From Gemmatimonadota bacterium (GTDB lineage: Bacteria; Latescibacterota; UBA2968; GCA-2709665): a stretch of DNA of 64,000 nucleotides. The DNA lies in assembly GCA_028874335.1 (NCBI GenBank), contig JAPPJY010000058.1:59309-123308 (forward strand), read 5' to 3'. The notes below the pieces were generated by a model. The model was not told the origin of the DNA and did no database searches. It saw only the letters and a program-made list of their open reading frames with translations. A program made the translations under genes and the position numbers. This document shows, one piece after another, positions 1 through 64,000 of this stretch. Each line of letters starts with the position of its first letter. Position 1 is the stretch's first letter.

Positions 1-302
1 TCGCCCGTATAGGGACCCATGCCGCGTAGCCCGATCTCGCCGAAGCAGACGGGACCGCCCATCAATTCCTCGATTGCGGGTAGTATTCGCGGATGGCGGA
101 CCAGCCTGTCGAATTCGGAGGTCGTAATCAGGGCGTTGTAGTTGGCTTCCTGGTGGTATCCGTACGGGTGCCAGAAGTAGGGATATTGGCGGCGGTCCTC
201 GTCGAACAGACCCAGGAAATAGCGCACCTCGTCGGGATCCAGGAAGACGCCGAGGTTCAGGTAGCCATTGCGGGCGAAAAAGTCACGGTCGGTGGTGTTC
301 AT
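1..302 (-). CDS. Phytanoyl-CoA dioxygenase (PhyH)-like protein, N-terminal part; gene runs off the left edge
   Basis: Own translation from ATG at 302: MNTTDRDFFARNGYLNLGVFLDPDEVRYFLGLFDEDRRQYPYFWHPYGYHQEANYNALITTSEFDRLVRHPRILPAIEELMGGPVCF... Open to position 1. Absent from the ORF track because no stop lies in the window. Family call by resemblance only. Confidence 0.5.
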   Translation of the reverse strand, partial: MNTTDRDFFARNGYLNLGVFLDPDEVRYFLGLFDEDRRQYPYFWHPYGYHQEANYNALITTSEFDRLVRHPRILPAIEELMGGPVCFGEIGLRGMGPYTG

Positions 303-477
303 AGGCATGGATCCTGGGGATATATAGCGGGGGCCACGCATAGTGTGGTTTGAAGACACTCAATCAATCGACGCAAAATGCCCGGTTTTTTCGAAACGGA
401 AATATACCCGGCCGGTGTCCCGCCGCCAAGTACCTTAAATGGTTCGGAGCAACCCGGACCGGACGACCTGAAGAGAA

Positions 478-3243
478 ATGACGACTGAACGGAGACGCAC
501 GATGAACCTGGACAGACACGCGGTCGTCATTGGACGGCTGGTTGGAACGAACGTGAGACTCGCAACGGTTCTGGTCGCGGTCGCCCTTGTGTCCTTTCCA
601 GGCCGGGCCGGCGCCGATACCTTCTCGTTCGCCCTTATCGGAGACGTGCCGTACGCCGATGCCGACAGTATCCGGTTCGCAAGGTTGACCGATATGATCA
701 ACTCGGACGACGACGTACAATGGGTCATCCACGCGGGCGACATCAAACGTGGCGGACAACCATGCACGGACGCGGTTCTGGAAGGTCGTCTGGAAAGGTT
801 CAATCGCTTCGATGACCCGTTCATCCTTACGCCGGGCGACAACGAATGGACGGACTGTCATCGCAAGATCGCCGGCCGCTTCGATCCGCTGGAACGCCTG
901 CGGAAACTGCGTTCACTTTTCTATCCCCGTGCCGGGATGACGCTCGGCAAGCGGACGATGCGGGTTGAATCCCAGGCGTCGCTGCCCGAATACAGCGAGT
1001 TTGTCGAGAATGTCCGCTGGGAACGGGCCGGGGTTCACTTCGCGACCATTCACATTGTGGGGAGCAGAAACGGGTTGCGAGGGTTTCAACGCCGGGATTC
1101 GACAGAGGTTGGCGCGGTCCCGGTGAGGACGGAACGGCACGACGCGGCGGTCGAACGGCGCACCCATGCGGGGATCGCATGGCTTCGTCGTGCTTTTTCG
1201 GTGGCGTCCGGGTCCGGCAAGGCGCTGTTTCTTACCCTGCACGCGTCGATGGGGCTGGAGCGAAGGCCGGCGCCCGACCCGCCTCACTTCAAGGCGATCC
1301 TCGACGCGCTACGCGAGGAAACGGAACGATTCGGAAGGCCGGTCGTCCTTGCTCACGGAGACTCGCACTATTTCCGGATCGACAAGCCGCTTCGGCGCAA
1401 GGGTGGCGGCAGGCGCTTCGCGAATTTCGCGCGCGTGGAGACGTTCGGCGCGTCGGACGTACACTGGATTGAGGTCACGGTGGACCCCGCCAGCGAAAAC
1501 GTGTTCAGCTTCGATCAGAGAATCGTGAAGGAGGAACGAGCGAATGGAAGTCAACGCAAAGTAACGGAAAGGACTGGAATGACCACCGAAAAAACCGGCG
1601 CATCGGAACGAACGCCGCAGGAAATCATCGACGCCATGCACCGCCCGTCCTGGTGCGTGAACACGGCCGAGGGGCGCCTTTACTGGGAACTGATCAGCGC
1701 CGCGATCCGGAACGATGCCGCCGCCCTGCGCAAACACCTGCGCGCGGATCCGGAATGCGCCAGGCTGCAGTTCTGGTACACCCCGCCGGTCCACTTTGCG
1801 GTGAGGGAGGGCAGTCTCGACGCAACGAAAGTGTTGTGGGAAGCCTATGCTTACGACGAGGTGGGCGATCTGATTAATATGGCCGAAGACCGCGGACATA
1901 CTTCGGTCGCAGACTATCTCAGGAAGGCCTCCGGGCCCGTTTCGGAGGCGCCGGACCAGCGGCTGCACAAAGCGATGGACGCCGGAGACCACGCGGAGAT
2001 CCAACGCCTGCTTGAAGGTACGGATGGGATCGAATTACAGCGCGACGCAGAGGGCAGGACCGCGCTCCATCTCGCCGTCATCGCGAATGACCGCGCGGCG
2101 GTAAAGGCGCTCCTGGACAGCGACGTGGACGTGGATGCCGCCGACCACGCCGGTTTCCGCGCCATACACTACACGTACTGGAAAGACCTGATGTGGCACC
2201 GGTCGAAGGCGAGTCCCGATCTGGTGGAACTTCTGCTGAACGCCGGGTCCCGCGACAGCCCCGCACTGGCTGCCGCGAGAGGAGACATGGATGCCGTCAA
2301 GGCGTTTGTCGACGCCGACCCCTCCGCCGTGAATGGCGGCGCGCAACTTCAGAAGCGCCCACTGTCGGCCGCGGTGGAACGCGGCCACCGCGACATTGTT
2401 CGCTATCTTCTGGACAACGGCGCCGACCCCTCCCTGCCGGAGGGTCGCCTGTGCCCCAACGGTTCATCGCTGATGATCGCCACGGTGGAAGACGACCTCG
2501 AAGTCGCAAGATGGCTGCTTGAAGCCGGCGCCGATCCGAACGGGCACGTGGACTCCTCCGGGTCCCCCGCGATCCGCGCCCGTTCGGACGCCATGCGCGG
2601 CCTGCTCTACGGCTACGGCGGGCGCGCATCCGGAGCGTGGGGCTACGTGCAGCGGGGCGAGTTCGAGACGGTGGCAGCGATCCTCCGCTACACCGACGAT
2701 CCGTTTTCCAGCGAGGAGAGCGAGTACCTGACCACACCCTACACCGCCGCGATCAGCGGCTGCGGGCGCATGGAGGACCGCGGAGAATCCACGGATGCCC
2801 ACGAGGCGATGTTCGACATGTTCCTGCAGCGCAAACACCCGATGCCGCGCGTGCTCACGGCCTGCAAGACCTACCTCTACCACGTCCCGCGGATGACGCG
2901 CCGGCTCCTCGAACACGGGCTGGATCCGAACCTGCCCGACTGGCAGCGACGAACCCCGTTGCACGACCTTTGCCGCCCCAACCGGGCCGTGTCCGACGCC
3001 GCCGGAATGGTGCGCATGTTCCTCGATTTCGGCGCCGACGTCAACGCAATCGACGAGGAAGACCGGTCTACGCCCCTGGGGGTCGCGGCACGCGAAGGAA
3101 ACGCGGAACTGGTCGGGCTGCTGCTGGACAACGGCGCCGATCCCAACGCGGCCGGCGCCGGGTGGGCGACGCCTCTCGCGTGGGCAAATCGACGCGGTCA
3201 CGAGGGTATCGCAGAGCTTCTCCTCAGCAGGGGCGCCCGGTAG
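478..3243 (+). CDS. Secreted calcineurin-like metallophosphoesterase fused to a long ankyrin-repeat C-terminal region
   Basis: 921-aa ORF. Signal-like N-terminus (LATVLVAVALVSFPGRAGA). Phosphoesterase motifs GDVPY, HAGD, GDNEWTDC and HGDSH. From about aa 370 there are repeated ankyrin units (GRTALHLAVIANDRAAVKALLDSDVDVDAAD; TPLGVAAREGNAELVGLLLDNGADPNA; TPLAWANRRGHEGIAELLLSRGA). Confidence 0.8.
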   Translation: MTTERRRTMNLDRHAVVIGRLVGTNVRLATVLVAVALVSFPGRAGADTFSFALIGDVPYADADSIRFARLTDMINSDDDVQWVIHAGDIKRGGQPCTDAVLEGRLERFNRFDDPFILTPGDNEWTDCHRKIAGRFDPLERLRKLRSLFYPRAGMTLGKRTMRVESQASLPEYSEFVENVRWERAGVHFATIHIVGSRNGLRGFQRRDSTEVGAVPVRTERHDAAVERRTHAGIAWLRRAFSVASGSGKALFLTLHASMGLERRPAPDPPHFKAILDALREETERFGRPVVLAHGDSHYFRIDKPLRRKGGGRRFANFARVETFGASDVHWIEVTVDPASENVFSFDQRIVKEERANGSQRKVTERTGMTTEKTGASERTPQEIIDAMHRPSWCVNTAEGRLYWELISAAIRNDAAALRKHLRADPECARLQFWYTPPVHFAVREGSLDATKVLWEAYAYDEVGDLINMAEDRGHTSVADYLRKASGPVSEAPDQRLHKAMDAGDHAEIQRLLEGTDGIELQRDAEGRTALHLAVIANDRAAVKALLDSDVDVDAADHAGFRAIHYTYWKDLMWHRSKASPDLVELLLNAGSRDSPALAAARGDMDAVKAFVDADPSAVNGGAQLQKRPLSAAVERGHRDIVRYLLDNGADPSLPEGRLCPNGSSLMIATVEDDLEVARWLLEAGADPNGHVDSSGSPAIRARSDAMRGLLYGYGGRASGAWGYVQRGEFETVAAILRYTDDPFSSEESEYLTTPYTAAISGCGRMEDRGESTDAHEAMFDMFLQRKHPMPRVLTACKTYLYHVPRMTRRLLEHGLDPNLPDWQRRTPLHDLCRPNRAVSDAAGMVRMFLDFGADVNAIDEEDRSTPLGVAAREGNAELVGLLLDNGADPNAAGAGWATPLAWANRRGHEGIAELLLSRGAR

Positions 3244-3278
3244 CCCCGCGCTTCGTCGCCAACGGGAGTGCATTGCAG

Positions 3279-3845
3279 ATGTCACGCGAAGTGGAAACAC
3301 ATCCGAGATTCCTGGCGCTCCTGCGGGGTGTAAACGCCGGCGGGAAGAATGTCGTTCCCAAAGACGCGCTCCGCGGCTGCTTCGAGGGCCTGGGATTCTC
3401 CAGCGTCCGCACCTACATCCAGACCGGTAACATCCTGTTTCGGTCGAAAGATACCGACGTCCCGGCGCTGACGGGTGAGATCGAACGCGCCCTTTCCGAA
3501 CGTTTCTCATACAATGCTCGAGCCGTCGTCCTTTCTCGAAAATCATATCGAACCGCCGTCGACGCGGCACCCGAAAAATGGGGCCAGGACGACGCGCAGA
3601 TGCATCATGCGCTCTTCACGCTGGCAGGAGCCGACCCGGAAGACATCCTCGCGCGGCTCCGGCCGCCTCGGCTGGAGTCTGAGACCGTTACCGCCGGACC
3701 TGGCGTGATCTTCTGGACGGTATCCAGGGCACGTCTGACCCGGTCCACGTGGGTCAAGCTTCCGGCGTCGCGGGAGTATCAGAAGCTCACCGCCCGGAAT
3801 CAGAACACGGTATTCAGATTGAGGAAACTCTTCGAGGAGATATAG
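3279..3845 (+). CDS. DUF1697 family protein
   Basis: The real start is taken as MSREVETHPRFLALLRGVNAGGKNVVPKDALR (typical DUF1697 N-terminus). The upstream part of the 402-aa ORF is an Arg/Pro-rich read-through of the neighbouring gene. Confidence 0.7.
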   Translation: MSREVETHPRFLALLRGVNAGGKNVVPKDALRGCFEGLGFSSVRTYIQTGNILFRSKDTDVPALTGEIERALSERFSYNARAVVLSRKSYRTAVDAAPEKWGQDDAQMHHALFTLAGADPEDILARLRPPRLESETVTAGPGVIFWTVSRARLTRSTWVKLPASREYQKLTARNQNTVFRLRKLFEEI

Positions 3846-3848
3846 TGA

Positions 3849-4178
3849 ATGGCGGGCGACGAGGAACTCATCGGTCGGATACGGACGATCCTGGCTGACG
3901 AGGACGGATTCTCCGAGAAAAGGATGTTTGGCGGGGTCTGCTTCATGATCAGCGGCAACATGTGCGCGGGCACGTGGAAGGGGTCCCTGATTGTCCGTCT
4001 CAACAGGGCACACCACGAGCGGACGCTGGCCGAGCCGCACACGCGGCCGTTCGACATTACGGGCCGGGTCATGAAGGGGTGGGCGCTCGTTGAGCCGCCC
4101 GGAATCGAACTCGACGAAGACCTGATGGATTGGGTGTACAGGGCGTTGGATTACGTCCGTACGCTTCCATCCAAATAA
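3849..4178 (+). CDS. TfoX N-terminal domain protein
   Basis: 109 aa. EKRMFGGVCFMISGNMCAGTWKGSLIVRL resembles the TfoX/Sxy N-terminal domain. Confidence 0.65.
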   Translation: MAGDEELIGRIRTILADEDGFSEKRMFGGVCFMISGNMCAGTWKGSLIVRLNRAHHERTLAEPHTRPFDITGRVMKGWALVEPPGIELDEDLMDWVYRALDYVRTLPSK

Positions 4179-4214
4179 CGGGGCGGCATCCGGAACAGCG
4201 GGAGGGTTGCTCCT

Positions 4215-4532
4215 CTATTGCATCGGCGAGAAGGAGGTTGGGATGAGGACGTCGGAGATAACCTCGTCCACGATGGGTCCGTTGGCTTCGGTTCGTTCCC
4301 GCGCCGCGATCCAGTCGGGGTCGGCGCGGAAGGCATCCCACGCGGCTTCCATCGCCTCTTCGCTTTCAAATTCACAGAGGTAGATCAGCTCATTGGCATC
4401 TTTTCGAGTCCAGAATCCGGAGACTTTGATGCCGTGACGGTCAAAGAGGTCGAACGTAATGTTTTCAAACCGGCTGAGGATGTCCGGCATCCGGCCTTCC
4501 GGGACTCTGTAGATGCGGTGTTCGTAGATCAT
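4215..4532 (-). CDS. NIPSNAP family protein
   Basis: Start chosen at MIYEHRIYRVPEGRMPDILSRFENITFDLFDRHGIKVSGFW (classic NIPSNAP start). The longer ORF upstream is unlikely. Confidence 0.7.
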   Translation of the reverse strand: MIYEHRIYRVPEGRMPDILSRFENITFDLFDRHGIKVSGFWTRKDANELIYLCEFESEEAMEAAWDAFRADPDWIAARERTEANGPIVDEVISDVLIPTSFSPMQ

Positions 4533-4740
4533 GGGGACGCTCCCTTGAGTTAAGGATCCTGGATCGATCCTGTATGGAATGGAACTCTCTGTGACATGCC
4601 ATGGTAACAAGAAACCAGGCGGATCGAAAGTGGCACCCGACCCGGCAGACGTGCAGAGGCGGAATGCAAGAAACGCAACCTGTACACACGCGCATTATTG
4701 CGATGACTGAAGGCAGCACGAATTCCAGGAATCCCGGAAC

Positions 4741-6273
4741 GTGAGAACAGACAAACGCGGAGGCATCTGCTTCCGCGTGGACGACAACAAGCCGATTCGA
4801 CAGTGGGTCGAGTTCGCGAGGGTCTTCGACCGGCACGGGTTCAAGTTCTGCGCCGCGTTGTGTCCGGGGAGAATGGCCGGCGACGAAGACTATACGAGGC
4901 TGGTCAGGTCGCTGCAGGACCGGGGGCACGAAATCATGGACCACACGCCCCTTCACAGCGTGGACAAGCTCCCCCTCCCTCAAGGCGCCGACGCCGATGC
5001 CTGGCGCGCGATGCCGGGGGTCGACCACGTGGACGCAACGCGCGTCTATCTGACCTACGCCCCGATCGCTGCGGCAACGCTTCCGGAGTATCGCGCCGAT
5101 ATTTCGGGCAACCTGATGAAGAGCCGGACGCCTGGCGTCCTGAACGACCCGAACCAGACGAGATTCATCGCCGTCTGCGTTCCCCATATAGACAGTGTGT
5201 TTCGGTTCAGACAGATCGAACGATCGGGCGACGTCGTATTGGCGCTACGCAGTTTCTGGGACGAAGACAACGTCGATCTGGGTGAATTGCGGGACGTGGT
5301 CTTCCACAAGCTGAGCAAAGCCGACGTCCGGATGACGTTGGACGCTCGAGTGCTTTTGGCCGAGTCTTCACTGAATCTGTTCGAAAGCCTTGGTCTTGAT
5401 CGCCCCCGAACGTGGATACAGCCCGGCTCGGGAGGATGCTCCGACTTCTGGCGCGAAGACGTCAAGGCCTGTTTCGGAGACTTGTACGGATACGTGGCCG
5501 CCGCGACATACCCCGACCGGTCTGTAAAGTGCTTCAACGAGGATGATCCCAATGGGGACAAGCGTTTCGGCATGCAGTGGGGCAACTTCGACGACGAGGC
5601 GCGGGACCTGGATTGGAACCTGAAACGAATCGCGGACGGGATCGCCGGGCACCGCGTGCTTATCGGCCACAGCCACTTCTGGGAGCACGTCATGCCGGAC
5701 GGATGGGACGGTTATCTCAAAAGGGTTGACCGTATCCTCTCCTGGTGCAAGGAAAACCGTGTCCCGGTGAGGACGTATTCGGAGTGGGCGGAGATTCTCT
5801 ATCGTACCCGACCGGACCCTGAAGTGAATGTGTTTCCCGAATTGAGTGTCGATCTGAATGCGGACGGCGTTCCGGACGGATACGACATGCTGCCGGCAGA
5901 AGTGGTCCGGAACGACGGAGGACCCGATGCCAACGGCGTTTTCCTGACTGTACGGAATGCCGGGGCAATCTGCAGCGTTGATAGGTTGGGCGGTCTGGAA
6001 AAAGGCGCGAATACCTTTTCGGTCTGGACACGCGGGCATCCGGGAGGCGGCATCGAGGCGACGTTCCGGTTCTTCGAGGTCGAAACGACGCAGAAACACG
6101 CGTTTTCAACGAAAAGCCCCGAATGGACCGAACAACACGCCACGGTCACAGTGCCGGCCGGAGCATCTCTGGTGAATGTCACGATCGAGTGCACGCGTAC
6201 TGGCGGCAGCGCTATAGAGATTGGCGGAATGCGTCTGAAAGCGCGCGGTGAGGACCCGACATTCGTGCGGTAA
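4741..6273 (+). CDS. Polysaccharide-deacetylase-like (NodB-fold-like) protein with a C-terminal beta-sandwich-like region
   Basis: 510-aa ORF with GTG start. GICFRVDDN...HEIMDHTPLHS resembles the deacetylase fold. The function is uncertain. Confidence 0.55.
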   Translation: MRTDKRGGICFRVDDNKPIRQWVEFARVFDRHGFKFCAALCPGRMAGDEDYTRLVRSLQDRGHEIMDHTPLHSVDKLPLPQGADADAWRAMPGVDHVDATRVYLTYAPIAAATLPEYRADISGNLMKSRTPGVLNDPNQTRFIAVCVPHIDSVFRFRQIERSGDVVLALRSFWDEDNVDLGELRDVVFHKLSKADVRMTLDARVLLAESSLNLFESLGLDRPRTWIQPGSGGCSDFWREDVKACFGDLYGYVAAATYPDRSVKCFNEDDPNGDKRFGMQWGNFDDEARDLDWNLKRIADGIAGHRVLIGHSHFWEHVMPDGWDGYLKRVDRILSWCKENRVPVRTYSEWAEILYRTRPDPEVNVFPELSVDLNADGVPDGYDMLPAEVVRNDGGPDANGVFLTVRNAGAICSVDRLGGLEKGANTFSVWTRGHPGGGIEATFRFFEVETTQKHAFSTKSPEWTEQHATVTVPAGASLVNVTIECTRTGGSAIEIGGMRLKARGEDPTFVR

Positions 6274-6360
6274 GCCCAGTTCGCACAAAATTCCCTTGAT
6301 GCGCGCCTGAAATGGTCTAAATTGCCTCGGATTCGGACCCCAAAACCACCGGATCGAATT

Positions 6361-7254
6361 ATGGTGAAGATCGAACCCCTGGAAAGACACCATCTGCCAC
6401 AGGTCCTGGAACTCGTTAACGCACACCTCGGCGCCGTCATTCCCGGGTGGGCCATGACCGCCGATTACCTGTGGGAGCGCCTGAAGCGCAATCCTGCTGA
6501 ACATGTTACCGATCCGTGGGTTGTCGAACGAAGATCCATCGTCTCCGTCGTCAACGACCGGGTTTGCGCCGCGGCCCATCTGCTGCGGTACGGAGACGAC
6601 ACGCGCTGGACGGGAACCGCGGAAGTCGCCTGGGTGCTGTTCTGGCCGCAGGAGCATCTCGCTGGTGAGGAGGTTTTAAAGGAGTGCCTGCGTCAGATGG
6701 ACACGTGGCGGGCAACGGACCAGCAGATATCGGGGCCCTTGCCCGTACCGACATGCGTGGGCGTGCCCCACGTATGGCCGCATATCGGCCAGCTTCTGGA
6801 ACAATTCGGCTATACACGCGGCGCGGAAGTCGACGAATCCGTCTACGGCGGCACCCTGCAGGGTATTCCATCTCCGGGCGAAGCCCCCGTAGCGGGCGTG
6901 TCGATTCATCGCGACCTGGGGACGTTCAGCACGCAATTCGTCGCGCGGCTGGAAGGCCTGGAAGTCGCATACGTTGAATGTGATTCAGATCTCACCCTGG
7001 GCGGGCAGTTGCCGGCGCTATCCGGATGGGGGGAACTCTTGGAAGTGGAAACGAGCAAAGCGATGCGGAACAGGGGCCTCGGTTCGTGGGTGATGCGCCA
7101 TGCCATTGAGTGGCTGCGGCTGGCCGGGTGCAACCGGGTTGTGTTCAGCGTCGATAGAGATGACGAAAAAGCGGGCGCCGGGAAATTCTACAGACGGTTT
7201 GGCTGGACCCCGCTGGTTAGACAGAACCATTGGACCCGGACCGCCCGGGCATGA
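6361..7254 (+). CDS. GNAT family N-acetyltransferase
   Basis: MVKIEPLERHHLPQVLELVNAHL plus acetyl-CoA motif-like NRGLGSWVMRHAIEWLRLAGCNRVVFSV...FYRRFGW. Confidence 0.7.
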   Translation: MVKIEPLERHHLPQVLELVNAHLGAVIPGWAMTADYLWERLKRNPAEHVTDPWVVERRSIVSVVNDRVCAAAHLLRYGDDTRWTGTAEVAWVLFWPQEHLAGEEVLKECLRQMDTWRATDQQISGPLPVPTCVGVPHVWPHIGQLLEQFGYTRGAEVDESVYGGTLQGIPSPGEAPVAGVSIHRDLGTFSTQFVARLEGLEVAYVECDSDLTLGGQLPALSGWGELLEVETSKAMRNRGLGSWVMRHAIEWLRLAGCNRVVFSVDRDDEKAGAGKFYRRFGWTPLVRQNHWTRTARA

Positions 7255-7328
7255 CACGAATGCGGTCCCCTCGCCCAACCGGGCGCTCGAGTCACATCCA
7301 CACATCCTCCACCGAACAGGAACAATCC

Positions 7329-8477
7329 ATGACCACAACAGCCGACGCCTTTGACCTGCTGATCAGGGCCGGGCGGATCTTTTGCGCGGCCACCGGCCTG
7401 GACGGACCGGGCGCAGTCGCAGTACAGGGTGACCGCATCGTCGCCTCGGGCCCGGACGTGAGCGGGGCCGCGGGTCTGACGCTCGACTACCCGGACGCGC
7501 TGCTTCTTCCGGGTCTGGTCGACATCCACGCCCATCCGGCAAGGGGCGGTTCCCGTTTCGGCGTCGACCCCGATACGCACTTTCTTCCTTGCGGGGTCAC
7601 CACCTGTCTTTCGCAAGGCGATGCCGGCGCCCTCAACTGGCCGGCCTATCGGCGGGACGTCATCCACGGTTGCCGCACGCGGGTGCGTCTCGCGCTGCAT
7701 CTGTCGAAAACCGGCGAATCGCCGCCGGACCACTGTTTCGAGCACGTAGAGAACGCCGACGTCGATCTCTGCGTGGATACGATCGCTGAAGCGGGCGAGG
7801 ACATCTGGGGCATCGCCTTCAACACGGTACTCGAACCTCGCCTCGCGCACGACCCTCGAGAGATCATGCGCCGGGGCGTCGAAGCGGCCGAACGCAGCGG
7901 GCGCCCCATCCTCTACGGGCCACGTTTCAACGTCGACTTTCCGCTTGGAGACCAACTGGCGCTCCTGCGTGCGGGAGACCTCTTCACGTACACGTTCAGC
8001 CCCCGCCCGGACACCATCACCGCCGGCGGGAGGTTGCGGCGCGCCGTCTGGAAGGCCAGAGAACGGGGGGTCCTGTTCGACGGCTGCCACGGGATGCAGT
8101 CTTTCAGCTTTCCGCACGCGGAGCAGGCCATCGCCGAGGGGTTCTACCCCGATACGATTTCCACGGACCAGTACAATGCGCACGTGGGCGCCGACCCGCC
8201 CCACCACCTGCCCAGGACGATGTCCAAGTATATCGCCGCGGGCATGCCCGAAGCGGAAGTATTCGCGCGGGCGACCGCCAGGCCCGCCGAGTTACTGGGG
8301 CTGAAGGGCGAGGTGGGCACACTGGCGCCTGGCGCGTGCGCCGATATCGCGGTGTTGCGGTGGAATCCCGACGGACGTCTGGCCGACGTACTCGGCGTCG
8401 AACGACCAGGCGGCTCCTGGGAACCGCTGGCCACGGTGAAATCCGGCAAACTTGTGGATCAGAACTGCCCGAATTGA
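7329..8477 (+). CDS. Amidohydrolase-family metallohydrolase (dihydroorotase/deacetylase-like)
   Basis: MTTTADAFDLLIRAGRIF...LLPGLVDIHAHP carries the HxH metal motif. Start set at the ATG at 7329. Confidence 0.7.
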   Translation: MTTTADAFDLLIRAGRIFCAATGLDGPGAVAVQGDRIVASGPDVSGAAGLTLDYPDALLLPGLVDIHAHPARGGSRFGVDPDTHFLPCGVTTCLSQGDAGALNWPAYRRDVIHGCRTRVRLALHLSKTGESPPDHCFEHVENADVDLCVDTIAEAGEDIWGIAFNTVLEPRLAHDPREIMRRGVEAAERSGRPILYGPRFNVDFPLGDQLALLRAGDLFTYTFSPRPDTITAGGRLRRAVWKARERGVLFDGCHGMQSFSFPHAEQAIAEGFYPDTISTDQYNAHVGADPPHHLPRTMSKYIAAGMPEAEVFARATARPAELLGLKGEVGTLAPGACADIAVLRWNPDGRLADVLGVERPGGSWEPLATVKSGKLVDQNCPN

Positions 8478-8694
8478 CTCGAAATCAGTCACCTTTTATT
8501 TTAGCCCGCGGACGGCGTGATGCCCATGTCAATCGATCTTGCGACACATCATACTACGACGCCCGGATATTCTGCAGGCGTCAGATCCGGAGACCGTCTC
8601 CGTCTACCTGCAGGAGGCAATTTACCCGGTCCACAATTCCCGTTTGCCAAACCCTGTCGATTGGAGGAGAACCGCTGTGAGTCAGGAAGTGATC

Positions 8695-9627
8695 ATGGTT
8701 GTCGGCTTTTTGCTTGGCGCCTATTCTATCGTTGGAAACGACGCGATTCAGACCCTTGGAACCTTTCTCAGCTCCAACGCCAGACGCCCCTGGTGGGTGC
8801 TCTGGATCTTTGCCTGCAGTATTCTGATCGTCGTCCTCGTCTACGGGTGGTGGATGCACGACGACGTCTCCTACGGCAGGCTGGAGAAGATCCCCGAACC
8901 CGATCAGTGGACCTGGATCTACTGCGTCCCTCCTTTCGTCCTGCTCCTCCTGACACGTTGGGGCATCCCGGTGAGCACCACGTTTCTCACCCTGACGATC
9001 TTTGCGCCAAAAGCCCTGCCGGCCATGCTGGTCAAATCACTCGCCGGTTACGCGACCGCGTTCCTGGCCGCCATTCTGATCTATCGATGGGTCACCAGTG
9101 GCTTCGAGTCCCGCTTTCACAAAACAGAGGGGCCCACGAGCGGCTGGTGGGTCGTGGCGCAGTGGTGTTCGACCGGCTTCCTGTGGAGCCAGTGGCTGAT
9201 ACAGGACCTGGCCAATATCTTCGTCTTCCTTCCTCGCAGCCTCACGGCGGAATGGTTCTTTCTATCGATGGTGGTTATGCTGGCGCTGCATGCCATTATC
9301 TTTTACAACCACGGCGGCGCCATTCAGAAGGTGGTGCTCACCAAGACCAACACAACCGACATCCGGTCGGCGACATTCGTCGACCTGATCTACGGCATCG
9401 TTCTGTTGCTGTTCAAAGAGGTCAGCAAACTTCCGATGAGCACGACGTGGGTCTTCGTCGGCCTCCTGGCCGGGCGGGAGATCGCGGTCGCCTGGAATCA
9501 GCGGCACCGCAGCCGCAGGGAAGTGACGCGGCTGGTCGCGACGGATTTCGCGAAAATCACCGGCGGACTGCTCGTCAGCATCGCCCTCGCCTATCTCCTG
9601 CCCGAATTGCAGGCGCTATTTGGCTGA
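8695..9627 (+). CDS. Polytopic membrane protein, distantly PiT (phosphate/sulfate permease)-like
   Basis: Hydrophobic helices. GNDAIQTLGTFLSSN and PMSTTWVFVGLLAGREIA resemble the PHO4/PiT signature GANDxxN...STTH. The start is uncertain (ATG 8695 or GTG 8677). Confidence 0.55.
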   Translation: MVVGFLLGAYSIVGNDAIQTLGTFLSSNARRPWWVLWIFACSILIVVLVYGWWMHDDVSYGRLEKIPEPDQWTWIYCVPPFVLLLLTRWGIPVSTTFLTLTIFAPKALPAMLVKSLAGYATAFLAAILIYRWVTSGFESRFHKTEGPTSGWWVVAQWCSTGFLWSQWLIQDLANIFVFLPRSLTAEWFFLSMVVMLALHAIIFYNHGGAIQKVVLTKTNTTDIRSATFVDLIYGIVLLLFKEVSKLPMSTTWVFVGLLAGREIAVAWNQRHRSRREVTRLVATDFAKITGGLLVSIALAYLLPELQALFG

Positions 9628-9804
9628 CGGGCGGCGGTTCGATACGTGCAGGGATACAACCGGGAGTGTGAATCACGACGTTGGAGCCGATGGAGAACAG
9701 GCCCGTGATCGTCATCGTGTATTGGTCACCCATCTTTATCAAGATAAATCTTGACAGTCGGACTTCGAAGGCCCATTTTTGAATAAAAACGGAGTCGTTC
9801 GGCT

Positions 9805-10032
9805 ATGAATATGCCAAGAGAGAAATTCTCCAGCCAGGTTGCCCCCGAGCTGTTGGGCACCATGCGGGAGATTGCCCGTAAGGAAGGCCGCCACTTTCAG
9901 GCGGTGCTGGAAGAGGCCATGCGGAAATACATCGATAACCGCAACCGGGAAAAGCCGCGCGCTGAGATCATGGCCCATTTTCAGGCCAGCGTGGAAAGAC
10001 ATCGCCGTCTGGGTGAAATGCTCGCCAGATGA
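9805..10032 (+). CDS. Ribbon-helix-helix antitoxin partnered with Doc
   Basis: 75 aa. The stop overlaps the next gene's start (ATGA at 10029). RHH-like segment KFSSQVAPELLGTMREIARKEGRHFQAVLEEAMRKYI. Confidence 0.7.
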   Translation: MNMPREKFSSQVAPELLGTMREIARKEGRHFQAVLEEAMRKYIDNRNREKPRAEIMAHFQASVERHRRLGEMLAR

Positions 10033-10418
10033 CCCATGACTTCCCCACCATGCAGGAAGTCATCGTCCTGCACGACGTCCTGATCAACACGTTTGGCGGG
10101 GCACCGGGAATACGTGATGAAGGCGCGCTCGCGTCGGCGCTCATGCGTCCGCAGCTTGGATATTACGAGGGTCTGATCGACCAGGCCGCCGCCCTCATGG
10201 AGAGCCTCGCCAACAACCATCCGTTTATAGACGGCAACAAACGGGCGGCCTTTTTCGTCACCGACACGTTCCTGCGTCTGAACGGCCACTTTATCGACTG
10301 TGACGACGATGAGGCATACGCGTTCATCGTTGGGAACCTGGAAGCCGGGTCATTCCGGTTCGCCGGGTTGAAGGCGTGGCTTCAGGATAAGATCGCAACC
10401 CTGCCGGGTGTTCGATAG
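10029..10418 (+). CDS. doc: Doc (death-on-curing) Fic-domain toxin
   Basis: 129 aa with the Fic/Doc motif HPFIDGNKRAAF. Confidence 0.85.
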   Translation: MTHDFPTMQEVIVLHDVLINTFGGAPGIRDEGALASALMRPQLGYYEGLIDQAAALMESLANNHPFIDGNKRAAFFVTDTFLRLNGHFIDCDDDEAYAFIVGNLEAGSFRFAGLKAWLQDKIATLPGVR

Positions 10419-10534
10419 CCTCTGAGAACACGACACGATGTTACTGTCTGTCTGTTCCATGCGGGAATCGGGCGAAGATCGGCAGGGACCGTGGAACCCT
10501 TCAGTTTCCCGGTAAACCGTCAGGGAGAATCAGG

Positions 10535-11824
10535 ATGCTATACAGGTCGGCTCGAACCGACGCGCAGATCGAGGCCACCTTCCAGGAGGCCGCCGAGAAG
10601 TATGCCGTCTTTGGCGTGAACGCGCACGAAGCCGTGGAGAAAGCCGCGGACGTGCCTATATCGCTTCACTGCTGGCAGGCCGACGACGTGGCGGGGCTTG
10701 AAGTCAGGGACGAAGCCGTGGAGGGCGGCGGCATCATGGCCACCGGGAACTATCCGGGCCGGGCGCGAAACGGGGATGAACTGCGCGCCGACCTGAAGCA
10801 GGCGATCAACCTGTTGCCGGGGAGGCACCGCGCGAACGTCCACGCCTCCTACGGCGACACGGGCGGCAAAGTCGTGGACCGGGACCGCCTGGAACCGGAA
10901 CACTTCGCCGGCTGGATATCGTGGGCGAAGGAAAACGGAATCGGGCTGGACTTCAACCCCACGTATTTCGCCCATCCGAAGGCGAACGATGGGTACACCC
11001 TGGCCCATCCTGACGGGGAAACCCGGGCTTTCTGGATCCGCCACGGCGTGGCCAGCCGGCGAATTGCTGAAGCCATGGGCGCTGCCCTGGACGACGTGTG
11101 CGTGAACAACCACTGGATTCCCGACGGCGCCAAGGACCATCCCGCGGACCGATTCGGACCCCGTGAACGCCTGGTGGAATCCCTGGACGCCGTCCTGGAT
11201 CTCACGCTGGGCATCGGACCGGCCTGCGTGGACGCCGTTGAGGGCAAGCTCTTCGGCCTGGGCGTGGAAGACTATACTGCGGGCTCCAACGACTTCTACG
11301 CGAACTACGCCCTGTCACGGGGCGTGGTCCTCTGCCTGGACATGGGCCACTTTCATCCGACTGAATCCATCGCGGACAAGATCCCCGCACACCTGCCGTT
11401 CCACGACAGGCTGCTCATCCACACCAGCCGGCCCATCCGCTGGGATTCGGACCACGTCGTACTCTTCGGCGACGACGTGCGAAACGTCTTCCTGGAAATC
11501 GTCCGGTGCGACGCCCTGGACCGCGTGTACGTGGCCCTGGACTTCTTCGACGCCAGCATCAACCGCATCGGCGCCTACGTGATCGGCGCCCGCGCGACGC
11601 GAAAAGCCATCCTCTACGCGCTGCTGGATCCCACCCGGCAACTGAAGGGGCTGGAACGGGAGGGCAAACTGGCGCAGAAACTCGCCCTGATGGAAGACAT
11701 GAAGACGATGCCCTTTTCCGCCGTCTGGGACATGATCTGCCTGAAAACCGGTGTCCCCCCCGGCGCTGCCTGGATTCCGGATATGGAAGCCTACGAGAAC
11801 CAGGTCCTGTCAAACCGGACATAA
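10535..11824 (+). CDS. rhaA: L-rhamnose isomerase
   Basis: 429 aa. ISLHCWQADDVAGLE...GGGIMATGNYPGRARNGDELRADLKQAINLLPG closely parallels E. coli RhaA (SMHCWQGDDVSGFE...[23 protein letters not shown]). Confidence 0.85.
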   Translation: MLYRSARTDAQIEATFQEAAEKYAVFGVNAHEAVEKAADVPISLHCWQADDVAGLEVRDEAVEGGGIMATGNYPGRARNGDELRADLKQAINLLPGRHRANVHASYGDTGGKVVDRDRLEPEHFAGWISWAKENGIGLDFNPTYFAHPKANDGYTLAHPDGETRAFWIRHGVASRRIAEAMGAALDDVCVNNHWIPDGAKDHPADRFGPRERLVESLDAVLDLTLGIGPACVDAVEGKLFGLGVEDYTAGSNDFYANYALSRGVVLCLDMGHFHPTESIADKIPAHLPFHDRLLIHTSRPIRWDSDHVVLFGDDVRNVFLEIVRCDALDRVYVALDFFDASINRIGAYVIGARATRKAILYALLDPTRQLKGLEREGKLAQKLALMEDMKTMPFSAVWDMICLKTGVPPGAAWIPDMEAYENQVLSNRT

Positions 11825-11826
11825 AG

Positions 11827-11875
11827 AAAACCGCGGAACGAGGTGGGAAGATCCACCCAATTCCGCGGTTTTCGT
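11827..11875 (+). terminator. Rho-independent terminator-like hairpin after rhaA
   Basis: aaaaccgcggaa...ttccgcggtttt, a perfect 11-12 bp stem followed by a T-run, directly after the rhaA stop. Confidence 0.6.
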
Positions 11876-11987
11876 TGGCTGCAATCCTCCCACCTGCCCT
11901 ACGATACCTATATCTGAATCCCTCACTCGGTCGTACGTTTAGTTCATGCCCGCATCTAAAACGAGAATCAAAGGTCGTTAGCGCTGG

Positions 11988-12068
11988 TTACGTACCTGCG
12001 GGCTCATAGGCAAGGCCGAATACTGTATCGGTCATTCGGCACCTGAAGTCGTTGCTGAGCGAGTATGC
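11988..12068 (-). pseudogene. Relic 3' end of an hsdR gene
   Basis: Translates ...LSNDFRCRMTDTVFGLAYEPAGT*. The live HsdR C-terminus is ...DKDFKRWMADTVFGLAYDPVGT* at 12807-12887. There is no upstream hsdR body. Confidence 0.7.
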
Positions 12069-12253
12069 AAACGGGCGGCACGGAACCAGATGTCGAGTAT
12101 TCGCCCTTCGGTCGCGATTGCATGTAGTCGTGATATCCCCTGGCCCGGCGACTCGACTCTGTCCATTAGAGAACTGAAGGACCAAGCTCTGCCGCTCCGA
12201 TGACGTTGAGGACCTCCCGCATCGCGCAGCTGAATTCCGCCAGGCACCTATCG

Positions 12254-12475
12254 TCAAACCGTAACGGTGTAGTGGTTCACCACAACCGATGTCGACTTCA
12301 AATCACCATCCCGCTCAAGTTCGTCTAGATACAACCTGATCGCTTCGGCAACGAGGTCACGCACCTCATCCTCCGTTGCACCCGCCACGCCGATCCCCGG
12401 AAGTTCCGGTACATACGCCCCGTACGAGCCGGGGCCGTAATTCTCTACTATGACAAGATACTCAGTCTGTGCCAT
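12254..12475 (-). CDS. hicB: HicB-family antitoxin (UPF0150 fold)
   Basis: MAQTEYLVIVENYGPGSYGAYVPELPGIGVAGATEDEVRDLVAEAIRLYLDEL. Overlaps the hicA stop. Confidence 0.8.
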   Translation of the reverse strand: MAQTEYLVIVENYGPGSYGAYVPELPGIGVAGATEDEVRDLVAEAIRLYLDELERDGDLKSTSVVVNHYTVTV

Positions 12476-12680
12476 CTTCATCCCCGATGTCAATTTCTTT
12501 CAATCCAGCCTGTTTGAGTATCTGGCTCAATGTACCAGCCTTGATGTCCGCGTTGCGATTTCCAGCTACCACGACGATGCCGCGCTTGGTCGAATGACGC
12601 ATCACCCGGTGGCTCCCGCGACGGCGCACTTCGTGCCATCCGTCCTTTCGCAATTCTCTCAATAGTTCCCGAATCTTCAT
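12462..12680 (-). CDS. hicA: HicA-family mRNA interferase toxin
   Basis: MKIRELLRELRKDGWHEVRRRGSHRVMRH...IKAGTLSQILKQAGL is a canonical HicA/YcfA pattern. Confidence 0.85.
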   Translation of the reverse strand: MKIRELLRELRKDGWHEVRRRGSHRVMRHSTKRGIVVVAGNRNADIKAGTLSQILKQAGLKEIDIGDEDGTD

Positions 12681-12806
12681 GCGGCAATTTCACGGCAGTC
12701 GGTTCGAATGCGAATTACATTACCTGTGAACTGTGTGTACAGGATTTTCCCGATGGGTTCGGTCGGAATTAAGCCACAGAATGAGCACACAACTGCCTGA
12801 CCGACG

Positions 12807-15800
12807 TTACGTGCCAACCGGATCGTACGCAAGGCCGAACACTGTATCAGCCATCCAGCGCTTGAAGTCCTTGTCGTCCATATATCGCTTGAACAGTTCG
12901 GTGTCATCCTTCATCACTCCGGTCATCACGCGCAGCAGCGCCTTGTCGTGCTCGATGCGCGCATTCTGCCGATCGGAGTTCACCCGGGCGTTTCGGAACG
13001 CGGTGTCGGCGGCGACGCGGGCCGGAATGGTTTCTGTGATGAGCTGCTTGACGCGGTCTCTATCCTCCCATTCGATATCTCCGAAATGTTCGTTGAATAC
13101 GCGAAGTATGTTTGAGAGTCGGTCCAATTCCAGCTCCTGTTGATGCCCTCCCCCTGAACCCGGTACCGGATCGATCTCGGCATCTTCGTCCTCTAACAGG
13201 ATCTTTTGCATCGCCCGCTTCTCCACCCGGTAGCTGTCCAGGTCGATCGCATCGAGGATTCCCTTGGAAAGATCCTCTTCCTCGGGCGCCGGCAATTTCG
13301 GCACCAGGAAATTCAGGAAAATCGAACGCTTTTCCCATTCGGCAACATTGTACGGAAGGACGGATGAGAGAAAGGCGTACGTTCGCACGAATGCTTTGGC
13401 GTTGCCCTTGAATGCGACCTGGCCGTCTTCGTCCAGGTCGTGTCGATAGACCGCGACACAAACGTCCAGGATCGGATCGAGCAGGTCGCGTTCCACCCCA
13501 TCCAGATAGAGCCGCACAAATTCGTCGATCTGCGTTTCGGAATAGACCTGGGCGCCGTCCAGCTCGGCCTGCAGGTCGTGCAGCTTGTTCGGGTCGGTTT
13601 CGTCGGCCAGAATCGTCGTCTTGTAGAAGTCAGAAAACGCATCTTGAATCGTATCGGTGTCGTTGAGAAAGTCGAAAACGAACACGTCGTGTTTCTTCGG
13701 GTGGGCCCGGTTGAGGCGAGACAGCGTCTGCACGGCCTTGATGCCGGACAGCGTCTTGTCGACGTACATGGTGTGCAGCAGGGGCTCATCGTAGCCGGTC
13801 TGAAATTTGTCCGCGCACACCAGAAACCTGTACGGATCCTCCTGAAATCGCCTGGCGATCTGGGCCGAAGGCAGGCCGGTCAGTGACGCCTCGCTTACCC
13901 TGCCGCCGCCGAAATCATGTTCGCCGGAGAACGCGACCAGCGCCTCAAATTGGCTCTTGCGCTCCTTGAGATACTCGCGGATGGCATGATAGTACTGAAT
14001 CGCGCGCTCGATGCCGTTCGTGACCACCATCGCCCGCGCCGCGCCGCCGATCTTGCCCTGCTTCAGCACCTGGTCGTGGAAGTGGTCGACCATGATCTCG
14101 GCCTTCAGACGGATCGCGTGCCCACTGCCCTCCACGAAGCGACGCAGCTTCTTCTGCGCCTTCCGAGCGTCGAATTCGGGGTCGCCTTCGACCGTCTTCG
14201 CCAGCTTGTAGTAACTCGCCACAGGCGTATAGTGCGACAGTACGTCCAGGATGAATCCTTCCTGGATCGCCTGCTTCATGGTGTAGCTGTGGAAGGCGCG
14301 ATGCCGCACCGTACCGTCAGGCTGCGACTCCGGAGCGCCGAAGATCTCGAGCGTTTTATTCTTCGGCGTGGCGGTAAACGCGAAGTAGCTGGCGTTCGGC
14401 AGGAGCTTTCGCGACTCCATCAGACGGTTGATCCGGTCCTCAAACGTATCCTGATCGTCCTCTTCGCCCGCCTCCGACAGCGCCTGAGCCATCGCCGCGC
14501 TGGTGCGCCCCCCCTGGCTCGAGTGGGCTTCGTCGATGATGATGGCGAAGCGCTTCCCCCGTTGTTCATTGCCAATTTCGTCCAGAATGAACGGAAACTT
14601 CTGGACCGTGGAAATGATGATTTTCTTTCCGCTCTCGATAAACTCGCGCAGATCGCCCGAACGGTCGGCGTGTCCTACCGTGGCCGCCACCTGGGCGTAT
14701 TGCTTGATCGTGTCGCGAATCTGGCGGTCCAGGATGACCCGATCCGTGACGACGATGATCGAGTCGAAGACCGGAGCGTCGTCCTTCTCCAGCCCGATCA
14801 ACTGGTGCGCGAGCCAGGCGATGGAGTTGCTCTTGCCGCTGCCGGCTGAGTGCTGGATCAGGTATCGCTGACCGGCGCCGCGGTCGCCCGCGTCGGCCAG
14901 CAGTCGGCGCACCACGTCGAGTTGATGGTAACGCGGCCAGATCTGAGTCTTTCGACTCCTTCCGCTCTTTTCGTCCTTCGACGCCACTACCTGCGCGTAA
15001 TTCTCGAGGATGTTGGTTAGGCTCTCCCGGGTGAGCACTTCGCGCCAGAGATAGGCGATTGAAAGACCGTCCGGATTGGGCGGGTTACCCGCGCCGTCGT
15101 TCCAGCCGCGGTTGAAAGGCAGAAACCAGGAGGCCTTCCCCTTCAGATGCGTACAAAAACGCACCTCGCGTTCGTCCAACGCGAAGTGCGCGATGCAGCG
15201 CCCGAACTCGAACAGCTTCTCACGCGGGTTCCGGTCCTTTTTGTACTGCCAGACCGCATCGTCCACCGTCTGTTTGGTGAGGCTGTTCTTCAACTCGAAC
15301 GTGAACACCGGCAATCCGTTGACGAACAGCCCGATGTCCAGCGCCCGCTGTGCCTCGTCCCGGCTGTAGCGAAGCTGCCGCGTAACGGTAAACCGGTTCA
15401 GCTCGAACAATTCCTGCGCCTGCGGGTTGCCGGCCGAGGGCGTGCCGTAGAACAGCTCCAGGTTCAACGCCCCGTGCTTTATGCCGTTACGCAGCACGTC
15501 GATGGTGCCGCGCTTGCTGATTTCGCCCTGGAGACGGGTCAGAAATGCGCGCCGCACGGGACCGGCCTGACCTGGTAGGGGCGACCGGCCGGTCGCCCGT
15601 GCACCGTTGGTTGCCATTCCAACCGCGTCGGCGGCCTCCGGCTGCGTGGCGCGCAGGAATGCCGACAGTTGCGCCAGATCGACGCAGAACTCACGGTCAT
15701 AGTCGTGGTGATTACCGCAGCTCCAGCCGACACCGCCGTAACCGGCGGGCGGTTCTCCCACGGTGCCCGAAACAGGGGGCTCGCAGCCCTGGCCCGTCAG

Positions 15801-15851
15801 GGCGGCGCAAATCAGGCGTTCAAGCCCGCGTTCAGAGGTATCAGTGTTCAC
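12807..15851 (-). CDS. hsdR: Type I restriction enzyme R subunit
   Basis: 1014 aa with GTG start. Walker A HSAGSGKSNSIAW and DEAH box IIIDEAHSSQGG, with typical HsdR N- and C-terminal regions. It contains an in-frame REP palindrome at 15579-15598. Confidence 0.95.
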   Translation of the reverse strand: MNTDTSERGLERLICAALTGQGCEPPVSGTVGEPPAGYGGVGWSCGNHHDYDREFCVDLAQLSAFLRATQPEAADAVGMATNGARATGRSPLPGQAGPVRRAFLTRLQGEISKRGTIDVLRNGIKHGALNLELFYGTPSAGNPQAQELFELNRFTVTRQLRYSRDEAQRALDIGLFVNGLPVFTFELKNSLTKQTVDDAVWQYKKDRNPREKLFEFGRCIAHFALDEREVRFCTHLKGKASWFLPFNRGWNDGAGNPPNPDGLSIAYLWREVLTRESLTNILENYAQVVASKDEKSGRSRKTQIWPRYHQLDVVRRLLADAGDRGAGQRYLIQHSAGSGKSNSIAWLAHQLIGLEKDDAPVFDSIIVVTDRVILDRQIRDTIKQYAQVAATVGHADRSGDLREFIESGKKIIISTVQKFPFILDEIGNEQRGKRFAIIIDEAHSSQGGRTSAAMAQALSEAGEEDDQDTFEDRINRLMESRKLLPNASYFAFTATPKNKTLEIFGAPESQPDGTVRHRAFHSYTMKQAIQEGFILDVLSHYTPVASYYKLAKTVEGDPEFDARKAQKKLRRFVEGSGHAIRLKAEIMVDHFHDQVLKQGKIGGAARAMVVTNGIERAIQYYHAIREYLKERKSQFEALVAFSGEHDFGGGRVSEASLTGLPSAQIARRFQEDPYRFLVCADKFQTGYDEPLLHTMYVDKTLSGIKAVQTLSRLNRAHPKKHDVFVFDFLNDTDTIQDAFSDFYKTTILADETDPNKLHDLQAELDGAQVYSETQIDEFVRLYLDGVERDLLDPILDVCVAVYRHDLDEDGQVAFKGNAKAFVRTYAFLSSVLPYNVAEWEKRSIFLNFLVPKLPAPEEEDLSKGILDAIDLDSYRVEKRAMQKILLEDEDAEIDPVPGSGGGHQQELELDRLSNILRVFNEHFGDIEWEDRDRVKQLITETIPARVAADTAFRNARVNSDRQNARIEHDKALLRVMTGVMKDDTELFKRYMDDKDFKRWMADTVFGLAYDPVGT
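15579..15598. repeat. REP palindrome copy 1 (inside hsdR, in frame)
   Basis: gggcgaccggccggtcgccc, read as ...GARATGRSPLPG... in the HsdR N-terminal region. Confidence 0.9.
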
Positions 15852-16152
15852 CCTCGGCCTCCGCCCGCGCGCGGGCCCGGTCGTACAGCTCCTCTCGAGA
15901 CAGGTTGTCGGCGGTCCTGAATCCGGGTGAAGTGGTGCGGATTTTATCTGAAACCTCGTTCAACATACTGCGCCGACGCTCGGCCTCTTGCTCCGTGACC
16001 GGCCCGTTGTCCGCTGTGCCGCCTGCGCGGTCCGCTGCAAGACGCCTCAGGTAGTCTCGCACGAGTGCCGATACCGACGTGTCCAATTCTGCCGCACGGA
16101 TACGCGCGAGCCGATGTGTCTCTTCGTCAACGGATACGGTAATATTTCTCAT
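15841..16152 (-). CDS. Ribbon-helix-helix (CopG/VapB-like) protein, full-length copy (RHH-1); overlaps the hsdR start by 11 nt
   Basis: Start set at MRNITVSVDEETHRLARIRAAELDTSVSALVRDYLRRLA. 103 aa. The TGA at 15841-15843 lies inside hsdR codons 1-4. Confidence 0.75.
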   Translation of the reverse strand: MRNITVSVDEETHRLARIRAAELDTSVSALVRDYLRRLAADRAGGTADNGPVTEQEAERRRSMLNEVSDKIRTTSPGFRTADNLSREELYDRARARAEAEGEH

Positions 16153-16367
16153 TGTCACAGCCTCACAGTTTCTGTGTAGCACAGTATCGTCATCAACTGG
16201 CCCACGGACAAGACCTGCGGCTGGGCGGGTTACCATCTTGACGTGGTAAAGGCACCTTCGAAACCTGTCCCCTACAATCGGACCCCGGAGGCGATTGCAG
16301 CGATAGCCGACCAGGGTCGTTCATACAGGACGCACCAGCGCCTTCTCGCTGGTGTCGGTGGTCCGCA

Positions 16368-16703
16368 CTATGCTTCGCCTATCATCGGGATGGGGACTTC
16401 CCGGACTTCTCCAGACTTGATCCCCTCGATAGCAGTCCGAATGGCTTCCGTTCCCTCCATCGGATAAGGCCAAGTGGTGGAGAGCAGTACGATCACGGAC
16501 AGACGCCGATCAGCAAGGTTCTGCTGAAACCTCATACTTTGGTCGGTAGTGACAAGCAGTTCGTAGCCCTCACTGTTCGCAACGTCCAGCAGGTCGCCGT
16601 TGCCAAGCCTGTCCCAACCTCTCTCTTTCGCGGTATCGACCTCGTGACCGTGGAGCTCCCTTCGGAGCGGCGCAGGAGTTCAGTGATCAAACAGTATCTT
16701 CAA
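16368..16703 (-). pseudogene. DUF5615 (PIN-like/Mut7-C-like toxin partner of DUF433) with an in-frame TGA at codon 8
   Basis: Own translation: (TTG)KILFDH*TPAPLRRELHGHEVDTAKERGWDRLGNGDLLDVANSEGYELLVTTDQSMRFQQNLADRRLSVIVLLSTTWPYPMEGTEAIRTAIEGIKSGEVREVPIPMIGEA*. The TGA at 16680-16682 sits where the paralogue at 17641-17802 has Gly (MRILFDNGTP). Confidence 0.7.
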
Positions 16704-16935
16704 GGCTGCTCACCGGCACGGACGCCTTCAGCGAGTCGGCCACGTGCTGGAGGACCGCCCTTACCTTCCACTCATCCTCCATCTGGAACCACTCCATGAA
16801 TTCCTCGACGGTGGCGCCGGCCTCCAGATTCTCGAACAAGGCGGATACAGGCAGTCTGCTGTCGGTGAACACCCAGGCCCCACTCACCCTGCCAGGCACG
16901 CTCTCCACCCCAGGGCACTTCGACCAGTCAATCAT
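16687..16935 (-). CDS. DUF433 domain protein (copy 1)
   Basis: MIDWSKCPGVESVPGRVSGAWVFTDSRLPVSALFENLEAGATVEEF, a DUF433 pattern. Confidence 0.8.
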   Translation of the reverse strand: MIDWSKCPGVESVPGRVSGAWVFTDSRLPVSALFENLEAGATVEEFMEWFQMEDEWKVRAVLQHVADSLKASVPVSSLEDTV

Positions 16936-17002
16936 AATCTCACCTCCGCTGCAACAGTGTGCTCTTCTGTCGATGCTTCGGCGTCAGCCATGCACATTGT
17001 GA

Positions 17003-17251
17003 TCAAACAGGATTTGCGTGCGTGACCCTGGCGACCCTGGCATCAAGTTCTTCCACTACGAATTCCAGAACCGCTCGCACCTTTGCTTCGTCAACCCTGC
17101 CGAACCATTCGATAAAGTCGTGGACCGTTGCGCCTTCCTCAAGGTTGCCGAAAAGGGCCGACACAGGCAGCCGGGTCCCTTTGAACACCCAGGCCCCGCT
17201 CACTTTGCCAGGCACGCTCTCCACCGCGGGACACTTGCTCCAGTCGGTCAT
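17003..17251 (-). CDS. DUF433 domain protein (copy 2)
   Basis: MTDWSKCPAVESVPGKVSGAWVFKGTRLPVSALFGNLEEGATVHDF. It is followed by only a 9-codon DUF5615 stub (QILFDHNVHG*). Confidence 0.8.
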   Translation of the reverse strand: MTDWSKCPAVESVPGKVSGAWVFKGTRLPVSALFGNLEEGATVHDFIEWFGRVDEAKVRAVLEFVVEELDARVARVTHANPV

Positions 17252-17393
17252 TCGGCCACCTCTCTTTCGATTGTGTGCTCTTCCGTCGATTCATCAGCGT
17301 CCGCCAGGCGTCTGTGGGCAAAACGTAAACGTGTCGTCTTTCACCACAACCGAATCCGCCGATGTTGGTAGTGATTTTCTCAATCACCGCGTG

Positions 17394-17585
17394 CTACATC
17401 CCGCGACGGCGTTCGGCTTCCGTCTCAACGTCCTGCCCTTCGGCCGTTGTTCTGCCGACGCCGTCGGCAGCCAGGTTCTTCAGAAAGTCTCGCACGAGTG
17501 CCGATACCGACGTGTCCAACTCTGCCGCACGGATACGCGCAAGCCGATGGGTCTCTTCGTCGACGGATACGGTAATATTTCTCAT
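17394..17585 (-). CDS. RHH protein, truncated paralogue (RHH-2); a TAG replaces a sense codon of RHH-1
   Basis: MRNITVSVDEETHRLARIRAAELDTSVSALVRDFLKNLAADGVGRTTAEGQDVETEAERRRGM*. The sequence after the stop still aligns to the RHH-1 C-terminal half (…IEKITTNIGGFGCGERRHVYVL vs …SDKIRTTSPGFRTADNLSREELY). Confidence 0.6.
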   Translation of the reverse strand: MRNITVSVDEETHRLARIRAAELDTSVSALVRDFLKNLAADGVGRTTAEGQDVETEAERRRGM

Positions 17586-17640
17586 GGTCACAGCCTCACA
17601 TTTTCTGTGTATCACAATATAATCAATAACTTACGGATGG

Positions 17641-17802
17641 TCAATCCCCACGGGCGCGCGCGCGGCCATCCGGATCGGCGGTGTCGATAAATTCTCCGTT
17701 GGCCAACCCGTCCCATCCACGTTCTCTGGCCTCTTCGACGACATGGCCGAAGAGCCGGACGCGCAACTGCCTGGGTGTCCCGTTATCGAACAGGATGCGC
17801 AT
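17641..17802 (-). pseudogene. DUF5615 toxin, 3'-truncated (about 50 of about 111 codons)
   Basis: MRILFDNGTPRQLRVRLFGHVVEEARERGWDGLANGEFIDTADPDG... then diverges and stops. Its start overlaps the DUF433 copy 3 stop. Confidence 0.65.
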
Positions 17803-18025
17803 GAACCACCCTGGTACGGAGTTCCTGTGCCGCATGGTCCAGCACTGCCTTCACCTCCGATTCATCAACACCTCCGAACCACTCGATGAAGTCGTGGATG
17901 GTCGCGCCCGCCGCAAGGTTCTCGAAGAGGACGTACAGCGGCAGCCGGGGCCCTTTGAACACCCAGGCCCCACTCACCTTGCCAGGCACGCTCTCCACCA
18001 CCGGGCATTTCGACCAGTCAATCAT
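17783..18025 (-). CDS. DUF433 domain protein (copy 3)
   Basis: MIDWSKCPVVESVPGKVSGAWVFKGPRLPLYVLFENLAAGATIHDF. Confidence 0.8.
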   Translation of the reverse strand: MIDWSKCPVVESVPGKVSGAWVFKGPRLPLYVLFENLAAGATIHDFIEWFGGVDESEVKAVLDHAAQELRTRVVHAHPVR

Positions 18026-18283
18026 ATGCTTACCTCCGCTGCAACTATGCGCTTTTCTGCAGGTTCATCAACGTCCGTCAGGTGTATGCGATCAAACCGT
18101 AAACGTGTTGTGGTTCACCACAACTGAATCGGCCGCCGTTGGCCGTGATCACACCTGTCCAAACACGGGTTTGATTAACTACGAAAGTCGCGAAATATAT
18201 GGCTGGAAAAATCGTCCATAAACGCGAACCAATGGCAACCTGGTCTCCATTGTCCGGGTCAAACCAGCACATAATCGCCACGA

Positions 18284-18322
18284 GTGTGTCTTCTCGTCGA
18301 CGGATACGGTGATGTTCCTCAC
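18284..18322 (-). pseudogene. RHH gene stub (13 codons, RHH-3)
   Basis: GTG-RNITVSVDEKTH matches the first 13 codons and the upstream leader (cacagaaactgtgaggctgtga) of RHH-1/2, and homology is then lost. Confidence 0.6.
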
Positions 18323-18406
18323 AATCACAGCCTCACAGTTTCTGTGTGACAAAATATACCCATTTGCCGGTCGATGGGCAACAGTTGCGGCGGTGCGGGA
18401 AGCCCG

Positions 18407-18434
18407 GTAGGGGCGACCGGCCGGTCGCCCCTAC
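18407..18434. repeat. REP palindrome copy 2 (28-nt perfect palindrome) overlapping the hsdS stop codon
   Basis: gtaggggcgaccggccggtcgcccctac. The hsdS TAG (18431-18433) lies inside the right arm. Confidence 0.9.
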
Positions 18435-19828
18435 GTGACTAGTTGCTCGCAAGAGTACTTATTTGTCGATTCGTCTTCCTCAGGCAGTTCAGCCGCCGCC
18501 TCGCGCACATCGAGCTTACCTGTGACGACATCGGCGATCAGGCGGGTGCGGTATTCCTGGACGAGAGCGATTTCTCGATTTGTTCGTTCGATCGCCTTTT
18601 CCAGCCCGCTCGTTTTCTCAGAAATCGCCTTGAGAATGGTTAACTGCTCTTCCAGAATTGGAAGAAGAACCGGGAACTTGCGCAGTGTGTTGCTATTGGT
18701 GGATGCAAGGTTCGTCGTCTTCTTTGCGGTGAATTCGAAATATGCCCGCCCGTGGATTGAACCCATTAGCCCAACCAGAAACTCCGGGCTCAGCAGCCCC
18801 CGCCGACATCGTACCGCAAAGATGTGATTCTGGTGTAAACATCCTGGGATCTCATCTCGCCAGACACACCCACGCCCAAGTTTGTCGATATCTCCGCCTT
18901 CGGTCATCAAAACGTCGCCGGGCAACAAGGCAGCCCGAGCCGCTTCATCCCGGGGAACATCGATAGACTTGACCTGCGATAGGTCCAAACAACCTGCCTG
19001 AACATTAGCAACTCGCAGATATGGTCTAGATATCGTTTGCGTACTCCTATAATCTTTGCCCAACGTGAGACCGGTTTGAACTTGTGCGACATCCTTGAGG
19101 CGGAGAAACTGCCAATGCTCCGGCACATCGCCCAGCCACTCCACAACGGAGGCCTCGTAGGCCGGATAGGGCTGGCCGGTTCGGACGTCGATTTGGCCCG
19201 TAACGGCCTGGTGGATGATGGCCTGCTTCTGCTCCTCCAGCAGCGCAATCAGCTTCTGCTTGGCGCGGATGTAGCGCTGGATGCGCCGGTCGGCGTGGTC
19301 GAGGAAACGGACGATAGCGGACTGCTCGGGAACTGGTGGGAGTGGCAGGTACGAACGGGCGAGACTTTCGTAGTCTATGTTTTGGCCCTGACGAATACCT
19401 GTGACGAATAGCGACAGATTCTCGATGTACGGGCGTGATTTAAACACTCTGGCAAGATAAGCGTGGTGATCTGGAACACGTGGACATAGAATCGTGTATG
19501 CAGGGCTGATTATTCCTTGTTCTCGCGCAAACTCGATACCTCCTTGAAACGATCTCAAACTAATTACAAAGTCGCCGACGCGTACAATCTTGAGCAATTC
19601 GAGATCCTTCAATGCAAGCACCGTGCGATTCTCGTACTTCTCCTTTCGCACAACTCCTTTGGTCTGCGTAGCTGCCAGTAATGGCTCGTTAGGGTAACCC
19701 TTTTCGCTTCGCTGGACAAGAAGACTCTTCGTTCTCCTAAGTTCCCAATGCTTGGGCACCTTCCCCAGCCAATCGACGCCGGTGTCCATATAGTCAGGAT
19801 AGGGTTTGAGATTCGAGGTTATCATCAT
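18431..19828 (-). CDS. hsdS: Type I restriction-modification S (specificity) subunit
   Basis: 465 aa with two target-recognition regions, each followed by a conserved helical repeat (...IALLEEQKQAIIHQAVTGQIDV... and ...IALVQEYRTRLIADVVTGKLDV...). Confidence 0.9.
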   Translation of the reverse strand: MMITSNLKPYPDYMDTGVDWLGKVPKHWELRRTKSLLVQRSEKGYPNEPLLAATQTKGVVRKEKYENRTVLALKDLELLKIVRVGDFVISLRSFQGGIEFAREQGIISPAYTILCPRVPDHHAYLARVFKSRPYIENLSLFVTGIRQGQNIDYESLARSYLPLPPVPEQSAIVRFLDHADRRIQRYIRAKQKLIALLEEQKQAIIHQAVTGQIDVRTGQPYPAYEASVVEWLGDVPEHWQFLRLKDVAQVQTGLTLGKDYRSTQTISRPYLRVANVQAGCLDLSQVKSIDVPRDEAARAALLPGDVLMTEGGDIDKLGRGCVWRDEIPGCLHQNHIFAVRCRRGLLSPEFLVGLMGSIHGRAYFEFTAKKTTNLASTNSNTLRKFPVLLPILEEQLTILKAISEKTSGLEKAIERTNREIALVQEYRTRLIADVVTGKLDVREAAAELPEEDESTNKYSCEQLVT

Positions 19829-19831
19829 CTA

Positions 19832-20419
19832 TCACCATTGTAGGGGCGACCGGCCGGTCGCCCGTGTGCCGATTGGATCCCGGCCGTCCCTATTGGCAGG
19901 ATTCTCCGGGTCTTTCGACCATCCGGGCGGGTTAACCGCGATGTATTGCCGAATCCAATACAGCGTGGATTCGTTTCTGATAATGTGTTCGTAGTAATTG
20001 CGCTGCCATACCAATGCGCCGGGAGTGCCGCGCATGGCGTTGATGCGTTTGGTTACGGCAGATTTGAATCCAGCCATCATGGCGCCGAGTGACTTCGGTC
20101 GCGGACCGCCACGGGCGACCGGCCGGTCGCCCCTACGGCTTTCGTCGGCTATTATGACGATGCCGTGAACATGGTTGGGCATGACAACCCAGGCATCCAG
20201 TTCAATCTCGCTGCGGATCCATGCGGATTGTAGCCACTCCTCTTCGACTATCCAGCCCAATTCGTTCAGCGCCATCTCACCATCTTTCACTTCGCCGAAC
20301 AGTAATTCCCTCCCGACTGTGCAGACGGTGATAAAATATGCGCCTGCTCTCGAATAGTCGTTGTCGCGCAATCGGATCGCGCGACGGCGACGTATCTCTG
20401 GATCGCATGAGGCGTTCAT
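19832..20419 (-). CDS. REP-associated tyrosine transposase (RAYT, IS200/IS605-like Y1 HUH family)
   Basis: Start at MNASCDPEIRRRRAIRLRDNDYSRAGAYFITVCT. HUH motif PNHVHGIV and catalytic-Tyr region RNYYEHIIRNE. REP palindromes lie inside the ORF (20113-20132) and at its 3' end (19844-19863). Confidence 0.8.
   Translation of the reverse strand: MNASCDPEIRRRRAIRLRDNDYSRAGAYFITVCTVGRELLFGEVKDGEMALNELGWIVEEEWLQSAWIRSEIELDAWVVMPNHVHGIVIIADESRRGDRPVARGGPRPKSLGAMMAGFKSAVTKRINAMRGTPGALVWQRNYYEHIIRNESTLYWIRQYIAVNPPGWSKDPENPANRDGRDPIGTRATGRSPLQW
19844..19863. repeat. REP palindrome copy 3
   Basis: gggcgaccggccggtcgccc, encoding the RAYT C-terminal ATGRSP. Confidence 0.9.
20113..20132. repeat. REP palindrome copy 4 (inside the RAYT ORF, in frame)
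   Basis: gggcgaccggccggtcgccc, read as RGDRPVARG between the HUH and Tyr motifs. Confidence 0.9.
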
Positions 20420-20590
20420 TATGCCCTCGGAACTTCGCACAGCAACGATTCCATCTCTTTCTCCACCAACAGGATACCCGCACGTATTTCTTCCAGAGTC
20501 CGCATCGGCTGGGGCTCGTAACAGTACAGGGTGAAGCTGATTTCGTATCCGATTCTTACGCTGTCCGGTTGATACCAAGCTTCAGCGCCC
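20419..20590 (-). pseudogene. Relic 3' end of an hsdM gene with its natural stop
   Basis: Own translation: ...AEAWYQPDSVRIGYEISFTLYCYEPQPMRTLEEIRAGILLVEKEMESLLCEVPRA*. The live HsdM has ...AADAWHQTDSVKIGYEISFTRYFYKPQPMRTLEEIGADILALEKETEGLLGDLPLV. The TAA overlaps the RAYT ATG (TAATG). Confidence 0.75.
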
Positions 20591-20653
20591 GACGCCTGGC
20601 ACTCGCGCCGTCGGCTTTCAATTGGACCGAACTATTATTGTTTTCCTTGCTCT

Positions 20654-20995
20654 CTACAGGTATTCAACAGCCGAGTCGTTGCCATGTTGTGTCGGCTCTT
20701 GGATCTTTCGCGGAATCTTCGAAGAGAATTTCTGTCGCAAGGAATCTATAAATGATCGACTCTCCTCGAGCGATCGGTCAATCTCATTCTGATGATCGAA
20801 ATAGTAAGCCAGTGCTGCGTACACATCCGCAAGAGTTATATCGTAATCATTGGCGATTTCGTCGGCGCTCCTGCCCAGCCGCTCGTGCCAGATGATGATA
20901 TTCTCCACGGTAATTCGACGACCGGCTATACGTGGTTTACCGCCTGAAATGCCCGGGGTGATCTCGATATGTTGATTCAGAGTTTCCGTTGTCAT
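20654..20995 (-). CDS. DUF433 domain protein (copy 4, classical subtype)
   Basis: Start at MTTETLNQHIEITPGISGGKPRIAGRRITVENIIIWHERLGRSADEIANDYDITLADVYAALAYY. The upstream part of the 171-aa ORF is a REP/RAYT fragment. Confidence 0.8.
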   Translation of the reverse strand: MTTETLNQHIEITPGISGGKPRIAGRRITVENIIIWHERLGRSADEIANDYDITLADVYAALAYYFDHQNEIDRSLEESRSFIDSLRQKFSSKIPRKIQEPTQHGNDSAVEYL

Positions 20996-21043
20996 TTCCG
21001 TTTCTCCTGAGTTCGGCGCCCGTCGCGGCGTCAATGCAGGCGC

Positions 21044-21063
21044 GGGCGACCGGCCGGTCGCCC
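21044..21063. repeat. REP palindrome copy 5
   Basis: gggcgaccggccggtcgccc. Confidence 0.9.
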
Positions 21064-21160
21064 CTACGGCGATGGGACCCCGGCCATCCCAAAAGACAGA
21101 ATTCTCCCAGCCTTCCGACCATCTGGCCAGGCTATATGCGTTGTATCGCCGAATCCGCCG
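21044..21160 (-). repeat. RAYT 3'-end fragment plus REP (F1)
   Basis: Translates IRRYNAYSLARWSEGWENSVFWDGRGPIAVGATGRSP. The RAYT C-terminus is IRQYIAVNPPGWSKDPENPANRDGRDPIGTRATGRSP. Confidence 0.7.
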
Positions 21161-21245
21161 ACGGTTCACCGTATAACTGAAATTCCAGCATACGCGGAAT
21201 GCCTTCGGCTCAGCCGTCCCGATGTTCTGCTGACCTGTTCTGCGC

Positions 21246-21424
21246 TTATTTGCGTATTCGCGCGGCCATTGCCTCCAGCACGGGGTCGGAATACCGCTTC
21301 GAATTGAACCACGTTACCATTTCCTCGGCAGTCATGCCGGCGGTCTCCGCGGTTATGCGGGCGCGGGCCTGGCGCATGAATTCGACACAGTCGAATTTCT
21401 TTTTCTTGGAGTGTCATCAGTCAT
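21246..21424 (-). pseudogene. Small-protein paralogue A1, 1-nt deletion after codon 5
   Basis: ATGACTGATGACAC-tccaagaaaaagaaattcgac here vs -ccggaagaaaaagaaattcgac in A4. The downstream frame reads KKKKFDCVEFMRQARARITAETAGMTAEEMVTWFNSKRYSDPVLEAMAARIRK*. An internal ATG at 21377 could still give a 43-aa product. Confidence 0.65.
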
Positions 21425-21506
21425 GGATGATCTCCTCTGGCCTGCGAACGTCTATAGCGGCGTATCCCTCTTGACGATTGACGTCGTTGTAGGCTCTAAT
21501 GCGCCG
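21417..21506 (-). pseudogene. Relic 3' end of a PIN gene
   Basis: RRIRAYNDVNRQEGYAAIDVRRPEEIIHD* vs the HsdM-PIN C-terminus RRIRAYNEVNRQNGYPAIDIRTPEEIVHD*. The same ATGACTGA stop/start overlap with the following A gene is present. Confidence 0.7.
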
Positions 21507-21551
21507 GAATTCTTCTATGCAGGATAAGGCATCGGGCCAGGGATCATGGAG

Positions 21552-21800
21552 TCAACCAAAGAGAGTTTCCCGTACTTCGCGTTTGGACAGACCAAGAAAC
21601 TCCGCCACGTCGGCGATGATTCCATCAAGCGTCCCGACTCGCACATCCCGATGCCTCGGTACTGTCACGCTGTGCCGGTTACTGTCGATTGTCAACGTCA
21701 CAGTCATGTGGTTGCCTTTGGTTCGCGTCACGAGGTAGCCATAGTGACGCGTGAGCCGCCTGGCAACCTCGTTTCCAGCGAGGTCGCGGGGCAGTTTCAT
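21552..21800 (-). CDS. HicA-family toxin (second, divergent copy)
   Basis: MKLPRDLAGNEVARRLTRHYGYLVTRTKGNHMTVT...HSVTVPRHRDVRVGTLDGIIADVAEFLGLSKREVRETLF. Confidence 0.7.
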   Translation of the reverse strand: MKLPRDLAGNEVARRLTRHYGYLVTRTKGNHMTVTLTIDSNRHSVTVPRHRDVRVGTLDGIIADVAEFLGLSKREVRETLFG

Positions 21801-22024
21801 ACCGCGATGGCCTCCACTCTGACCAAATGCAGTCTGATCACTCGCGGCATGTTCTCGCCGTCAAAATGACAACGCACTGCGTCTCGTACCATAGCCTTCA
21901 GGTCGTTCCAGTCTTCTCCCTGCGTGAAGATGCTATGCCCGAGCGCTCTGGCGTCGTATCCGCCTTCAACCGCTTCAGTTACCTCGAAAATGATCTCGCT
22001 CTGTCTCATCTGTATATCCTCCAT
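21797..22024 (-). CDS. HicB-like antitoxin (short form)
   Basis: SEIIFEVTEAVEGGYDARALGHSIFTQGEDWNDLKAMVRDAVRCHFD...VIRLHLVR. Overlaps the HicA start by 4 nt (ATGA). The true start may be the M at 22009. Confidence 0.65.
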   Translation of the reverse strand: MEDIQMRQSEIIFEVTEAVEGGYDARALGHSIFTQGEDWNDLKAMVRDAVRCHFDGENMPRVIRLHLVRVEAIAV

Positions 22025-22130
22025 GTGTCTTGGCCATTCTTAGCATCAGGATTCACCGGGTCTTCCGACCATCCGGTCGCGTTATCCGCGATGTATTGCC
22101 GAATCCGATCCGACGTGGATTCGTTCCGGA
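22025..22130 (-). repeat. RAYT 3'-end fragment without palindrome (F3)
   Basis: Translates ESTSDRIRQYIADNATGWSEDPVNPDAKNGQD vs the RAYT NESTLYWIRQYIAVNPPGWSKDPENPANRDGRD. Confidence 0.65.
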
Positions 22131-22134
22131 TTCA

Positions 22135-22275
22135 CCTATGCGGGCGAACGGCCGGTCGCCCCTACGGCGATGGGATCCTGGCCATCCCAATCGGCAGGAT
22201 TTTCCGGGTTTTCCAACCATCTGGCCGGGTGATCCGCGAGGTTTTGCCGAATCCAATCTGGTGTTTATGCGTCTG
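22135..22275 (-). repeat. RAYT 3'-end fragment plus REP (F2)
   Basis: Translates WIRQNLADHPARWLENPENPADWDGQDPIAVGATGRSPA*. Confidence 0.7.
22142..22161. repeat. REP palindrome copy 6 (one mismatch)
   Basis: gggcgaacggccggtcgccc. Confidence 0.85.
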
Positions 22276-22351
22276 GTTCCGCCCGATTCGTTTGAACGAA
22301 CGTGCAACCCCTTGTTTCTCGACCCTTGCTCGTAAGGTCAACGATCAGGGT

Positions 22352-22549
22352 TCACCCTCTTTTGCCTTCGTCCAATTCGCGCAAAGGCACCGCCAGTCGT
22401 TCCAGAACAGGGTCGTCATAACGATACGTACGATAGTATTGGATTCGCTCCGCATGGCTCATGCCGGCTGTTTCCTCGGCAATCCTCGCACGGACTTCCC
22501 GCACAAAGCGGTTGCAGTCGAACCTCTCGCCAGCGGCTTCATGGGTCAT
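22352..22549 (-). CDS. Small-protein paralogue A2 (candidate antitoxin-like protein)
   Basis: MTHEAAGERFDCNRFVREVRARIAEETAGMSHAERIQYYRTYRYDDPVLERLAVPLRELDEGKRG. It shares FDC..R.vRaRI.eE.AGM...E...DPVLE with A1, A3 and A4. Confidence 0.6.
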   Translation of the reverse strand: MTHEAAGERFDCNRFVREVRARIAEETAGMSHAERIQYYRTYRYDDPVLERLAVPLRELDEGKRG

Positions 22550-22607
22550 AACGGAATCTCCCGCGTCCATACGCAGCCAAAAGCCTTCGTTCCGTTCCCG
22601 GTTTTCG

Positions 22608-22847
22608 TTATTTATCGCAATCGGAGCCGGACCGGCCGCCGTCGTTTGCCCCATCGTCCTGCCAGGGTCGCACAACCCTGGACTTCGGAATGCGAGCGAA
22701 GTAGGGATCCTTGCCGACAGCCGCATTGAGCCGACGGCGCCGCTCTTCAGGGGACATTCCCGCCAGTTCCGCGTTGATCCGGTCCCGGACCTCGCGCGTC
22801 CATTTTATGCAGTCGAAAGCCTTTGTGTTGCTCTCACGCTTCTTCAT
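22608..22847 (-). CDS. Small-protein paralogue A3
   Basis: MKKRESNTKAFDCIKWTREVRDRINAELAGMSPEERRRRLNAAVGKDPYFARIP... Confidence 0.6.
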   Translation of the reverse strand: MKKRESNTKAFDCIKWTREVRDRINAELAGMSPEERRRRLNAAVGKDPYFARIPKSRVVRPWQDDGANDGGRSGSDCDK

Positions 22848-22914
22848 TTGCAAGCTCCATCCGGCTGCGCATGTCCACCAGGTGGTGCCCAAAGCGCTTC
22901 GGTTTCCCTTCGGT

Positions 22915-23130
22915 TCAGCTGTCGGAACTGTCTGTTGGCCCGTCCTGCGTGGATTTGCGTATTCGCGCGGCCATTGCTTCCAGCACGGGGTCGGAATACC
23001 GTTTGGAATTGAACCACTCAACCATTTCCTCGGCAGTCATGCCGGCGATTTCGGCGGTAATTCGGGCGCGGGCCCGGCGCATGAATTCGACAGAGTCGAA
23101 TTTCTTTTTCTTCCGGGTGTCATCAGTCAT
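22915..23130 (-). CDS. Small-protein paralogue A4; its start overlaps the HsdM-PIN stop
   Basis: MTDDTRKKKKFDSVEFMRRARARITAEIAGMTAEEMVEWFNSKRYSDPVLEAMAARIRKSTQDGPTDSSDS. The ATG at 23130-23128 lies in the sequence cATGACTGAtg, where the hsdM-PIN TGA is 23125-23123. Confidence 0.7.
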   Translation of the reverse strand: MTDDTRKKKKFDSVEFMRRARARITAEIAGMTAEEMVEWFNSKRYSDPVLEAMAARIRKSTQDGPTDSSDS

Positions 23131-23584
23131 GGACGATTTCCTCCGGCGTACGAATGTCAATAGCGGGGTATCCGTTTTGACGATTGACCTCGTTGTAGGC
23201 TCTGATACGCCGCCAATTCACCATGTGCCTGAAATTCCAGCTAACCAGGACGTCGGCTCTGGCGAGAGTCGCGGTGGCAATGTGCAGCGCGTCGGCCCGG
23301 TTGGCGCCACCTATGGCGCCAGCCGTTATGTAGGCATCGGCAAGCTCTCTCGCTTCTCTCGAAACGGCGAGTATTTCCGTGTGTTCCGAGGGAACGGCGC
23401 TGGTCGCCTGCCTGACGGGGAGCGAAGCATCCGCGAGTTCATCCAGGGTGATGTTCGAGATGAGCATCGTGGCGTCCCCCTGGCGAAAAACCTCGAACAG
23501 CCGCGTCGATTGTTCGCGGAATTCATCGTCATGGCAACCGCCGATCACCGAGGTATCCACGTAGATGCGCGGCTTGCCGTACAC
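23123..23584 (-). other. PIN (VapC-like) domain segment of the HsdM ORF; possible internal GTG start at 23584
   Basis: (V)YGKPRIYVDTSVIGGCHDDEFREQSTRLF...NRADALHIATATLARADVLVSWNFRHMVNWRRIRAYNEVNRQNGYPAIDIRTPEEIVHD. The conserved acidic positions are D in YVDTS, E in DDEF, D in ADALH and D in ADVLV. Confidence 0.75.
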
Positions 23585-25564
23585 AGCCGGCGGTTCGCGC
23601 ACCAGCGGCAGATCGCCGAGCAGCCCCTCAGTCTCTTTCTCCAGCGCCAGAATATCCGCCCCAATTTCCTCCAGGGTCCGCATGGGCTGGGGCTTGTAAA
23701 AATACCGTGTAAAACTGATTTCGTAGCCGATTTTTACGCTGTCCGTTTGATGCCACGCGTCAGCGGCGTAGGGCAGGACCTCTCGCTGCAGAAACGCTTC
23801 GATGCCGCCTTCTTCCTGTAGTGGAATCTGCTCGGTGTCGCGCAGGTCGGTGTCCGGTTCGTACTCGACCACGACGGGCCTGCCGTCGACAGTAGCCTCG
23901 AACCGGCCGCGCAGCGGGTCGGCTTCCGTGCCTCTCTTGTGTACCCTTTTTATCACTGGCGACGCGGTTTCGCTTCGTTCGCAAGTCTCCTTTAACTTCT
24001 TGATTTCGGAGGCCTTATATGCACGGTTGGGGTCAATTTCTTCGAGCCGAAGCGGCCTTTCGACTGTCACCTTCCAGTATCCGAAGGCGGCGTTGTCGAA
24101 GATCTTGCTCTGTTCAGTTTCCTCGAAGGCCAGAAACGTGTCGCAGATGCGCCGGACGTCCTCCTCGCCGAGTTCACAGTTCTTCTTGCCCAGGTTCTTG
24201 CGCAGCGGCCGGTACCACTCGGTGGCATCGATCAACTGCACCTTGCCCCGGCGATGCTCCGGCTTCCGGTTGGTGATCACCCACACGTAGGTGGCGATGC
24301 CGGTGTTGTAGAACATATTGAGCGGCAGCGAGACAATCGCCTCCAGCCAGTCGTTCTCGATGATCCAGCGCCGGATATTGCTCTCTCCCTGCCCGGCGTC
24401 GCCCGTGAACAGCGAACTGCCGTTATGCACCTCGGCGATGCGGCTGCCACCCTCCTTCATCTTGGAGAGTTTGTTAGCCAGAAAGAGCATCTGGCCGTCG
24501 CTGGACCGGGTAACCAGCGAATACTCGGGATCGTCGGCGTGCTCGATCACAAAGCGCGGGTCCCGCATTTCCTTTTTGCCGCCCATGCGCTCCAGATCGG
24601 TCTTCCAACTCTTCCCGTAGGGCGGATTCGAAAGCATGAAGTCGAACTCGCGGGACGGGAAGGCGTCGTTGGCCAGGGTGGAATGCTCAGGGCCGCCGAC
24701 GATGTTGTCGGCCGCGTCTCCTTCACCCTTCAGGAGAAGGTCGGCCTTGCAGATGGCGTAGGTCTCGGCGTTGATTTCCTGGCCATACAGGTGGGTGGAG
24801 ACCTGCTCACCGCGCTCGGCTGCGAGTTGCTGGAGCACCTCTTCAGCCACGGTCAACATGCCGCCTGTACCGCACGCGCCGTCGTAGATCAGGTAGGTGC
24901 TGGATGTAATTTCGTCAGCGACGGGCAGGAAGACCAGCTTCGCCATCAGCGTCACCGCATCGCGCGGCGTCCAGTGTTCCCCCGCCTCCTCGTTGTTCTC
25001 CTCGTTAAAGCGCCGGATCAGCTCCTCGAAGATCGTCCCCATGCCGTGGTTGTCCAGGCCAGGGTGTCTGACCGAACCATCGCCGTTGTGCACCGGATCC
25101 GGGCTCAGGTTGACGTCCGGAGAAGTGAGTTTTTCGATCAGCGTACCCAACGCATCGGCCCTGGAAAGACGGGGTACCTGGTTTCGGAATTCGAAGTTTT
25201 CAAGGATGTCCTGCACGTTTGGCGAGAACCCGTCCAGCCAGGCCCTGAAGTCGGCCTCGAGCTGCTGGCGGTTTGCACGGGCGCGCAGGTCGCGCAGAGT
25301 GAACCTGGAAGTATTGTAAAAGTCCTGTCCCGCAGCCTGTCTCAACGGCTCTTCCTGTTCGACCAAGCCGATTTGTTCGAGGTTTGCCTGCATGTCCAAA
25401 ACCGCCTGCTTGCTATCCTCCAGTACCGCGTCCAGCCTGCGCAGTACGGTCATCGGCAGGATCACGTCGCGGTACTTGCCGCGGACGTACAGGTCGCGGA
25501 GGACGTCGTCGGCGATTCCCCAGATATAGTTCGCGATCCAGTTCAGGTTGGCGTTGGTTGTCAT
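23123..25564 (-). CDS. hsdM: Type I R-M methyltransferase subunit HsdM fused in frame to a C-terminal PIN domain
   Basis: 813 aa. HsdM N-terminus MTTNANLNWIANYIWGIADDVLRDLYVRGKYRDVILPMTVLRRLD, AdoMet region YDGACGTGGML and motif IV NPPYGK. There is no stop before the PIN-like 153-aa tail. Confidence 0.9.
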   Translation of the reverse strand: MTTNANLNWIANYIWGIADDVLRDLYVRGKYRDVILPMTVLRRLDAVLEDSKQAVLDMQANLEQIGLVEQEEPLRQAAGQDFYNTSRFTLRDLRARANRQQLEADFRAWLDGFSPNVQDILENFEFRNQVPRLSRADALGTLIEKLTSPDVNLSPDPVHNGDGSVRHPGLDNHGMGTIFEELIRRFNEENNEEAGEHWTPRDAVTLMAKLVFLPVADEITSSTYLIYDGACGTGGMLTVAEEVLQQLAAERGEQVSTHLYGQEINAETYAICKADLLLKGEGDAADNIVGGPEHSTLANDAFPSREFDFMLSNPPYGKSWKTDLERMGGKKEMRDPRFVIEHADDPEYSLVTRSSDGQMLFLANKLSKMKEGGSRIAEVHNGSSLFTGDAGQGESNIRRWIIENDWLEAIVSLPLNMFYNTGIATYVWVITNRKPEHRRGKVQLIDATEWYRPLRKNLGKKNCELGEEDVRRICDTFLAFEETEQSKIFDNAAFGYWKVTVERPLRLEEIDPNRAYKASEIKKLKETCERSETASPVIKRVHKRGTEADPLRGRFEATVDGRPVVVEYEPDTDLRDTEQIPLQEEGGIEAFLQREVLPYAADAWHQTDSVKIGYEISFTRYFYKPQPMRTLEEIGADILALEKETEGLLGDLPLVREPPAVYGKPRIYVDTSVIGGCHDDEFREQSTRLFEVFRQGDATMLISNITLDELADASLPVRQATSAVPSEHTEILAVSREARELADAYITAGAIGGANRADALHIATATLARADVLVSWNFRHMVNWRRIRAYNEVNRQNGYPAIDIRTPEEIVHD

Positions 25565-25578
25565 CGGGATTCCCTGGA

Positions 25579-25598
25579 GGGCGACCGGCCGGTCGCCC
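25579..25598. repeat. REP palindrome copy 7, 14 nt upstream of the hsdM ATG
   Basis: gggcgaccggccggtcgccc. The minus strand reads ...gggcgaccggccggtcgccc-tccagggaatcccg-ATG. Confidence 0.9.
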
Positions 25599-25667
25599 CT
25601 ACAAGAGAGAAAGGCGAATCACCCGTGAGGGCGTCGCCTCGGTCGAAGAATTCACCCACCCCTGGCT

Positions 25668-26837
25668 TCACCCCCGGTTCCCTCCTCCCCATGCGGACGA
25701 GAATTGATCGCCGTCCTGGAACCGGCTGGGACGGAACGGATGCAGATCGAACGCGGGCGTCCGGCCGAGGATGACGTCGGTCAACGAATCGGCGATCGGC
25801 GGGCCCAGCTTGAACCCGTGCCCACTCCCGCCGAAGAAGGCATAGTAGCCCTCCAGCCCCGGCTCGGGTCCGACCAGAGGGTGCCAGTCGTCCGTGATGG
25901 TATAGACCGATGCCCAGCCCTTCACGTATTCCCCCTGCCTGAACGCGGGCACCCGTTCGAAGGTCCCGGACTCGATGCGCCGCCGCGTGGGCCCGTCCAG
26001 GTCCGGATCGTACGCGTCCACGTCCATCGGCTCCACCTCTTTGGGAAAACTCAGGCCGGCAAGCAGCCCGTTTTCGCCGTCGGGTCGAAAATAGACCCGG
26101 AGATTGGGATCGGAGACCACGGGAAACCGTCCGAATCCCTCCGGCAATCGCAATACCAGATCGCTCTCCCGGCTCCATCGCAGCGAATAGTTGAAGCCCG
26201 CGGACAAGCCCATATGTCGACCCCAGGGACCTGCCGCGTTGATCACCAGGTCCGTCCGGATTTCGCCGGCATCCGTCTCCACCCCCGTCACGCGATCTCC
26301 GGTCAGCCGAATTCGCGTTGCCCCCACCCCCTCGTAGCACGTCAGCCCCCAGTCCGAGGCTCGCGTCACCAGATTCCTGACCGTCCTGACCGGGTCCGCG
26401 TACCCGGACGCGGGTTCGTAGATGCCTGAGATAATCCCGTCCGTGTTTACACCCGGTACGAGTTCCCCGATCTCATCGGTTTCCACTTCCACGGCCCGGG
26501 TGTGATTCCGCTGCTCGGCCTCCAGCACCGCCAGGCCCGCGGCGGCGGTATGCTCACCCAGAAGACAGATATAACCCGTATTGCGAAAGCCGCAGTCACC
26601 CCCCAGCGCCTCCTGTCCGTTCGAGAACATCTCCAGCGCCTTCATGGACAACCGGATGGTCATATCGTTCGAGTAGAAGGTGCGGATCACGGCGGCCGAA
26701 TGGCCCGTGCTCACGGCGGCCAGCGATCGTTTTTCCAGGAGCACGACATCACCCAGACCCTTTTTTGCGAGAAAATGGGCCACGCTGGCACCCATGATTC
26801 CCCCGCCGATCACGACGGCGTCTGCCACCCTTACCAT
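25668..26837 (-). CDS. FAD-dependent oxidoreductase (DAO/sarcosine-oxidase-beta-like)
   Basis: 389 aa. Dinucleotide fold ADAVVIGGGIMGASVAHFLAKKG. Confidence 0.8.
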   Translation of the reverse strand: MVRVADAVVIGGGIMGASVAHFLAKKGLGDVVLLEKRSLAAVSTGHSAAVIRTFYSNDMTIRLSMKALEMFSNGQEALGGDCGFRNTGYICLLGEHTAAAGLAVLEAEQRNHTRAVEVETDEIGELVPGVNTDGIISGIYEPASGYADPVRTVRNLVTRASDWGLTCYEGVGATRIRLTGDRVTGVETDAGEIRTDLVINAAGPWGRHMGLSAGFNYSLRWSRESDLVLRLPEGFGRFPVVSDPNLRVYFRPDGENGLLAGLSFPKEVEPMDVDAYDPDLDGPTRRRIESGTFERVPAFRQGEYVKGWASVYTITDDWHPLVGPEPGLEGYYAFFGGSGHGFKLGPPIADSLTDVILGRTPAFDLHPFRPSRFQDGDQFSSAWGGGNRG

Positions 26838-26905
26838 TTACATCGCTCCTCTGCGAGTTATTGCTCCGGCTCATGCTCCCGGCTGGCGACCCACTGCAAC
26901 GAGGG

Positions 26906-27307
26906 TCAGACCTTCACGAAGACCATGGTAACCTGGGACCCGGCAAGCGACGAAGTCAACGTCAGCTCATTCCCGTCGATCGTGGCGTTGGTACCGACAA
27001 GGCCCAGTGTCGCAGCTTCCTGGAAGAGAATGCTCGATCCTTCTATGGCGTACGTTCCGTCGGAGTATCGATCTTCGTGCCCGAGCGACGGGATGCTCAG
27101 GCTCAGGGAAAAGTCGCCCGTAGTCGTCAGCACGAGCGTGCCGATGGCTTCGGGCGGACGGAGCGTCTGCGTCGCCGCGCCGCCCGCCAGTTGTATCTCG
27201 CGTAGCGTATAGGTACCTGCCAGCGTATCGTAATTCAGCGGATTGTCTTCTCCGCAGGACATGAACAGCAGTGCCACGAAAAACGAATACGGTTTGAATC
27301 TCTTCAT
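26906..27307 (-). CDS. Small lipoprotein (lipocalin-like)
   Basis: MKRFKPYSFFVALLFMSCGE carries a lipobox (LFMSC). 133 aa. Confidence 0.6.
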   Translation of the reverse strand: MKRFKPYSFFVALLFMSCGEDNPLNYDTLAGTYTLREIQLAGGAATQTLRPPEAIGTLVLTTTGDFSLSLSIPSLGHEDRYSDGTYAIEGSSILFQEAATLGLVGTNATIDGNELTLTSSLAGSQVTMVFVKV

Positions 27308-27356
27308 CGCGCGCCTCCGGGTCCGGCTGTTTTTTTTTGATTCGAGTCGTACGAGA

Positions 27357-27502
27357 CAGCCCGTTGAAAAATCCCATCCGGGCTACGTCCGGCCCTTGCG
27401 GTCGAAATACTGCGTTGCGCGCCCTCGCCGAATCGAAGGATGGGACTCGGTTGCGCGCCTTGTCTTCGACCTCGCCTGCAGAGCGACTTTCTCAACGGAC
27501 TG
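27357..27502. repeat. Inverted-repeat intergenic element, locus 1
   Basis: Left arm cagcccgttgaaaaatccc (27357-27375). Right arm gcagagcgactttctcaacggactg (27478-27502). Confidence 0.7.
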
Positions 27503-28402
27503 TCAACGAATGATGTCCTCCAGATACGCCTTGGCCGCAAGCAGCCCCTCCTGATTCAGGGCCGTGCTTCCCATAAAGCGGTCGTCTTCCAGCTCGATTG
27601 CAAGCGGGCCGTCATAGCCGAACTCTTCCAGCCGTGCCACAATCCATATCCAATCGGCCTCTCCCCATCCGGGAATGCAGTACCGCCACCAGCCTTCCCC
27701 GTGTCCATACCTCTTTCCGAAGCTCTGTCCGAGGCTGCCGTACAGGTAAAGGCCGTCTGACAGCAGCTCCGTGTCTTTGGCATGCACGTGCCGGACGCGG
27801 TCTCCGAATTCCATCAACAGGCGCTGATAGTCCACACCGATCCGGATGAAATGCGACGGGTCATAGCAGATCCCAAGATGAGGCGAAGGCACGACCTCGA
27901 ATACGGCGCGAAGCGTCTCCGGCGTACATCCCAGATTGCCGTAGCCCGGCCCGCCTCCAGGATAGGGTTCGATGGCCAGATGCACATTCTGCTGTTCCGC
28001 ATAGTCCACCACCCCGGGATAAACGGCTTTGAAGATCTCGAAACTGTCGGACCGGGACTGCATGCCGTCGTCCGGCGCCAGGCAGAGAAACACAACGCCG
28101 GAACCGTGGACACCCGTATCGTGAATGCGCCGCTTCATGGCTGCGACCGCCCTCTTGCGCACCTCGGCGTCCTGACTCAGCAGGCCTCCACCCACACCCC
28201 AGTCGACGGTACCGATCGCCAGCTCCGCCCTGTCGAAGGTCCCGCGAACCCCGGCGTCGACTTCCGGCACATCCACAGACCCGAAACCGCATTCACTCGC
28301 CCACGCCACCACACCCTCGAGACCCAATTCCCTTCCCATTGGCGGTATCCGCATCCCAACGTGCATAACACCCTCCGTAAAATTCGTGATTAAACCGACC
28401 AA
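27503..28402 (-). CDS. Sugar phosphate isomerase/epimerase (xylose-isomerase-like TIM barrel)
   Basis: 299-aa ORF with typical family segments (...HLAIEPYPG...VRHVHAKD...AIELED). The start is uncertain (28402, 28366 or 28354). Confidence 0.7.
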   Translation of the reverse strand: MVGLITNFTEGVMHVGMRIPPMGRELGLEGVVAWASECGFGSVDVPEVDAGVRGTFDRAELAIGTVDWGVGGGLLSQDAEVRKRAVAAMKRRIHDTGVHGSGVVFLCLAPDDGMQSRSDSFEIFKAVYPGVVDYAEQQNVHLAIEPYPGGGPGYGNLGCTPETLRAVFEVVPSPHLGICYDPSHFIRIGVDYQRLLMEFGDRVRHVHAKDTELLSDGLYLYGSLGQSFGKRYGHGEGWWRYCIPGWGEADWIWIVARLEEFGYDGPLAIELEDDRFMGSTALNQEGLLAAKAYLEDIIR

Positions 28403-29295
28403 AGGTCGCTGATCTCGGCAAGAATCGCATCGAGTTCAGCGTGATCGTGCGCATCCAGCGGGCCGGTCGCGGCGGTCCTGACGTGGGCCGACCGGATCAC
28501 CCCGCGGCGGCGGAGCACCTCTTTGTAACCCTGTACGCTGTGCAGCGATTCAAAATTCAACAGCGGCAACAGGCGGTTGAACGCCTCGCGTGCGCCGGAC
28601 GCGTCGCCCGCCTGCCAGGCATTCCATACCGCAGTATGCATGTCGGGGACGTCGCAGGCCGGCATGGTTCCGGCCGCGCCCCGACTCATTTCGTCAATCA
28701 GGAATCGTCCGGCCGCACCCCCGAACACGCCCTCCACCGATTTCCCGCAGGCAGCGATATCCGCGGAAACGGAGTGCGTGACCGGCGGGACTTCCTCCTT
28801 GACGTAAAGCACCCGTTCGATCTCGCGCGCAAGCTGACCCAACAACGCGGATGACAATGGCACGCCGATCGGCAGCGGATAGTTCTGTACGAATATCGGC
28901 AGTTCGGTCGTCCGGGAAATCGCTTCGTAATACGCCCTCACGCCATCGGCCGCAGGCTTGGACACATAGGGTGGCATGGCGATCACGGCGTCGGCGCCGG
29001 CGTCGGCCGCATGTTTCGCCAGCCACACAGCCACCTGGGAACTCACTCCGGACACGCCAGCGACGAAAGGCAGCCGGCCCCGCGCCGTCCTGCCCACGAC
29101 CTCGATCACGCGAAGCCGTTCCGGGTCGGACAACGCGCTGAATTCGCTTGCGTTTGCCGGCGTGACCAGCCCATGCGCGCCCGCCGCGATCGAGAATTCC
29201 ACCACGGACCTCAACCCGTCTTCGTCAAGCGATCCATCGTCCGAAAACGGCGTTGCCAGGATGACGAACACCCCCCGAAAGGGCCGCCCCGCCAT
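28390..29295 (-). CDS. Dihydrodipicolinate synthase/N-acetylneuraminate lyase family enzyme
   Basis: 301 aa. FRGVFVILATPFSDDGSLDEDGLRSVVEFSIAAGAHGLVTPANASEF is a DHDPS-family N-terminus. Confidence 0.75.
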   Translation of the reverse strand: MAGRPFRGVFVILATPFSDDGSLDEDGLRSVVEFSIAAGAHGLVTPANASEFSALSDPERLRVIEVVGRTARGRLPFVAGVSGVSSQVAVWLAKHAADAGADAVIAMPPYVSKPAADGVRAYYEAISRTTELPIFVQNYPLPIGVPLSSALLGQLAREIERVLYVKEEVPPVTHSVSADIAACGKSVEGVFGGAAGRFLIDEMSRGAAGTMPACDVPDMHTAVWNAWQAGDASGAREAFNRLLPLLNFESLHSVQGYKEVLRRRGVIRSAHVRTAATGPLDAHDHAELDAILAEISDLWSV

Positions 29296-29466
29296 TCATC
29301 TGCCTTTCGCTCGATGTTGACGTTCAACCCGACCTGAAACCCCCATTCAATGGTAAGGTTGAGACGGCGGATGTCAAGCGGAAAATCCCCCCGATAATTC
29401 GATTGACTTACACCGGACCCCGTCCTACCATATCCAACAAACGGGCACGAATTACCATTCGCCGGG

Positions 29467-30210
29467 TTGCCGATGCGGGTCGATCCACGGAAACTGCAGG
29501 AACTGCAATGCTTCATGGAAGCGCTCGAACCCGGCGGTCCGCCGAGGGCGGCCTTTTTACGGAGAGCGGCGAAGGGTCTCGACCGGTCCGGTGGCAACCT
29601 GGTTGTGATGGATGCTTCCTTCAACCCGATGACCGTTGCACACGAAGCCATGCTGAAACGGGCGGCAGAAACCTGCGGGGCCGCCGAAGCTCTGCTGTTG
29701 CTGTCTCACGCAAACGTGGACAAGGCCATCTACGGGGCGCCGCTGGCGCAGCGCTTGGCCATGCTCGAACACTACGCCGGACCGTATCCAAACGTTTCCG
29801 TCGCCGGTTGCAGCCACGCCAGATTCGTGGATAAAGCCAGTGCCCTTCGCCCGCTCTATCCGAAATCGACCGGACTGTTCTTCGTCGTCGGCTACGATAC
29901 GCTTTTGAGGCTGTTCGACCGCAGGTACTATACGAACATGCCGAATGAGCTGTCCGCACTCTTTGACGTCGCCCACATCGTGGCCGCCAACCGCGACAAT
30001 ATCGACCCGAATGCCATACGGAGACTGAAGACCGGATCGGAATATGCCGCCTTTGCAGACCGAATCCATTTTATCGCGCTTGAACGCGTTTATTCGCGCA
30101 TTTCCTCCACGGCAGTCAGGACACTTAAGGAAAAAGGCAACTACATCGGCCACCTCGTACCGTCCCGGATTGCGGACGCCATCGCCGCGTTGGACCTGTA
30201 TCGCGCGTGA
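29467..30210 (+). CDS. Cytidylyltransferase-superfamily protein (NadD/NMNAT-like)
   Basis: VVMDASFNPMTVAHEAML resembles the (H/T)xGH nucleotidyltransferase motif. TTG start. The function is uncertain. Confidence 0.5.
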   Translation: MPMRVDPRKLQELQCFMEALEPGGPPRAAFLRRAAKGLDRSGGNLVVMDASFNPMTVAHEAMLKRAAETCGAAEALLLLSHANVDKAIYGAPLAQRLAMLEHYAGPYPNVSVAGCSHARFVDKASALRPLYPKSTGLFFVVGYDTLLRLFDRRYYTNMPNELSALFDVAHIVAANRDNIDPNAIRRLKTGSEYAAFADRIHFIALERVYSRISSTAVRTLKEKGNYIGHLVPSRIADAIAALDLYRA

Positions 30211-30316
30211 CGGCGCAAAGGGCTTTCCTCGGCGGAGACGGACGCCCTTCCCGGACCGGTTATGCCTGTAAACTGTTGACTGATAGAAACCCTCGAAAGT
30301 TCCATTGGAGGCGTGC

Positions 30317-31948
30317 ATGAACGGTGCGGACCTGCTGGTGGCGGAACTTCAGAAGAAAGGCGTCGGCTTCGTCGCAACCCTCTGCGGGCATGGCTTGGAC
30401 GACCTGGACGACGCCTGCGACCGGGCGGGTATACGGCTTGTGGACGTTCGAAACGAACAGGCCGCAGGGTATATCGCGGAAGCCGTCGGACGCCTCAGCC
30501 GTACCGTGGGCGTATGCGCCGTAAGCAGCGGCGTGGCGCACGTAAACGCGCTCACCGGCGTCTGCAACGCCCATTTCGACGGGGCGCCGATGCTGCTCAT
30601 CACCGGAAGCGGACCTTCCGGCACGGCTGGGCTCGGTCACTTCCAGGACCTGGACCAGGTTGCCATCGCGGCGCCCCTGTGCAAATACGCGGAAACCATC
30701 CACCATCCGGAGCGAATACCGCAGATGCTGCACGAGGCCTTCGAAGCCGCGATGTCCGGCAGGCCGGGACCCGTACACCTGACCGTTCCCCAGGACGTCC
30801 TGGACGCCGAAATCCGCGCCGACGCCGTCGTACGGGTTCACGACACCGGCCATCCGGCGCCCACCGTCGCGTTCGGACATCCCGGAGAAATCGACCGTAT
30901 CGCCGATCTGATCTCGCAGTCGGACCGTCCCCTTCTGGTTGCCGGCGGAGGTACACACTATGCGGACGGTAGCGAGGCGCTGGCGGAGTTCACCCGGTCC
31001 CTGGCTGTTCCGGTGGTGGCGCCGATCTGGGACCGGGGCGCCATCCCGCGGCCCTTCGAGACCTTTATGGGCGTTGTCGGCGCGGCAAGCGGCGGTCCCC
31101 GGCTCCTCTCCGATGCAGATCTGGTTCTGCTGGCCGGCGCGGCCTGCGACTACCGGGTCGGCTACCTTCAACCGCCCGCGGTACATCCCGACGCAACGAT
31201 CGTGCGCATCCACGCGGATGCATTCCAACTCAATCAGGGCGCGGGCGCCCACATTCGCGTGGCGGCCGATCCCGGGTCCGCGCTCAGCCAGCTGACCGAG
31301 GCCGCGAAATCACGGAAGATCGCGCCCGGGACGGCCTGGCTCCAGGAAGCCACCAGGCGCCGGGACGCGTTTCGCCGGAGGTGCGTGGCCTCCCGCAAGG
31401 GAAACGGCCTGCACGCGCTCGATATCATCCACGCTGTACAGGCCGTCCTGACCAACGACACCATTGTCATTATCGACGGCGGCAACATCGGGCAGTGGGC
31501 CCACCAGGTCCTCTGCGACCGATATCCCGGCCACTGGCTCACCTGCGGTGCAAGCGGCGTTGTCGGCTACGGCATTCCTGCCGCGATGGCCGCACGCCTC
31601 CTGTATCCGGGCCGGCAGGTCATCCTCATTTCGGGCGACGGCGCGCTCACGTTTACCGTCGCCGAACTCGAGGCCGCCGCCCGCCAGGGACTGCCATTCG
31701 TGGTCCTTCTGGCCGACGACGAAGCGTGGGGCATCACACTTTCCGGACACGAGGCGCGCTATGGCCGCGGGATCACCTCCGAACTGGGTCCGATCGACTA
31801 CGCGGGAATGGCGAAAGCCTTTGGCGCCAGGGGTACTCGCATTGAACGCGCCGGCCAGATCCTGCCGGCGCTGCGGGACGGCCTGGATTCGGAACGGCCC
31901 ACGCTGATTCACGTTCCGGTGGACCGGAGCAGTCCCTCCGACAAATAG
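30317..31948 (+). CDS. Thiamine-pyrophosphate-dependent enzyme (acetolactate synthase large-subunit-like)
   Basis: MNGADLLVAELQKKGVGFVATLCGHGLDDL...RNEQAAGYIAEAVGRL...ISGDGALTF... Confidence 0.8.
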   Translation: MNGADLLVAELQKKGVGFVATLCGHGLDDLDDACDRAGIRLVDVRNEQAAGYIAEAVGRLSRTVGVCAVSSGVAHVNALTGVCNAHFDGAPMLLITGSGPSGTAGLGHFQDLDQVAIAAPLCKYAETIHHPERIPQMLHEAFEAAMSGRPGPVHLTVPQDVLDAEIRADAVVRVHDTGHPAPTVAFGHPGEIDRIADLISQSDRPLLVAGGGTHYADGSEALAEFTRSLAVPVVAPIWDRGAIPRPFETFMGVVGAASGGPRLLSDADLVLLAGAACDYRVGYLQPPAVHPDATIVRIHADAFQLNQGAGAHIRVAADPGSALSQLTEAAKSRKIAPGTAWLQEATRRRDAFRRRCVASRKGNGLHALDIIHAVQAVLTNDTIVIIDGGNIGQWAHQVLCDRYPGHWLTCGASGVVGYGIPAAMAARLLYPGRQVILISGDGALTFTVAELEAAARQGLPFVVLLADDEAWGITLSGHEARYGRGITSELGPIDYAGMAKAFGARGTRIERAGQILPALRDGLDSERPTLIHVPVDRSSPSDK

Positions 31949-31986
31949 CCGCCCCGTCTCTCGTCGGAATATCGGCGGCTTCGTCC

Positions 31987-34143
31987 CTACATGACGCCGT
32001 ACCAGCCGTACTGGTCTTCGGGAACCAGCACGAAGTTGGACCGCGACGCCGGATACCACGTGTCCGGATTCCGCTCCCGGTGATCGTCCACGGCGCGTAC
32101 TTCCACAAAGTACATTCTGTTGACCTCCGGCACCCTCCAGACAATTGACGTGTCCCCGGTCGTTTCGGCCATCACTTCCTCACGACACGCCCGATCCGTG
32201 AAAACCCGCACGTCGTACTCGATCCCGCCGCCGCCCATCTTTATCGACCGCGCCCAGTTCAAACGGACCTCTCGCCCGCCAATCCGCTGCGCCGGCAGAG
32301 AAAGCGGAAACGTCGGCGGATGCGCCTTATCGGCCCCCAGGTAGTACGAGTAATACGGTTCGGACCCCCAGATGCCGAATACGTACCCCAGAATCCAGAA
32401 CCGGTCTTCGCTCTCGAGCAATTCGGGATCGTACGCGAAACACTCCTGCGCGAAGCCATCGGCGAAATAGATATCCGCCTTCAGTTCGGCCACGGACAAC
32501 ACGCGCCCCGCCTTGTGCGGCTGGCTTGCGCCGAAAAACAGCGCGTCCACGATATGGTCGCCGCCGTCGTACGTGGCCTCCGCAACCACGTGATGGGAGA
32601 GACCGACCGTCCGCACCGGAATACCGAGCGTTTCCAGAATCGCCACGGTGACCGTAACGCCCTGCCCGCACCGTGCATCGTGTCCTTCGAGTATGGCGAC
32701 CGGGTCCCGGGTATCGGGTATCTGGACCGGATTGTAGTACAGCGCCCGATTCACGTATCCCGCAACCGCTTTGACCGCCTCCGCGTCCGTCGACACCCCG
32801 GCCGTAATGGTCCGGGCAAGGTTCTCGAGGTACTCCGGCCGATCGGTCCTGGCGGCACGGCGGACCAGTTCGGCCTCCATCCCGGGCGGATAGTCCGTCG
32901 CGGGACCCTCCAAATTCACGATGGGCGGCGTCCACGGCGTATGCGGCAGATAGAGCGACCTTTCCGCGCCGTACGTGCGGCGGTACCGGTTCAGATGCGC
33001 ACCCCGGTCAAACGCCGTGTCATGATTGCAGAAACCCGGTTCCCGGCCGGCTGGTTCGCTTTGCAGTACGATCCAGGAACCGAATGCCTTTCCCAATTTC
33101 CCGGGTTGCGCGTAGGGTATGGTGGTGCCGGTAATGGCGAACCGTTCGCCGTCCGTCCAGTGATAACAAAGCAGCGGGACACCGTCCGGTTGTTCCGGCG
33201 CCGTGAGGTAGTCGAAGGTTCCGGAATCCGGATCGAATACGAGGAAACGATCCAGAAACCGGGGTGGCTCCCCGTCAATCGTCAGAGGCCCGTCAGGGAT
33301 CACGATCCGGCCCGTTTTCGGATCGAGCCGGCTCGGATGCATATAGGTACTCAGACAGATATAGGCACGTCCCCCGAAGCCGAACCCTCCACCCATGAAT
33401 CCGTACACACTACCGTGGTCGGGCGCGGGGATCGGTTCTTCCCAACGGCCGCGGACCGGTTCCAGCGGCAGGATCCGGCCCCTTGACACATCCCACGTGT
33501 AAAGCAGGCCGCGATGCATGAGGTGCCCGGATAACGAGGCTTCCGGATAGGGACCGGGGCGCTCGTCCACGAATCGTTCCTCGCCGGGATCGAACCTGAC
33601 AATTCTGGAGGGATCGGTCAATGGCGACCAGACCATCTCCTCAATACACCATCCGCCCGCCAGTTGCCCTTCGAACGGGCAGTCCACGACACGCGGTTCC
33701 GCCAGCGGACCATCCAGAACCAGAACTCTGGACGCCGATCGCTCGAAGAACAGCACCTTTCCGCAAGGCGTCTTGAGTCCGTACCAGACGATGGGCCGGG
33801 CTGCGGGGATCTGCCGCCTTTCGCATGTCCGACGCTCCGGATCGAAAACCAGGTAGTACGGCAGGTCCCCCAGGGTGAGCAACAGCTTGTCCTCCCAGGC
33901 GATGACCTGGACCGCAGCTCGACCCGCCATATCGGGTACCGGAATCCGGACCGTCTCCGCTGTATGTAAATTATGGCCTGTCAATCGGTTGCGCCCGCAA
34001 CCCTCCCACAGCCAATCCGATCCGTCAACGTCAATTCCGAACGGTCTTTCGGTTTGAATCTCGTCGTGCCTGTACATCCATACCCGATTCTTCATTGGCC
34101 GTCCCTCTTTTGCGGCGTTAACCGCCGGATCTCTTTTTTCCAC
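31987..34143 (-). CDS. Transglutaminase-like domain protein with an N-terminal beta-propeller-like region and a C-terminal FN3-like domain
   Basis: 718 aa. The Cys-His-Asp core candidate is ...HDARCGQGVTVTVAILETLGIPVRTVGLSHHVVAEATYDGGDHIVD. The start is possibly at 34095 (MKNRVWMY). Confidence 0.65.
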   Translation of the reverse strand: MEKRDPAVNAAKEGRPMKNRVWMYRHDEIQTERPFGIDVDGSDWLWEGCGRNRLTGHNLHTAETVRIPVPDMAGRAAVQVIAWEDKLLLTLGDLPYYLVFDPERRTCERRQIPAARPIVWYGLKTPCGKVLFFERSASRVLVLDGPLAEPRVVDCPFEGQLAGGWCIEEMVWSPLTDPSRIVRFDPGEERFVDERPGPYPEASLSGHLMHRGLLYTWDVSRGRILPLEPVRGRWEEPIPAPDHGSVYGFMGGGFGFGGRAYICLSTYMHPSRLDPKTGRIVIPDGPLTIDGEPPRFLDRFLVFDPDSGTFDYLTAPEQPDGVPLLCYHWTDGERFAITGTTIPYAQPGKLGKAFGSWIVLQSEPAGREPGFCNHDTAFDRGAHLNRYRRTYGAERSLYLPHTPWTPPIVNLEGPATDYPPGMEAELVRRAARTDRPEYLENLARTITAGVSTDAEAVKAVAGYVNRALYYNPVQIPDTRDPVAILEGHDARCGQGVTVTVAILETLGIPVRTVGLSHHVVAEATYDGGDHIVDALFFGASQPHKAGRVLSVAELKADIYFADGFAQECFAYDPELLESEDRFWILGYVFGIWGSEPYYSYYLGADKAHPPTFPLSLPAQRIGGREVRLNWARSIKMGGGGIEYDVRVFTDRACREEVMAETTGDTSIVWRVPEVNRMYFVEVRAVDDHRERNPDTWYPASRSNFVLVPEDQYGWYGVM

Positions 34144-34160
34144 GAAATGCTTGCCTGCCC

Positions 34161-34185
34161 GCAGAGCGACTTTATCAACGTACTG
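34161..34185. repeat. Same 25-nt motif, solo copy (locus 2)
   Basis: gcagagcgactttatcaacgtactg. Confidence 0.7.
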
Positions 34186-34299
34186 TTAAACCTGTTGACA
34201 AATCAAAAATACTCACTAACTTATGCCGATATTTGAATCCCCTGACTTTCCGCGCAACGTTGAATCCGAAAGCGGCATCTCACATCGGCGAGGCTCCCC

Positions 34300-34992
34300 A
34301 TGGGTGTGATTACCGTTTCAAGAGAATACGGCAGCGACGGACGATCGGTCGCACAAAAGGCGGCGGATCTGCTGGGTTATCTTTGCATGAACAAAGACCT
34401 GCTGGTGGAAGTGGCCAATGAGGCCCAGGTCCCGGTCTCTGAAGCCGAACGTTTCGACGAACGCCCTGAACATCCCGCCATGCGGGTGATTCGAAAGTTC
34501 CTGACACCGGGGCATCCGGAAGCCATTACCGGCCTTTCCGAGTACGAATGGTGGGCGACCGCGACGGTTCCCGAACTGACGGGGCGAAGCGATGCCGCTC
34601 TGCCCCTTCCGGACGAGGAAGCCTTTGTCAACATCACGCGTGAAGTCGTCGCGCGCCTGGCCGAACGGGACAACGTGATTCTGGTGGGCCGGGGCGGGCA
34701 GGCGCTGCTGAGAGATCGGCCGGACACCCTCCATCTGCGCGTGGTTGCCCCCATCGATTACCGGATCCAGGTGGTTATGGAGCGGGAGGATCTGGAATCA
34801 GACGCAGCAACGAAACGCATCCGCAAGATGGACGAGTACCGGAAACGCTATCTCAAACGGCACTACGGAATCGCCTGGAACGCTACCGAAAACTATCACC
34901 TGACGCTCAATACCCGGCAGACCGGTATCGAAGGCGCCGCCTGCATCGTCGCCGAAGCCGTGCGGTACATGATCAAGGCAAGGCGAAACTGA
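34300..34992 (+). CDS. Cytidylate-kinase-like family protein
   Basis: MGVITVSREYGSDGRSVAQKAADLLGY is the characteristic N-terminus of the family. Confidence 0.7.
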   Translation: MGVITVSREYGSDGRSVAQKAADLLGYLCMNKDLLVEVANEAQVPVSEAERFDERPEHPAMRVIRKFLTPGHPEAITGLSEYEWWATATVPELTGRSDAALPLPDEEAFVNITREVVARLAERDNVILVGRGGQALLRDRPDTLHLRVVAPIDYRIQVVMEREDLESDAATKRIRKMDEYRKRYLKRHYGIAWNATENYHLTLNTRQTGIEGAACIVAEAVRYMIKARRN

Positions 34993-35082
34993 CCGCGCGC
35001 GGCCGGAATGCGATGCAGGAAACACAAAGATGCCCCGGGGATCCCTCCGGGGCGTTTCGCTGTCCAGCCAACCTGTCCTGCT

Positions 35083-35523
35083 TTATTCTTCTTCTCTGAG
35101 CAAATCCGCGAGCATCTCCAGCGCCGCGATATATCCGCGCCACTTGAATCCGGCAACCTGCCCGACCACGATCGCCGAAAAGCAGGAATGCCTCCGGAAC
35201 GCTTCTCTGGCATGGATATTCGACAGATGCACCTCCACCGTTGGCAGCCGGCTGTCTTCAACGGCATCCCGCAGCGAGTAACCGAACCCCGTCAGACCCG
35301 CCGGATTGAGAATGATACCCTGGACGCGCTCCCTCGCCTCGTGGACCCGGTCGACGAGAACGCCCTCGTGGTTGGACTGCAGGAATTCCAGCTCGCAGCC
35401 CACCGCGCTCGCGCGTTCCTGAAGCCTGGCGTGGATCTCGTCCAGCGTGGCGAGACCATAGTGATCCGCCTTCCGCTTCCCGAGCATGTTCAGGTTAGGT
35501 CCCTGAAGCACGAGTATTTTCAT
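35083..35523 (-). CDS. aroQ: Type II 3-dehydroquinate dehydratase
   Basis: MKILVLQGPNLNMLGKR...LQSNHEGVLVD...ILNPAG...VEVHLSNIHAREAFR. Confidence 0.9.
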   Translation of the reverse strand: MKILVLQGPNLNMLGKRKADHYGLATLDEIHARLQERASAVGCELEFLQSNHEGVLVDRVHEARERVQGIILNPAGLTGFGYSLRDAVEDSRLPTVEVHLSNIHAREAFRRHSCFSAIVVGQVAGFKWRGYIAALEMLADLLREEE

Positions 35524-35644
35524 GCCGACTTCTCCAATGCCAATCCGAGTCGCCGCGTCGTCGCGCACGCTCGCCATTCGCGGAACTGAGCCTGCCTGGC
35601 CGTCCGCACTGCAAACGGCGCCGTCGATTCAGAATCCGTTCCGA

Positions 35645-36718
35645 CTAAAGATACCCTGCGCGGTCATCCCGCAACGCCGAGACTACGTCTCTCACGCGCT
35701 GCGCCCGATCGCGCCGGCAGATCAACAGCGCGTCGGGCGTATCGACAACGACCAGACCCTCCACGTCCACGAGGGCGATCAGCTTGCCCTCGACGCCAAA
35801 GGCCGTGATATCCCGTGAATTCAGATTCAATACCTCGCCGGAGACCAGATTGCCCTCGCTGTCCACGGGAAGGATATCCGTCAGCGCGCCCCAACTGCCG
35901 ATATCGCTCCAGTCTATATCCGCCTCCAGGGTGGCCACCCGTGGCGCTCGTTCAATGACGGCATTGTCTATGGCCACCTCCGTCATCCGGGGATACTCCC
36001 GCGCGATGACATCCTGTTCCGACCCGGAGCCCACCGCTGCCTGAATGCGCATCAGGATTCGGTGGAGTTCCGGCTCAAACTGCTCGAACAGCGCCAGGAC
36101 CGTACGCGCCTTCCAGACAAACATGTTGCTATTCCAGAGAAAGTCGCCGCTATCAACGTATCGCCTCGCGGTCGGCTCATCGGGTTTCTCCCTGAACCGC
36201 GCCACGCTGTAGACCGGCTCACCGTTTACCCGCCTGGCAACGCTCCCCTTCTGGATGTAGCCGTACCCCGTCTCCACGCGGGTGGGTTTCACCCCAAGCG
36301 TAAAGAGGGCGTCGGGATCCTCCTCCAAGGCTTCTTCCGCCACACGAAGCAGCCGGCAGAACTCCCCGCGCCTTCCGATATGGTGGTCGGAGCCCAGGCT
36401 GGCCACAGTACAGCCGGGGTACCTGCTTTCGAGAAGTACGCATTCCAGTCCCACGGCCGGTCCTGTATTGCGCAGCGCCGGCTCGACGATCAACCCGGTC
36501 CCGGGCAGTTCGGGGAGCTGTTCACGAACCAGCGCGACCAGGTCGCTGCCCGTTGAAACGTGGAGGTTGCGCACGTCCACCAGCGGCCGGATCCGGTGGA
36601 CAGCCTCCTGCAGCATGGTGCGTTCTCCCACCATCCTGTGGAACTGCTTGGGCCTCGACGTCCGGCTGTAAGGCCACAGGCGGGTACCGAAACCGCCGGC
36701 CCGAATGACGAATTTCAT
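35645..36718 (-). CDS. Mannose-1-phosphate guanylyltransferase-like nucleotidyltransferase
   Basis: MKFVIRAGGFGTRLWPYSRTSRPKQF carries the G-rich NTP-transferase motif. Confidence 0.75.
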   Translation of the reverse strand: MKFVIRAGGFGTRLWPYSRTSRPKQFHRMVGERTMLQEAVHRIRPLVDVRNLHVSTGSDLVALVREQLPELPGTGLIVEPALRNTGPAVGLECVLLESRYPGCTVASLGSDHHIGRRGEFCRLLRVAEEALEEDPDALFTLGVKPTRVETGYGYIQKGSVARRVNGEPVYSVARFREKPDEPTARRYVDSGDFLWNSNMFVWKARTVLALFEQFEPELHRILMRIQAAVGSGSEQDVIAREYPRMTEVAIDNAVIERAPRVATLEADIDWSDIGSWGALTDILPVDSEGNLVSGEVLNLNSRDITAFGVEGKLIALVDVEGLVVVDTPDALLICRRDRAQRVRDVVSALRDDRAGYL

Positions 36719-36723
36719 TGTGT

Positions 36724-37248
36724 TTACCGTGTTCCGGCCGAATTCCCGGATGCCGGAGGATTCACCCTCACCGCGCGGATGGCGCCGCCGCACGCCGCGT
36801 CTTCCACGGCAAGAAACAGCCCGGGGGACGCGGATTCCTCTGCCGGGAGGGCCAGATTCAACGCATATCTGGCGTTTTCGACAAGGTCCAGGTCATCCAC
36901 ACGATCCAACTCGACCCACTGCAGACGCCCTTCGTTACATTGATGCAAGGATTCGCGACCGGTATGCCCCGAGAAGAATACTACGGTGGTGAGGTCGCCG
37001 TCTTCAATCCGGGACAAAACGACGCGGATCTCGAGATTCTCGATATCCTCCGCTTCGATGCCGGATTCCTCGCTCACCTCGCGGAGCGCCGCCGATTCCA
37101 GATCGCCCATCTCACCGGGTTCCGCCCGGCCACCGACTCCTGTCCATCGGCCCGGCGCAAACCGCTTGCGGGACCCACGCTCAAGTAACAAAACACGGTT
37201 TTTCCGAAACAGAAAAACCGTCACATAGACGTTCAGACCCGCACCCAC
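36724..37248 (-). CDS. NUDIX hydrolase
   Basis: Nudix box GGRAEPGEMGDLESAALREVSEESG. The start is uncertain (GTG 37248 or 37224). The longer ORF upstream runs into a repeat and was rejected. Confidence 0.65.
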   Translation of the reverse strand: MGAGLNVYVTVFLFRKNRVLLLERGSRKRFAPGRWTGVGGRAEPGEMGDLESAALREVSEESGIEAEDIENLEIRVVLSRIEDGDLTTVVFFSGHTGRESLHQCNEGRLQWVELDRVDDLDLVENARYALNLALPAEESASPGLFLAVEDAACGGAIRAVRVNPPASGNSAGTR

Positions 37249-37256
37249 GTCAGCCT

Positions 37257-37432
37257 CTAACCTTGATTCGTAAGTCTTCGGGGACGTTAATTCGAATATA
37301 TGCTTGTAAATAAAGGTGATTAGACGGCTGATTACCAGGATACACCAGGTCACTGGACGTGAACGGAAAAAACGTCCTGCTAAACGTCGATAACAACCCG
37401 TTTCGGAGGGTTTTATCGCGTCGCCGCGTTGC
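37257..37432. repeat. Tandem intergenic repeat, unit 1 (period 195 nt)
   Basis: ctaacc..gattcg...ggtgattagacggctgattaccaggata...cccgtttcgg...gcgtcgccgcg aligns to unit 2 at a +195 offset. Confidence 0.8.
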
Positions 37433-37451
37433 TGTTTTTTTCGGATTAAGG

Positions 37452-37625
37452 CTAACCAGGATTCGTCGTTTTTCGGTGACGTTAGTTCGTATATGTGCAA
37501 GTTGACAAAGGTGATTAGACTGCGGATTACCAGGATAAACCAGGTTGTTGGACGTCAACTGACAAAACATCCTTCTGGATGACCGCTACGCCCCGTTTCG
37601 GCAGCTTTCGTCGCGCCGCGCTTCC
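37452..37625. repeat. Tandem intergenic repeat, unit 2
   Basis: ctaaccaggattcg...ggtgattagactgcggattaccaggata...cccgtttcgg...gtcgcgccgcg. Roughly three quarters of positions match unit 1 by eye. Confidence 0.8.
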
Positions 37626-37691
37626 AACTCTTTCGAATTGAGACTGATGAGTTTGCAGCCCGGAGATGGGAACGTCAGGCCTCACATGATG

Positions 37692-38567
37692 TCAAACCCG
37701 TACCTTTGCGCCGGATCGCGAGTTCAACAAAAGCGAATACAGCCTGGCCAGCGTCTGCCGCATTTCGTTGCGCGGCACGATCATGTCAACGAATCCGTGC
37801 TCAAGGACCTTCTCGGCGCGCTGGGCGCGACGGAGCGCCTCCAGTTCGTCCTCACCCACGGAACTACCGGTAATCCGCTCGCCCGTAAAGCCGATCAACG
37901 CGTTGGGCTCCGCGATATTGACGTCGCCGATCAGGGCGTAACTGGCGGACACACCGGCAGTCGTCGGGTCCGTCAGTACTGAAATGAACAGCAGACCCTC
38001 GTCTGCAAACCGCGCAAGCCTCGCATTGATCTTGGCGAGTTGCATCAGCGAAAGCGCGCTTTCCTGCATCCTGGCGCCCCCCGATCGACAGATCAGGAGG
38101 AGGGGCAGACGCTCCGTGATACACCGATCGATCAGCCGGCAAAACCGCTCGCCCTCCGCCGACGACAGCGTACCCATGATAAACGCGGGTTCGTGAATCC
38201 CCACACCGATGCGCCAGCCATCGATCTTCCCGATGCCCACGCTGACCGCCGCGTCCAGGCCCGTGGCCTTCCGACCCTCCCGGATCCGATCGGCATAACG
38301 CTTGCGATCTTCGAATTGCAGCGGATCGGCGGACTTTACCTCCGTGGCAATCTCCTTGAAAGAGCCTTCGTCGAGGATATGATCCAGGTACTCCTTATAA
38401 CCGATCCTGAAGTGCGCGCCGCAATGGGGACAGATCCCGAACCCCTGCCGTACCTGCTTGCTGTAAAGCGTCTGATGGCAACGTTCGCACTTGATCCACA
38501 GATTGTCGGGCATCGTCCGGCGGACAAGCGTCTGGATGCCGGACTTCAATCGATCAAACCAATTCAC
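37692..38567 (-). CDS. accD: Acetyl-CoA carboxylase carboxyltransferase beta subunit
   Basis: Zn-ribbon WIKCERCHQTLYSKQV...CPHCGAHFRI and the carboxyltransferase region ...GGARMQES.... The start is uncertain (GTG 38567). Confidence 0.9.
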   Translation of the reverse strand: MNWFDRLKSGIQTLVRRTMPDNLWIKCERCHQTLYSKQVRQGFGICPHCGAHFRIGYKEYLDHILDEGSFKEIATEVKSADPLQFEDRKRYADRIREGRKATGLDAAVSVGIGKIDGWRIGVGIHEPAFIMGTLSSAEGERFCRLIDRCITERLPLLLICRSGGARMQESALSLMQLAKINARLARFADEGLLFISVLTDPTTAGVSASYALIGDVNIAEPNALIGFTGERITGSSVGEDELEALRRAQRAEKVLEHGFVDMIVPRNEMRQTLARLYSLLLNSRSGAKVRV

Positions 38568-38973
38568 GATCAGTTTTCCTCTTAAATCCGTTGCGTTTTC
38601 ATTTTCCCGCACCGCCGGAACCGATTGGGGCGGAACGCGAAATATACCCCCATCGCCGGATTGACACAAGAAAATTAATACATAGCAGGCAGTTAGGCGG
38701 ATCCTCTACCCGGACCCGCGTATTCATTCCGGCGCGGATCGTGTCCGATTTATCCCTCGTTACACCGCCTCGATCGCTGCACGGTCATATAGATTTTCTG
38801 TTGACTTGCTTTCGCGTATCTTATAGTTTTCCCTTCGCGATCCACCGATAGACGATGGCGAATGACCATCCGTTCGCGCGCCCGTAAAACTTCGACTATG
38901 GACGCCGCTACGTACGATCGCAATCCCCGTCACGTCCGGGAAGAAACATCCATTCCGAACCGGGAACCATTTC

Positions 38974-39858
38974 GTGCTGACAGAAAGCCTCAAGGTCTTT
39001 TGCGACCTCATAGAAACCCAGAGCTTTTCCAAGACTGCCCTGCTCAATGACGTCAGCCAGTCGGCTGTCAGTCAGCAACTCAAGAGCATCGAAAAACGGC
39101 AGGGTCGGCAACTGGTGCAACGGGAAAAGAGACGGCTTTCCCTTACCGCGGAAGGCGAAGTCTTTTACGGCTATGCGCGGGAGATCGTCCGGCGCTTCGA
39201 TGAAATGCAGCATCGTTTGCAGGCCTTGAGCGGAGAAATCTCAGGCACCGTACGACTTTCCGCCATTTACAGCGTGGGCATGATGGAATTGGCCGCGTTC
39301 CTGAAAACGTACATCAAGGGTCATCCCAAGGTCAATCTGCGATTGTCGTATACCCAGGCAAGGAATATCTACGACAACGTGGCAAGCGGCCAGATCGACC
39401 TGGGTGTCGTCGCCTTTCCCCGCTCCCAGCGAAACGTGGACGCGGTCCAGTTTGCTGAAGACCCGATGGTGGTGATCTGCTCCGTATCCAACCCGCTCAG
39501 CGTGCAACCGAACGTCAGCCCGGGTGAACTTGCGGAACAGCGGCTCATCCTGTTCACACCTGAATTTCCTACCCGGACGGCGGTCGACCGGTACTTCAGG
39601 AAACACGGCGTGAACCTCCGACCGGTCATGGAACTGGACCATATCGCGACCCTGATCCACGCCGTCGAGGTCGACATCGGAATCTCCCTGGTGCCTTCAT
39701 CGGCGCTGCGACAGGGCCGGTTCAAAGATACGCTCAGAGCGCTTCCGCTTCGCGGCAAGCCGTTGATACGCACGCTGGGCGTCCTTCAGCGCAAGGGCCG
39801 CAGTCACTCCATGGCAACCCGAAAACTGTTCGAAACGCTGACCGGCGCCAATCTTTAA
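38974..39858 (+). CDS. LysR-family transcriptional regulator
   Basis: GTG start. HTH region LKVFCDLIETQSFSKTALLNDVSQSAVSQQLKSIEKRQGRQLVQRE. Confidence 0.85.
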   Translation: MLTESLKVFCDLIETQSFSKTALLNDVSQSAVSQQLKSIEKRQGRQLVQREKRRLSLTAEGEVFYGYAREIVRRFDEMQHRLQALSGEISGTVRLSAIYSVGMMELAAFLKTYIKGHPKVNLRLSYTQARNIYDNVASGQIDLGVVAFPRSQRNVDAVQFAEDPMVVICSVSNPLSVQPNVSPGELAEQRLILFTPEFPTRTAVDRYFRKHGVNLRPVMELDHIATLIHAVEVDIGISLVPSSALRQGRFKDTLRALPLRGKPLIRTLGVLQRKGRSHSMATRKLFETLTGANL

Positions 39859-39934
39859 TTTGCCGCAAAGACTCTCCATAAAGGTAAACGGAAAACCCTG
39901 GGCATCGTCCACATCATATTAAACAGGAGCCCTG

Positions 39935-40495
39935 ATGTCACTACCGGACAGGGATGAAGCCTTTCAGTTGTTATGCGAACACACGAAGAATCCGAACCTC
40001 GTCAAGCATATGCTGGCTGTCGAAGCGGCAATGCGGGCCTACGCCCGAAAATTCGGGCAGGACGAGGATCTGTGGGGCATCACCGGGCTGCTGCACGACT
40101 TCGACTACGAGAAACACCCCAGCCCCGAAGAGCACCCGATGGTCGGCGTCCGCATCCTTTCGGAAAAAGGATATCCAGCGGACATCATCCACGCGATCAA
40201 ATCTCACGCCACGTACCTGGGCGTGCCCAGGGACAGCCTGCTCGACAGGGCCCTGTTCGCCGTGGATGAACTCACCGGGTTCATCGTCGCCGTTACGCTG
40301 ATGCAACCTTCGAGGAAACTGGCGGACCTGAAGACCTCGTCCGTCCGCAGGAAGATGAAACAGAAGGGATTCGCGCGGGCCGTCAGCCGGGACGACATCC
40401 TCACGGGGGCATCGGAACTCGGGGTGGACCTGGACGAACATATCGCATTCGTGCGTGACGCAATGGCCGGCATCGCGGATGAACTGGGTCTTTAG
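39935..40495 (+). CDS. HD/HDIG-domain hydrolase
   Basis: VKHMLAVEAAMRAYA...GLLHDFDYEKHP carries the HD motif. Confidence 0.75.
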   Translation: MSLPDRDEAFQLLCEHTKNPNLVKHMLAVEAAMRAYARKFGQDEDLWGITGLLHDFDYEKHPSPEEHPMVGVRILSEKGYPADIIHAIKSHATYLGVPRDSLLDRALFAVDELTGFIVAVTLMQPSRKLADLKTSSVRRKMKQKGFARAVSRDDILTGASELGVDLDEHIAFVRDAMAGIADELGL

Positions 40496-40543
40496 TAGCT
40501 GTCTTAAAACTCCTGGCGGTCTTCGCACCGCTACGGGGTCGGC

Positions 40544-43500
40544 TTACCGCTTCAATACGTAAAGCGCCCCGTCGCCGGAAGCCGCCGCGATTTCAGGAAT
40601 ACCGTCGCCGTCCACGTCCGCCGCGGCCATTGTCATCAGCGCGCCGCCGGTTTTGAAACGCGCCAGCGTCCGTCCATCGCCGTTGGCAAGCAGGTGCACG
40701 ACGCCATCCTCCGTCCCCGCGGCGACCTCGGGTCTTCCGTCGCCGTCGAAATCACCCACGGCAATACAACGCACGACCTCCCCGAGGTCCGCTCGCCAGA
40801 CAACGGTCCGCCCGTCGCCCTTGATCACGTACACGTTGAAACTCATCGAAGACGCCACCACCTCGTCCAGCCCGTCTCCATCCATATCGGTCGTTACGAC
40901 CTGCGTCACCTCGTCCCCGGTATTGAATTGCCAGAGGAGCCTGCCGTCTGCGCCAAGGGTATGAATATGCGTATCGGCCCCCGCAAAGACCACTTCCTTC
41001 ATGCCGTCCCCATCCAGATCGCCCGCCGTGGCGGAATTGGTCCGTGGGCCGGTACTGGGATGGTATGACCATCGGATCGCGCCGCTGCCGTCAATGCAGT
41101 GCCAGCGATGGTATTCCGTTCCAGCAATCACCTCGTCCCTGCCGTCGCCGTCGATATCCGCCGCGCAGCCCTGGGTGGATGAGTGTACGGTCATCTGATA
41201 CCACAGCAGCTCTCCCTCGTGCGTGAACGCATAGTAGCGCCAGGACTCGGCGCCGGCGATCACCTCCAGCTTGCCGTCCCCGTTGATGTCGCCGGCAAAT
41301 ACGGTCTTCAGCATTGGCTTTCGGTAGTAAAGTGGGATTTCATAGTCCCACTTCACCTTTCCGCTTGCGCTGAGCACGTAGACCTTCGTATCCGCGGACC
41401 CTGCAATGACCCGTGCCCTGCCGTCACCCGCCAGATCCGCGGCCCATACGGATCTCACCTCGCCTCCGGTGCGGAACCGCCAGAGCGCGGCGCCATCCCG
41501 CAGCGCACATACGGACGCGCCCCGGCCGCCCGCCACCAGCACGTCCGATCCGTCCCGCATCAGGTCTGCCGCGTACAACGAGAGAAACGGTCCCTCTTCC
41601 CCAAAGGTCCAGAGCGGCTTCAATCGACCCGTGCGGCCCCAGCCGGGTCGGATCAATTCAGGCTGGGACACATTCGGGCGCACCGTACGCGTAGCCGCCC
41701 TGCGCAGAGACATTACGGCGTCAGGAACCACGCGGAATCGATGGTCGCCGGCAGGCAATGTAAAAGACACCATGTTGCCGGAAACGGACGCATCCACGGC
41801 TTTTCCGTCGACACTAACGCCCGAGCGACCATCCGACCACAGGCACAGCCTGGCGCCCTGCCGGGCGGCCGCCCGACCCTCGCACCGAACCGGATCGTAC
41901 TCCATAGACACCGGTTGTTCCGAATGCAGCTCCACCCCTCCCCACCCGACCCGCGTGCCGTCAACGACCGCGAAACGGGACGGAGAGACCATGAATTGAG
42001 CCGCGGCCACGGTGGGACCGCCTGGAATCTCGACCGGTTCACCGGGTTCTCCCGTGCCGGCGTAGACGACTTCCTCACTGCCGTCAATCCGGACGGCGCC
42101 ATCCGTCAGCCGCGTCAACTTCAAACTCCGTGTGGCCGGCTCACCGCCGCAATAGAGAAGGTTGAAGAACCGATAGGTCTCATGAGCCTTCAATCGTACG
42201 TCCACGATCTGCTGGAGGATCCGTACGACGGGTTTCGCGTGCGGATATTCCGTCCAGTTCCTGCCCGTTTCCCCGTCGTCTTCCAGCTTCAGCGATGGTC
42301 CCTTCAGTCCCTGGATGAAAAAACGCTCTCCGTCCTGCTCCACCGTCAGGCCGCCGCCGCGCAATGCCACGTCGCCCAGCGTCTGCCAGATCGCCCTGAA
42401 ACCGAAATCATCGTCCGACAGGGCTTCCATCTCATCGATCACCAGGAAGAACCGGCCCCGGTTCCAGAGGATGTTCCGGTGCCAGTCCACCCCGCTGTAG
42501 TCGCGCAGCGTGGTCTCGGAGAAGCCCGATCGGTCGAAGTTCGCGGCGCGCTCGAGCTCCACGAACGGCGGAATCTCGGCGGACTGTCCGTTCCTGAAGA
42601 CCAGCACGCCGTTGTGAAACTTGGGTAACGACTTGATATAGTCGCAATCGGCCAGCCAGATCCGCCGCCGCTGGGTTATGCGGCAAATCGAATTCCCGTC
42701 GTAATGTTTGTGTCCTCCGTTCGAGAGCCCGTCCAGGAACAGATACTGCGCCATAGGATCGTACCCGTCCCGGAATACGACCTTGTCGACGGTTTTCTTC
42801 AACGGCAGATGGTCTCTCCCCTGATTCGACGCGTAATACAGCGGATCCACCGGGAACACCTGCGTGCCGTCAAGGTCCGCGGGCTCGATCGGGGTCACCC
42901 GTCTGTGGTATTCGTATGCCGCGAATCGAGGCTCGACGGCCGTCTTCCTCTCGAGCATCCACTGATATCGACCGTCGCCCATCGCGAAAACGGCAGCCCG
43001 CAGATAAGGCAACTCGCTCCACCATCCGAAAGGTGAGGCATTGTCGCCATAGGGCAGCGCATAGCCCAGATTGTCCGTTGTCAGGACGGCGTAGTCGGCC
43101 GCCTTCCGGGCGCACCCGTTCTCGAAGAACGTCATATCTCCACTGGAGAGCGAATACCTGGTCAGGTGGTAATGGGTCAACCACTGGTACCCGCTGCAGT
43201 CTTCGTGAGGCTTGAACGCCTTTGCCTGGAACCGGAAACACGCGTCGGACAGCGCCAGCCACGCGTCCGCTTCCGGAATCCCGTAATACTTCCGGAAATA
43301 GGCGCCGGCATAGTGCAGCCCCAATGCGGCGAACGTGGTGTGGTTGTGCCTCACGCGGGGCACTTCCATATCGCCCACGTGTGACACGCAGTCGCTGATG
43401 AACTCGAACAGGATCCGGGTAATCCGCAGCCGGTCGTCCTCCGAGATCACCGGGCTCTCCTCGACGAGGTCCCAACCCGGCATCACTTTATGCAGCGCAA

Positions 43501-44242
43501 AATCGGCGTCGAATCCCCAGATGCCGCCGTAGTTGTCCGGATCGGACATCGCGTGCCGGTACATTCGATAGACGAGGCGCTTATACAGCTCGGCATAGAC
43601 GTCTTTTCCGGTAAGCCCGTACAAGAGCCCCCGTTCGCCGATCCGGCCCCAAAGGCCCGTATGTTCCCCCCGGCGCAATGCTTCCTCCGCGGCCGCCATC
43701 TCCGAATCCACGTCGGGCTCGTCTTCGAGCCCGGGAATCCGAAGTGCGTCGGCCCCGAACCTCACGTCGAACAGAGGACCGGTCGAAAGCGTCTCCCCCT
43801 TTTCCAGTTTCGCCGAGAACCGCCCCACCGCGGCACGCACGCCATCCGGGTCGCTGCCGAAGAGACCCACGGCGTTCGAGCCGTTTCCCCACGGGTCGTG
43901 AATCGTCTGAACGAGATATCCCCCGCGGCCCGGATACAGGTCGTCCGCAGGGGTATAGTTGTATCCGTAGAGACGGAAGACCGCGCGGTTCGCGTTCACG
44001 TTTCCCAGCAGAATGAGATGGCGGTCCGGAGGCGTCGTCGGGTCCGCGTCCGACACAATGGGAACGTCCGCGCCGGAAAGGTCACGGATCGCTGCCTGCA
44101 ATTCCGAAGCCAGTTCCCGATACTGCGCATCGTCCGGGCAGACAATTGCCGATGTGGGTGTGCCGCGGCTCGCCAGCACCGTGTCCGGATAGCATCTCTT
44201 CGGCTGTTTCAACTTCCCGGCTGACCCTTTCGAATCGGGCAT
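40544..44242 (-). CDS. Large multidomain protein: heparinase II/III-like region plus a C-terminal FG-GAP/VCBS repeat propeller
   Basis: 1232 aa. The C-terminal third has at least 7 repeats of the xDxDGDGxxEVxxG type (ADLAGDGRARVIAGS, GDINGDGKLEVIAGA, ADIDGDGRDEVIAGT, GDLDGDGMKEVVFAG, TDMDGDGLDEVVASS, GDFDGDGRPEVAAGT, ADVDGDGIPEIAAAS). Confidence 0.75.
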   Translation of the reverse strand: MPDSKGSAGKLKQPKRCYPDTVLASRGTPTSAIVCPDDAQYRELASELQAAIRDLSGADVPIVSDADPTTPPDRHLILLGNVNANRAVFRLYGYNYTPADDLYPGRGGYLVQTIHDPWGNGSNAVGLFGSDPDGVRAAVGRFSAKLEKGETLSTGPLFDVRFGADALRIPGLEDEPDVDSEMAAAEEALRRGEHTGLWGRIGERGLLYGLTGKDVYAELYKRLVYRMYRHAMSDPDNYGGIWGFDADFALHKVMPGWDLVEESPVISEDDRLRITRILFEFISDCVSHVGDMEVPRVRHNHTTFAALGLHYAGAYFRKYYGIPEADAWLALSDACFRFQAKAFKPHEDCSGYQWLTHYHLTRYSLSSGDMTFFENGCARKAADYAVLTTDNLGYALPYGDNASPFGWWSELPYLRAAVFAMGDGRYQWMLERKTAVEPRFAAYEYHRRVTPIEPADLDGTQVFPVDPLYYASNQGRDHLPLKKTVDKVVFRDGYDPMAQYLFLDGLSNGGHKHYDGNSICRITQRRRIWLADCDYIKSLPKFHNGVLVFRNGQSAEIPPFVELERAANFDRSGFSETTLRDYSGVDWHRNILWNRGRFFLVIDEMEALSDDDFGFRAIWQTLGDVALRGGGLTVEQDGERFFIQGLKGPSLKLEDDGETGRNWTEYPHAKPVVRILQQIVDVRLKAHETYRFFNLLYCGGEPATRSLKLTRLTDGAVRIDGSEEVVYAGTGEPGEPVEIPGGPTVAAAQFMVSPSRFAVVDGTRVGWGGVELHSEQPVSMEYDPVRCEGRAAARQGARLCLWSDGRSGVSVDGKAVDASVSGNMVSFTLPAGDHRFRVVPDAVMSLRRAATRTVRPNVSQPELIRPGWGRTGRLKPLWTFGEEGPFLSLYAADLMRDGSDVLVAGGRGASVCALRDGAALWRFRTGGEVRSVWAADLAGDGRARVIAGSADTKVYVLSASGKVKWDYEIPLYYRKPMLKTVFAGDINGDGKLEVIAGAESWRYYAFTHEGELLWYQMTVHSSTQGCAADIDGDGRDEVIAGTEYHRWHCIDGSGAIRWSYHPSTGPRTNSATAGDLDGDGMKEVVFAGADTHIHTLGADGRLLWQFNTGDEVTQVVTTDMDGDGLDEVVASSMSFNVYVIKGDGRTVVWRADLGEVVRCIAVGDFDGDGRPEVAAGTEDGVVHLLANGDGRTLARFKTGGALMTMAAADVDGDGIPEIAAASGDGALYVLKR

Positions 44243-44273
44243 GGGTTCGTCCTTTCAAATCCGTCGTTTTTAT

Positions 44274-44539
44274 TGTCCTGTCCCAAAAATTCCTCACCAT
44301 TCAACCGACGATTCATCCCGTCTCGCTGAAACGTGGTCATTGAGCTTGTCGAAATGCCCGCGTTTCGAAATCCGTCGATGTCCCTTCGCCGACCCTTCGA
44401 CAAGCTCAGGGAGCGGCTCAGGTCTCGCTCGACGATTCCAGAGCCTGTCGAAGGCGCCGCCTTGAGCCGGTCGAAGGGATGTGAGCCGGGCGACTCGGCG
44501 GTCGAATTCAGGCGACTCGTTTTCGTGAAAGAACACTAG
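44274..44539. repeat. MITE-like hairpin element, copy A
   Basis: The left end tgtcctgtcccaaaaattcctcaccattc..cgattcatcccgtctcgc and the right end ggcgactc.gcg.tcgaatt.aggc...gaacactag are shared with 60441-60611. Confidence 0.75.
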
Positions 44540-44580
44540 ATGCATGCGCACGTTCTATCCGGATTCACCACAATAATGGT

Positions 44581-45276
44581 CTAAATTTCCACGAACTTTT
44601 CAAACAGGAACAGCCCGATCAGCATGAAGACGAGGCCGGCGAGAACCGTATATGCCATCATTGCCGGTCCGGTTGGAAGACTCCCCAGCAGACCGTTCAC
44701 GAAATAGCCTGCCATCGAAAGATATAGGATCACGCACGTTACAAACGAAGCGGCCGTCACGAGTCCCCTCAGTCGCGATGCCGTGTACCTGGCGCCTTCC
44801 ACGGCCGTAACGATGCCAAGCGTCAGGAGCGCGTAGCATCCCAGGAACCCGGCGGTGTATCCGTAAACCGACGCTGGTGTTACACCGAAGAAACCCAGAA
44901 TCTGAGATACGTCTTCCCCGGGGGCGCGCGCAACCACGGCATAGACGCCTGCGCCGGCAATCGAGAACAGCAAAAGGCCGATACTCAGAATCGCGGCGTA
45001 TTTGCAGAGACACACGACAGCCGCCCGGACGGGGAGCGCAAAGAGCAGATAGGTTGTATTGGCTCGCCATTCCCCGTTGAACGAGGAAGCCAGCAGAAAC
45101 GGCAGGACAAACATGATCGCCCAGAGGGGCAACGCTGAAAAAAACAGGGCGATCACGTGCGCTTCAACGGACAACAGGACCCAACCCTGCACCACAAGGG
45201 TGCCAATGGCAAGGATGCAGGATAAATTCCTCGCGTCCTTTAACTCCTTTATATACAGAGCACAAAACATCTTCAT
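44581..45276 (-). CDS. ABC-2-type transporter permease-like membrane protein
   Basis: Start at MKMFCALYIKELKDARN. Six hydrophobic segments. It follows the ABC ATPase gene after a 19-nt gap. Confidence 0.65.
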   Translation of the reverse strand: MKMFCALYIKELKDARNLSCILAIGTLVVQGWVLLSVEAHVIALFFSALPLWAIMFVLPFLLASSFNGEWRANTTYLLFALPVRAAVVCLCKYAAILSIGLLLFSIAGAGVYAVVARAPGEDVSQILGFFGVTPASVYGYTAGFLGCYALLTLGIVTAVEGARYTASRLRGLVTAASFVTCVILYLSMAGYFVNGLLGSLPTGPAMMAYTVLAGLVFMLIGLFLFEKFVEI

Positions 45277-45295
45277 ACGCTGTTGGCCTCGTGCG

Positions 45296-45985
45296 TCAGG
45301 CAACCGCCATTTCGAAGATCTCAGACAGAGACCTTCCGTGTTCCTGCTGCAACTGCTCCGTCCGACCCGAGGCGAATGTCTCACCGTCGCGCAGAAGCAG
45401 GACCTCTTCGATAAACGGTTCCACGTCGGATACCAGGTGCGTTGAAATCAACACCGTCTGCCCGGGATGCCGAAACTCGTTGAAGAAACTGTCCAGGATG
45501 CGCCTGCGCGACGGCGGATCGATTCCCCCCAGGGGTTCGTCCATCAGCACCACTTCCGGGGACCAGGAGAATGCGGAGACGACTTTCAGCCGCGCCCGCT
45601 GCCCTCGCGAGAGGGCGCCCACCTTGCGGTCTTCGGGCAGATTCATGAATTCCAGCAGCCTCCTTGCCCGCCCCGCATCCCAGGTCGCATGGAACGACGA
45701 AAGGAAAGCCAGCTGTTCTCCCACCCTCATCCACGAATAAAACGGATCGACTTCGGGAAGAAAGGACACCACCCGCTTTGTGGCGAACCCGGTCTCGACC
45801 TCGCCGATCCGCGACCGCCCCCGGGTGGGACGCGTCACGCCGGCCAGAATCCGGAGCAACGTACTCTTTCCGCTTCCGTTTTCTCCCAGCACGCCCAGCA
45901 CCCTGCCGCGCGCCACCGTCAGCGACACACCCCTGAGCGCCCATGCGCCGGAGTATCTCTTCCATAAGTCTTCGACATAGACCAT
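45296..45985 (-). CDS. ABC transporter ATP-binding protein
   Basis: Walker A GENGSGKST, signature LSRGQRARL and Walker B VVLMDEP. Confidence 0.9.
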   Translation of the reverse strand: MVYVEDLWKRYSGAWALRGVSLTVARGRVLGVLGENGSGKSTLLRILAGVTRPTRGRSRIGEVETGFATKRVVSFLPEVDPFYSWMRVGEQLAFLSSFHATWDAGRARRLLEFMNLPEDRKVGALSRGQRARLKVVSAFSWSPEVVLMDEPLGGIDPPSRRRILDSFFNEFRHPGQTVLISTHLVSDVEPFIEEVLLLRDGETFASGRTEQLQQEHGRSLSEIFEMAVA

Positions 45986-46079
45986 CCTTGCACAGCCCCG
46001 GGTAAAAAAAGGCCGCCCCGGTACCCAATCCAGAAGCGGCCGAATTCAGATCGCCACACGACAACAAGGCCGGCGGGAG

Positions 46080-46571
46080 TCAGCGCATATCGCGATCGAT
46101 CAGGAACAGACCGTATCGATCGTCACCCACCAGTTCCAGCTTCTTCACGATCGCGCGAAGCCCGGCCTCTTCCTCCACCTGTTCGTTCACGAACCACTGC
46201 AGGAACGTATTGGTCGCATGGGCGCGGTTCTTCATGGCCAGATCGACCAGATCGTTGATCCGGCCGCTGGATTCCTGTTCACGCCGGTATGCCTCCGAAA
46301 TTGCGTCCAGCGGCGAACGCCAGTCCGCGGGCGGTTCGGAAATCGACTTGAACCCGACCGGCGCCTCCCGTTCGTGCAGGAATTCGTAGATCTTCATTGC
46401 ATGCGCCATCTCGCGCTGGGCCTGCTTTCCCATCCACCTGGCAAATCCGTTCAGATTGACCGATTTGAAATAGGAGGACATGGCCAGGTAGGTGTACCAG
46501 GCGAGGAATTCGCTGTTGATCTGCTCGTTCAGCGCCGATTGAATTTCCTTGCTAAACATCAACTCCCCCAA
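46080..46571 (-). CDS. ftn: Ferritin (non-haem, Ftn-like)
   Basis: IQSALNEQINSEFLAWYTYLAMSSYF...EREMAHAMKIYEFLHERE...FLQWFVNEQVEEE. The start is TTG 46571 or ATG 46559. Confidence 0.85.
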   Translation of the reverse strand: MGELMFSKEIQSALNEQINSEFLAWYTYLAMSSYFKSVNLNGFARWMGKQAQREMAHAMKIYEFLHEREAPVGFKSISEPPADWRSPLDAISEAYRREQESSGRINDLVDLAMKNRAHATNTFLQWFVNEQVEEEAGLRAIVKKLELVGDDRYGLFLIDRDMR

Positions 46572-46691
46572 TGCCTTTGTCCGGAGACGCCCCCCGGCGC
46601 CCGTTGCTCATTGATACCGCGGTCGCCAACGGCGGGCCCGAACACGTACCGGAATGTTGACCCGACATATAAACCGCTGCGCCGGAGGCGC

Positions 46692-47045
46692 CTATTGGGT
46701 CTGAGGAACCTTGCAGCAGTCCGGCAGTTTCGCGTAGACCGCGCTGTCGGCAGCGGCCTGATTCGCCTGATAACCCGCCCCGGTGATTGCCTTTTCCAAC
46801 GCAGCCACCTCGGTACGCGTCGCATCGTAAGTCACGCTGACAACCTTGACATCCATGTCGACGGCTACCTCCGATACGCCGTCCACCTTTTTCAATGCCT
46901 TTTCTATATTGTTCGCACACATCATGCACTGTGCCGTGGGGACATTGATTTTGGTGGTACGGGTCTCGGCCGTGGAACAGCCGGTGGCGGCGATAAGGGA
47001 GAATACGAACACACTGGACAGCAGAACAGAAACGGACTTGCGCAT
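46692..47045 (-). CDS. Heavy-metal-associated (HMA) domain lipoprotein/chaperone
   Basis: MRKSVSVLLSSVFVFSLIAATGCS (lipobox), followed by an HMA fold with CMMC metal-binding motif (PTAQCMMCANNIEKALKKVDGV). Confidence 0.75.
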   Translation of the reverse strand: MRKSVSVLLSSVFVFSLIAATGCSTAETRTTKINVPTAQCMMCANNIEKALKKVDGVSEVAVDMDVKVVSVTYDATRTEVAALEKAITGAGYQANQAAADSAVYAKLPDCCKVPQTQ

Positions 47046-47136
47046 GGATCTATCTCCTCTGGAAAAAGGGAAAGACGAAAGCCTTCCCGGACAATGATGC
47101 ATGCAACTTCGAATATATGACAACACCCATTTTTAA

Positions 47137-50100
47137 TCAACTCCCATCTTTCAACGATCGGCCTTTCCACAACGCGTAAATCGCGGGAATCACGATCAGC
47201 GTGAGCAACGCGGACGAAGCGACACCGCCCACCATCGGCGCGGCAATGCGCTTCATCGTCTGCGACCCGATGCCGTGTCCCCACATAATGGGAAGCAACG
47301 CCAGCAGCGTCGTGAGTACAGTCATCATTTTCGGCCGGACCCGTTCCACGGCGCCGGAGATGACCGCTGTCCTCAGGTCCGAAGCGTTCATCTCGCCGCC
47401 TCGCTCCTTCCGAATACGATCGTACGCATGATCGAGATAAACCAGCATGACGACTCCTGTCTCGGCCGCCAGACCGCCCAGAGCAATGAATCCGACACCT
47501 ACCGCAACACTCATATTGTAATCCAGCAGATACATCAGCCAGATCCCGCCCACCATTGCGAACGGCAGGGACAGCATGACAATGAGGCTCTCCGTAATAT
47601 TCCTGAAGTTGAGATACAACAACAGAAAAATGATTCCAAGGGTGAGCGGAACGACCAGTTTCAATCGCTTCTCCGCCCTCTGCATGTACTCGTACTGGCC
47701 GCTCCAGGTGATCGAATAACCCGGCGGCATCGACACGCTCTCCAACACAGCCTGTTGTGCGCGCTTCACATAGGTTCCAACGTCGATGCCCTGGATATCC
47801 ACGTACACCCACGCGTTCAAACGCGCGTTCTCGCTCTTGATCCCCGGCGGCCCTTTTCTGATCCGGATGTCCGCGAGTTGCTGGATGGGAATCTGGGCGC
47901 CGGTGGGTGTTGGCACCAGCACCCGGCGCAACGCCGGCAGGTTGTCGCGCAGTTCCCTGTCATAGCGCAGATTGACCGGATAGCGCTCCAGGCCTTCAAC
48001 GGTCGTTGTGATATTCATCCCGCCGACCGCGAACATGATCACGTCCTGAACGTCTCCTGTCGTAAGTCCGTAGCGCGCTGCTTCTTCCCGGTTGATTTCG
48101 AAGTCGAGGTAGTTTCCGCCAGCGACGCGTTCGGCAAACACGCTCAGTGTGCCCGGCAGATTGCGGATCACCCCTTCGATCTGCTCGCCGAGGCGCTGCA
48201 ACACCTCCAGGTCCTCACCCGCGACTTTCACGCCAACCGGCGTCTTGATCCCGGTCGACAGCATGTCGATTCTTGTCTTGATGGGCATTGTCCACGAATT
48301 GGTCAGGCCGGGGAACTGAATCGCCCGGTTCAATTGGTCGATCAGCTTTTCGGGTGTCATGCCCGGGCGCCACTCGTTTTCCGGCTTCAGCGTAATCGTT
48401 GTCTCGATCATTGAAAGCGGCGCCGGATCGGTTGCGGTCTCGGCGCGCCCGATCTTCCCGAATACGTCCTGGACCTCCGGAAACGACTTGATGATCTTGT
48501 CCGTCTGCTGCAGTAATTCACGCGCACGGGTCACGGAGATTCCAGGCAGGGTGGTAGGCATGTAGAGAAGGTCTCCCTCGTACAGGGGCGGCATGAATTC
48601 CGAACCGATCTTCTCCAGAGGAAACAGGTGGTCCAGCCTCAGAAGCGCTCGATACGTGACGCTCCGCGGCGCATCGGAGAATCGATCGAGTACCGTGCTC
48701 CTGAACGGAAAGAGCGTCACGAACAGCACGGCCACGGCCAGCAGAACCGTGGCGACCCTGTGCCTCAAGACCCAGTCGATGACAGGTCGGTAGGCCCAGA
48801 TGAAGAACCGGCTGCTGGGATTTCGCGCCTCCGGCCGGATTCTGCCCCGAACGAAAAAGCTCACGAGAACGGGAACGAGCGTGACGGCGAGCAGCGCCGC
48901 CCCGCCCATCGCGTACGTCTTCGTATAGGCCAAAGGCTTGAACAACCGCCCCTCTTGAGCCTGAAGCGTGAACACGGGAAGGAACGACACCGTGATCAAC
49001 AGAAGAGAATAAAAGAGGGCAGGACCGACCTCCCTTGACGCTCGAGCGACAATCTCGAGATGGCTCACCTTCCCGTTGTCCTGCTCGAGGTGTTTATGTG
49101 CGTTCTCGATCATCACGATCGACGCGTCGACCATCGCGCCGATGGCAACCGCAATTCCGCCCAGCGACATGATGTTGGAGCTCACACCCTGTGTGTACAT
49201 CATTCCGAAAGAAACCAGCACGCCGGTTGAAAGCGCGAAGACCGCCACGAACGCGCTGCGAAAGTGCAGCAGGAACACGACGCACACAAGCGCGACCACC
49301 GACATCTCCTCGATGAGCTTGTTACGCAGATTGTCGATGGCGCTGCGAATGAGCGCGGACCGGTCATATGCGGTCCTGATTTCAACGCCTTGGGGCAGAC
49401 CGGGTTTTAGCGATTCGATCTTCTCCTTGACGCGATCGATCACAGCCAGGGCGTTCTCGCCGTATCGCATGACCACGATTCCGCCCACGACCTCGCCTTC
49501 GCCGTTCCATTCCGCCATGCCCCGGCGCAGCTCGGGACCCAGCTGGACTGTGGCGATATCACCAACTCTTACCGGGGTGCCCCGTGTGTCGACACCGACG
49601 GCGACGTTTCGAATATCCTCCGTCGAACGCAGATACCCCAGGCCGCGGACCATAAACTCCGATTCACCGAATTCCACGATGCGCCCGCCAACGTCATTAT
49701 TGCTCCGCCGGATTGCGTTCCTGACCTTCTGCAACGGGATATTGTAGGCCAGCAGCCGGTTGGGATCCACGGTTACCTGGTACTGCTTCACGTACCCGCC
49801 TACGGCCGCCACCTCCGCTACACCCTGCACGCTGCTGAGTTCGTAACGCAGGTACCAGTCCTGGATGGACCGCAGTTCCGAAAGATCCCGGCGCCCCGTA
49901 CTGTCAACCAGCACGTATTCGTACACCCATCCGACGCCTGTGGCATCCGGCCCGAGCCGCGGCGCAACGTCCGCGGGCAGGCGGTTCGAAACGGTGTCGA
50001 GCGCCTCCAGGACGCGGCTTCTGGCCCAATAAATATCCGTACCGTCCTCGAAAATCACATAGACGAACGACAGTCCGAAGAATGAATATCCTCTCACGAC

Positions 50101-50340
50101 GCTTGCCTTCGGCACGGCCAGCATGGCGGAGGTGAGTGGATAGGTCACCTGGTCCTCCACCACTCGAGGCGCCTGCCCCTGATAATCAGTCATTACGATC
50201 ACCTGCACGTCCGACAGGTCCGGTATCGCGTCGAGGGGCGTATTCAACATCGCGTATCCCCCCCACGCGATTGCGAAAATCGTGGCCATAATGACCAGAA
50301 TACGGTTCCGGAGGCTGAGTTCGATAATTTGACCAATCAT
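47137..50340 (-). CDS. cusA: CusA/CzcA-family heavy-metal efflux RND pump
   Basis: Start at MIGQIIELSLRNRILVIMATIF. About 1067 aa with typical RND 12-TM architecture and CusA-like segments. Confidence 0.9.
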   Translation of the reverse strand: MIGQIIELSLRNRILVIMATIFAIAWGGYAMLNTPLDAIPDLSDVQVIVMTDYQGQAPRVVEDQVTYPLTSAMLAVPKASVVRGYSFFGLSFVYVIFEDGTDIYWARSRVLEALDTVSNRLPADVAPRLGPDATGVGWVYEYVLVDSTGRRDLSELRSIQDWYLRYELSSVQGVAEVAAVGGYVKQYQVTVDPNRLLAYNIPLQKVRNAIRRSNNDVGGRIVEFGESEFMVRGLGYLRSTEDIRNVAVGVDTRGTPVRVGDIATVQLGPELRRGMAEWNGEGEVVGGIVVMRYGENALAVIDRVKEKIESLKPGLPQGVEIRTAYDRSALIRSAIDNLRNKLIEEMSVVALVCVVFLLHFRSAFVAVFALSTGVLVSFGMMYTQGVSSNIMSLGGIAVAIGAMVDASIVMIENAHKHLEQDNGKVSHLEIVARASREVGPALFYSLLLITVSFLPVFTLQAQEGRLFKPLAYTKTYAMGGAALLAVTLVPVLVSFFVRGRIRPEARNPSSRFFIWAYRPVIDWVLRHRVATVLLAVAVLFVTLFPFRSTVLDRFSDAPRSVTYRALLRLDHLFPLEKIGSEFMPPLYEGDLLYMPTTLPGISVTRARELLQQTDKIIKSFPEVQDVFGKIGRAETATDPAPLSMIETTITLKPENEWRPGMTPEKLIDQLNRAIQFPGLTNSWTMPIKTRIDMLSTGIKTPVGVKVAGEDLEVLQRLGEQIEGVIRNLPGTLSVFAERVAGGNYLDFEINREEAARYGLTTGDVQDVIMFAVGGMNITTTVEGLERYPVNLRYDRELRDNLPALRRVLVPTPTGAQIPIQQLADIRIRKGPPGIKSENARLNAWVYVDIQGIDVGTYVKRAQQAVLESVSMPPGYSITWSGQYEYMQRAEKRLKLVVPLTLGIIFLLLYLNFRNITESLIVMLSLPFAMVGGIWLMYLLDYNMSVAVGVGFIALGGLAAETGVVMLVYLDHAYDRIRKERGGEMNASDLRTAVISGAVERVRPKMMTVLTTLLALLPIMWGHGIGSQTMKRIAAPMVGGVASSALLTLIVIPAIYALWKGRSLKDGS

Positions 50341-50434
50341 ACGATCTACTTTCTTTATGAGTTCCTTGTCCGGTCCATTGGCATGGGTCACGGTTCCGGA
50401 TTCCCCGGTTGAACCCGGTTGCGTTGCCCGACCG

Positions 50435-51718
50435 TCAATGTCGATGCTGCATCGGCGCCGAAGTTTCGTGTTGTGCGCCGATGTTTCCAAGCGCCGCCTT
50501 CAGGTTGCTTTCCGAGTCGATCAGAAACTGCGCCGATACGACAACCCGCTCGCCTCCCTGCAGCCCGCCGGTCACCTCGAAAACGTCGTCCGCCTCCACC
50601 CCAAGCGACACTTCGCGCGGCGAAAAACGACCTTCCCCGAGATCCAGAATCACGACGCTTCGCTCTCCCGTCCGGATCACTGCCTCGGCAGGGACGACGA
50701 CGGCCTCCTTCGACACCTCGGAGAGGATCTTTACCGTGGCGAACATCTCGGGTTTCAATTGCAGTTCCGGGTTGTCAAATATCATCCGTACTTTCGCGGT
50801 GCGGGTCTTTGGCTCCAGGAACGGATAGATATAGCTGACCGCCCCTTTGAACACCTGACCGGGCGCGTAGGAGAGCACGACTTCGGCCGACTGCCCTCTG
50901 CTGATCCACGGCAATTCGTACTCGTATATATCCGCGTAGACCCATACGCGCGAAAGATCCGCGATTCGATAGAGATGTTCTCCGGCCTCTATATGCGCGC
51001 CGTCGAACACCGCCCGATGCACAACCACGCCCTCCTGCGGGGAATGGATCGTCATGGTCCGCTTCGCCTCCCGCGTCCGCTCCAGGTCCGCAATCTGCGC
51101 TTCCGCAATATCCCAGTACATCAATCGCTGCCGCGCCGCGCTCAGGAGCGCCTTTGCGCCATCCAGCGCTTCGGCGGACGCGCCCGCCTCCAGCCGCCGG
51201 ACATAGTCCAGCGCCGTGATGTACTCCTCCTGCGCGGCCACGAGTTCGGGACTGTAGATATCCAGCAGCGGTTGTCCCTTCTTCACCTCCTGACCGGTGA
51301 AGTCAACATGCAGTTTCTCAACCCATCCGGTTACCTTCGTATTCACGTCCGTCATTCCTGTTTCGTCGTAATCGACACGTCCCATGGTGCGAACGGTCCG
51401 GCTCAACGGGCGCCGTTCCGCCACCCCGATTCTGACCCCCATATTCTGCACGGTGGACGGATCGATCCGGACCTCGCCGGCTTCCTCCCCGTGGTCGGCT
51501 TCGTGTCCCGACCCGCCTGGCTGGTCCATCACCAGGTCCATTCCGCAAATCGGACAGCTTCCGGGCCTGTCTGACACCACTGTCGGATGCATCGGGCACC
51601 GGTGCACGGACGGTCCCGACTCCTGAGTCGCCGATCCGTCCTCTCCTGCGATCCACATTCCCAGGCCCACTCCGACAATCAGGGCGAGAATCGTCACAAC
51701 GATGGTTTTCGAATTCAT
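50435..51718 (-). CDS. cusB: RND efflux periplasmic adaptor (CusB-like) with an N-terminal Cys-rich metal-binding motif
   Basis: 427 aa. HRCPMHPTVVSDRPGSCPICGMDLV followed by an MFP/HlyD-like body. Confidence 0.85.
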   Translation of the reverse strand: MNSKTIVVTILALIVGVGLGMWIAGEDGSATQESGPSVHRCPMHPTVVSDRPGSCPICGMDLVMDQPGGSGHEADHGEEAGEVRIDPSTVQNMGVRIGVAERRPLSRTVRTMGRVDYDETGMTDVNTKVTGWVEKLHVDFTGQEVKKGQPLLDIYSPELVAAQEEYITALDYVRRLEAGASAEALDGAKALLSAARQRLMYWDIAEAQIADLERTREAKRTMTIHSPQEGVVVHRAVFDGAHIEAGEHLYRIADLSRVWVYADIYEYELPWISRGQSAEVVLSYAPGQVFKGAVSYIYPFLEPKTRTAKVRMIFDNPELQLKPEMFATVKILSEVSKEAVVVPAEAVIRTGERSVVILDLGEGRFSPREVSLGVEADDVFEVTGGLQGGERVVVSAQFLIDSESNLKAALGNIGAQHETSAPMQHRH

Positions 51719-51782
51719 AACTCGACCCTTCCCTCTTCAATGCGTACGGTTGCTGAAACCGAGGCGATATCGGGAAACCGCG

Positions 51783-53045
51783 CTAAAACAGCCGTTTTCC
51801 GATAACCGCTTCCAGTTCCGCCAGCTTTTTCTCGCGTTGGATCAGATGGTGATAGTGTTCGATTTCAAACTGAAACAACGAGACCTGGTTGTTCAACAAG
51901 GTCAGAAAGTCCACTTTGTCCACCTGGTATCCCGCCATTGCGGATTCCAGCGACTGCTGCGCCTGGGGCAGAATTGCGGTACGGAACAGCTCCGCCTGCT
52001 TCCAGTGCCGGTCGACTTCAAGGCAGATTTCCTCCACCCGAAACAGGATCTCGCGGCTGACGTCCTCTTTCTGCGCCCTGACCATTCTGATATTGGCCTG
52101 CGCCTCGGCAATTTGACTGTCCCGTTTCCGTCCGTTGAAGATCGGAAGGTTCATGCTCACGCCGAACGACAGAAAGTCGCTGCCGCTCACGGGATCGGGC
52201 GCCACGTGGGCGCGTTGCAGGTAGCCCAGGCGAAACGTCAGATCGGGCCGGCCCGATCGCCGTGCCGCCTGTTCGGTTGCCGCCCACCTGGAAATGGTAT
52301 GGTCAATTTCCTTCAACAGCGGGCGGTGCGCCATGGCCAGCCGCTGGGCGTCCTTCACCGACAGGTCGAATGGCGTCGCAATCACGTCGCCGGGCGCATT
52401 CACGGCGGTATCCATCGGCCGATTCAGGACCCGGTTGAGCCGCGCCTCCGCAAGCCTGCGGTCCGTATTCAGCCCGATCAGTCGATCCTGCAGCGCGGAA
52501 AGCGACACCTGGGCCTTCAGGACGTCTTGTTGAAGTCCGCGGCCGACCACGTATTTCTTCTCTGCGATTCGAACCAGGTCCCGGAGGAGCGCCCGGTTCC
52601 GTTCCGTCACTTCAATTGCCCTGTCCAGAAACGCCAGCGCATAGTATCCCTGCTTTACAAGATTGACGATCGTTCCGGTACGGTCCGCAAGGACTTCTCC
52701 GGCAGCGCCGGCGGCAGATTCCGCCGCCCGCTCGTTCGCGCGCAACAGGCCCGGAAGCGGTATCCGCTGGCTGACCGTCAACTGCTTGCCGGACATATGC
52801 GTACTGTTGAAGTCAAAGCTGCTTGTCGGTACGTTGCGCAAATCCAGCGCCAGCATCGGATCCTGCAGCGCACCAGCCTGAGGCACCCGGGCTTCGATTG
52901 CGGCCAACCGGTGCTCAAGAACCTCCAGACCGGGATTTTTCGCGAGCGCCGAGTCGATCAATACGTCCAGGTCCGACGCCGCGGCGCCGGCAATCCCGGG
53001 TATGAGGAAAAGACACATCCCGATGAGTTTCAGCAATCCCTTCAA
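51783..53045 (-). CDS. TolC-family outer-membrane efflux protein (CusC-like)
   Basis: 420 aa with a signal peptide and two TolC-type repeat halves. Confidence 0.8.
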   Translation of the reverse strand: MKGLLKLIGMCLFLIPGIAGAAASDLDVLIDSALAKNPGLEVLEHRLAAIEARVPQAGALQDPMLALDLRNVPTSSFDFNSTHMSGKQLTVSQRIPLPGLLRANERAAESAAGAAGEVLADRTGTIVNLVKQGYYALAFLDRAIEVTERNRALLRDLVRIAEKKYVVGRGLQQDVLKAQVSLSALQDRLIGLNTDRRLAEARLNRVLNRPMDTAVNAPGDVIATPFDLSVKDAQRLAMAHRPLLKEIDHTISRWAATEQAARRSGRPDLTFRLGYLQRAHVAPDPVSGSDFLSFGVSMNLPIFNGRKRDSQIAEAQANIRMVRAQKEDVSREILFRVEEICLEVDRHWKQAELFRTAILPQAQQSLESAMAGYQVDKVDFLTLLNNQVSLFQFEIEHYHHLIQREKKLAELEAVIGKRLF

Positions 53046-53189
53046 GACTGATCACCTCCGTGGCTGGGAAAAACGGCCGCGCACGCGCGAAACAACGCAC
53101 TCGAGCCGGAGGATATTCGTCCAGCGATTGAAATTCGTGCGACGTCAATGAGGAGAAGAACGATACTGAACCGCGGAAGACGCAGTCAG

Positions 53190-53247
53190 CAGTCCGTTGA
53201 TAAAGTCGCTCTGCATGCGAAGCCGGATGGGCTTTTTCAACGGGCTG
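53190..53247. repeat. Inverted-repeat intergenic element, locus 3 (compact hairpin form)
   Basis: cagtccgttgataaagtcgctctgc (53190-53214) and gggctttttcaacgggctg (53229-53247) are near-complementary arms. Confidence 0.7.
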
Positions 53248-53260
53248 ACAGGGCGGGAAA

Positions 53261-53623
53261 TCAGATCAGAAACGAAGCATTCATCAGGTACAGCGAGGAC
53301 ATTTGACGGGAAGCAACCGATTGATACACAACCGTGCGGGGCAGGCGTGAGAGGAAGGACGCGGGGGAACGGACCGATGGAGGCGCGATGTGGGAATCCG
53401 GACCCGGAAAACGGGGCGTTGAGGACTGAATCGCGGAAGGCAGTTCCTGCGGGGCATCTTTAACGCTGCCACCGTTTCCGGCGCAGCAGCAGTCCGCCTC
53501 AACCGGCTGGGCGTGGCATGCTTCAGCCTGAACCGACACCCCGCACAGGCACTGGATGGCGGCAAGAGCGAAGCCAACTGCCAGACATGTCGTGGAAAGC
53601 GCGCGAATCATCCTCTGCCTCAC
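53261..53623 (-). CDS. Hypothetical small secreted Cys-rich protein upstream of the efflux operon
   Basis: MIRALSTTCLAVGFALAAIQCLCG...EACHAQPVEADCCCAG. Only ORF-level support. The C-terminal half is low complexity and overlaps a repeat element. Confidence 0.25.
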   Translation of the reverse strand: MRQRMIRALSTTCLAVGFALAAIQCLCGVSVQAEACHAQPVEADCCCAGNGGSVKDAPQELPSAIQSSTPRFPGPDSHIAPPSVRSPASFLSRLPRTVVYQSVASRQMSSLYLMNASFLI

Positions 53624-53758
53624 AAACGGATTTCGTCTGTCAGAATTAACGCCATCTTATATACGTTTGTCAAGGACGGTTGTTCAAAAAAAGTGGATCG
53701 ACACCCATTCGTCCTGACTCCGGCGGAACCGCGGAGGTAACAAGAGCGAGGCGACACC

Positions 53759-54931
53759 CTATCCGGCCCGCTGGAAGGACTGCCAGGCCTCGCCAGCCTC
53801 GGCGGCCTGGCGCTCCAACTCGCCGCGCCAGCCCACGACATCTCCGGCTTTTATCCGCCGGATGTCGTAAGCGGGGTACCGGTCTTCGAGCGTATCGCCG
53901 AGCTTCTGCGTCTCCGCCCATCGGTCCCAAGCCGTCTTCATCCAATCGTAGGGCAGGGCCTCCCGCACCTCGGGATCAAGCTGCCACGCGCTTCGCACGT
54001 CGGCCACGGCGGGCTCACCCGTGAACGGCCCGGACCACCTGGACCATCCGATGGACAGCGTATTCCGTTCTCTTTCGGGGACGGTATGGCCCGTGTGAAT
54101 ATTCGAGCCGATCCGTATGAGAGCTTCGCCCGCCTTCAGCCTCACGGCGACCTGTCCCGGCAACGGGTCGACGCCGTTCCAACTGGGTGTGTGCGGGACG
54201 CCCTTCTCCTTCATGGCCTTGGGAAGGAGGACGTCGTGCTCGTAGGGCGTGCGCCACCGATTGTGGCTGCCGGGTATGAGTTCGTGGCATTCTTCGTCGA
54301 CCAGCGCAAGGAACATGCTCACCCCGTTCCGCTCGGTAATCGACCTGGCGTTGTTCGCGCGAATCTCCGCCCAGCGCTCCCGCTCCACCTCTTCCGTATA
54401 CGCTTCGGGTCCCTCGCCCCGGATCTCACGCTGCGCGAAATAGGGCTTTCCGGTCCCCCACCACGTCGCGTCACGGTGCCAGCTGAGGGAATGTTCCGAC
54501 TCTCGCGGATTGCACCACAACAGCAGACCGCCATACGTGAAATCCTCAGGGCCAAGTCCGTTGCACCAGGAGCGCACGAAGTTCAGAAAATCGTCCGAGC
54601 CGTGGAATTCCGCGAAACAGGGTTCATTGAATGCCGGATGGACCAGACCGCGTATCGCCCAAGGTTCGTCCTTCCCGGTGCGATGGACGTAACCCCTGGA
54701 GCAGTCGATTTTGCCGTACCCGTTGGTCGGGGCGCACGCCTCCGTAATCCGGCGGCCCGCATCCCGTAGCACCGGAATCCACGGACTGTCGACAAAGTCG
54801 TTGATGATGATGAATCCGTGCTCTTCGAGGTGCGCCAACCGCTCGGGCGTCGCGCCCGGCGCCGCCAACTCGGGCAGCGAGTCGGCGAATGCGGGCGCCC
54901 TGTAGGTGGATGTAGTTTTGTCAGTTTTCAT
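53759..54931 (-). CDS. Phytanoyl-CoA dioxygenase (PhyH) family protein
   Basis: 390 aa. LEEHGFIIINDFVDSPWIPVLRDA...SWHRDATWWG... Confidence 0.65.
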   Translation of the reverse strand: MKTDKTTSTYRAPAFADSLPELAAPGATPERLAHLEEHGFIIINDFVDSPWIPVLRDAGRRITEACAPTNGYGKIDCSRGYVHRTGKDEPWAIRGLVHPAFNEPCFAEFHGSDDFLNFVRSWCNGLGPEDFTYGGLLLWCNPRESEHSLSWHRDATWWGTGKPYFAQREIRGEGPEAYTEEVERERWAEIRANNARSITERNGVSMFLALVDEECHELIPGSHNRWRTPYEHDVLLPKAMKEKGVPHTPSWNGVDPLPGQVAVRLKAGEALIRIGSNIHTGHTVPERERNTLSIGWSRWSGPFTGEPAVADVRSAWQLDPEVREALPYDWMKTAWDRWAETQKLGDTLEDRYPAYDIRRIKAGDVVGWRGELERQAAEAGEAWQSFQRAG

Positions 54932-55319
54932 TTCTTCTCCCCTTGATCAGGATTTTCAGCAATGAAGGAAAAGTAGGATCTCTTCGGGTGGTCGTTCTGT
55001 ATGCAAACACCGTCTGGATCAGGATTTGCAGGATGCCCTGACGACCATTTCGCCCCTTTTTGAAAGGTTTCGTCGCGGTGCCGCGTTGCGGCTTTTGCGG
55101 AATTGAGGCTTACATCCAGGTAACGCTGATAGAGACATACGGTATGGTCTCGCCTGGGTTTTGTCAACAGCAATGTACTCGGAATCTGCACGGGATGAAA
55201 GCCATAACGGCATACAAAATTCTCGACCATAGGAAGAATTGTGCGTATATTTGAATCTTGCTTTCCCGACACTCTGCGAACCGGGTGTTTCATAGCGTCT
55301 CTTCAGCGAGGAATCCGGT

Positions 55320-57233
55320 GTGAATCTGATTTCTTCAACCCTGTTTCTGATCTCTTTCGGCTTCGTTGCGCACTTTGCGGCTGCGCATGCGCAGATCGGC
55401 CGCGGGGATAACGAAACCCGATTTCAAAGAGCCCTTGGCGACTACACTGACGGCAACTATCGGGCGGCGGAAGCGGCCTTCCGGGCGCTGGCCGAAGCCG
55501 GCCCCGCCCACCGGCGTTCGTCGGCCTCCCGGCTTATGCTGGCCAAAACGCATTACAAACTTGGAAATTACGACCTGGGGCTCGCAACAGCAACGGGAAT
55601 CCACGACGACTTCCCGCGCAGCCGGTATCTCCCCGAAGCCGACCTGGTCATCGGCGACTGCAAATTCCAACAGGGTCTGGTATACAGCGCCGCATCCCGG
55701 TACGCCCACGTGTTGTCGGGAACGGGAGACCTCCGTCTGAAGGCCAGAGCAGCGGACAGGCTGGGACAACTTGCAGGAGTCGGGAGAATCACGGAAGGCG
55801 ACGTCGCACGTCTGCAAGATGAATTTGGAAACGACACTATCGCGGAAGCCGTGGCCTTCGGTCGGGCACGGTGGCCGTCGAGACTCGCCGGGGCCGAACC
55901 GTCCGGTCAGGATATGGCCGGATTTCTGGATCGGTATCCCAACGGCATTTTCGCGGCGCTGATGCGGGGAAAAAACCCCGAAGCCGAACGCCTTCAGCCC
56001 CCCGCGTCAGGTGTCCAACGGAGACCTCCTGCCGAAGATACCGAAGAACCGACCGACGCGCGCTTCACGATCGGCGTGATCGCGCCCCTGGCGAGCCCGC
56101 CTGGAAAGGACATGGTAGACGGTGTCCTGGTCGCCCGGGAACTGCATCAGCTCAAATCGGGAGAGCGGGTCGCGCTGGTCTTCAAAGACTCGGAAGGCAG
56201 CCCGGTACGCGCGATAAAGGCGGCTCAGAGTCTTATCGAAGACCACGGTGTGATTGCCATTATCGGCGCTCTGACCAGCGACGAAACCCTTCCCGTCGCC
56301 GCGCTGATCGGCCCTCTCGAAGTCCCGCTGATCGCGCCCACGGCCTCGGAGGACGGGCTGGCGACCCTGAGTCCCTACGTATTTCAGGTCAACGCCACGC
56401 CCGGCGCGCAGGGCCGCCGGATTGCCGACTACGCGGTCCGGGAATCGGGCATGCGCACGCTGGCGACCTTTGCGTCCCGGGACACCTACGGGGAGCGAAT
56501 CGCCAGGGAGTTCACGGCCCGCGCGGAAGAATCGGGTTCGGAAGTCGTCATACAGACGTGGTACGAACCGGGCACGACCGACTACCGGGGTCAGCTGGAA
56601 CGCATCAGAGACGCCGGACTGGCGCTCCACCCGCCCGAAATCCTCGCGGACGAAATTGACTCGCTGATTCTGGGGAGCATTCGGCTGGCGCCACCGCCCC
56701 CGGTCGAAGTGGATCCCGATACGGTGCAGCCGCCGCCGGTGCATACGCTGGATGGCCTGCTCATCGCCGGGGGCAAGGAAGACGTCCTGCTGATCGCGCC
56801 GCAGATCGCCTTCCACCGCATTCACTCGCAACTGCTGGGCAGCGACGGCTGGAATCACCACGAAGTCGCGCGAGACTCCTATACCGACGGCGCGGTCTTT
56901 GTCGCCAAGTATTCCACTCGCAGCGATCTGGTCTCCGTACACGAGTTCCTGGGCGCCTTCAGGCAACGGTTCAATCGGGACCAGAGCATTGCGGCCGCGC
57001 TGGGATACGACGCCATGAATGCCGTCCTGACAGCAGTTGCAAGGGGCGGCACGACACCCGGGCGACTTCAGCACGCGCTGGAGAACCTCGGTGAAATCCC
57101 GGGCGCCACCGGAAAGATTTCCTTCAGCCGGGGCAACAGGGAAAACGGCTGGATGTACCTTCTGACCGTAAAAGAAGGAAAGATTCAACTTCTCTCAATC
57201 GGCCGCGCAGACAAAGCCGCTTCCGAACCCTGA
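55320..57233 (+). CDS. Secreted TPR-like N-terminal domain fused to a periplasmic-binding-protein (LivK/Peripla_BP_6-like) domain
   Basis: GTG start and a signal peptide. TIGVIAPLASPPGKDMVDGVLVARE...VIAIIGALTSDETLPVAAL... Confidence 0.7.
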   Translation: MNLISSTLFLISFGFVAHFAAAHAQIGRGDNETRFQRALGDYTDGNYRAAEAAFRALAEAGPAHRRSSASRLMLAKTHYKLGNYDLGLATATGIHDDFPRSRYLPEADLVIGDCKFQQGLVYSAASRYAHVLSGTGDLRLKARAADRLGQLAGVGRITEGDVARLQDEFGNDTIAEAVAFGRARWPSRLAGAEPSGQDMAGFLDRYPNGIFAALMRGKNPEAERLQPPASGVQRRPPAEDTEEPTDARFTIGVIAPLASPPGKDMVDGVLVARELHQLKSGERVALVFKDSEGSPVRAIKAAQSLIEDHGVIAIIGALTSDETLPVAALIGPLEVPLIAPTASEDGLATLSPYVFQVNATPGAQGRRIADYAVRESGMRTLATFASRDTYGERIAREFTARAEESGSEVVIQTWYEPGTTDYRGQLERIRDAGLALHPPEILADEIDSLILGSIRLAPPPPVEVDPDTVQPPPVHTLDGLLIAGGKEDVLLIAPQIAFHRIHSQLLGSDGWNHHEVARDSYTDGAVFVAKYSTRSDLVSVHEFLGAFRQRFNRDQSIAAALGYDAMNAVLTAVARGGTTPGRLQHALENLGEIPGATGKISFSRGNRENGWMYLLTVKEGKIQLLSIGRADKAASEP

Positions 57234-57343
57234 TCGCCTCCACTCGCGCTTTTCCTCCCCGCATCACAAACGCTACCCACTGGCATTTCAATTGCATTGG
57301 ATTCAGCAAGCAACGGCCGGACGCATCGTCTACGGCAGGTTCA

Positions 57344-59209
57344 TTGCTTGTTAACAATAACTTGTGCCCAATTGAAATGTCAGGGGGACAGCCTGTGGTA
57401 TGCGCTTTCTTTCAATTCGCCAGTTGCAGAACGAAAGTGACTTTCATTGTTCTGCTTCCAAATCTACTTTGCGGTTTCGCGTCCCATGCGCAGGAATCCC
57501 TAAATCCCGAAACCGCGGAAACGTACCTGGCCGTTCTCCGGGATCTGGACGGACAGGTCATCCACGTCAACAGGGCCAACTCCGAGGACCTGCAGGCACT
57601 GCCCTGGTTCTCCCCCGAGTTGGCGCGCCAGGTCATCGCCTATCGAAAGCGGTTCGGGCCCTACCAACGTCTCGGCGATCTTCTCGGGGTTCCCGGCGTC
57701 ACATCCGAGATCCTCGCAGCCGTCCGGCCCTATCTGACCGTATCGTCGCGACGAGGTCCCCGCGTACGGACGTCCCTCAGGATCACCCGCCCGTCCAGCC
57801 ATTCTGACGCGTGGTCCAGCCTGCGGCTCTACCAGCGCACCGTGATCGGAGTACGGCGCCTGGAAGGCGTCTTCCTCACGGAACGCGACCCCCTGGAAGT
57901 ACGGCTTGCAGACTTCCTCACCGGATACGTGAGCGTCGCGGCCGTGCCGGGCTTGCGGCGCCTGCTCGCGGGCGACTTCCGACCTGGTTACGGACAGGGC
58001 CTGCTTTTCAGCCGCCACAACCGATCCGCGACTGGCATCGAGTGGGCCAGGCCCGCCAGCGTTCGAACCGTGGGCAACCGCTCCGCAATCGAAGACGGCG
58101 CACTCCGCGGCCTGTTTGCAGAAGGCCGGTCCGGCCGGGTCACGTGGACGGCCATTGGCGCCCGCAACCGCTGGGATGCCGCCATCGACAGTTCCGGCGT
58201 TGCCGAGATACGTACCGCCGACCTGCACGTCACGCAAACCCAGCGAGAACGCAGAGGCAGGCTGCGGGAACACCTGGCGGCGCTTCGATCCCGGGTCGAA
58301 GTACCGGCCGGCAGTATCGGGGCGACTTTCGTCCGAACCACGTTTACGCCCGCGCTACAAGACGTACGACGCCTGCATTCCTCGGGTTTGGACTGGAACC
58401 TGCGTGCGAGGCGGGTAAACGCTTTCGGGGAAGTCGCGACATCCGGACGGAAAGCCGTTGCCTGGCTGACCGGCGCACGCACGGAAATCGATCGTCTCAA
58501 GCTGGTGGTACTTGCCCGCAGGTATCCGCCGGGGTTTTCAAGCCTGCACGGCGGCCCGTTCTCGGCGTACAGCGGCAGCAACGAGTGGGGTCTGTTCAGC
58601 GGCGCCGTGTGGCGTCCAGACAGGAGAACACGGTTGCAGGCCACGCTCGACCGGCACGGCCGCGTCGCGCCCGAAGGCAGATACACGCTGCCCGCTCGTG
58701 GTGAGCGATTCGCCTTCGAAATGAGGCGTCGCTTCGGCAGCGCCAGGATGCGGCTTACGCTGGGCACGCGGCGGCAGACGGCCACGACTTCGGGCATAAC
58801 AGGGATGCGACATCAGAGACGCGTACGTCTTCGTCTGACCGTGCCCAGGTCAAACGTGCGCCTCAATCTGTGGCTGGAAGGCACAGGCGCCCGCTCCCCG
58901 ATCCGAACGAGCGGCGGCCGCGCCACGGGTCTGGATCTCCGCGTCCAGCGCGGGACCGGACTGAGGGGCGACGCCTGGTTGGCCCTTTTCGACGTGACCC
59001 ACTTCGACTCGCGGATATATACGTTCGAGCCCGATGTATGGGGTGGCAGCCGCCTGCAACTCCTGTCCGGAAGAGGCCGTACGGCCGGAATCCGGATCGT
59101 CTGCACGGGGTCGCGGATCCGCGTTTCTGTACGATACGCAATCAAGAATACTGAAAACGGTACATCGAGCACCTGGGCGACGCAGATCGAATTCGGCACC
59201 AGGAAGTAA
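57344..59209 (+). CDS. Helix-hairpin-helix (ComEA-like) domain protein with a large C-terminal region of unknown function
   Basis: VNRANSEDLQALPWFSPELARQVIAYRKRFGPYQRLGDLLGVPGVTSEILAAVRPYL. The start is uncertain. Confidence 0.6.
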   Translation: MLVNNNLCPIEMSGGQPVVCAFFQFASCRTKVTFIVLLPNLLCGFASHAQESLNPETAETYLAVLRDLDGQVIHVNRANSEDLQALPWFSPELARQVIAYRKRFGPYQRLGDLLGVPGVTSEILAAVRPYLTVSSRRGPRVRTSLRITRPSSHSDAWSSLRLYQRTVIGVRRLEGVFLTERDPLEVRLADFLTGYVSVAAVPGLRRLLAGDFRPGYGQGLLFSRHNRSATGIEWARPASVRTVGNRSAIEDGALRGLFAEGRSGRVTWTAIGARNRWDAAIDSSGVAEIRTADLHVTQTQRERRGRLREHLAALRSRVEVPAGSIGATFVRTTFTPALQDVRRLHSSGLDWNLRARRVNAFGEVATSGRKAVAWLTGARTEIDRLKLVVLARRYPPGFSSLHGGPFSAYSGSNEWGLFSGAVWRPDRRTRLQATLDRHGRVAPEGRYTLPARGERFAFEMRRRFGSARMRLTLGTRRQTATTSGITGMRHQRRVRLRLTVPRSNVRLNLWLEGTGARSPIRTSGGRATGLDLRVQRGTGLRGDAWLALFDVTHFDSRIYTFEPDVWGGSRLQLLSGRGRTAGIRIVCTGSRIRVSVRYAIKNTENGTSSTWATQIEFGTRK

Positions 59210-59397
59210 CGCTCGCGGCAGGAAGGCACATCCAATCCGGCGGACGGGTGGCATTTTTCCCTTTCTGAGGTCCGGATTTTTCCGTATTTTGCTCGCCGAG
59301 CGATCAACGCGGGCATCCACAACCTGAATACAATTGCCGGCAGGGACAATGTGCGCCCGCCGGCAATTTCTATTCTCCTGAAACGGTCGATCAGGAC

Positions 59398-60438
59398 ATG
59401 ATGAAGAGAATCAATTTACGATCCTGGATTTCGCTGGTCGTGCTGTGCGGGGCATTGCTGGCCGGCTGCGGCCCGCGGCTGCCCGAGTCGGTAGGACCCG
59501 CACAGGAGATCCTGGTCCTGATCGATCCGGCCGCCCGGGAGAGCCTGGAACCGCATTTGAAAGAGGTCTTCGAAAAAATCCTCTACACGCCCCAGGAAGA
59601 GAAGATATTCCGGTTGCAATTCGAAGATGTGGCCAATTTTGAAAAGTACGAGAACAAGCGGCGCAAGAACATCCTGGTTGTCGCCGAACTCGACGCTCCC
59701 CATCCCACCGCGGGATTCCTGAGGAATATCCTGAGTCCCAACGTGCAAGACGCCGTGCGGATGAACCGGTCCGGCGTATTCTGGAAGGAAGACGTCTGGG
59801 CAAAGGAACAACTCCTCATCGCGGTGGCCGGTGCGGATAGCGCCGCGCTGGTGGACAACCTCCGGATGGAAGCAGACCGGCTTTACCAGCGGATCGAAGA
59901 CGCCCGCAACGAGCGGATTCAGCGGTTGATTTATCGGTACGGCGAACGGAAGGACGTCACCGAGCGGCTCGGGCGGGAATTCGGCTGGCAGGTGCGCGTG
60001 GCTTTCGGATACCGCATCCTGGAGGCCTATCCCGACAGCGGATTCGTGGTGTTGACGAAGGAGGAACCCAACCGCTGGTTGTTCGTCTACTGGGAGGACG
60101 GCGTCTCGCCCGATGAACTCTCGGAGGAATGGTGCATCCAAAAACGCAACGACATCACCCGTAGGTTTTTCGAGCGGGACCGGATTGTACAGGACCACCT
60201 GGAGATCGGCCAGACTGAATTTGCCGGGAAGCTGGCATTTGTCCTGCAGGGCTTATGGGAAAACAAGAAAAAATGGGCGGGGGGCCCATTCAGGAGTTAC
60301 GCGTTCGTGGACGTGGAAACGGACCGTTTCTACTACATTGACTGCGGGGTGTATTCACCGAACAAACGCAAGGAACCCTATCTTCGCCAGATCGACCTTA
60401 TGGCCAGGTCCTTCACCCAGGTGAAATCGGCGCCCTGA
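59398..60438 (+). CDS. DUF4837 family lipoprotein
   Basis: LVVLCGALLAGCG lipobox and DUF4837-like sequence (ILVLIDPAARESLEP...KNILVVAELD...). Confidence 0.7.
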   Translation: MMKRINLRSWISLVVLCGALLAGCGPRLPESVGPAQEILVLIDPAARESLEPHLKEVFEKILYTPQEEKIFRLQFEDVANFEKYENKRRKNILVVAELDAPHPTAGFLRNILSPNVQDAVRMNRSGVFWKEDVWAKEQLLIAVAGADSAALVDNLRMEADRLYQRIEDARNERIQRLIYRYGERKDVTERLGREFGWQVRVAFGYRILEAYPDSGFVVLTKEEPNRWLFVYWEDGVSPDELSEEWCIQKRNDITRRFFERDRIVQDHLEIGQTEFAGKLAFVLQGLWENKKKWAGGPFRSYAFVDVETDRFYYIDCGVYSPNKRKEPYLRQIDLMARSFTQVKSAP

Positions 60439-60440
60439 AC

Positions 60441-60611
60441 CTATAGTGTCCTGTCCCAAAAATTCCTCACCATTCGGCCGCCGATTCATCCCGTCTCGCT
60501 ACGTTCCCCTCGCTCGCCGACCATACGCAGGTCGCCTGCGCTCCGGCGCCTTGCGAGACGGGCGACTCAGCGACCGAATTTAGGCAACTTATTTCTGGGA
60601 CAGAACACTAG
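60441..60611. repeat. MITE-like hairpin element, copy B
   Basis: Terminal inverted repeats ctatagtgtcctgtcccaaaaa / tttctgggacagaacactag. The internal arms attcggccgccgattcatcccgtctcgc / gcgagacgggcgactcagcgaccgaat are mutually complementary. Confidence 0.8.
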
Positions 60612-60672
60612 CATTTCGTTGGTGAAGAAGGTATAATTCGGAACAGCAGTTGTCCACGAGACGTTACGGCGC

Positions 60673-61389
60673 ATGCGGAGCAGAGGAACGATGGGACAGC
60701 AGAATCGTATATCGAGTCTGGGAAAACGCGCACGGATGAGCTTTCGCGGTACGCTTATCGCCGGGATCGCGCTTCTGGTGCCGGTTGCGGTAACGTTTAT
60801 CGTTCTTCGGATCATCTTTCAGTGGATCGACGGACTGGCTCAGCCCCTGGTTAAGCGAATCTTTCAAACCGAAAACGACGTGTTCGGACTGGGGCTGGTC
60901 CTGACGCTTATCCTGATATGGCTTGCCGGTCTGTTAGCCGGGAATGTCTTCGGCAAACGCCTCATCGGTAAGGGCGACGATCTGATTAAACGTCTTCCGG
61001 TAATCGGCAGCATCTACGGTCCGGTAAAGCAGTTCATGGAATCGGTTGTCTCACCGGACGAAGACAGGGGTTTCAACCGGGTGGTCATCGCCGAATATCC
61101 GTCCGACGGGCTCTGGATCCTGGGTTTTGCGACGGGCGATATTCCGATGGACGAGGATGGCCGGATCGGTTGCTGCGTGTTTATACCGACTTCACCCAAT
61201 CCCGCCACGGGCTGGACGGTGGTGTTTCCACCCGAAAAGGTGCGGAACGTCTCGCTCACGGTGGAGGAGGCGATGCAGATGATCGTCTCGGCGGGGGTCG
61301 TCATTCCTGACGCGCTGAAGTCCACGCCCTCCGGCGAGCCGGATGCTCCACTTTCGAATCTGCCTGCGGTTGCCGGTCGATCCGAATAG
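60673..61389 (+). CDS. DUF502 family membrane protein
   Basis: LIAGIALLVPVAVTFIVLRIIFQWIDGL...GFATGDIP...VFIPTSPNPATGW. The start is uncertain (60673, 60691 or 60736). Confidence 0.75.
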   Translation: MRSRGTMGQQNRISSLGKRARMSFRGTLIAGIALLVPVAVTFIVLRIIFQWIDGLAQPLVKRIFQTENDVFGLGLVLTLILIWLAGLLAGNVFGKRLIGKGDDLIKRLPVIGSIYGPVKQFMESVVSPDEDRGFNRVVIAEYPSDGLWILGFATGDIPMDEDGRIGCCVFIPTSPNPATGWTVVFPPEKVRNVSLTVEEAMQMIVSAGVVIPDALKSTPSGEPDAPLSNLPAVAGRSE

Positions 61390-61419
61390 AAGCCCGGCGC
61401 CGGGGTCGGGCCGGGGCTG

Positions 61420-61824
61420 TCAGGTCTCGAAATCGTCAACGTCGTCGAGCTCCTCCAGTCCGCCGACGTCTTCCCGGATCAGCGCCAGTATTGAGTTGTG
61501 CGGTATAATCAGGTACTTCTCACCTTCGAATTTGATCTCCATCGCCATCTTTTTCATGAACAGGGCATAGTCGCCGACCTGGGCCTGCATTGGAAGGTAC
61601 TTGGGTTCATCCGGTACGCTCCGCCAGGGCTCGTCGTCGACGTCGTGCGGCTGCGGCAGCGGCATCCCCGGACCCGTCAGCACAATCCGGCCGCCCTGGA
61701 CCTCTTCCTTTTCAACAACCGTCTGCGGCAGGTACAGACCCACCTCGGTGCGTTCCTGGAGCTCCTCCTGCTTGACCAGGACCCGGTCCCCCACAATGAT
61801 CAATTCCTTGTTTCCGATTTTCAT
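61420..61824 (-). CDS. GroES/Cpn10-family protein, long form
   Basis: MKIGNKELIIVGDRVLVKQEELQERTEVGLYLPQTVVEKEEVQGGRIVLTGPG...VGDYALF. Insertion plus acidic tail. Confidence 0.65.
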   Translation of the reverse strand: MKIGNKELIIVGDRVLVKQEELQERTEVGLYLPQTVVEKEEVQGGRIVLTGPGMPLPQPHDVDDEPWRSVPDEPKYLPMQAQVGDYALFMKKMAMEIKFEGEKYLIIPHNSILALIREDVGGLEELDDVDDFET

Positions 61825-61857
61825 GGGACAGCCCTCTTGGATTCGGTACCATATGAG

Positions 61858-61943
61858 TGCCGGAGGCCGGACTCGAACCGGCACGGGCTTATCGGCCCGG
61901 GGGATTTTAAGTCCCCTATGTCTACCAATTCCATCACTCCGGC
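61858..61943 (-). tRNA. tRNA-Leu (anticodon UAA)
   Basis: GCCGGAGTGATGGAATTGGTAGACATAGGGGACTTAAAATCCCCCGGGCCGATAAGCCCGTGCCGGTTCGAGTCCGGCCTCCGGCA. 7-bp acceptor stem, anticodon stem GGGGA/TCCCC with loop CTTAAAA, long variable arm and T-loop TTCGAGT. Confidence 0.9.
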
Positions 61944-61953
61944 ACCGGATTCG

Positions 61954-61982
61954 AAAATAGCCATCCGCCGGTACAATGTCAA
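61954..61982 (-). promoter_or_regulatory. Sigma-70-like promoter for tRNA-Leu
   Basis: The minus strand reads TTGACA-17 nt-TATTTT, ending about 10 nt before the tRNA 5' end. Confidence 0.5.
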
Positions 61983-62060
61983 GCGGGATTGTGCGTTTCT
62001 CCTACTTCCAAAAAAACAACGACTAATCTCTATAAGACAGTCGCTTGTCCATCCATGAAA

Positions 62061-62135
62061 TGGAGGCGGCGGGCGGATTCGAACCGCCGAATCGGGGCTT
62101 TGCAGGCCCTTGCCTTACCACTTGGCCACGCCGCC
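62061..62135 (-). tRNA. tRNA-Cys (anticodon GCA), CCA encoded
   Basis: GGCGGCGTGGCCAAGTGGTAAGGCAAGGGCCTGCAAAGCCCCGATTCGGCGGTTCGAATCCGCCCGCCGCCTCCA. Acceptor GGCGGCG/CGCCGCC, loop CTGCAAA and T-loop TTCGAAT. Confidence 0.9.
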
Positions 62136-62150
62136 TCGCCCTATTATTTC

Positions 62151-62179
62151 AAAATACAACACCCGCGCGCCATTGTCAA
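62151..62179 (-). promoter_or_regulatory. Sigma-70-like promoter for tRNA-Cys
   Basis: The minus strand reads TTGACA-17 nt-TATTTT, about 15 nt upstream of the tRNA 5' end. The hexamers are identical to the tRNA-Leu promoter. Confidence 0.5.
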
Positions 62180-62190
62180 GCCTCTCGCAC

Positions 62191-62213
62191 GGGACCGGTG
62201 GGATTCCGGTCCC
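62191..62213 (-). terminator. Hairpin immediately after the ThuA-domain gene stop (no U-tract)
   Basis: gggaccgg-tgggatt-ccggtccc, 2 nt from the stop at 62215. Confidence 0.35.
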
Positions 62214-62214
62214 G

Positions 62215-62859
62215 TTACCGGCTTGCCCAGAGCATCCCCCGCCGCTGAATCTCGCGCGCCTCCGGCACGTCGAAGTCACGTGCCACGTGCCCCAGCGACG
62301 AGTAGAATACCCTTCCCTCACCCCACGTCCGCTTCCAGACCACCGGCATCACGCAGCCGTTCACCCACGGCGCCACGGTGGTCCTGAAAGTGGTGGTCGC
62401 CAGCACGCGGTTGGATGGATCCACGTGCATGTAGTACTGCTCTGAATGCATCCTGAAGTCCTGAATCCCGCGGGTAATCGGGTCCTCGCGGTCCACAATG
62501 TTCACCTCGTAGTCGATGACGCCGCCGGGATGCGCCACCCACTGGCCGCCGACCATGAACTGGTATTCCGTGTGGTTCCGGAATGCATCCGCCATGCCGC
62601 CGTGCCATCCCGCAATCCCCACGCCGCTTCTGATTGCCGCGAGCAGGCCGTCAGCCTGCTCGCGTTCGATGTTTCCCATCGTCCAGATCGGTACAACCAG
62701 ACTCAGTTCCGCCATGCGGCCGGCATCCAGATATACGTCCATCGTATCCGAAAGGGTCACGTCGAAACCTTCCTCGCCGAGGATTGGCGCGAAGATTTCC
62801 ACACACTGCCTGGGCTCGTGCCCCTCCCAGCCGCCATAGACCATCAACGCTTTCTTCAT
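62215..62859 (-). CDS. ThuA-domain (trehalose utilisation-like) protein
   Basis: Start at [19 protein letters not shown]...[13 protein letters not shown]...VFYSSLGH. Confidence 0.75.
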
Positions 62860-62963
62860 CGCCTGCCTCTCAATGACGCTTTGTAGTAAATCCCACACGA
62901 ATCTCCAGGACGAATGCCTCGGCGGGCAAGGCCGCCGGGGGGTCGATCGGCTACCGTGTCCGA

Positions 62964-64000
62964 TCAGGACCAGCCGCGTACCATATACGCTTGCAGCGTG
63001 CCGCTTTCGTCTGAATTGAAGAACCCCGAACTTCCATCCGGCGCCAGGAAGGGATGGATATGGGTGTCCTTTCGCCATGAGGAACCGGGGCTCGCAACCC
63101 TTCTCGCGTTCGACAACGCGCCATCCTCCGCACCCGGAAGATCGAACAGCCAGACTGCGCCGCCCCCGTCACGCGGACCGGCATCCGTTATCAGGCGGCT
63201 TCCGGCGATGTCCGTGGCGAAATGGTAGAAGTCCGGTCCGCCGAAAGATCGGGACAGATCGCTCCGCCATCCACCGGGCGTCCCGGCGCCGAAATGGCCC
63301 GCGTGCGCCGCCGCGCGGCCGGAAATGAGCTGCCTTTCATCCGGCTTACGCGTGGACGTGCTGGTGATCGCAATATCGAACCGCCCCTGCCAGCACTGGT
63401 GCCCCTGGCAGAATTCGTTCCCGTCCCGCCCCCAGGGAAAGTCCCGGAGCGAGGTCCCGTCGTCCCGGATCAGATGGATATCCGCGCCCCGGCCGCCCGT
63501 GAGCTTCTCGATCCTGCCATCGGGGGACGCGACGTTGCCGTGGTTCTCCTGGATCATGATGTCGTGCGAGGCGTCCGCATCGGTCTGCCGGGTGTACTGT
63601 GGGTGGACATTGCACCAGGAGGGTCCATGAAAGACCAACCGCACGGATGGCTCGTCAACTTCGAAGACGAGCAGTCCCCACGGCGCGCCGTCGGTTCGGC
63701 CGTCCCCCAGAAATCCGGAGATCGCGATTCGCCTTCCGTCGGAAGAAATGGTCGAGAGCGGATACGGACGGCTGAGCCTGAAATCCGTGCCTGTAACGGG
63801 ATGGTCCAGTACGTAGATCACCTCGCGGTCCGACCCGTCCAGCCTCACCCGTTTGAGCGTGAACGGCCCCGGATTCGCGGGGTCGGTTTCGTCGACGAAG
63901 TAATAGAGCCAGTCTCCGTCGGGTGAAATGGAGGGCGCGGTCGTCCCCAATTCCATTGTGAGGGGCGCCAGCCGGCAGTGGTCCTCCAGGTCGCACACCA
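62964..64000 (-). CDS. TolB-like beta-propeller protein (oligogalacturonate-lyase-like); the N-terminus may lie beyond the right edge
   Basis: ...[17 protein letters not shown]...[15 protein letters not shown]...[26 protein letters not shown]. The frame is open to the window end. Confidence 0.55.

Follow-up and report, generated by a model that had tools for sequence, protein, structure and literature searches.

Two copies of the hsdM 3′ end around a mosaic of toxin-antitoxin-like genes in a type I restriction-modification locus

In the window analysed here (the whole stretch of DNA, 64,000 nucleotides long), the 3′ end of the methylase gene hsdM occurs once in a live gene and once as a relic downstream of a 3-kb block of toxin-antitoxin (TA)-like genes, and the question arises how this gene end came to be stranded there. 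The restriction system carrying the hsdM-PIN gene is from a sponge symbiont. The features that frame the block are the following:

23123..25564, minus strand: hsdM-PIN fusion gene, 813 aa (HsdM_N, N6_Mtase, C-terminal tail, PIN domain)
23606..23786, minus strand: live hsdM 3′ tail, upstream repeat copy, encoding ...AWHQTDSVKIGYEISFTRYFYKPQPMRTLEEI...EGLL (repeat search, MAFFT, blastn)
23123..23599, minus strand: PIN (VapC-like) domain, type A (AF2, Foldseek, conserved acidic residues)
22915..23130, minus strand: A(a), 71 aa, partner of the type A PIN, putative antitoxin or regulator; its start overlaps the PIN 3′ end
20419..20608, minus strand: relic hsdM 3′ tail, downstream repeat copy, with a natural TAA overlapping the RAYT ATG
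19832..20419, minus strand: RAYT (REP-associated tyrosine transposase) gene (NCBIfam REP_Tyr_transpos E = 1.5e-17, below cut-off; Pfam Y1_Tnp weak)
18431..19828, minus strand: hsdS (Pfam Methylase_S)

The repeat search of the window placed the two tail copies in direct orientation at 23606-23786 and 20428-20608 (family D8), with a length of 181 nt, an identity of 76% and a spacing of 3178 nt. Pairwise alignment by MAFFT showed that they are collinear, and their similarity was significant by blastn (82% over 134 nt, E ~1e-32) as well as by tblastn with the live tail as query (E = 3e-22 for the relic). The original observation of two copies of about 170 nt of the hsdM 3′ end in the same orientation was thus borne out, and so was the natural stop ascribed to the relic: read in the hsdM frame, it consists of 58 open codons (AEAWYQPDSVRIGYEISF...LLCEVPRA, then the stop), and its TAA (20421-20419) overlaps the RAYT ATG (20419-20417) as TAATG. 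A GAGG Shine-Dalgarno-like motif for RAYT lies within the last codons of the relic.

Sites without the insert were found in relatives for both hsdM and hsdR. In genome G013, RAYT follows immediately on an unfused hsdM, and this stretch is collinear with the relic and RAYT of the window over 743 nt (81.6% identity). Relic ends carry natural stops that match live unfused genes: DEILRA, the stop and the RAYT start match G013, and the 3′ part of the G009 relic, ending in DEIIGDGRRS and the stop, has 91% nucleotide identity to the live end in G003. Judged by these sequence comparisons, the downstream tail copy is the displaced natural end of hsdM. The proposed ancestral order hsdM-RAYT-hsdS was not borne out as such: its two junctions exist only separately, and no genome shows all three genes in exactly that order. 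More distant relatives were found without RAYT, and the order in G058 is hsdM-HicB-like-hsdS-hsdR.

The same signature had been claimed for hsdR, where a second direct repeat was located:

12807..15851, minus strand: hsdR (Pfam)
12806-12873, minus strand: live hsdR 3′ end, last 68 nt (repeat D11)
12462-12680, minus strand: hicA (Pfam HicA_toxin E = 5.6e-20)
12254-12493, minus strand: hicB (HicB_lk_antitox E = 4e-6)
11987..12054, minus strand: relic hsdR 3′ end, 78% identical to the live copy

Here hicA and hicB (12254..12680) are a cassette inserted behind hsdR. The relic and the DNA downstream of it are collinear with the live hsdR ends of G003, G007 and G013, and the empty site of G003, whose live tail and downstream DNA follow the window relic over 556 nt at 79.9% identity, substantiated the claim. 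Each of the two repeats aligns to one copy in genomes without the insert (G013 for hsdM; the three genomes just named for hsdR). The process was also recurrent, as supposed: within the genus, at least one relic tail was present in all nine fused genomes and in none of three unfused ones, with two relic tails in G001 and three in G016, and hicB 3′ ends likewise survive as relics, upstream of DUF433 cassettes. Within 6 kb downstream of 10 fused or PIN-linked loci of the genome collection, eight of them from other phyla, no extra tails were detected, a result that weighs against the displacement model set out below.

The product of the live gene was matched by Pfam to N6_Mtase (E = 4.5e-52) and HsdM_N (E = 7e-20), with PIN_3/PIN weak and below cut-off, and by PADLOC to MTase_I (E = 2.7e-237). 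Full-length relatives are present in nine genomes at 85-96% identity. The AF2 model of the PIN domain had a pLDDT of 91.3, its top 20 Foldseek matches were all PIN/VapC toxins (probability 1.0), and in alignment A2 residues D15 and D116 were invariant and E54 and D103 nearly so; by its predicted fold and conserved acidic active-site residues, the domain is a PIN (VapC-like) nuclease domain. Four PIN types, 50-63% identical, are carried on hsdM cores that are at least 90% identical, and the variable part starts near 23527, after YVDTSVIGGC, where identity drops sharply (oriented position ~4974). The family comprises 216 clusters at 90% identity from several phyla, among them Pseudohongiella and Thermoanaerobaculia, Acidobacteria and Longimicrobiales MAGs; in L080 and L081, hsdM and PIN are adjacent yet separate genes. 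HsdM-PIN thus occurs widely, its members bearing no annotation beyond "N-6 DNA methylase", and the idea that the insertion at this locus created the fusion was not sustained, since the fusion is an established family.

Each PIN type has its own small downstream A gene, so that the A type co-varies with the PIN type, and A is fused to PIN as a single ORF in L081 and L049. The model of A(a) consists of three helices (pLDDT 78); library searches gave no family match, and no recognisable DNA-binding or antitoxin fold or family was seen. PIN and A may form a putative toxin-antitoxin pair, which the co-variation and the fusion ORFs fit. VapBC type II systems share the PIN fold with its acidic residues, the small co-varying partner and the overlap of the partner start with the toxin end. 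Unlike in VapBC, the toxin gene comes first here, the partner is without a recognisable fold or family of that kind, and the toxin is fused to HsdM or, in the two loci named, to A itself.

Between A(a) and the relic tail, the block contains the following features:

22608..22847, minus strand: orphan A gene, 82% identical to the A behind the type D PIN of G007
22352..22570, minus strand: orphan A gene, 79-80% identical to the type B PIN partner (G008, G009, G012, G001 orphan)
22142-22272 (with REP) and 21994-22124, minus strand: two RAYT 3′-end fragments (repeats D2/D4; tblastn, RAYT residues 148-193)
21797..22024, minus strand: HicB-like gene, 75 aa, a name without support from any library
21552..21800, minus strand: HicA-like toxin gene (Pfam HicA_toxin E = 8.5e-7, 29.4 bits, cut-off 27)
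21420..21509, minus strand: PIN 3′-end relic, last 30 codons, 77% identical to the live PIN (repeats D5/D9)
21213..21451, minus strand: A pseudogene, type a, with one frameshift and a premature stop (tblastn match split across two frames)
21140-21193, minus strand: second PIN fragment, new to the earlier listing
21044-21174, minus strand: third RAYT 3′ fragment, with REP
20654..20995, minus strand: DUF433 gene (Pfam DUF433 E = 9.6e-19)

All elements originally listed between the tail copies were present (PIN, three A genes, RAYT fragments, HicB/HicA-like genes, PIN relic, A pseudogene, REP and DUF433). Their supposed arrival as a single cassette was not confirmed; with orphan A genes that match the PIN types of other strains and with relics of PIN and RAYT tails, the block is a multi-step mosaic of modules of differing origin. 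The adjacency of RAYT fragment and HicB-like gene is kept in G003, G004, G008 and G013. DUF433 directly followed by the relic tail is common to the window, G004 and G012; in G001, G008 and G009, other DNA separates the relic from a DUF433 gene upstream of it. Gene and family searches detected no integrase or complete transposase within the block.

The relic tails are themselves mosaics, and the window relic, as its shared segments indicate, is recombinant: its 5′ part and DUF433 are shared with G004, its 3′ part and RAYT with G001 and G013, and the switch point lies in the conserved core. Genome G001 has a live module of one type and, behind it, a complete orphan tail-PIN-A of another. The identity of this orphan PIN is 99% to the live PIN of G009 and 53% to that of G001 itself, so a whole older module was displaced.

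The stranded tail is probably explained by displacement, in which an hsdM 3′ end with PIN and A was recombined in; we infer this recombination from its end products. On the incoming DNA, an hsdM 3′ end unlike the resident one would already have been fused to a PIN RNase domain, with partner A behind it. The left join would have been ordinary homologous recombination inside the highly conserved hsdM, and the right join, upstream of the resident tail, may have been either illegitimate or the product of one Campbell-type crossover, in which a circular intermediate recombined within its tail; under either route the resident tail, RAYT and hsdS would have been pushed downstream. On their 5′ side the relics all end within a narrow range (23734-23809 in live-copy coordinates), which counts against purely illegitimate joins, as these would not predict clustering. 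The 3′ part of the relic was probably retained because it carries the RAYT ribosome-binding site and the stop-start overlap. Later exchanges, anchored in further short conserved segments (the tail core IGYEISFTRYFYKPQPMRT, both ends of PIN, the hicB tail and the RAYT tail with its REP), would have added, swapped and truncated modules until TA-like genes, orphan A genes and gene-end relics made up the present 3-kb mosaic. HsdM-PIN with A would then behave genetically like a methylase-tethered toxin with a putative cognate neutraliser. Against the displacement model, the window relic is 72-88% identical to every other tail, so the event is old and no tail stands out as that of donor or recipient. 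In the contigs of the sole run with the locus at full identity, where rare forms would be hidden, no intermediate, circle or deletion variant was found.

An unlikely explanation, which nevertheless survives best beside displacement, is insertion with long target duplication, whereby some 150-190 bp of the resident hsdM tail were duplicated on both sides of the insert and later diverged; it overlaps with the displacement model and may be the same phenomenon at another level. Such insertion at restriction-modification (R-M) loci was reportedly described by Nobusato and colleagues in 2000. The direct repeats of the window (181 nt at hsdM, 68 nt at hsdR) exceed the 30 bp of the definition in Furuta, Abe and Kobayashi 2010 (PMC2853133), and as in that work there is one copy in the empty-site genome and an insert without integrase or transposon ends. 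In G001, G009 and G016, moreover, the relic core is closest to the live copy of the same genome (93-98%), so that gene conversion or in-situ duplication fits as well as displacement. In contrast, the published inserts were chosen to contain both R and M genes, and the repeats are at least 90% identical in the tables (44/46 and 417/423 positions, for example); here R-M genes receive the insert, which brings PIN, A, HicAB-like genes and DUF433, the tail copies are only 76-82% identical, and one of them lies in a live gene with a new C-terminal domain. The G001 orphan tail, joined to a PIN of the G009 type, also speaks against duplication of the resident tail, as do the live tails of the fused genes, which carry fusion-specific 3′ sequence, while the relics carry natural stops of two kinds.

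Still less probable is site-specific or element-driven capture, with the hsdM tail as attachment site for a recombinase such as RAYT acting on REP-like hairpins. RAYT and the REPs are a REP/RAYT system, in that a Y1 HUH homologue stands beside genome-wide palindromic REPs (52 copies in the genome versus 0 in the control). Seven of the 52 lie within this 10-kb island, RAYT stands directly behind the relic, RAYT tail and REP fragments occur at several module borders, and the relic 5′ limits fall within ~75 nt of each other. Against this, no REP was found at either border of the 3178-nt repeat unit, leaving a role of RAYT and REPs in the tail duplication unsupported; the longest identical run between the tail copies is ~13 nt (by eye, in the MAFFT alignment), boundaries vary among relic classes, the hsdR and hicB relics have no motif in common with the hsdM tail, and fused loci in other phyla have PIN-A without RAYT. 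Y1 HUH transposases, moreover, are not known to generate long duplications when they insert.

Chance similarity or an assembly artefact, conceivable for a metagenome-assembled genome of 96 contigs with 7% estimated contamination, was refuted by the blastn significance and the in-frame relic, by a separate 4605-nt Logan contig of run X1 that covers 19700-23854 with zero differences (its reads are not independent of the window if X1 is the source sample, as it may be), and by the same architecture in the closed one- or two-contig genomes G007, G008, G009, G012 and G014.

The locus has a close genetic parallel in the orphan C-terminal toxin/immunity modules of Rhs and CdiA, where a Salmonella orphan of one serovar is the main module of another (Koskiniemi et al. 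2014, PMC3967940). In both cases a conserved body carries a variable C-terminal toxin domain with a small co-varying cognate gene directly downstream, orphan fragments retain a conserved upstream coding piece without a start, an orphan in one genome is the main module elsewhere (G001 and G009), and orphan partner genes occur without a toxin. The differences are that the variable part starts inside PIN, ~24 codons past the linker, and not at a demarcation motif; that live-relic homology is lower than the 95% over 522 bp in Salmonella; and that the carrier is the cytoplasmic DNA methyltransferase of a type I R-M system. Pfam and PADLOC detected HsdM_N and N6_Mtase in this carrier and no domain for secretion or delivery, which precludes action of the toxin between cells; the locus is genetically like a polymorphic toxin locus, not a member of that class.

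Many defence and TA genes are known inside restriction-modification operons. Examples are PrrC in EcoprrI and the accessory genes of type I operons (Payne et al. 2024, bioRxiv 10.1101/2024.01.29.577857) and PIN toxin-antitoxin genes within hsd operons (Matelska et al. 2017, PMC5499597). The present locus resembles them in that TA-like and PIN genes are nested among hsdM, hsdS and hsdR in arrangements that vary between close relatives. In the consulted portions of these two papers, gene-end relics are not described as traces that embedding leaves behind, nor is a translational fusion of PIN to HsdM or type switching with orphan modules.

Taken as a whole, the reading of HsdM-PIN-A as a counterpart of polymorphic toxin systems that works inside the cell, as part of a type I R-M enzyme, is tentative and rather doubtful. 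Under it, the PIN RNase would be tethered to the methylase and checked by A. An attack on the methylase complex by a phage anti-restriction protein would, by analogy with PrrC, set the RNase off as an abortive-infection backstop. Recombination at the conserved hsdM tail would exchange one PIN/A type for another; modules displaced in this way would persist as silent cassettes, as in G001, and orphan A genes would be anti-addiction insurance permitting the next swap. In R-M genes generally, the conserved 3′ ends would serve as portable homology arms through which defence cargo enters operons without a recombinase.

The locus and its relatives form a readable record, in which each arrival strands the end of the gene it hits and empty sites persist in sister genomes, and this record speaks for recombination that uses conserved gene ends as anchors rather than for a dedicated mobile element. 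The locus further brings to light a family of methylases with a putatively switchable PIN toxin domain and a matching partner gene. HsdM-PIN suggests that restriction is physically coupled to a second, RNase-based layer of defence, which is testable with ordinary laboratory strains and phages.

The 3′ end of hsdM was found twice in direct orientation, at 20428-20608 and 23606-23786 (181 nt, 76% identity, spacing 3178 nt in the repeat search), as the original prediction had stated. The alignment of the two copies proposed there as a check was collinear and gapless, and blastn between the live tail (the hsdM 3′ end inside hsdM-PIN) and the relic tail (the second, downstream copy) returned 134 nt at 82% identity with E about 1e-32. 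The window lies on contig C37 of a metagenome-assembled genome (5.4 Mb, 96 contigs); the runs containing it are sponge metagenomes, and its close relatives carry the label Candidatus Latescibacterota. Every gene discussed is on the minus strand, in the following gene order:

25564-23123, minus strand, hsdM-PIN, first in gene order and followed by the 3-kb block
20608-20419, minus strand, relic hsdM tail, after the 3-kb block
20419-19832, minus strand, RAYT (REP-associated tyrosine transposase)
19828-18431, minus strand, hsdS, followed by RHH/DUF433 cassettes
15851-12807, minus strand, hsdR, followed by hicA and hicB
12054-11987, minus strand, relic hsdR tail, after hicA and hicB

Translated in the hsdM frame, the relic tail reads AEAWYQPDSVRIGYEISFTLYCYEPQPMRTLEEIRAGILLVEKEMESLLCEVPRA followed by a stop, and its TAA overlaps the RAYT ATG, as predicted. 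Differences between the live and relic tails were distributed 9/7/17 over codon positions 1/2/3; of the codon changes, 14 were synonymous and 15 non-synonymous, a pattern that fits allelic divergence and neutral decay alike. The relic also contains a 28-codon mini-ORF (20419-20505, MRTLEEIRAGILLVEKEMESLLCEVPRA and a stop) which terminates at the TAATG overlap and may provide translational coupling into RAYT. A GAGG motif lies in the last codons of the relic, about 8 nt ahead of the RAYT ATG; together with the stop-start overlap it would serve RAYT, a simple candidate reason for the retention of the relic tail.

The inventory of genes and fragments between the two tails was correct as originally described, with two amendments. 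The fourth copy of A, the small gene overlapping the PIN stop, was indeed frameshifted and carried a premature stop as well. In the hicB/hicA-like pair, HicA scored above the Pfam threshold, but the name "HicB-like" had no support in any library. The three A genes and the HicB-like gene had no match in Pfam (even with the limit raised to E = 10), NCBIfam or PADLOC, and no Foldseek match was obtained with the A model (best E = 3.5).

The assembly holds up across the repeat block. A Logan contig built independently from sponge run X1 showed 0 differences over 19700-23854; X1 is possibly the source sample of the window, so the reads behind this contig are not independent. The same layout was also seen in closed genomes. 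No joint between the repeat copies, as expected of excision or deletion forms, was present in the contigs of X1, the run with the locus at 100% identity. On window positions 19700-25700, sponge runs X2 and X4 yielded related strains from other samples with differing joints within the block, such as a contig skipping 21297-21692, indicating that the cassette array is structurally polymorphic in natural populations. These joints were not used as evidence of excision, because they derive from related strains with other mosaics or from REP-linked contig ends.

In each of 14 related genomes, a 19-kb locus surrounding the orthologous hsdM was mapped using the proteins of the window, and empty sites were found for both genes. 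In relative G013, hsdM is unfused, ends in DEILRA and a stop, and leads directly into RAYT; this end with RAYT is collinear with the relic and RAYT of the window over 743 nt (81.6%). For hsdR, where the same signature had been proposed, the live gene end of G003 and its downstream DNA are collinear with the hsdR relic and downstream DNA of the window over 556 nt (79.9%), and shorter stretches were obtained in G007 and G013. Each of the two relics is thus a natural gene end that was displaced, in agreement with the original proposal.

The arrangement was also recurrent. Among the 12 genomes of the genus with this hsdM, at least one relic tail was present in each of the nine PIN-fused genomes (G000, the genome of the window, and G001, G004, G007, G008, G009, G011, G012 and G014), compared with none of the three unfused ones (G003, G006 and G013). 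The relics of G008 and G014 were weak matches (E = 0.001-0.006), that of G014 lying in front of RAYT. Three relic tails, one following an hsdS 5′ fragment, were observed in G016, from another genus of the same family. In 80 loci taken from the genome collection, 10 of them fused or PIN-linked (8 from other phyla), no second tail was found within 6 kb; recurrent stranding is documented only within this Latescibacterota family.

In the G016 locus (L042, oriented positions 5597-6337 and 7452-9560), one relic hsdM tail was fused in frame to an unknown 246-aa ORF; this may represent an HsdM fusion that carried another C-terminal domain and was displaced. Between the relics and hsdS lay an ORF of 702 aa.

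Relic stops were of two natural kinds, each also found in live unfused genes: DEILRA with a stop, overlapping RAYT, and DEIIGDGRRS with a stop, the ending seen in G003 and G006. In its 3′ part, the G009 relic shared 91% nucleotide identity with the live end of G003. In the window, the 5′ part of the relic and DUF433 are common to G004 (with collinearity as far as oriented position 7969), the 3′ part and RAYT are common to G001 and G013 (starting at oriented position 7948), and ancestry switches in a conserved core encoding IGYEISFT. The G001 and G009 relics are 100% identical in the 5′ part and core and differ at their 3′ ends. Their common core shares 98% identity with the live copy of G009. 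From these mosaic relics it follows that the hsdM tail is a recombination substrate used repeatedly; gene conversion between live tail and relic probably also occurs.

Stranded ends were observed for a third gene. A 54-nt repeat comprising the last 12 codons and stop of hicB (SVVVNHYTVTV and a stop) occurs at 12236-12289, 17300-17353 and 18074-18127; the two extra copies are relics, each lying 50-100 nt ahead of a DUF433 gene (the genes at 17251 and 18025). Seven relatives likewise have this element in front of DUF433 genes.

The hicAB cassette itself occupied three positions across the R-M loci: behind hsdR (G000, G008), ahead of hsdM (G011, G013) and in the hsdS-hsdR gap (G057). Its coordinates are 12254-12680 in the window and, as oriented locus positions, 2357-2780 in the G011 locus (L030) and 12870-13191 in the G057 locus (L032); hicA is partial in G057, and locus L043 has hicB only.

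In the G001 locus (L034, oriented positions 8488-9500), three tandem junctions, each of a RAYT 3′ end, a REP and the first ~27 hsdS codons, preceded the real hsdS. Gene starts, like gene ends, can therefore be stranded.

The PIN domain is genuine: modelled with AF2 from an alignment of 10 sequences, it reached a pLDDT of 91.3, its top Foldseek PDB matches were all PIN/VapC toxins, and the acidic residues were conserved in the alignment. A PDB sequence search with the domain gave no real match, identification being by fold comparison only. Four PIN types (A to D, 50-63% identity) were found on hsdM cores sharing at least 90% identity, with a sharp identity break near 23527, after YVDTSVIGGC, and partial recovery at the PIN C-terminus WNFRHMVNW.

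Gene A co-varied with the PIN type. In the window, A(a), the partner of its own type A PIN, is followed by two orphan A genes, one matching the type D partner (82%) and the other the type B partner (79-80%) of other strains. Behind its live module, G001 has a complete orphan made up of tail, PIN and A. The orphan PIN shares 99% identity with the live PIN of G009 and 53% with the live PIN of G001 itself, indicating that a newer module displaced an older one.

What was observed are end products: a live tail and a stranded one with cargo between them, empty sites, orphans that equal the main modules of other strains, and segments of discordant ancestry. From these we infer the recombination steps. 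On the left side, incoming DNA would pair with conserved hsdM; on the right, it would be joined upstream of the resident tail, either illegitimately or through one crossover in which a circular intermediate recombines inside the tail. The block would afterwards be reshuffled as repeated conserved segments exchange with one another.

Long target duplication in situ is a live rival, perhaps the same process under another name. The repeats of the window agree structurally with the published form of such insertion (PMC2853133), but the cargo does not, and they are far less identical than the published repeats. A mechanism driven by RAYT/REP is unlikely: the 20-nt palindrome GGGCGACCGGCCGGTCGCCC has 52 genome copies (up to 1 mismatch; 0 for the reversed control) and is enriched in this island (7 of the 52, within 10 kb), but neither border of the repeat unit has a REP, and on this ground RAYT/REP was rejected as the main agent of tail duplication. 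With 52 copies genome-wide, REP is not confined to this island.

One palindrome copy (15579-15598) lies in frame inside hsdR (…ATGRSPL…), and hsdR has 38 codons more in the window than in G004.

Insertion of Streptococcus ICEs into hsdM, which involves serine integrases, 2-8 bp repeats and gene disruption, is a different phenomenon. The HsdM-PIN locus matches Rhs/CdiA orphan modules (PMC3967940) in genetic architecture; it works like such a locus but is not a member, since its carrier is without a delivery domain. PIN toxin-antitoxin and other defence genes embedded in type I R-M operons are known (PMC5499597; bioRxiv 10.1101/2024.01.29.577857). The literature portions retrieved in the search contained no account of the HsdM-PIN fusion, its type switching, or hsdM 3′-end or other gene-end relics as embedding footprints.

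The original interpretation, in which a cassette with its own hsdM 3′ end was recombined in, was largely supported, except that the fusion was not created by this event. HsdM-PIN already occurs far beyond this locus: a database search with residues 640-813 returned 216 clusters, whose proteins are about 812-870 aa long and have N6_Mtase and HsdM_N domains, the few named members being N-6 DNA methylase or type I restriction enzyme M protein. Fused hsdM-PIN was also found in metagenome-assembled genomes labelled Pseudohongiella, Thermoanaerobaculia, Acidobacteria and Gammaproteobacteria.

In locus L080 (Longimicrobiales) and locus L081 (Thermoanaerobaculia), hsdM ends at a stop of its own and a separate PIN gene comes next. 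PIN and A form a single ORF in L081 (7997-8713, 239 aa), just downstream of the hsdM stop, and in L049 of an Acidobacteria metagenome-assembled genome (8656-9423, 256 aa). Judged by the fused, adjacent and PIN-A ORF arrangements together, HsdM, PIN and A probably act as one complex.

Follow-up and report, generated by a model that had tools for sequence, protein, structure and literature searches.

A restriction-modification locus with a fused methylase gene

The window analysed here, a stretch of 64,000 nucleotides of contig JAPPJY010000058.1, contains a complete hsdM-hsdS-hsdR locus with its genes on the same strand, which bears out the first-pass annotation in its placing of a PIN domain within a type I restriction-modification (R-M) system. 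The hsdM gene (23123..25564, minus strand) is one open reading frame that passes the HsdM/PIN junction without a stop and reads as a single protein of 813 residues, composed of an HsdM module (residues 1–653; 23606..25564, minus strand), a 9-residue linker, LVREPPAVY (residues 654–662; 23579..23605, minus strand), and a 151-residue VapC-like PIN domain (residues 663–813; 23126..23578, minus strand). The HsdM module is matched by Pfam, NCBIfam and PADLOC models (Pfam HsdM_N, E 7e-20, and gamma-class N6_Mtase, E 4.5e-52; PADLOC type I methyltransferase model MTase_I, E 2.7e-237), contains the AdoMet-binding motif DGACGTGG and the catalytic motif NPPYGK, and displays dN/dS values of 0.07–0.09 against the related loci L001 and L003. 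The fusion point coincides exactly with the natural HsdM C-terminus; the linker extends from there to the residue that matches the start methionine of free PIN proteins, has pLDDT values below 50 in the AlphaFold model and varies among fusions.

Downstream, hsdS (18431..19828, minus strand) encodes a specificity subunit of 465 residues (PADLOC Specificity_I, E 6.6e-92; Pfam Methylase_S), and hsdR (12807..15851, minus strand) a restriction/translocase subunit of 1014 residues with HSDR_N, ResIII, SWI2_SNF2 and T1R_D3 domains, which is syntenic with the HsdR of L001. The same arrangement is seen in all fused loci examined: hsdS lies downstream, and so does hsdR wherever the locus extends far enough. 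Between the fusion gene and hsdS are found members of a small-gene family, denoted A (A1 to A4), and relics of the PIN and hsdM 3' ends.

HsdM-PIN is a conserved protein family

All but one of the best 120 database homologues, which share 75–96% identity with the 813-residue protein and each cover 85–100% of it, are themselves in-frame fusions of at least 790 residues (119 proteins; range 793–865 residues). They stem from many assemblies, Mb-size contigs among them, and the orthologous locus L001 (80–86% DNA identity) has the same gene at 812 residues. In a genome scan, 17 of 80 species-genome loci carried an intact in-frame fusion; three phyla were counted, the hosts being Latescibacterota, Gemmatimonadota (including Longimicrobiales), Acidobacteriota and one Pseudomonadales MAG. 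At the position equivalent to the start methionine of free PIN proteins, the 119 fusions have Gly, Ala, Lys, Thr, Val or Ser and in no case Met, and no Shine-Dalgarno sequence is visible upstream of the PIN domain in the window. The lost start codon and the absent ribosome-binding site indicate that the gene is expressed as the fused protein.

Such a gene might be mimicked by a stop or frameshift overlooked at the junction, or by a frame that happens to be open in GC-rich DNA: long chance ORFs arise in high-GC DNA, many overlapping ORFs are present in the window, and the Pfam PIN scores of the window tail lie under the gathering thresholds. However, the frame and the catalytic residues are kept in 119 independent full-length fusions of many assemblies, which excludes chance, sequencing error and a missed stop. 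Together with the orthologous gene in L001, and with the purifying selection and confidently predicted fold of the tail described below, this effectively refutes an artefact, to which we attach practically no credence. The in-frame fusion claimed by the first-pass annotation is therefore real. Its suggestion of a recent local stop loss or cassette capture is not supported: the architecture is old and conserved, being present in more than 100 protein clusters with the fused PIN domains in a single clade.

Taken together, these comparisons identify HsdM-PIN as a conserved and widespread protein family and not a peculiarity of one genome. The family has apparently not been described before: we found no published description of an HsdM-PIN fusion in the literature, in line with the earlier impression that none had been characterised. 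The fusion proteins are currently labelled only as 'N-6 DNA methylase'. Some family members are decayed, such as the frameshifted P0231 and the disrupted loci L005 and L053.

Structure and active site of the PIN domain

When compared with Pfam, the window tail itself scores just under the gathering thresholds (PIN_3, 23.6 bits with a cutoff of 27; PIN, 22.3 bits with a cutoff of 23.6), whereas 45 of 47 family members match PIN_3 (E ≤ 0.01; best 4e-6), so that the PIN assignment proposed earlier is supported by Pfam for the family and narrowly missed for the window sequence. A PIN profile search of the PDB gave no match, and solved PIN structures share just 12–22% sequence identity with the window domain. 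The AF2 model of the domain is confident (pLDDT 89.7, pTM 0.85), and its leading Foldseek matches in the PDB are PIN/VapC proteins (VapC, FitB and others; probability 1.0, TM 0.48–0.61), in agreement with the three-layer alpha/beta/alpha architecture of PIN proteins. The PIN domain displays dN/dS values of 0.16–0.31, which indicates purifying selection.

The candidate catalytic residues are Asp670, Glu709, Asp758 and Asn777 or Asp771. Across the 119 fusions, Asp670, Glu709, Asn777, His761, His780 and Trp776 are invariant, Asp758 is kept in 118 and Asp771 in 116; the expectation that the acidic residues would be conserved in relatives thus held. The first Asp is followed by Thr/Ser (D670-T-S), as expected for a PIN domain, and this feature is invariant in the fusions. 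Three acidic residues of the predicted metal site are certain, and the fourth position is atypical, as it is occupied by the invariant Asn777 with Asp771 nearby. The predicted fold, the structural matches and the conserved residues agree with the initial reading of the tail: the PIN fold and its active site are complete and intact, and by analogy the domain would act as a Mg/Mn-dependent RNase.

The domain resembles the VapC/PIN toxins (Shigella VapC, Mycobacterium tuberculosis VapC20 and FitB) in fold and in its size of ~150 residues. The catalytic spacing is also alike, with Asp8, Glu47, Asp96 and Asn115 counted from the methionine of the free form; in Shigella VapC, the catalytic residues are Asp7, Glu42, Asp98 and Glu119. 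It differs in the Asn at the fourth acidic position and, in the fused clade, in the covalent attachment of the toxin to HsdM.

A small partner gene overlaps the PIN stop codon

The putative antitoxin gene A1 (22915..23130, minus strand; 71 residues) starts with an ATG that overlaps the PIN stop codon (ATGACTGA), with a suitably spaced GGAGGA 8 nt upstream. An A-family ORF adjoins or overlaps the PIN stop in 78 of 80 genome loci, irrespective of whether the PIN domain is fused or free, and the closest relatives of A1 are the partners of the closest PIN domains. The identities of PIN and A co-vary (Spearman 0.55, a value that none of 300 permutations reached), to which shared ancestry contributes in part. 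Natural single-chain PIN-A fusions also occur (P0259, P0358, P0372 and P0370); when P0259 is modelled with AF2, its A segment forms three confident helices (pLDDT 92–96), but the pTM drops from 0.85 for PIN alone to 0.71 for the PIN-A chain. The first-pass annotation had overlooked both this family-wide downstream partner and the large family of free-standing PIN and partner genes.

Like VapBC, PIN and A form a two-gene module in which a small protein co-varies with the PIN domain, and free copies are found on plasmids. In contrast to VapBC, where the antitoxin gene lies upstream, the A partner is downstream of PIN; no conserved ORF was found upstream of free PIN genes, whose sole conserved neighbour is the downstream one. 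Profile searches revealed no Pfam, NCBIfam or PDB relative of the A family and no known antitoxin or DNA-binding domain; without an RHH, AbrB, Phd/YefM or HTH domain in A, the module falls outside canonical VapBC. Given its downstream position and these missing domains, A could be an activator, adaptor or chaperone instead of an inhibitor.

Probable origin of fused PIN domains from free PIN+A modules

The PIN motif was detected in at least 591 species genomes in the genome scan, and free PIN+A two-gene modules occur in hundreds of genomes as well as on plasmids, without hsd genes within 10 kb. On Leptospira plasmids the free module adjoins a replication gene, and its PIN is called a VapC family toxin by PGAP. 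In a neighbour-joining tree, which has no bootstrap support, fused and orphan PIN domains form one clade. The comparison of fused with separate genes in homologous loci, as had been advised, places the fused PIN domains in one clade amid free PIN+A modules. We conclude from these sequences that the fused PIN clade is nested within a large family of free modules and that the fusion has a single origin. This toxin-first module of PIN and a small protein, spread over at least 591 species genomes, is a large and unannotated family in its own right.

These free modules bear on two alternative readings of the fusion. In one, PIN would serve the restriction complex as a nuclease that cuts invader nucleic acid around the bound site, such as ssDNA, R-loops or phage transcripts, with A as an adaptor or regulator and no antitoxin. 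PIN-like domains do include DNA flap and 5' nucleases, one of the Foldseek matches is PcrIIC1 (8wmm_G), a PIN-like protein working with Cas9, and Matelska et al. (2017; PMC5499597) raised PIN nucleases beside HsdM/HsdS as possible restriction modules. We consider this quite improbable, since VapC toxins are the closest structural matches, all fused loci have a full HsdR with nuclease and motor domains of its own, and the free pair exists without R-M genes, also beside a plasmid rep gene. In addition, partners that co-vary allele by allele, together with orphan partner genes, are what toxin/immunity pairs typically show.

Alternatively, the pair could be a selfish addiction module, fused by stop loss, that stabilises itself and the locus with no role in defence and no functional dependence of PIN on the methylase. 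Its presence on plasmids would fit this, as would the decay of the fused copies P0231, L005 and L053 and the crowding of toxin-antitoxin (TA) modules at the locus (HicAB, three DUF433 genes and RHH-like ORFs in the window; HigBA in L002). However, the fusions are in frame, lack a start codon of their own before PIN and maintain an invariant active site over three phyla and more than 100 clusters, whereas a read-through that came about by accident should more often have reverted or decayed. The selfish scenario, which seems distinctly unlikely to us, shares ground with the addiction variant of the explanation that we favour below, and sequence alone hardly separates the two.

Proposed exchange of PIN+A cassettes

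Among the fusions, similarity in PIN does not follow similarity in HsdM. P0137 is 94% identical to the window protein in HsdM and 100% in the linker, yet 57% in PIN; P0144 is 87% identical in HsdM and 81% in PIN. Orphan modules composed of an hsdM 3' fragment, PIN and A are found in L001, L002 and L004, and a second PIN copy in L023, L044 and L053. P0325 is a lone hsdM-3'-TIR chimera.

The orphan A genes of the window resemble partner genes that belong to other PIN alleles. A2 (22608..22847, minus strand; 79 residues), an intact A-family profile member of a different type, shares 88% identity with a solitary L001 copy; its next best matches, at ~50%, accompany other PIN alleles. A3 (22352..22549, minus strand; 65 residues), an intact gene of a third type by the A-family profile, is 80% identical to the partner of the L004 orphan PIN, which is itself just 61% identical to the window PIN. 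A relic of a PIN 3' end (21420..21509, minus strand; ending in FRRIRAYNDVNRQEGYAAIDVRRPEEIIHD and two stops) matches PIN residues 129–158 at 77% by tblastn, and its region forms a direct repeat with 23106–23250. Adjacent to it, A4 (21213..21413, minus strand) is a decayed copy of A1 that has lost its start codon and is frame-shifted relative to the PIN relic; it is 77% identical to A1 residues 11–71 and lies in an 85% DNA repeat with 22900–23112.

A relic of an hsdM 3' end (20428..20610, minus strand; ending in EKEMESLLCEVPRA and two stops or GYEISFTLYCYEPQPMRTLEEIRAGILLVEKEMESLLCEVPRA and two stops) is homologous at the DNA level to 23606–23786, with 76% identity over 181 nt, rising to 82% in the best 134 nt, and the similarity breaks off precisely at the HsdM/PIN fusion junction. 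The fragment is decayed, and its end coincides with the beginning of an IS200-like transposase gene. It had been noticed before, at 20419–20590, and was then taken as a sign that the fusion is derived. Its existence and its end at the junction are upheld, but its last residues, EVPRA, are nearer to the start of a fused-type linker, DLPLV, than to the end of unfused HsdM, EEIIGGGGK followed by the stop; on this ground, a leftover of cassette recombination is more probable than an ancestral stop.

The decoupling of PIN from HsdM, the orphan modules and the extra A genes suggest swapping of the kind seen in CdiA/Rhs arrays, and the mosaicism suggests that PIN+A cassettes have been exchanged by recombination. 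As in CdiA-CT/CdiI and Rhs-CT/RhsI, a conserved main gene carries a fast-diverging C-terminal toxin with a small cognate gene directly downstream, downstream orphan modules keep a conserved 3' piece usable for recombination, and orphan immunity-like genes pile up; orphan toxin/immunity modules of polymorphic toxin loci provide the precedent (PMC3967940). In contrast to those systems, the swapped toxins all belong to one PIN family, the TIR chimera being a one-off, and the carrier is an intracellular DNA methyltransferase with no secretion or delivery apparatus: no secretion-related domains are among the Pfam matches in the window locus, L001 and L002. With a cytoplasmic carrier and no secretion domain, the analogy concerns locus architecture only. 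Cassette swapping, so far known for secreted polymorphic toxins, is now pointed to inside a defence locus.

Proposed function and coupling to the R-M complex

The explanation we favour, with somewhat more confidence than doubt, is that M-PIN is a TA-type RNase tethered to the methylase, neutralised by A1 and serving abortive infection or addiction. A single capture event would have joined a toxin-first PIN+A module to the 3' end of hsdM in one lineage, and the module would then have travelled with that complete hsdM-hsdS-hsdR system. A1 would be translationally coupled to hsdM-PIN, and the small helical protein would bind PIN and hold it inactive; with the operon on, each M-PIN chain would be made alongside A1 and remain silent. 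If A1 ran short, because a phage shuts off host expression, because the locus is lost or perhaps because the methylase/specificity core is disturbed, PIN would cut cellular RNA and arrest growth. The restriction system would thereby gain an abortive-infection or addiction arm, and loss of the toxin would entail loss of the methylase. PIN+A would be swapped by homologous recombination via the conserved hsdM 3' end, and such exchange could leave behind orphan modules, orphan A genes and relics of hsdM and PIN, as which A2, A3, A4 and the two relics of the window may be read. We infer RNase activity, toxicity and neutralisation by A1 from the likeness to VapC, and the trigger is likewise conjectural. 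Support for binding and neutralisation is indirect and comes from the overlap of the two genes, their covariation, the natural PIN-A fusions and the confident fold of A in the fused chain.

A different balance of control is conceivable, in which PIN would be silenced mainly within the M2S (and R2M2S) complex, with A1 a mere safety catch during synthesis and assembly, and would be triggered by a disturbance of the complex, caused by unmodified DNA or by an anti-restriction protein of a phage (Ocr/ArdA/Stp-like). In the type I structures of EcoR124I (7BST) and TteMTase (5YBB), the HsdM C-terminal helix packs on the HsdS coiled coil; if the same held here, PIN, being fused at the natural HsdM C-terminus, would sit on the assembly core. 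Solved HsdM structures, however, align only to the catalytic core of the 813-residue protein, so this geometry is an assumption. The retention of hsdS and hsdR in all fused loci would agree with such control, as would an A paralogue fused in frame to HsdS in one genome (L052), although this is a single case with no second one found in the scan; it is the only hint that the state of the R-M complex has a bearing on the activation of PIN. Precedents are PrrC/EcoprrI and RloC (PMC3710099, PMC3506569). Against it, the same PIN+A pair is free in hundreds of genomes and on plasmids without hsd genes within 10 kb, so control by A is enough there, and we judge primary silencing by the complex to be unlikely. 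A broader reading, possible but doubtful in our view, combines both elements: a type I R-M lineage whose methylase carries an exchangeable PIN/A toxin cassette, with allele pairs swapped at the hsdM 3' end with orphan modules, and whose RNase is wired into the M2S core and freed by interference, namely by anti-restriction proteins or by subunit loss or imbalance. If true, M-PIN would stand beside PrrC as its covalent and polymorphic equivalent, and the A family would be antitoxins that had so far gone unrecognised.

Like PrrC-EcoprrI and RloC, the tethered RNase proposed here would be a latent RNase embedded in an hsdM-hsdS-hsdR locus and a plausible second line of defence should restriction fail (PMC3710099, PMC3506569). 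PrrC and RloC, which are anticodon nucleases, are separate proteins that combine an ABC-ATPase with HEPN, whereas here PIN is fused to the methylase and has a dedicated small partner; Pfam, NCBIfam and PADLOC gave no ATPase or HEPN match in the 813-residue protein or in A1–A3. Covalent fusion is the most extreme form of such embedding. Coupling of R-M to abortive infection or TA has been represented by one well-studied case, PrrC, and many cases of guilt by association; the M-PIN link is a covalent bond present in more than 100 protein clusters and three phyla, and with a single polypeptide it can be tested directly whether the methylase complex regulates the RNase. According to Anantharaman et al. 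(2013), RNase toxins associated with R-M systems are joined to nuclease or motor subunits and not to methylases, a generalisation that HsdM-PIN contradicts. The locus also resembles those catalogued by Matelska et al. (2017; PMC5499597), in which PIN genes and TA modules (DUF433-PIN_10 and others) lie beside type I R-M genes and PIN-family genes are transcriptionally linked to hsdM/hsdS; that catalogue concerns neighbouring genes only, notes that no direct TA/R-M interaction had been demonstrated and describes no covalent HsdM-PIN fusion. DUF433 and PIN_10-type cassettes are also present in the window and its relatives.

An HsdM methyltransferase continues in frame into a predicted PIN domain

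The hsdM-PIN fusion gene (23123-25564, minus strand) encodes 813 residues and, as stated in the first-pass annotation, passes from HsdM into its C-terminal extension without a stop codon at the junction. Residues 1-653 represent a long-form type I methyltransferase subunit (HsdM_N, E 7e-20; N6_Mtase, E 4.5e-52; PADLOC MTase_I, E 2.7e-237) containing the motifs DGACGTGG and NPPYGK; solved HsdM structures align by sequence to its catalytic core only. The type I system is complete: hsdS (18431-19828) and hsdR (12807-15851) are both located on the same minus strand.

The PIN domain (residues 663-813) follows a nine-residue linker. Scored against Pfam, the last 160 residues of the window protein alone fell just under both PIN cutoffs (PIN_3, 23.6 bits with a cutoff of 27; PIN, 22.3 bits with a cutoff of 23.6); PIN_3 was matched by 45 of 47 aligned family members. 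Searching with the tail yielded 1334 relatives, and among the 120 listed most are ∼152 aa long and ∼60% identical, some being labelled 'PIN domain protein' by their source. An AlphaFold2 model of the tail, built on the family alignment, reached a pLDDT of 89.7 and a pTM of 0.85, with disorder confined to the first eight linker residues. The 25 best Foldseek matches in the PDB were all PIN or PIN-like proteins (probability 1.0), including AF1683, P. horikoshii VapC4, Shigella VapC, M. tuberculosis VapC20 and FitB. A PIN profile search of the PDB gave no match, and neither the tail nor A1-A3, three members of a small partner-gene family, matched PADLOC, NCBIfam or the phage collection. D670 (preceding Thr-Ser), E709, H761, W776, N777 and H780 are invariant in all 119 full-length fusions, and D758 is present in 118; an asparagine occupies the fourth canonical acidic position, and the neighbouring D771 is retained in 116. 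Taken together, the family matches, the predicted fold and the conserved catalytic residues support the earlier assignment and identify the tail as a predicted PIN domain whose active site is intact.

Conservation and spread of the fusion

The 120 best matches to the 813-residue protein are 75-96% identical at a query coverage of 85-100%; 119 of them are full-length proteins of 793-865 aa, many encoded on Mb-size contigs, and the sole named one is called 'N-6 DNA methylase' and nothing more. In L001, a locus syntenic with this one, the same gene encodes 812 aa and the flanks share 80-86% DNA identity. These 119 homologues and L001 rule out a sequencing error and equally the local stop loss proposed previously; that the fusion is an artefact is scarcely credible. 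The HsdM-PIN gene is real and conserved and, as judged from these alignments, belongs to an established protein family rather than being a local accident.

When one genome per species was scanned, at least 591 genomes contained the PIN motif. Surveying the best 80 loci, we found HsdM-PIN in frame in 17 (open frames of 814-948 aa), and free PIN+A pairs as well. The fused loci belong to Latescibacterota, Gemmatimonadota (including Longimicrobiales), Acidobacteriota (Bryobacterales, Vicinamibacteria and Thermoanaerobaculia) and one Pseudomonadales MAG; all 17 have hsdS downstream, and hsdR too where the locus reaches far enough. An exhaustive search of cluster representatives helped little in telling how many forms are fused and how many free: clusters drawn at 50% identity merge the fusions, and fragments make up many of the representatives. 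The position of the free-PIN start methionine is never methionine in the 119 fusions (G in 49, A in 23, K in 11, T in 11, V in 9, S in 6) and no Shine-Dalgarno motif was seen ahead of the window PIN domain, which argues that the domain is made as part of HsdM. Values of dN/dS were 0.16-0.31 for PIN compared with 0.07-0.09 for the HsdM part, showing that the PIN domain is under purifying selection. In a neighbour-joining tree calculated without bootstrap, all fused PINs and those of orphan modules (an hsdM 3' fragment with PIN and A) group in a single clade, nested next to the free PINs, which points to a single, ancient capture by hsdM.

We also considered whether HsdM carries many different C-terminal effectors. 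P0325, encoded on a metagenome contig of 2853 nt, joins an hsdM 3' fragment in frame to TIR_2 (E 2e-25); it is apparently a one-off chimera, because all other homologues of its TIR domain are without an hsdM part. The other long extensions were hsdS read-through or scrambled, and the idea was rejected. The family also shows decay and rearrangement: in P0287 and P0327 the hsdM 3' end runs through into hsdS, the HsdM-PIN protein P0231 has a frameshifted PIN, and L005 and L053 carry intact PIN+A downstream of disrupted hsdM genes.

PIN is paired with a conserved partner gene

The ATG start codon of A1 (22915-23130, minus strand; 71 aa) overlaps the PIN stop codon (ATGACTGA), and GGAGGA is located 8 nt upstream of it. 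A profile derived from A1-A3 recovered a homologous ORF of 45-90 aa beside PIN, fused or free, in 78 of 80 genome loci. These ORFs adjoin or overlap the PIN stop and share the motif K-x-F-D-x-V-x-x-M-R-x-x-R-D-x-(L/I)-S-x-E. Pairwise identities of PIN and A covary (Spearman 0.55; none of 300 label permutations as high), and the two occur as single chains in P0259, P0358, P0372 and P0370; the AlphaFold2 model of P0259 shows its A segment as three helices with a pLDDT of 92-96. Together, these features make PIN+A a large, TA-like, toxin-first two-gene family with an unannotated partner. No upstream ORF, VapB-like or otherwise, was conserved beside free PINs. The A family has no credible relative in Pfam, NCBIfam, PADLOC or the PDB, where the sole profile match, a weak one (E 0.0075) to an engineered repeat protein, is apparently spurious.

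On Leptospira plasmids, a free PIN+A pair with the same 8-nt overlap as in the window adjoins a replication gene; PGAP names PIN 'type II toxin-antitoxin system VapC family toxin' and its partner 'hypothetical'. On L. interrogans plasmid pLiSL47 (L083:2486-3131), the pair directly follows the replication initiator gene.

A putative toxin tethered to the methylase

We somewhat favour the interpretation that the fusion is a putative VapC-like RNase toxin attached to the methylase and kept silent by co-translated A1; the RNase activity and toxicity of M-PIN, its neutralization by A1 and the trigger are inferred. If the A1 supply failed, for instance after phage shut-off or when the locus is lost, PIN would be released and arrest growth, and the restriction system would thereby gain an abortive-infection or addiction arm inseparable from its methylase. 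That PIN+A is instead a purely selfish hitch-hiker appears rather improbable.

In solved type I enzymes, the C-terminus of HsdM packs on the HsdS coiled coil. The fusion point is this natural C-terminus, which makes a PrrC-like guard, with PIN triggered by anti-restriction proteins, attractive. It is further supported by a Longimicrobiales locus with HsdM-PIN (L052:10696-12282), in which a second A-family paralogue is in frame with full-length HsdS (528 aa), mirroring the toxin-methylase fusion. This A-HsdS fusion is a single case, however, and we consider such a guard unlikely. Scanning metagenomes with the junction returned ordinary HsdS genes only, and we rejected the notion of a generally HsdS-fused antitoxin. 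It is very doubtful that PIN serves as a nuclease arm of the restriction complex.

Matelska et al. 2017 catalogued PIN genes in the neighbourhood of type I R-M genes and noted that a direct TA/R-M interaction had not been shown; their survey concerns neighbouring genes and contains no fusion (PMC5499597). Anantharaman et al. 2013 concluded that RNase toxins associated with R-M systems are fused to nuclease or motor subunits and not to methylases, a generalization at odds with HsdM-PIN. In agreement with the first-pass annotation, we did not find the HsdM-PIN architecture described among 8.3 million papers searched for literature on HsdM with PIN, fusions or toxin-antitoxin systems. A latent RNase or TA module embedded in an R-M system is known; the covalent bond to the methylase, the partner family and the cassette-swap arrays are new.

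Probable cassette exchange at the 3' end of hsdM

Similarity of PIN is decoupled from that of HsdM: for P0137, identity to the window protein is 94% (HsdM), 100% (linker) and 57% (PIN), and for P0144 it is 87% (HsdM) and 81% (PIN). Among the closest relatives of the tail are proteins of 186-278 aa (P0001, P0003, P0007, P0008, P0010 and P0074) consisting of a C-terminal HsdM fragment in frame with PIN; in their contigs, these belong to orphan modules downstream of a main hsdM. The latter is itself fused in L001 and L004; in L002 it stops at 657 aa and is followed by HigBA.

After A1, the window contains two intact orphan partners on the minus strand: A2 (22608-22847), which shares 88% identity with a solitary L001 copy, and A3 (22352-22549), which shares 80% with the partner gene of the orphan PIN in L004, a PIN that matches the window PIN at only 61% identity. 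They differ in type, and their nearest relatives accompany PIN alleles absent from the window genome; they may neutralize foreign PINs or be leftovers of past swaps. Downstream of A1 lies a PIN 3' relic with the decayed A4 (21213-21509, minus strand). Mosaicism and orphan arrays are evidence, at the sequence level, that cassettes have been exchanged at this end of hsdM. In layout, the arrays resemble those of orphan toxin/immunity genes at CdiA and Rhs loci (PMC3967940), although HsdM-PIN loci are without secretion and use a single toxin family.

The hsdM relic and surrounding elements

The hsdM 3' relic noticed previously is present at 20428-20610 (minus strand; reading ...GYEISFTLYCYEPQPMRTLEEIRAGILLVEKEMESLLCEVPRA and then two stops). 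Its DNA repeats 23606-23786 at 76% identity, a similarity that stops exactly at the HsdM/PIN junction. The relic is decayed (FTLYCYEPQP compared with FTRYFYKPQP) and stops two codons short of an IS200-like Y1 transposase gene (19832-20419, minus strand; weak Y1_Tnp match), and its terminal EVPRA is closer to the fused-type linker start (DLPLV) than to the unfused HsdM end of L002 (EEIIGGGGK before the stop). For these reasons we read it as probable recombination debris; that it preserves the ancestral stop of an unfused hsdM is unlikely.

A 20-nt palindrome, GGGCGACCGGCCGGTCGCCC, occurs seven times in the 64-kb window (15579, 18411, 19844, 20113, 21044, 22142 and 25579; none expected by chance). 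Every copy falls inside the R-M locus, most of them at the boundary of a gene or cassette, and the transposase gene lies among them. The two look like a REP/RAYT pair, which may help to shuffle cassettes.

A HicB-like/HicA pair (21552-22024) and a DUF433 gene (20654-20995), both on the minus strand, separate the PIN/A cassettes from the hsdM relic; relatives have HigBA or DUF433-PIN_10 in this slot. Between hsdS and hsdR, tandem diverged repeats of 63-80% identity (16000-18400, minus strand) comprise two DUF433 genes and RHH/FitA-like small ORFs, some copies being decayed.
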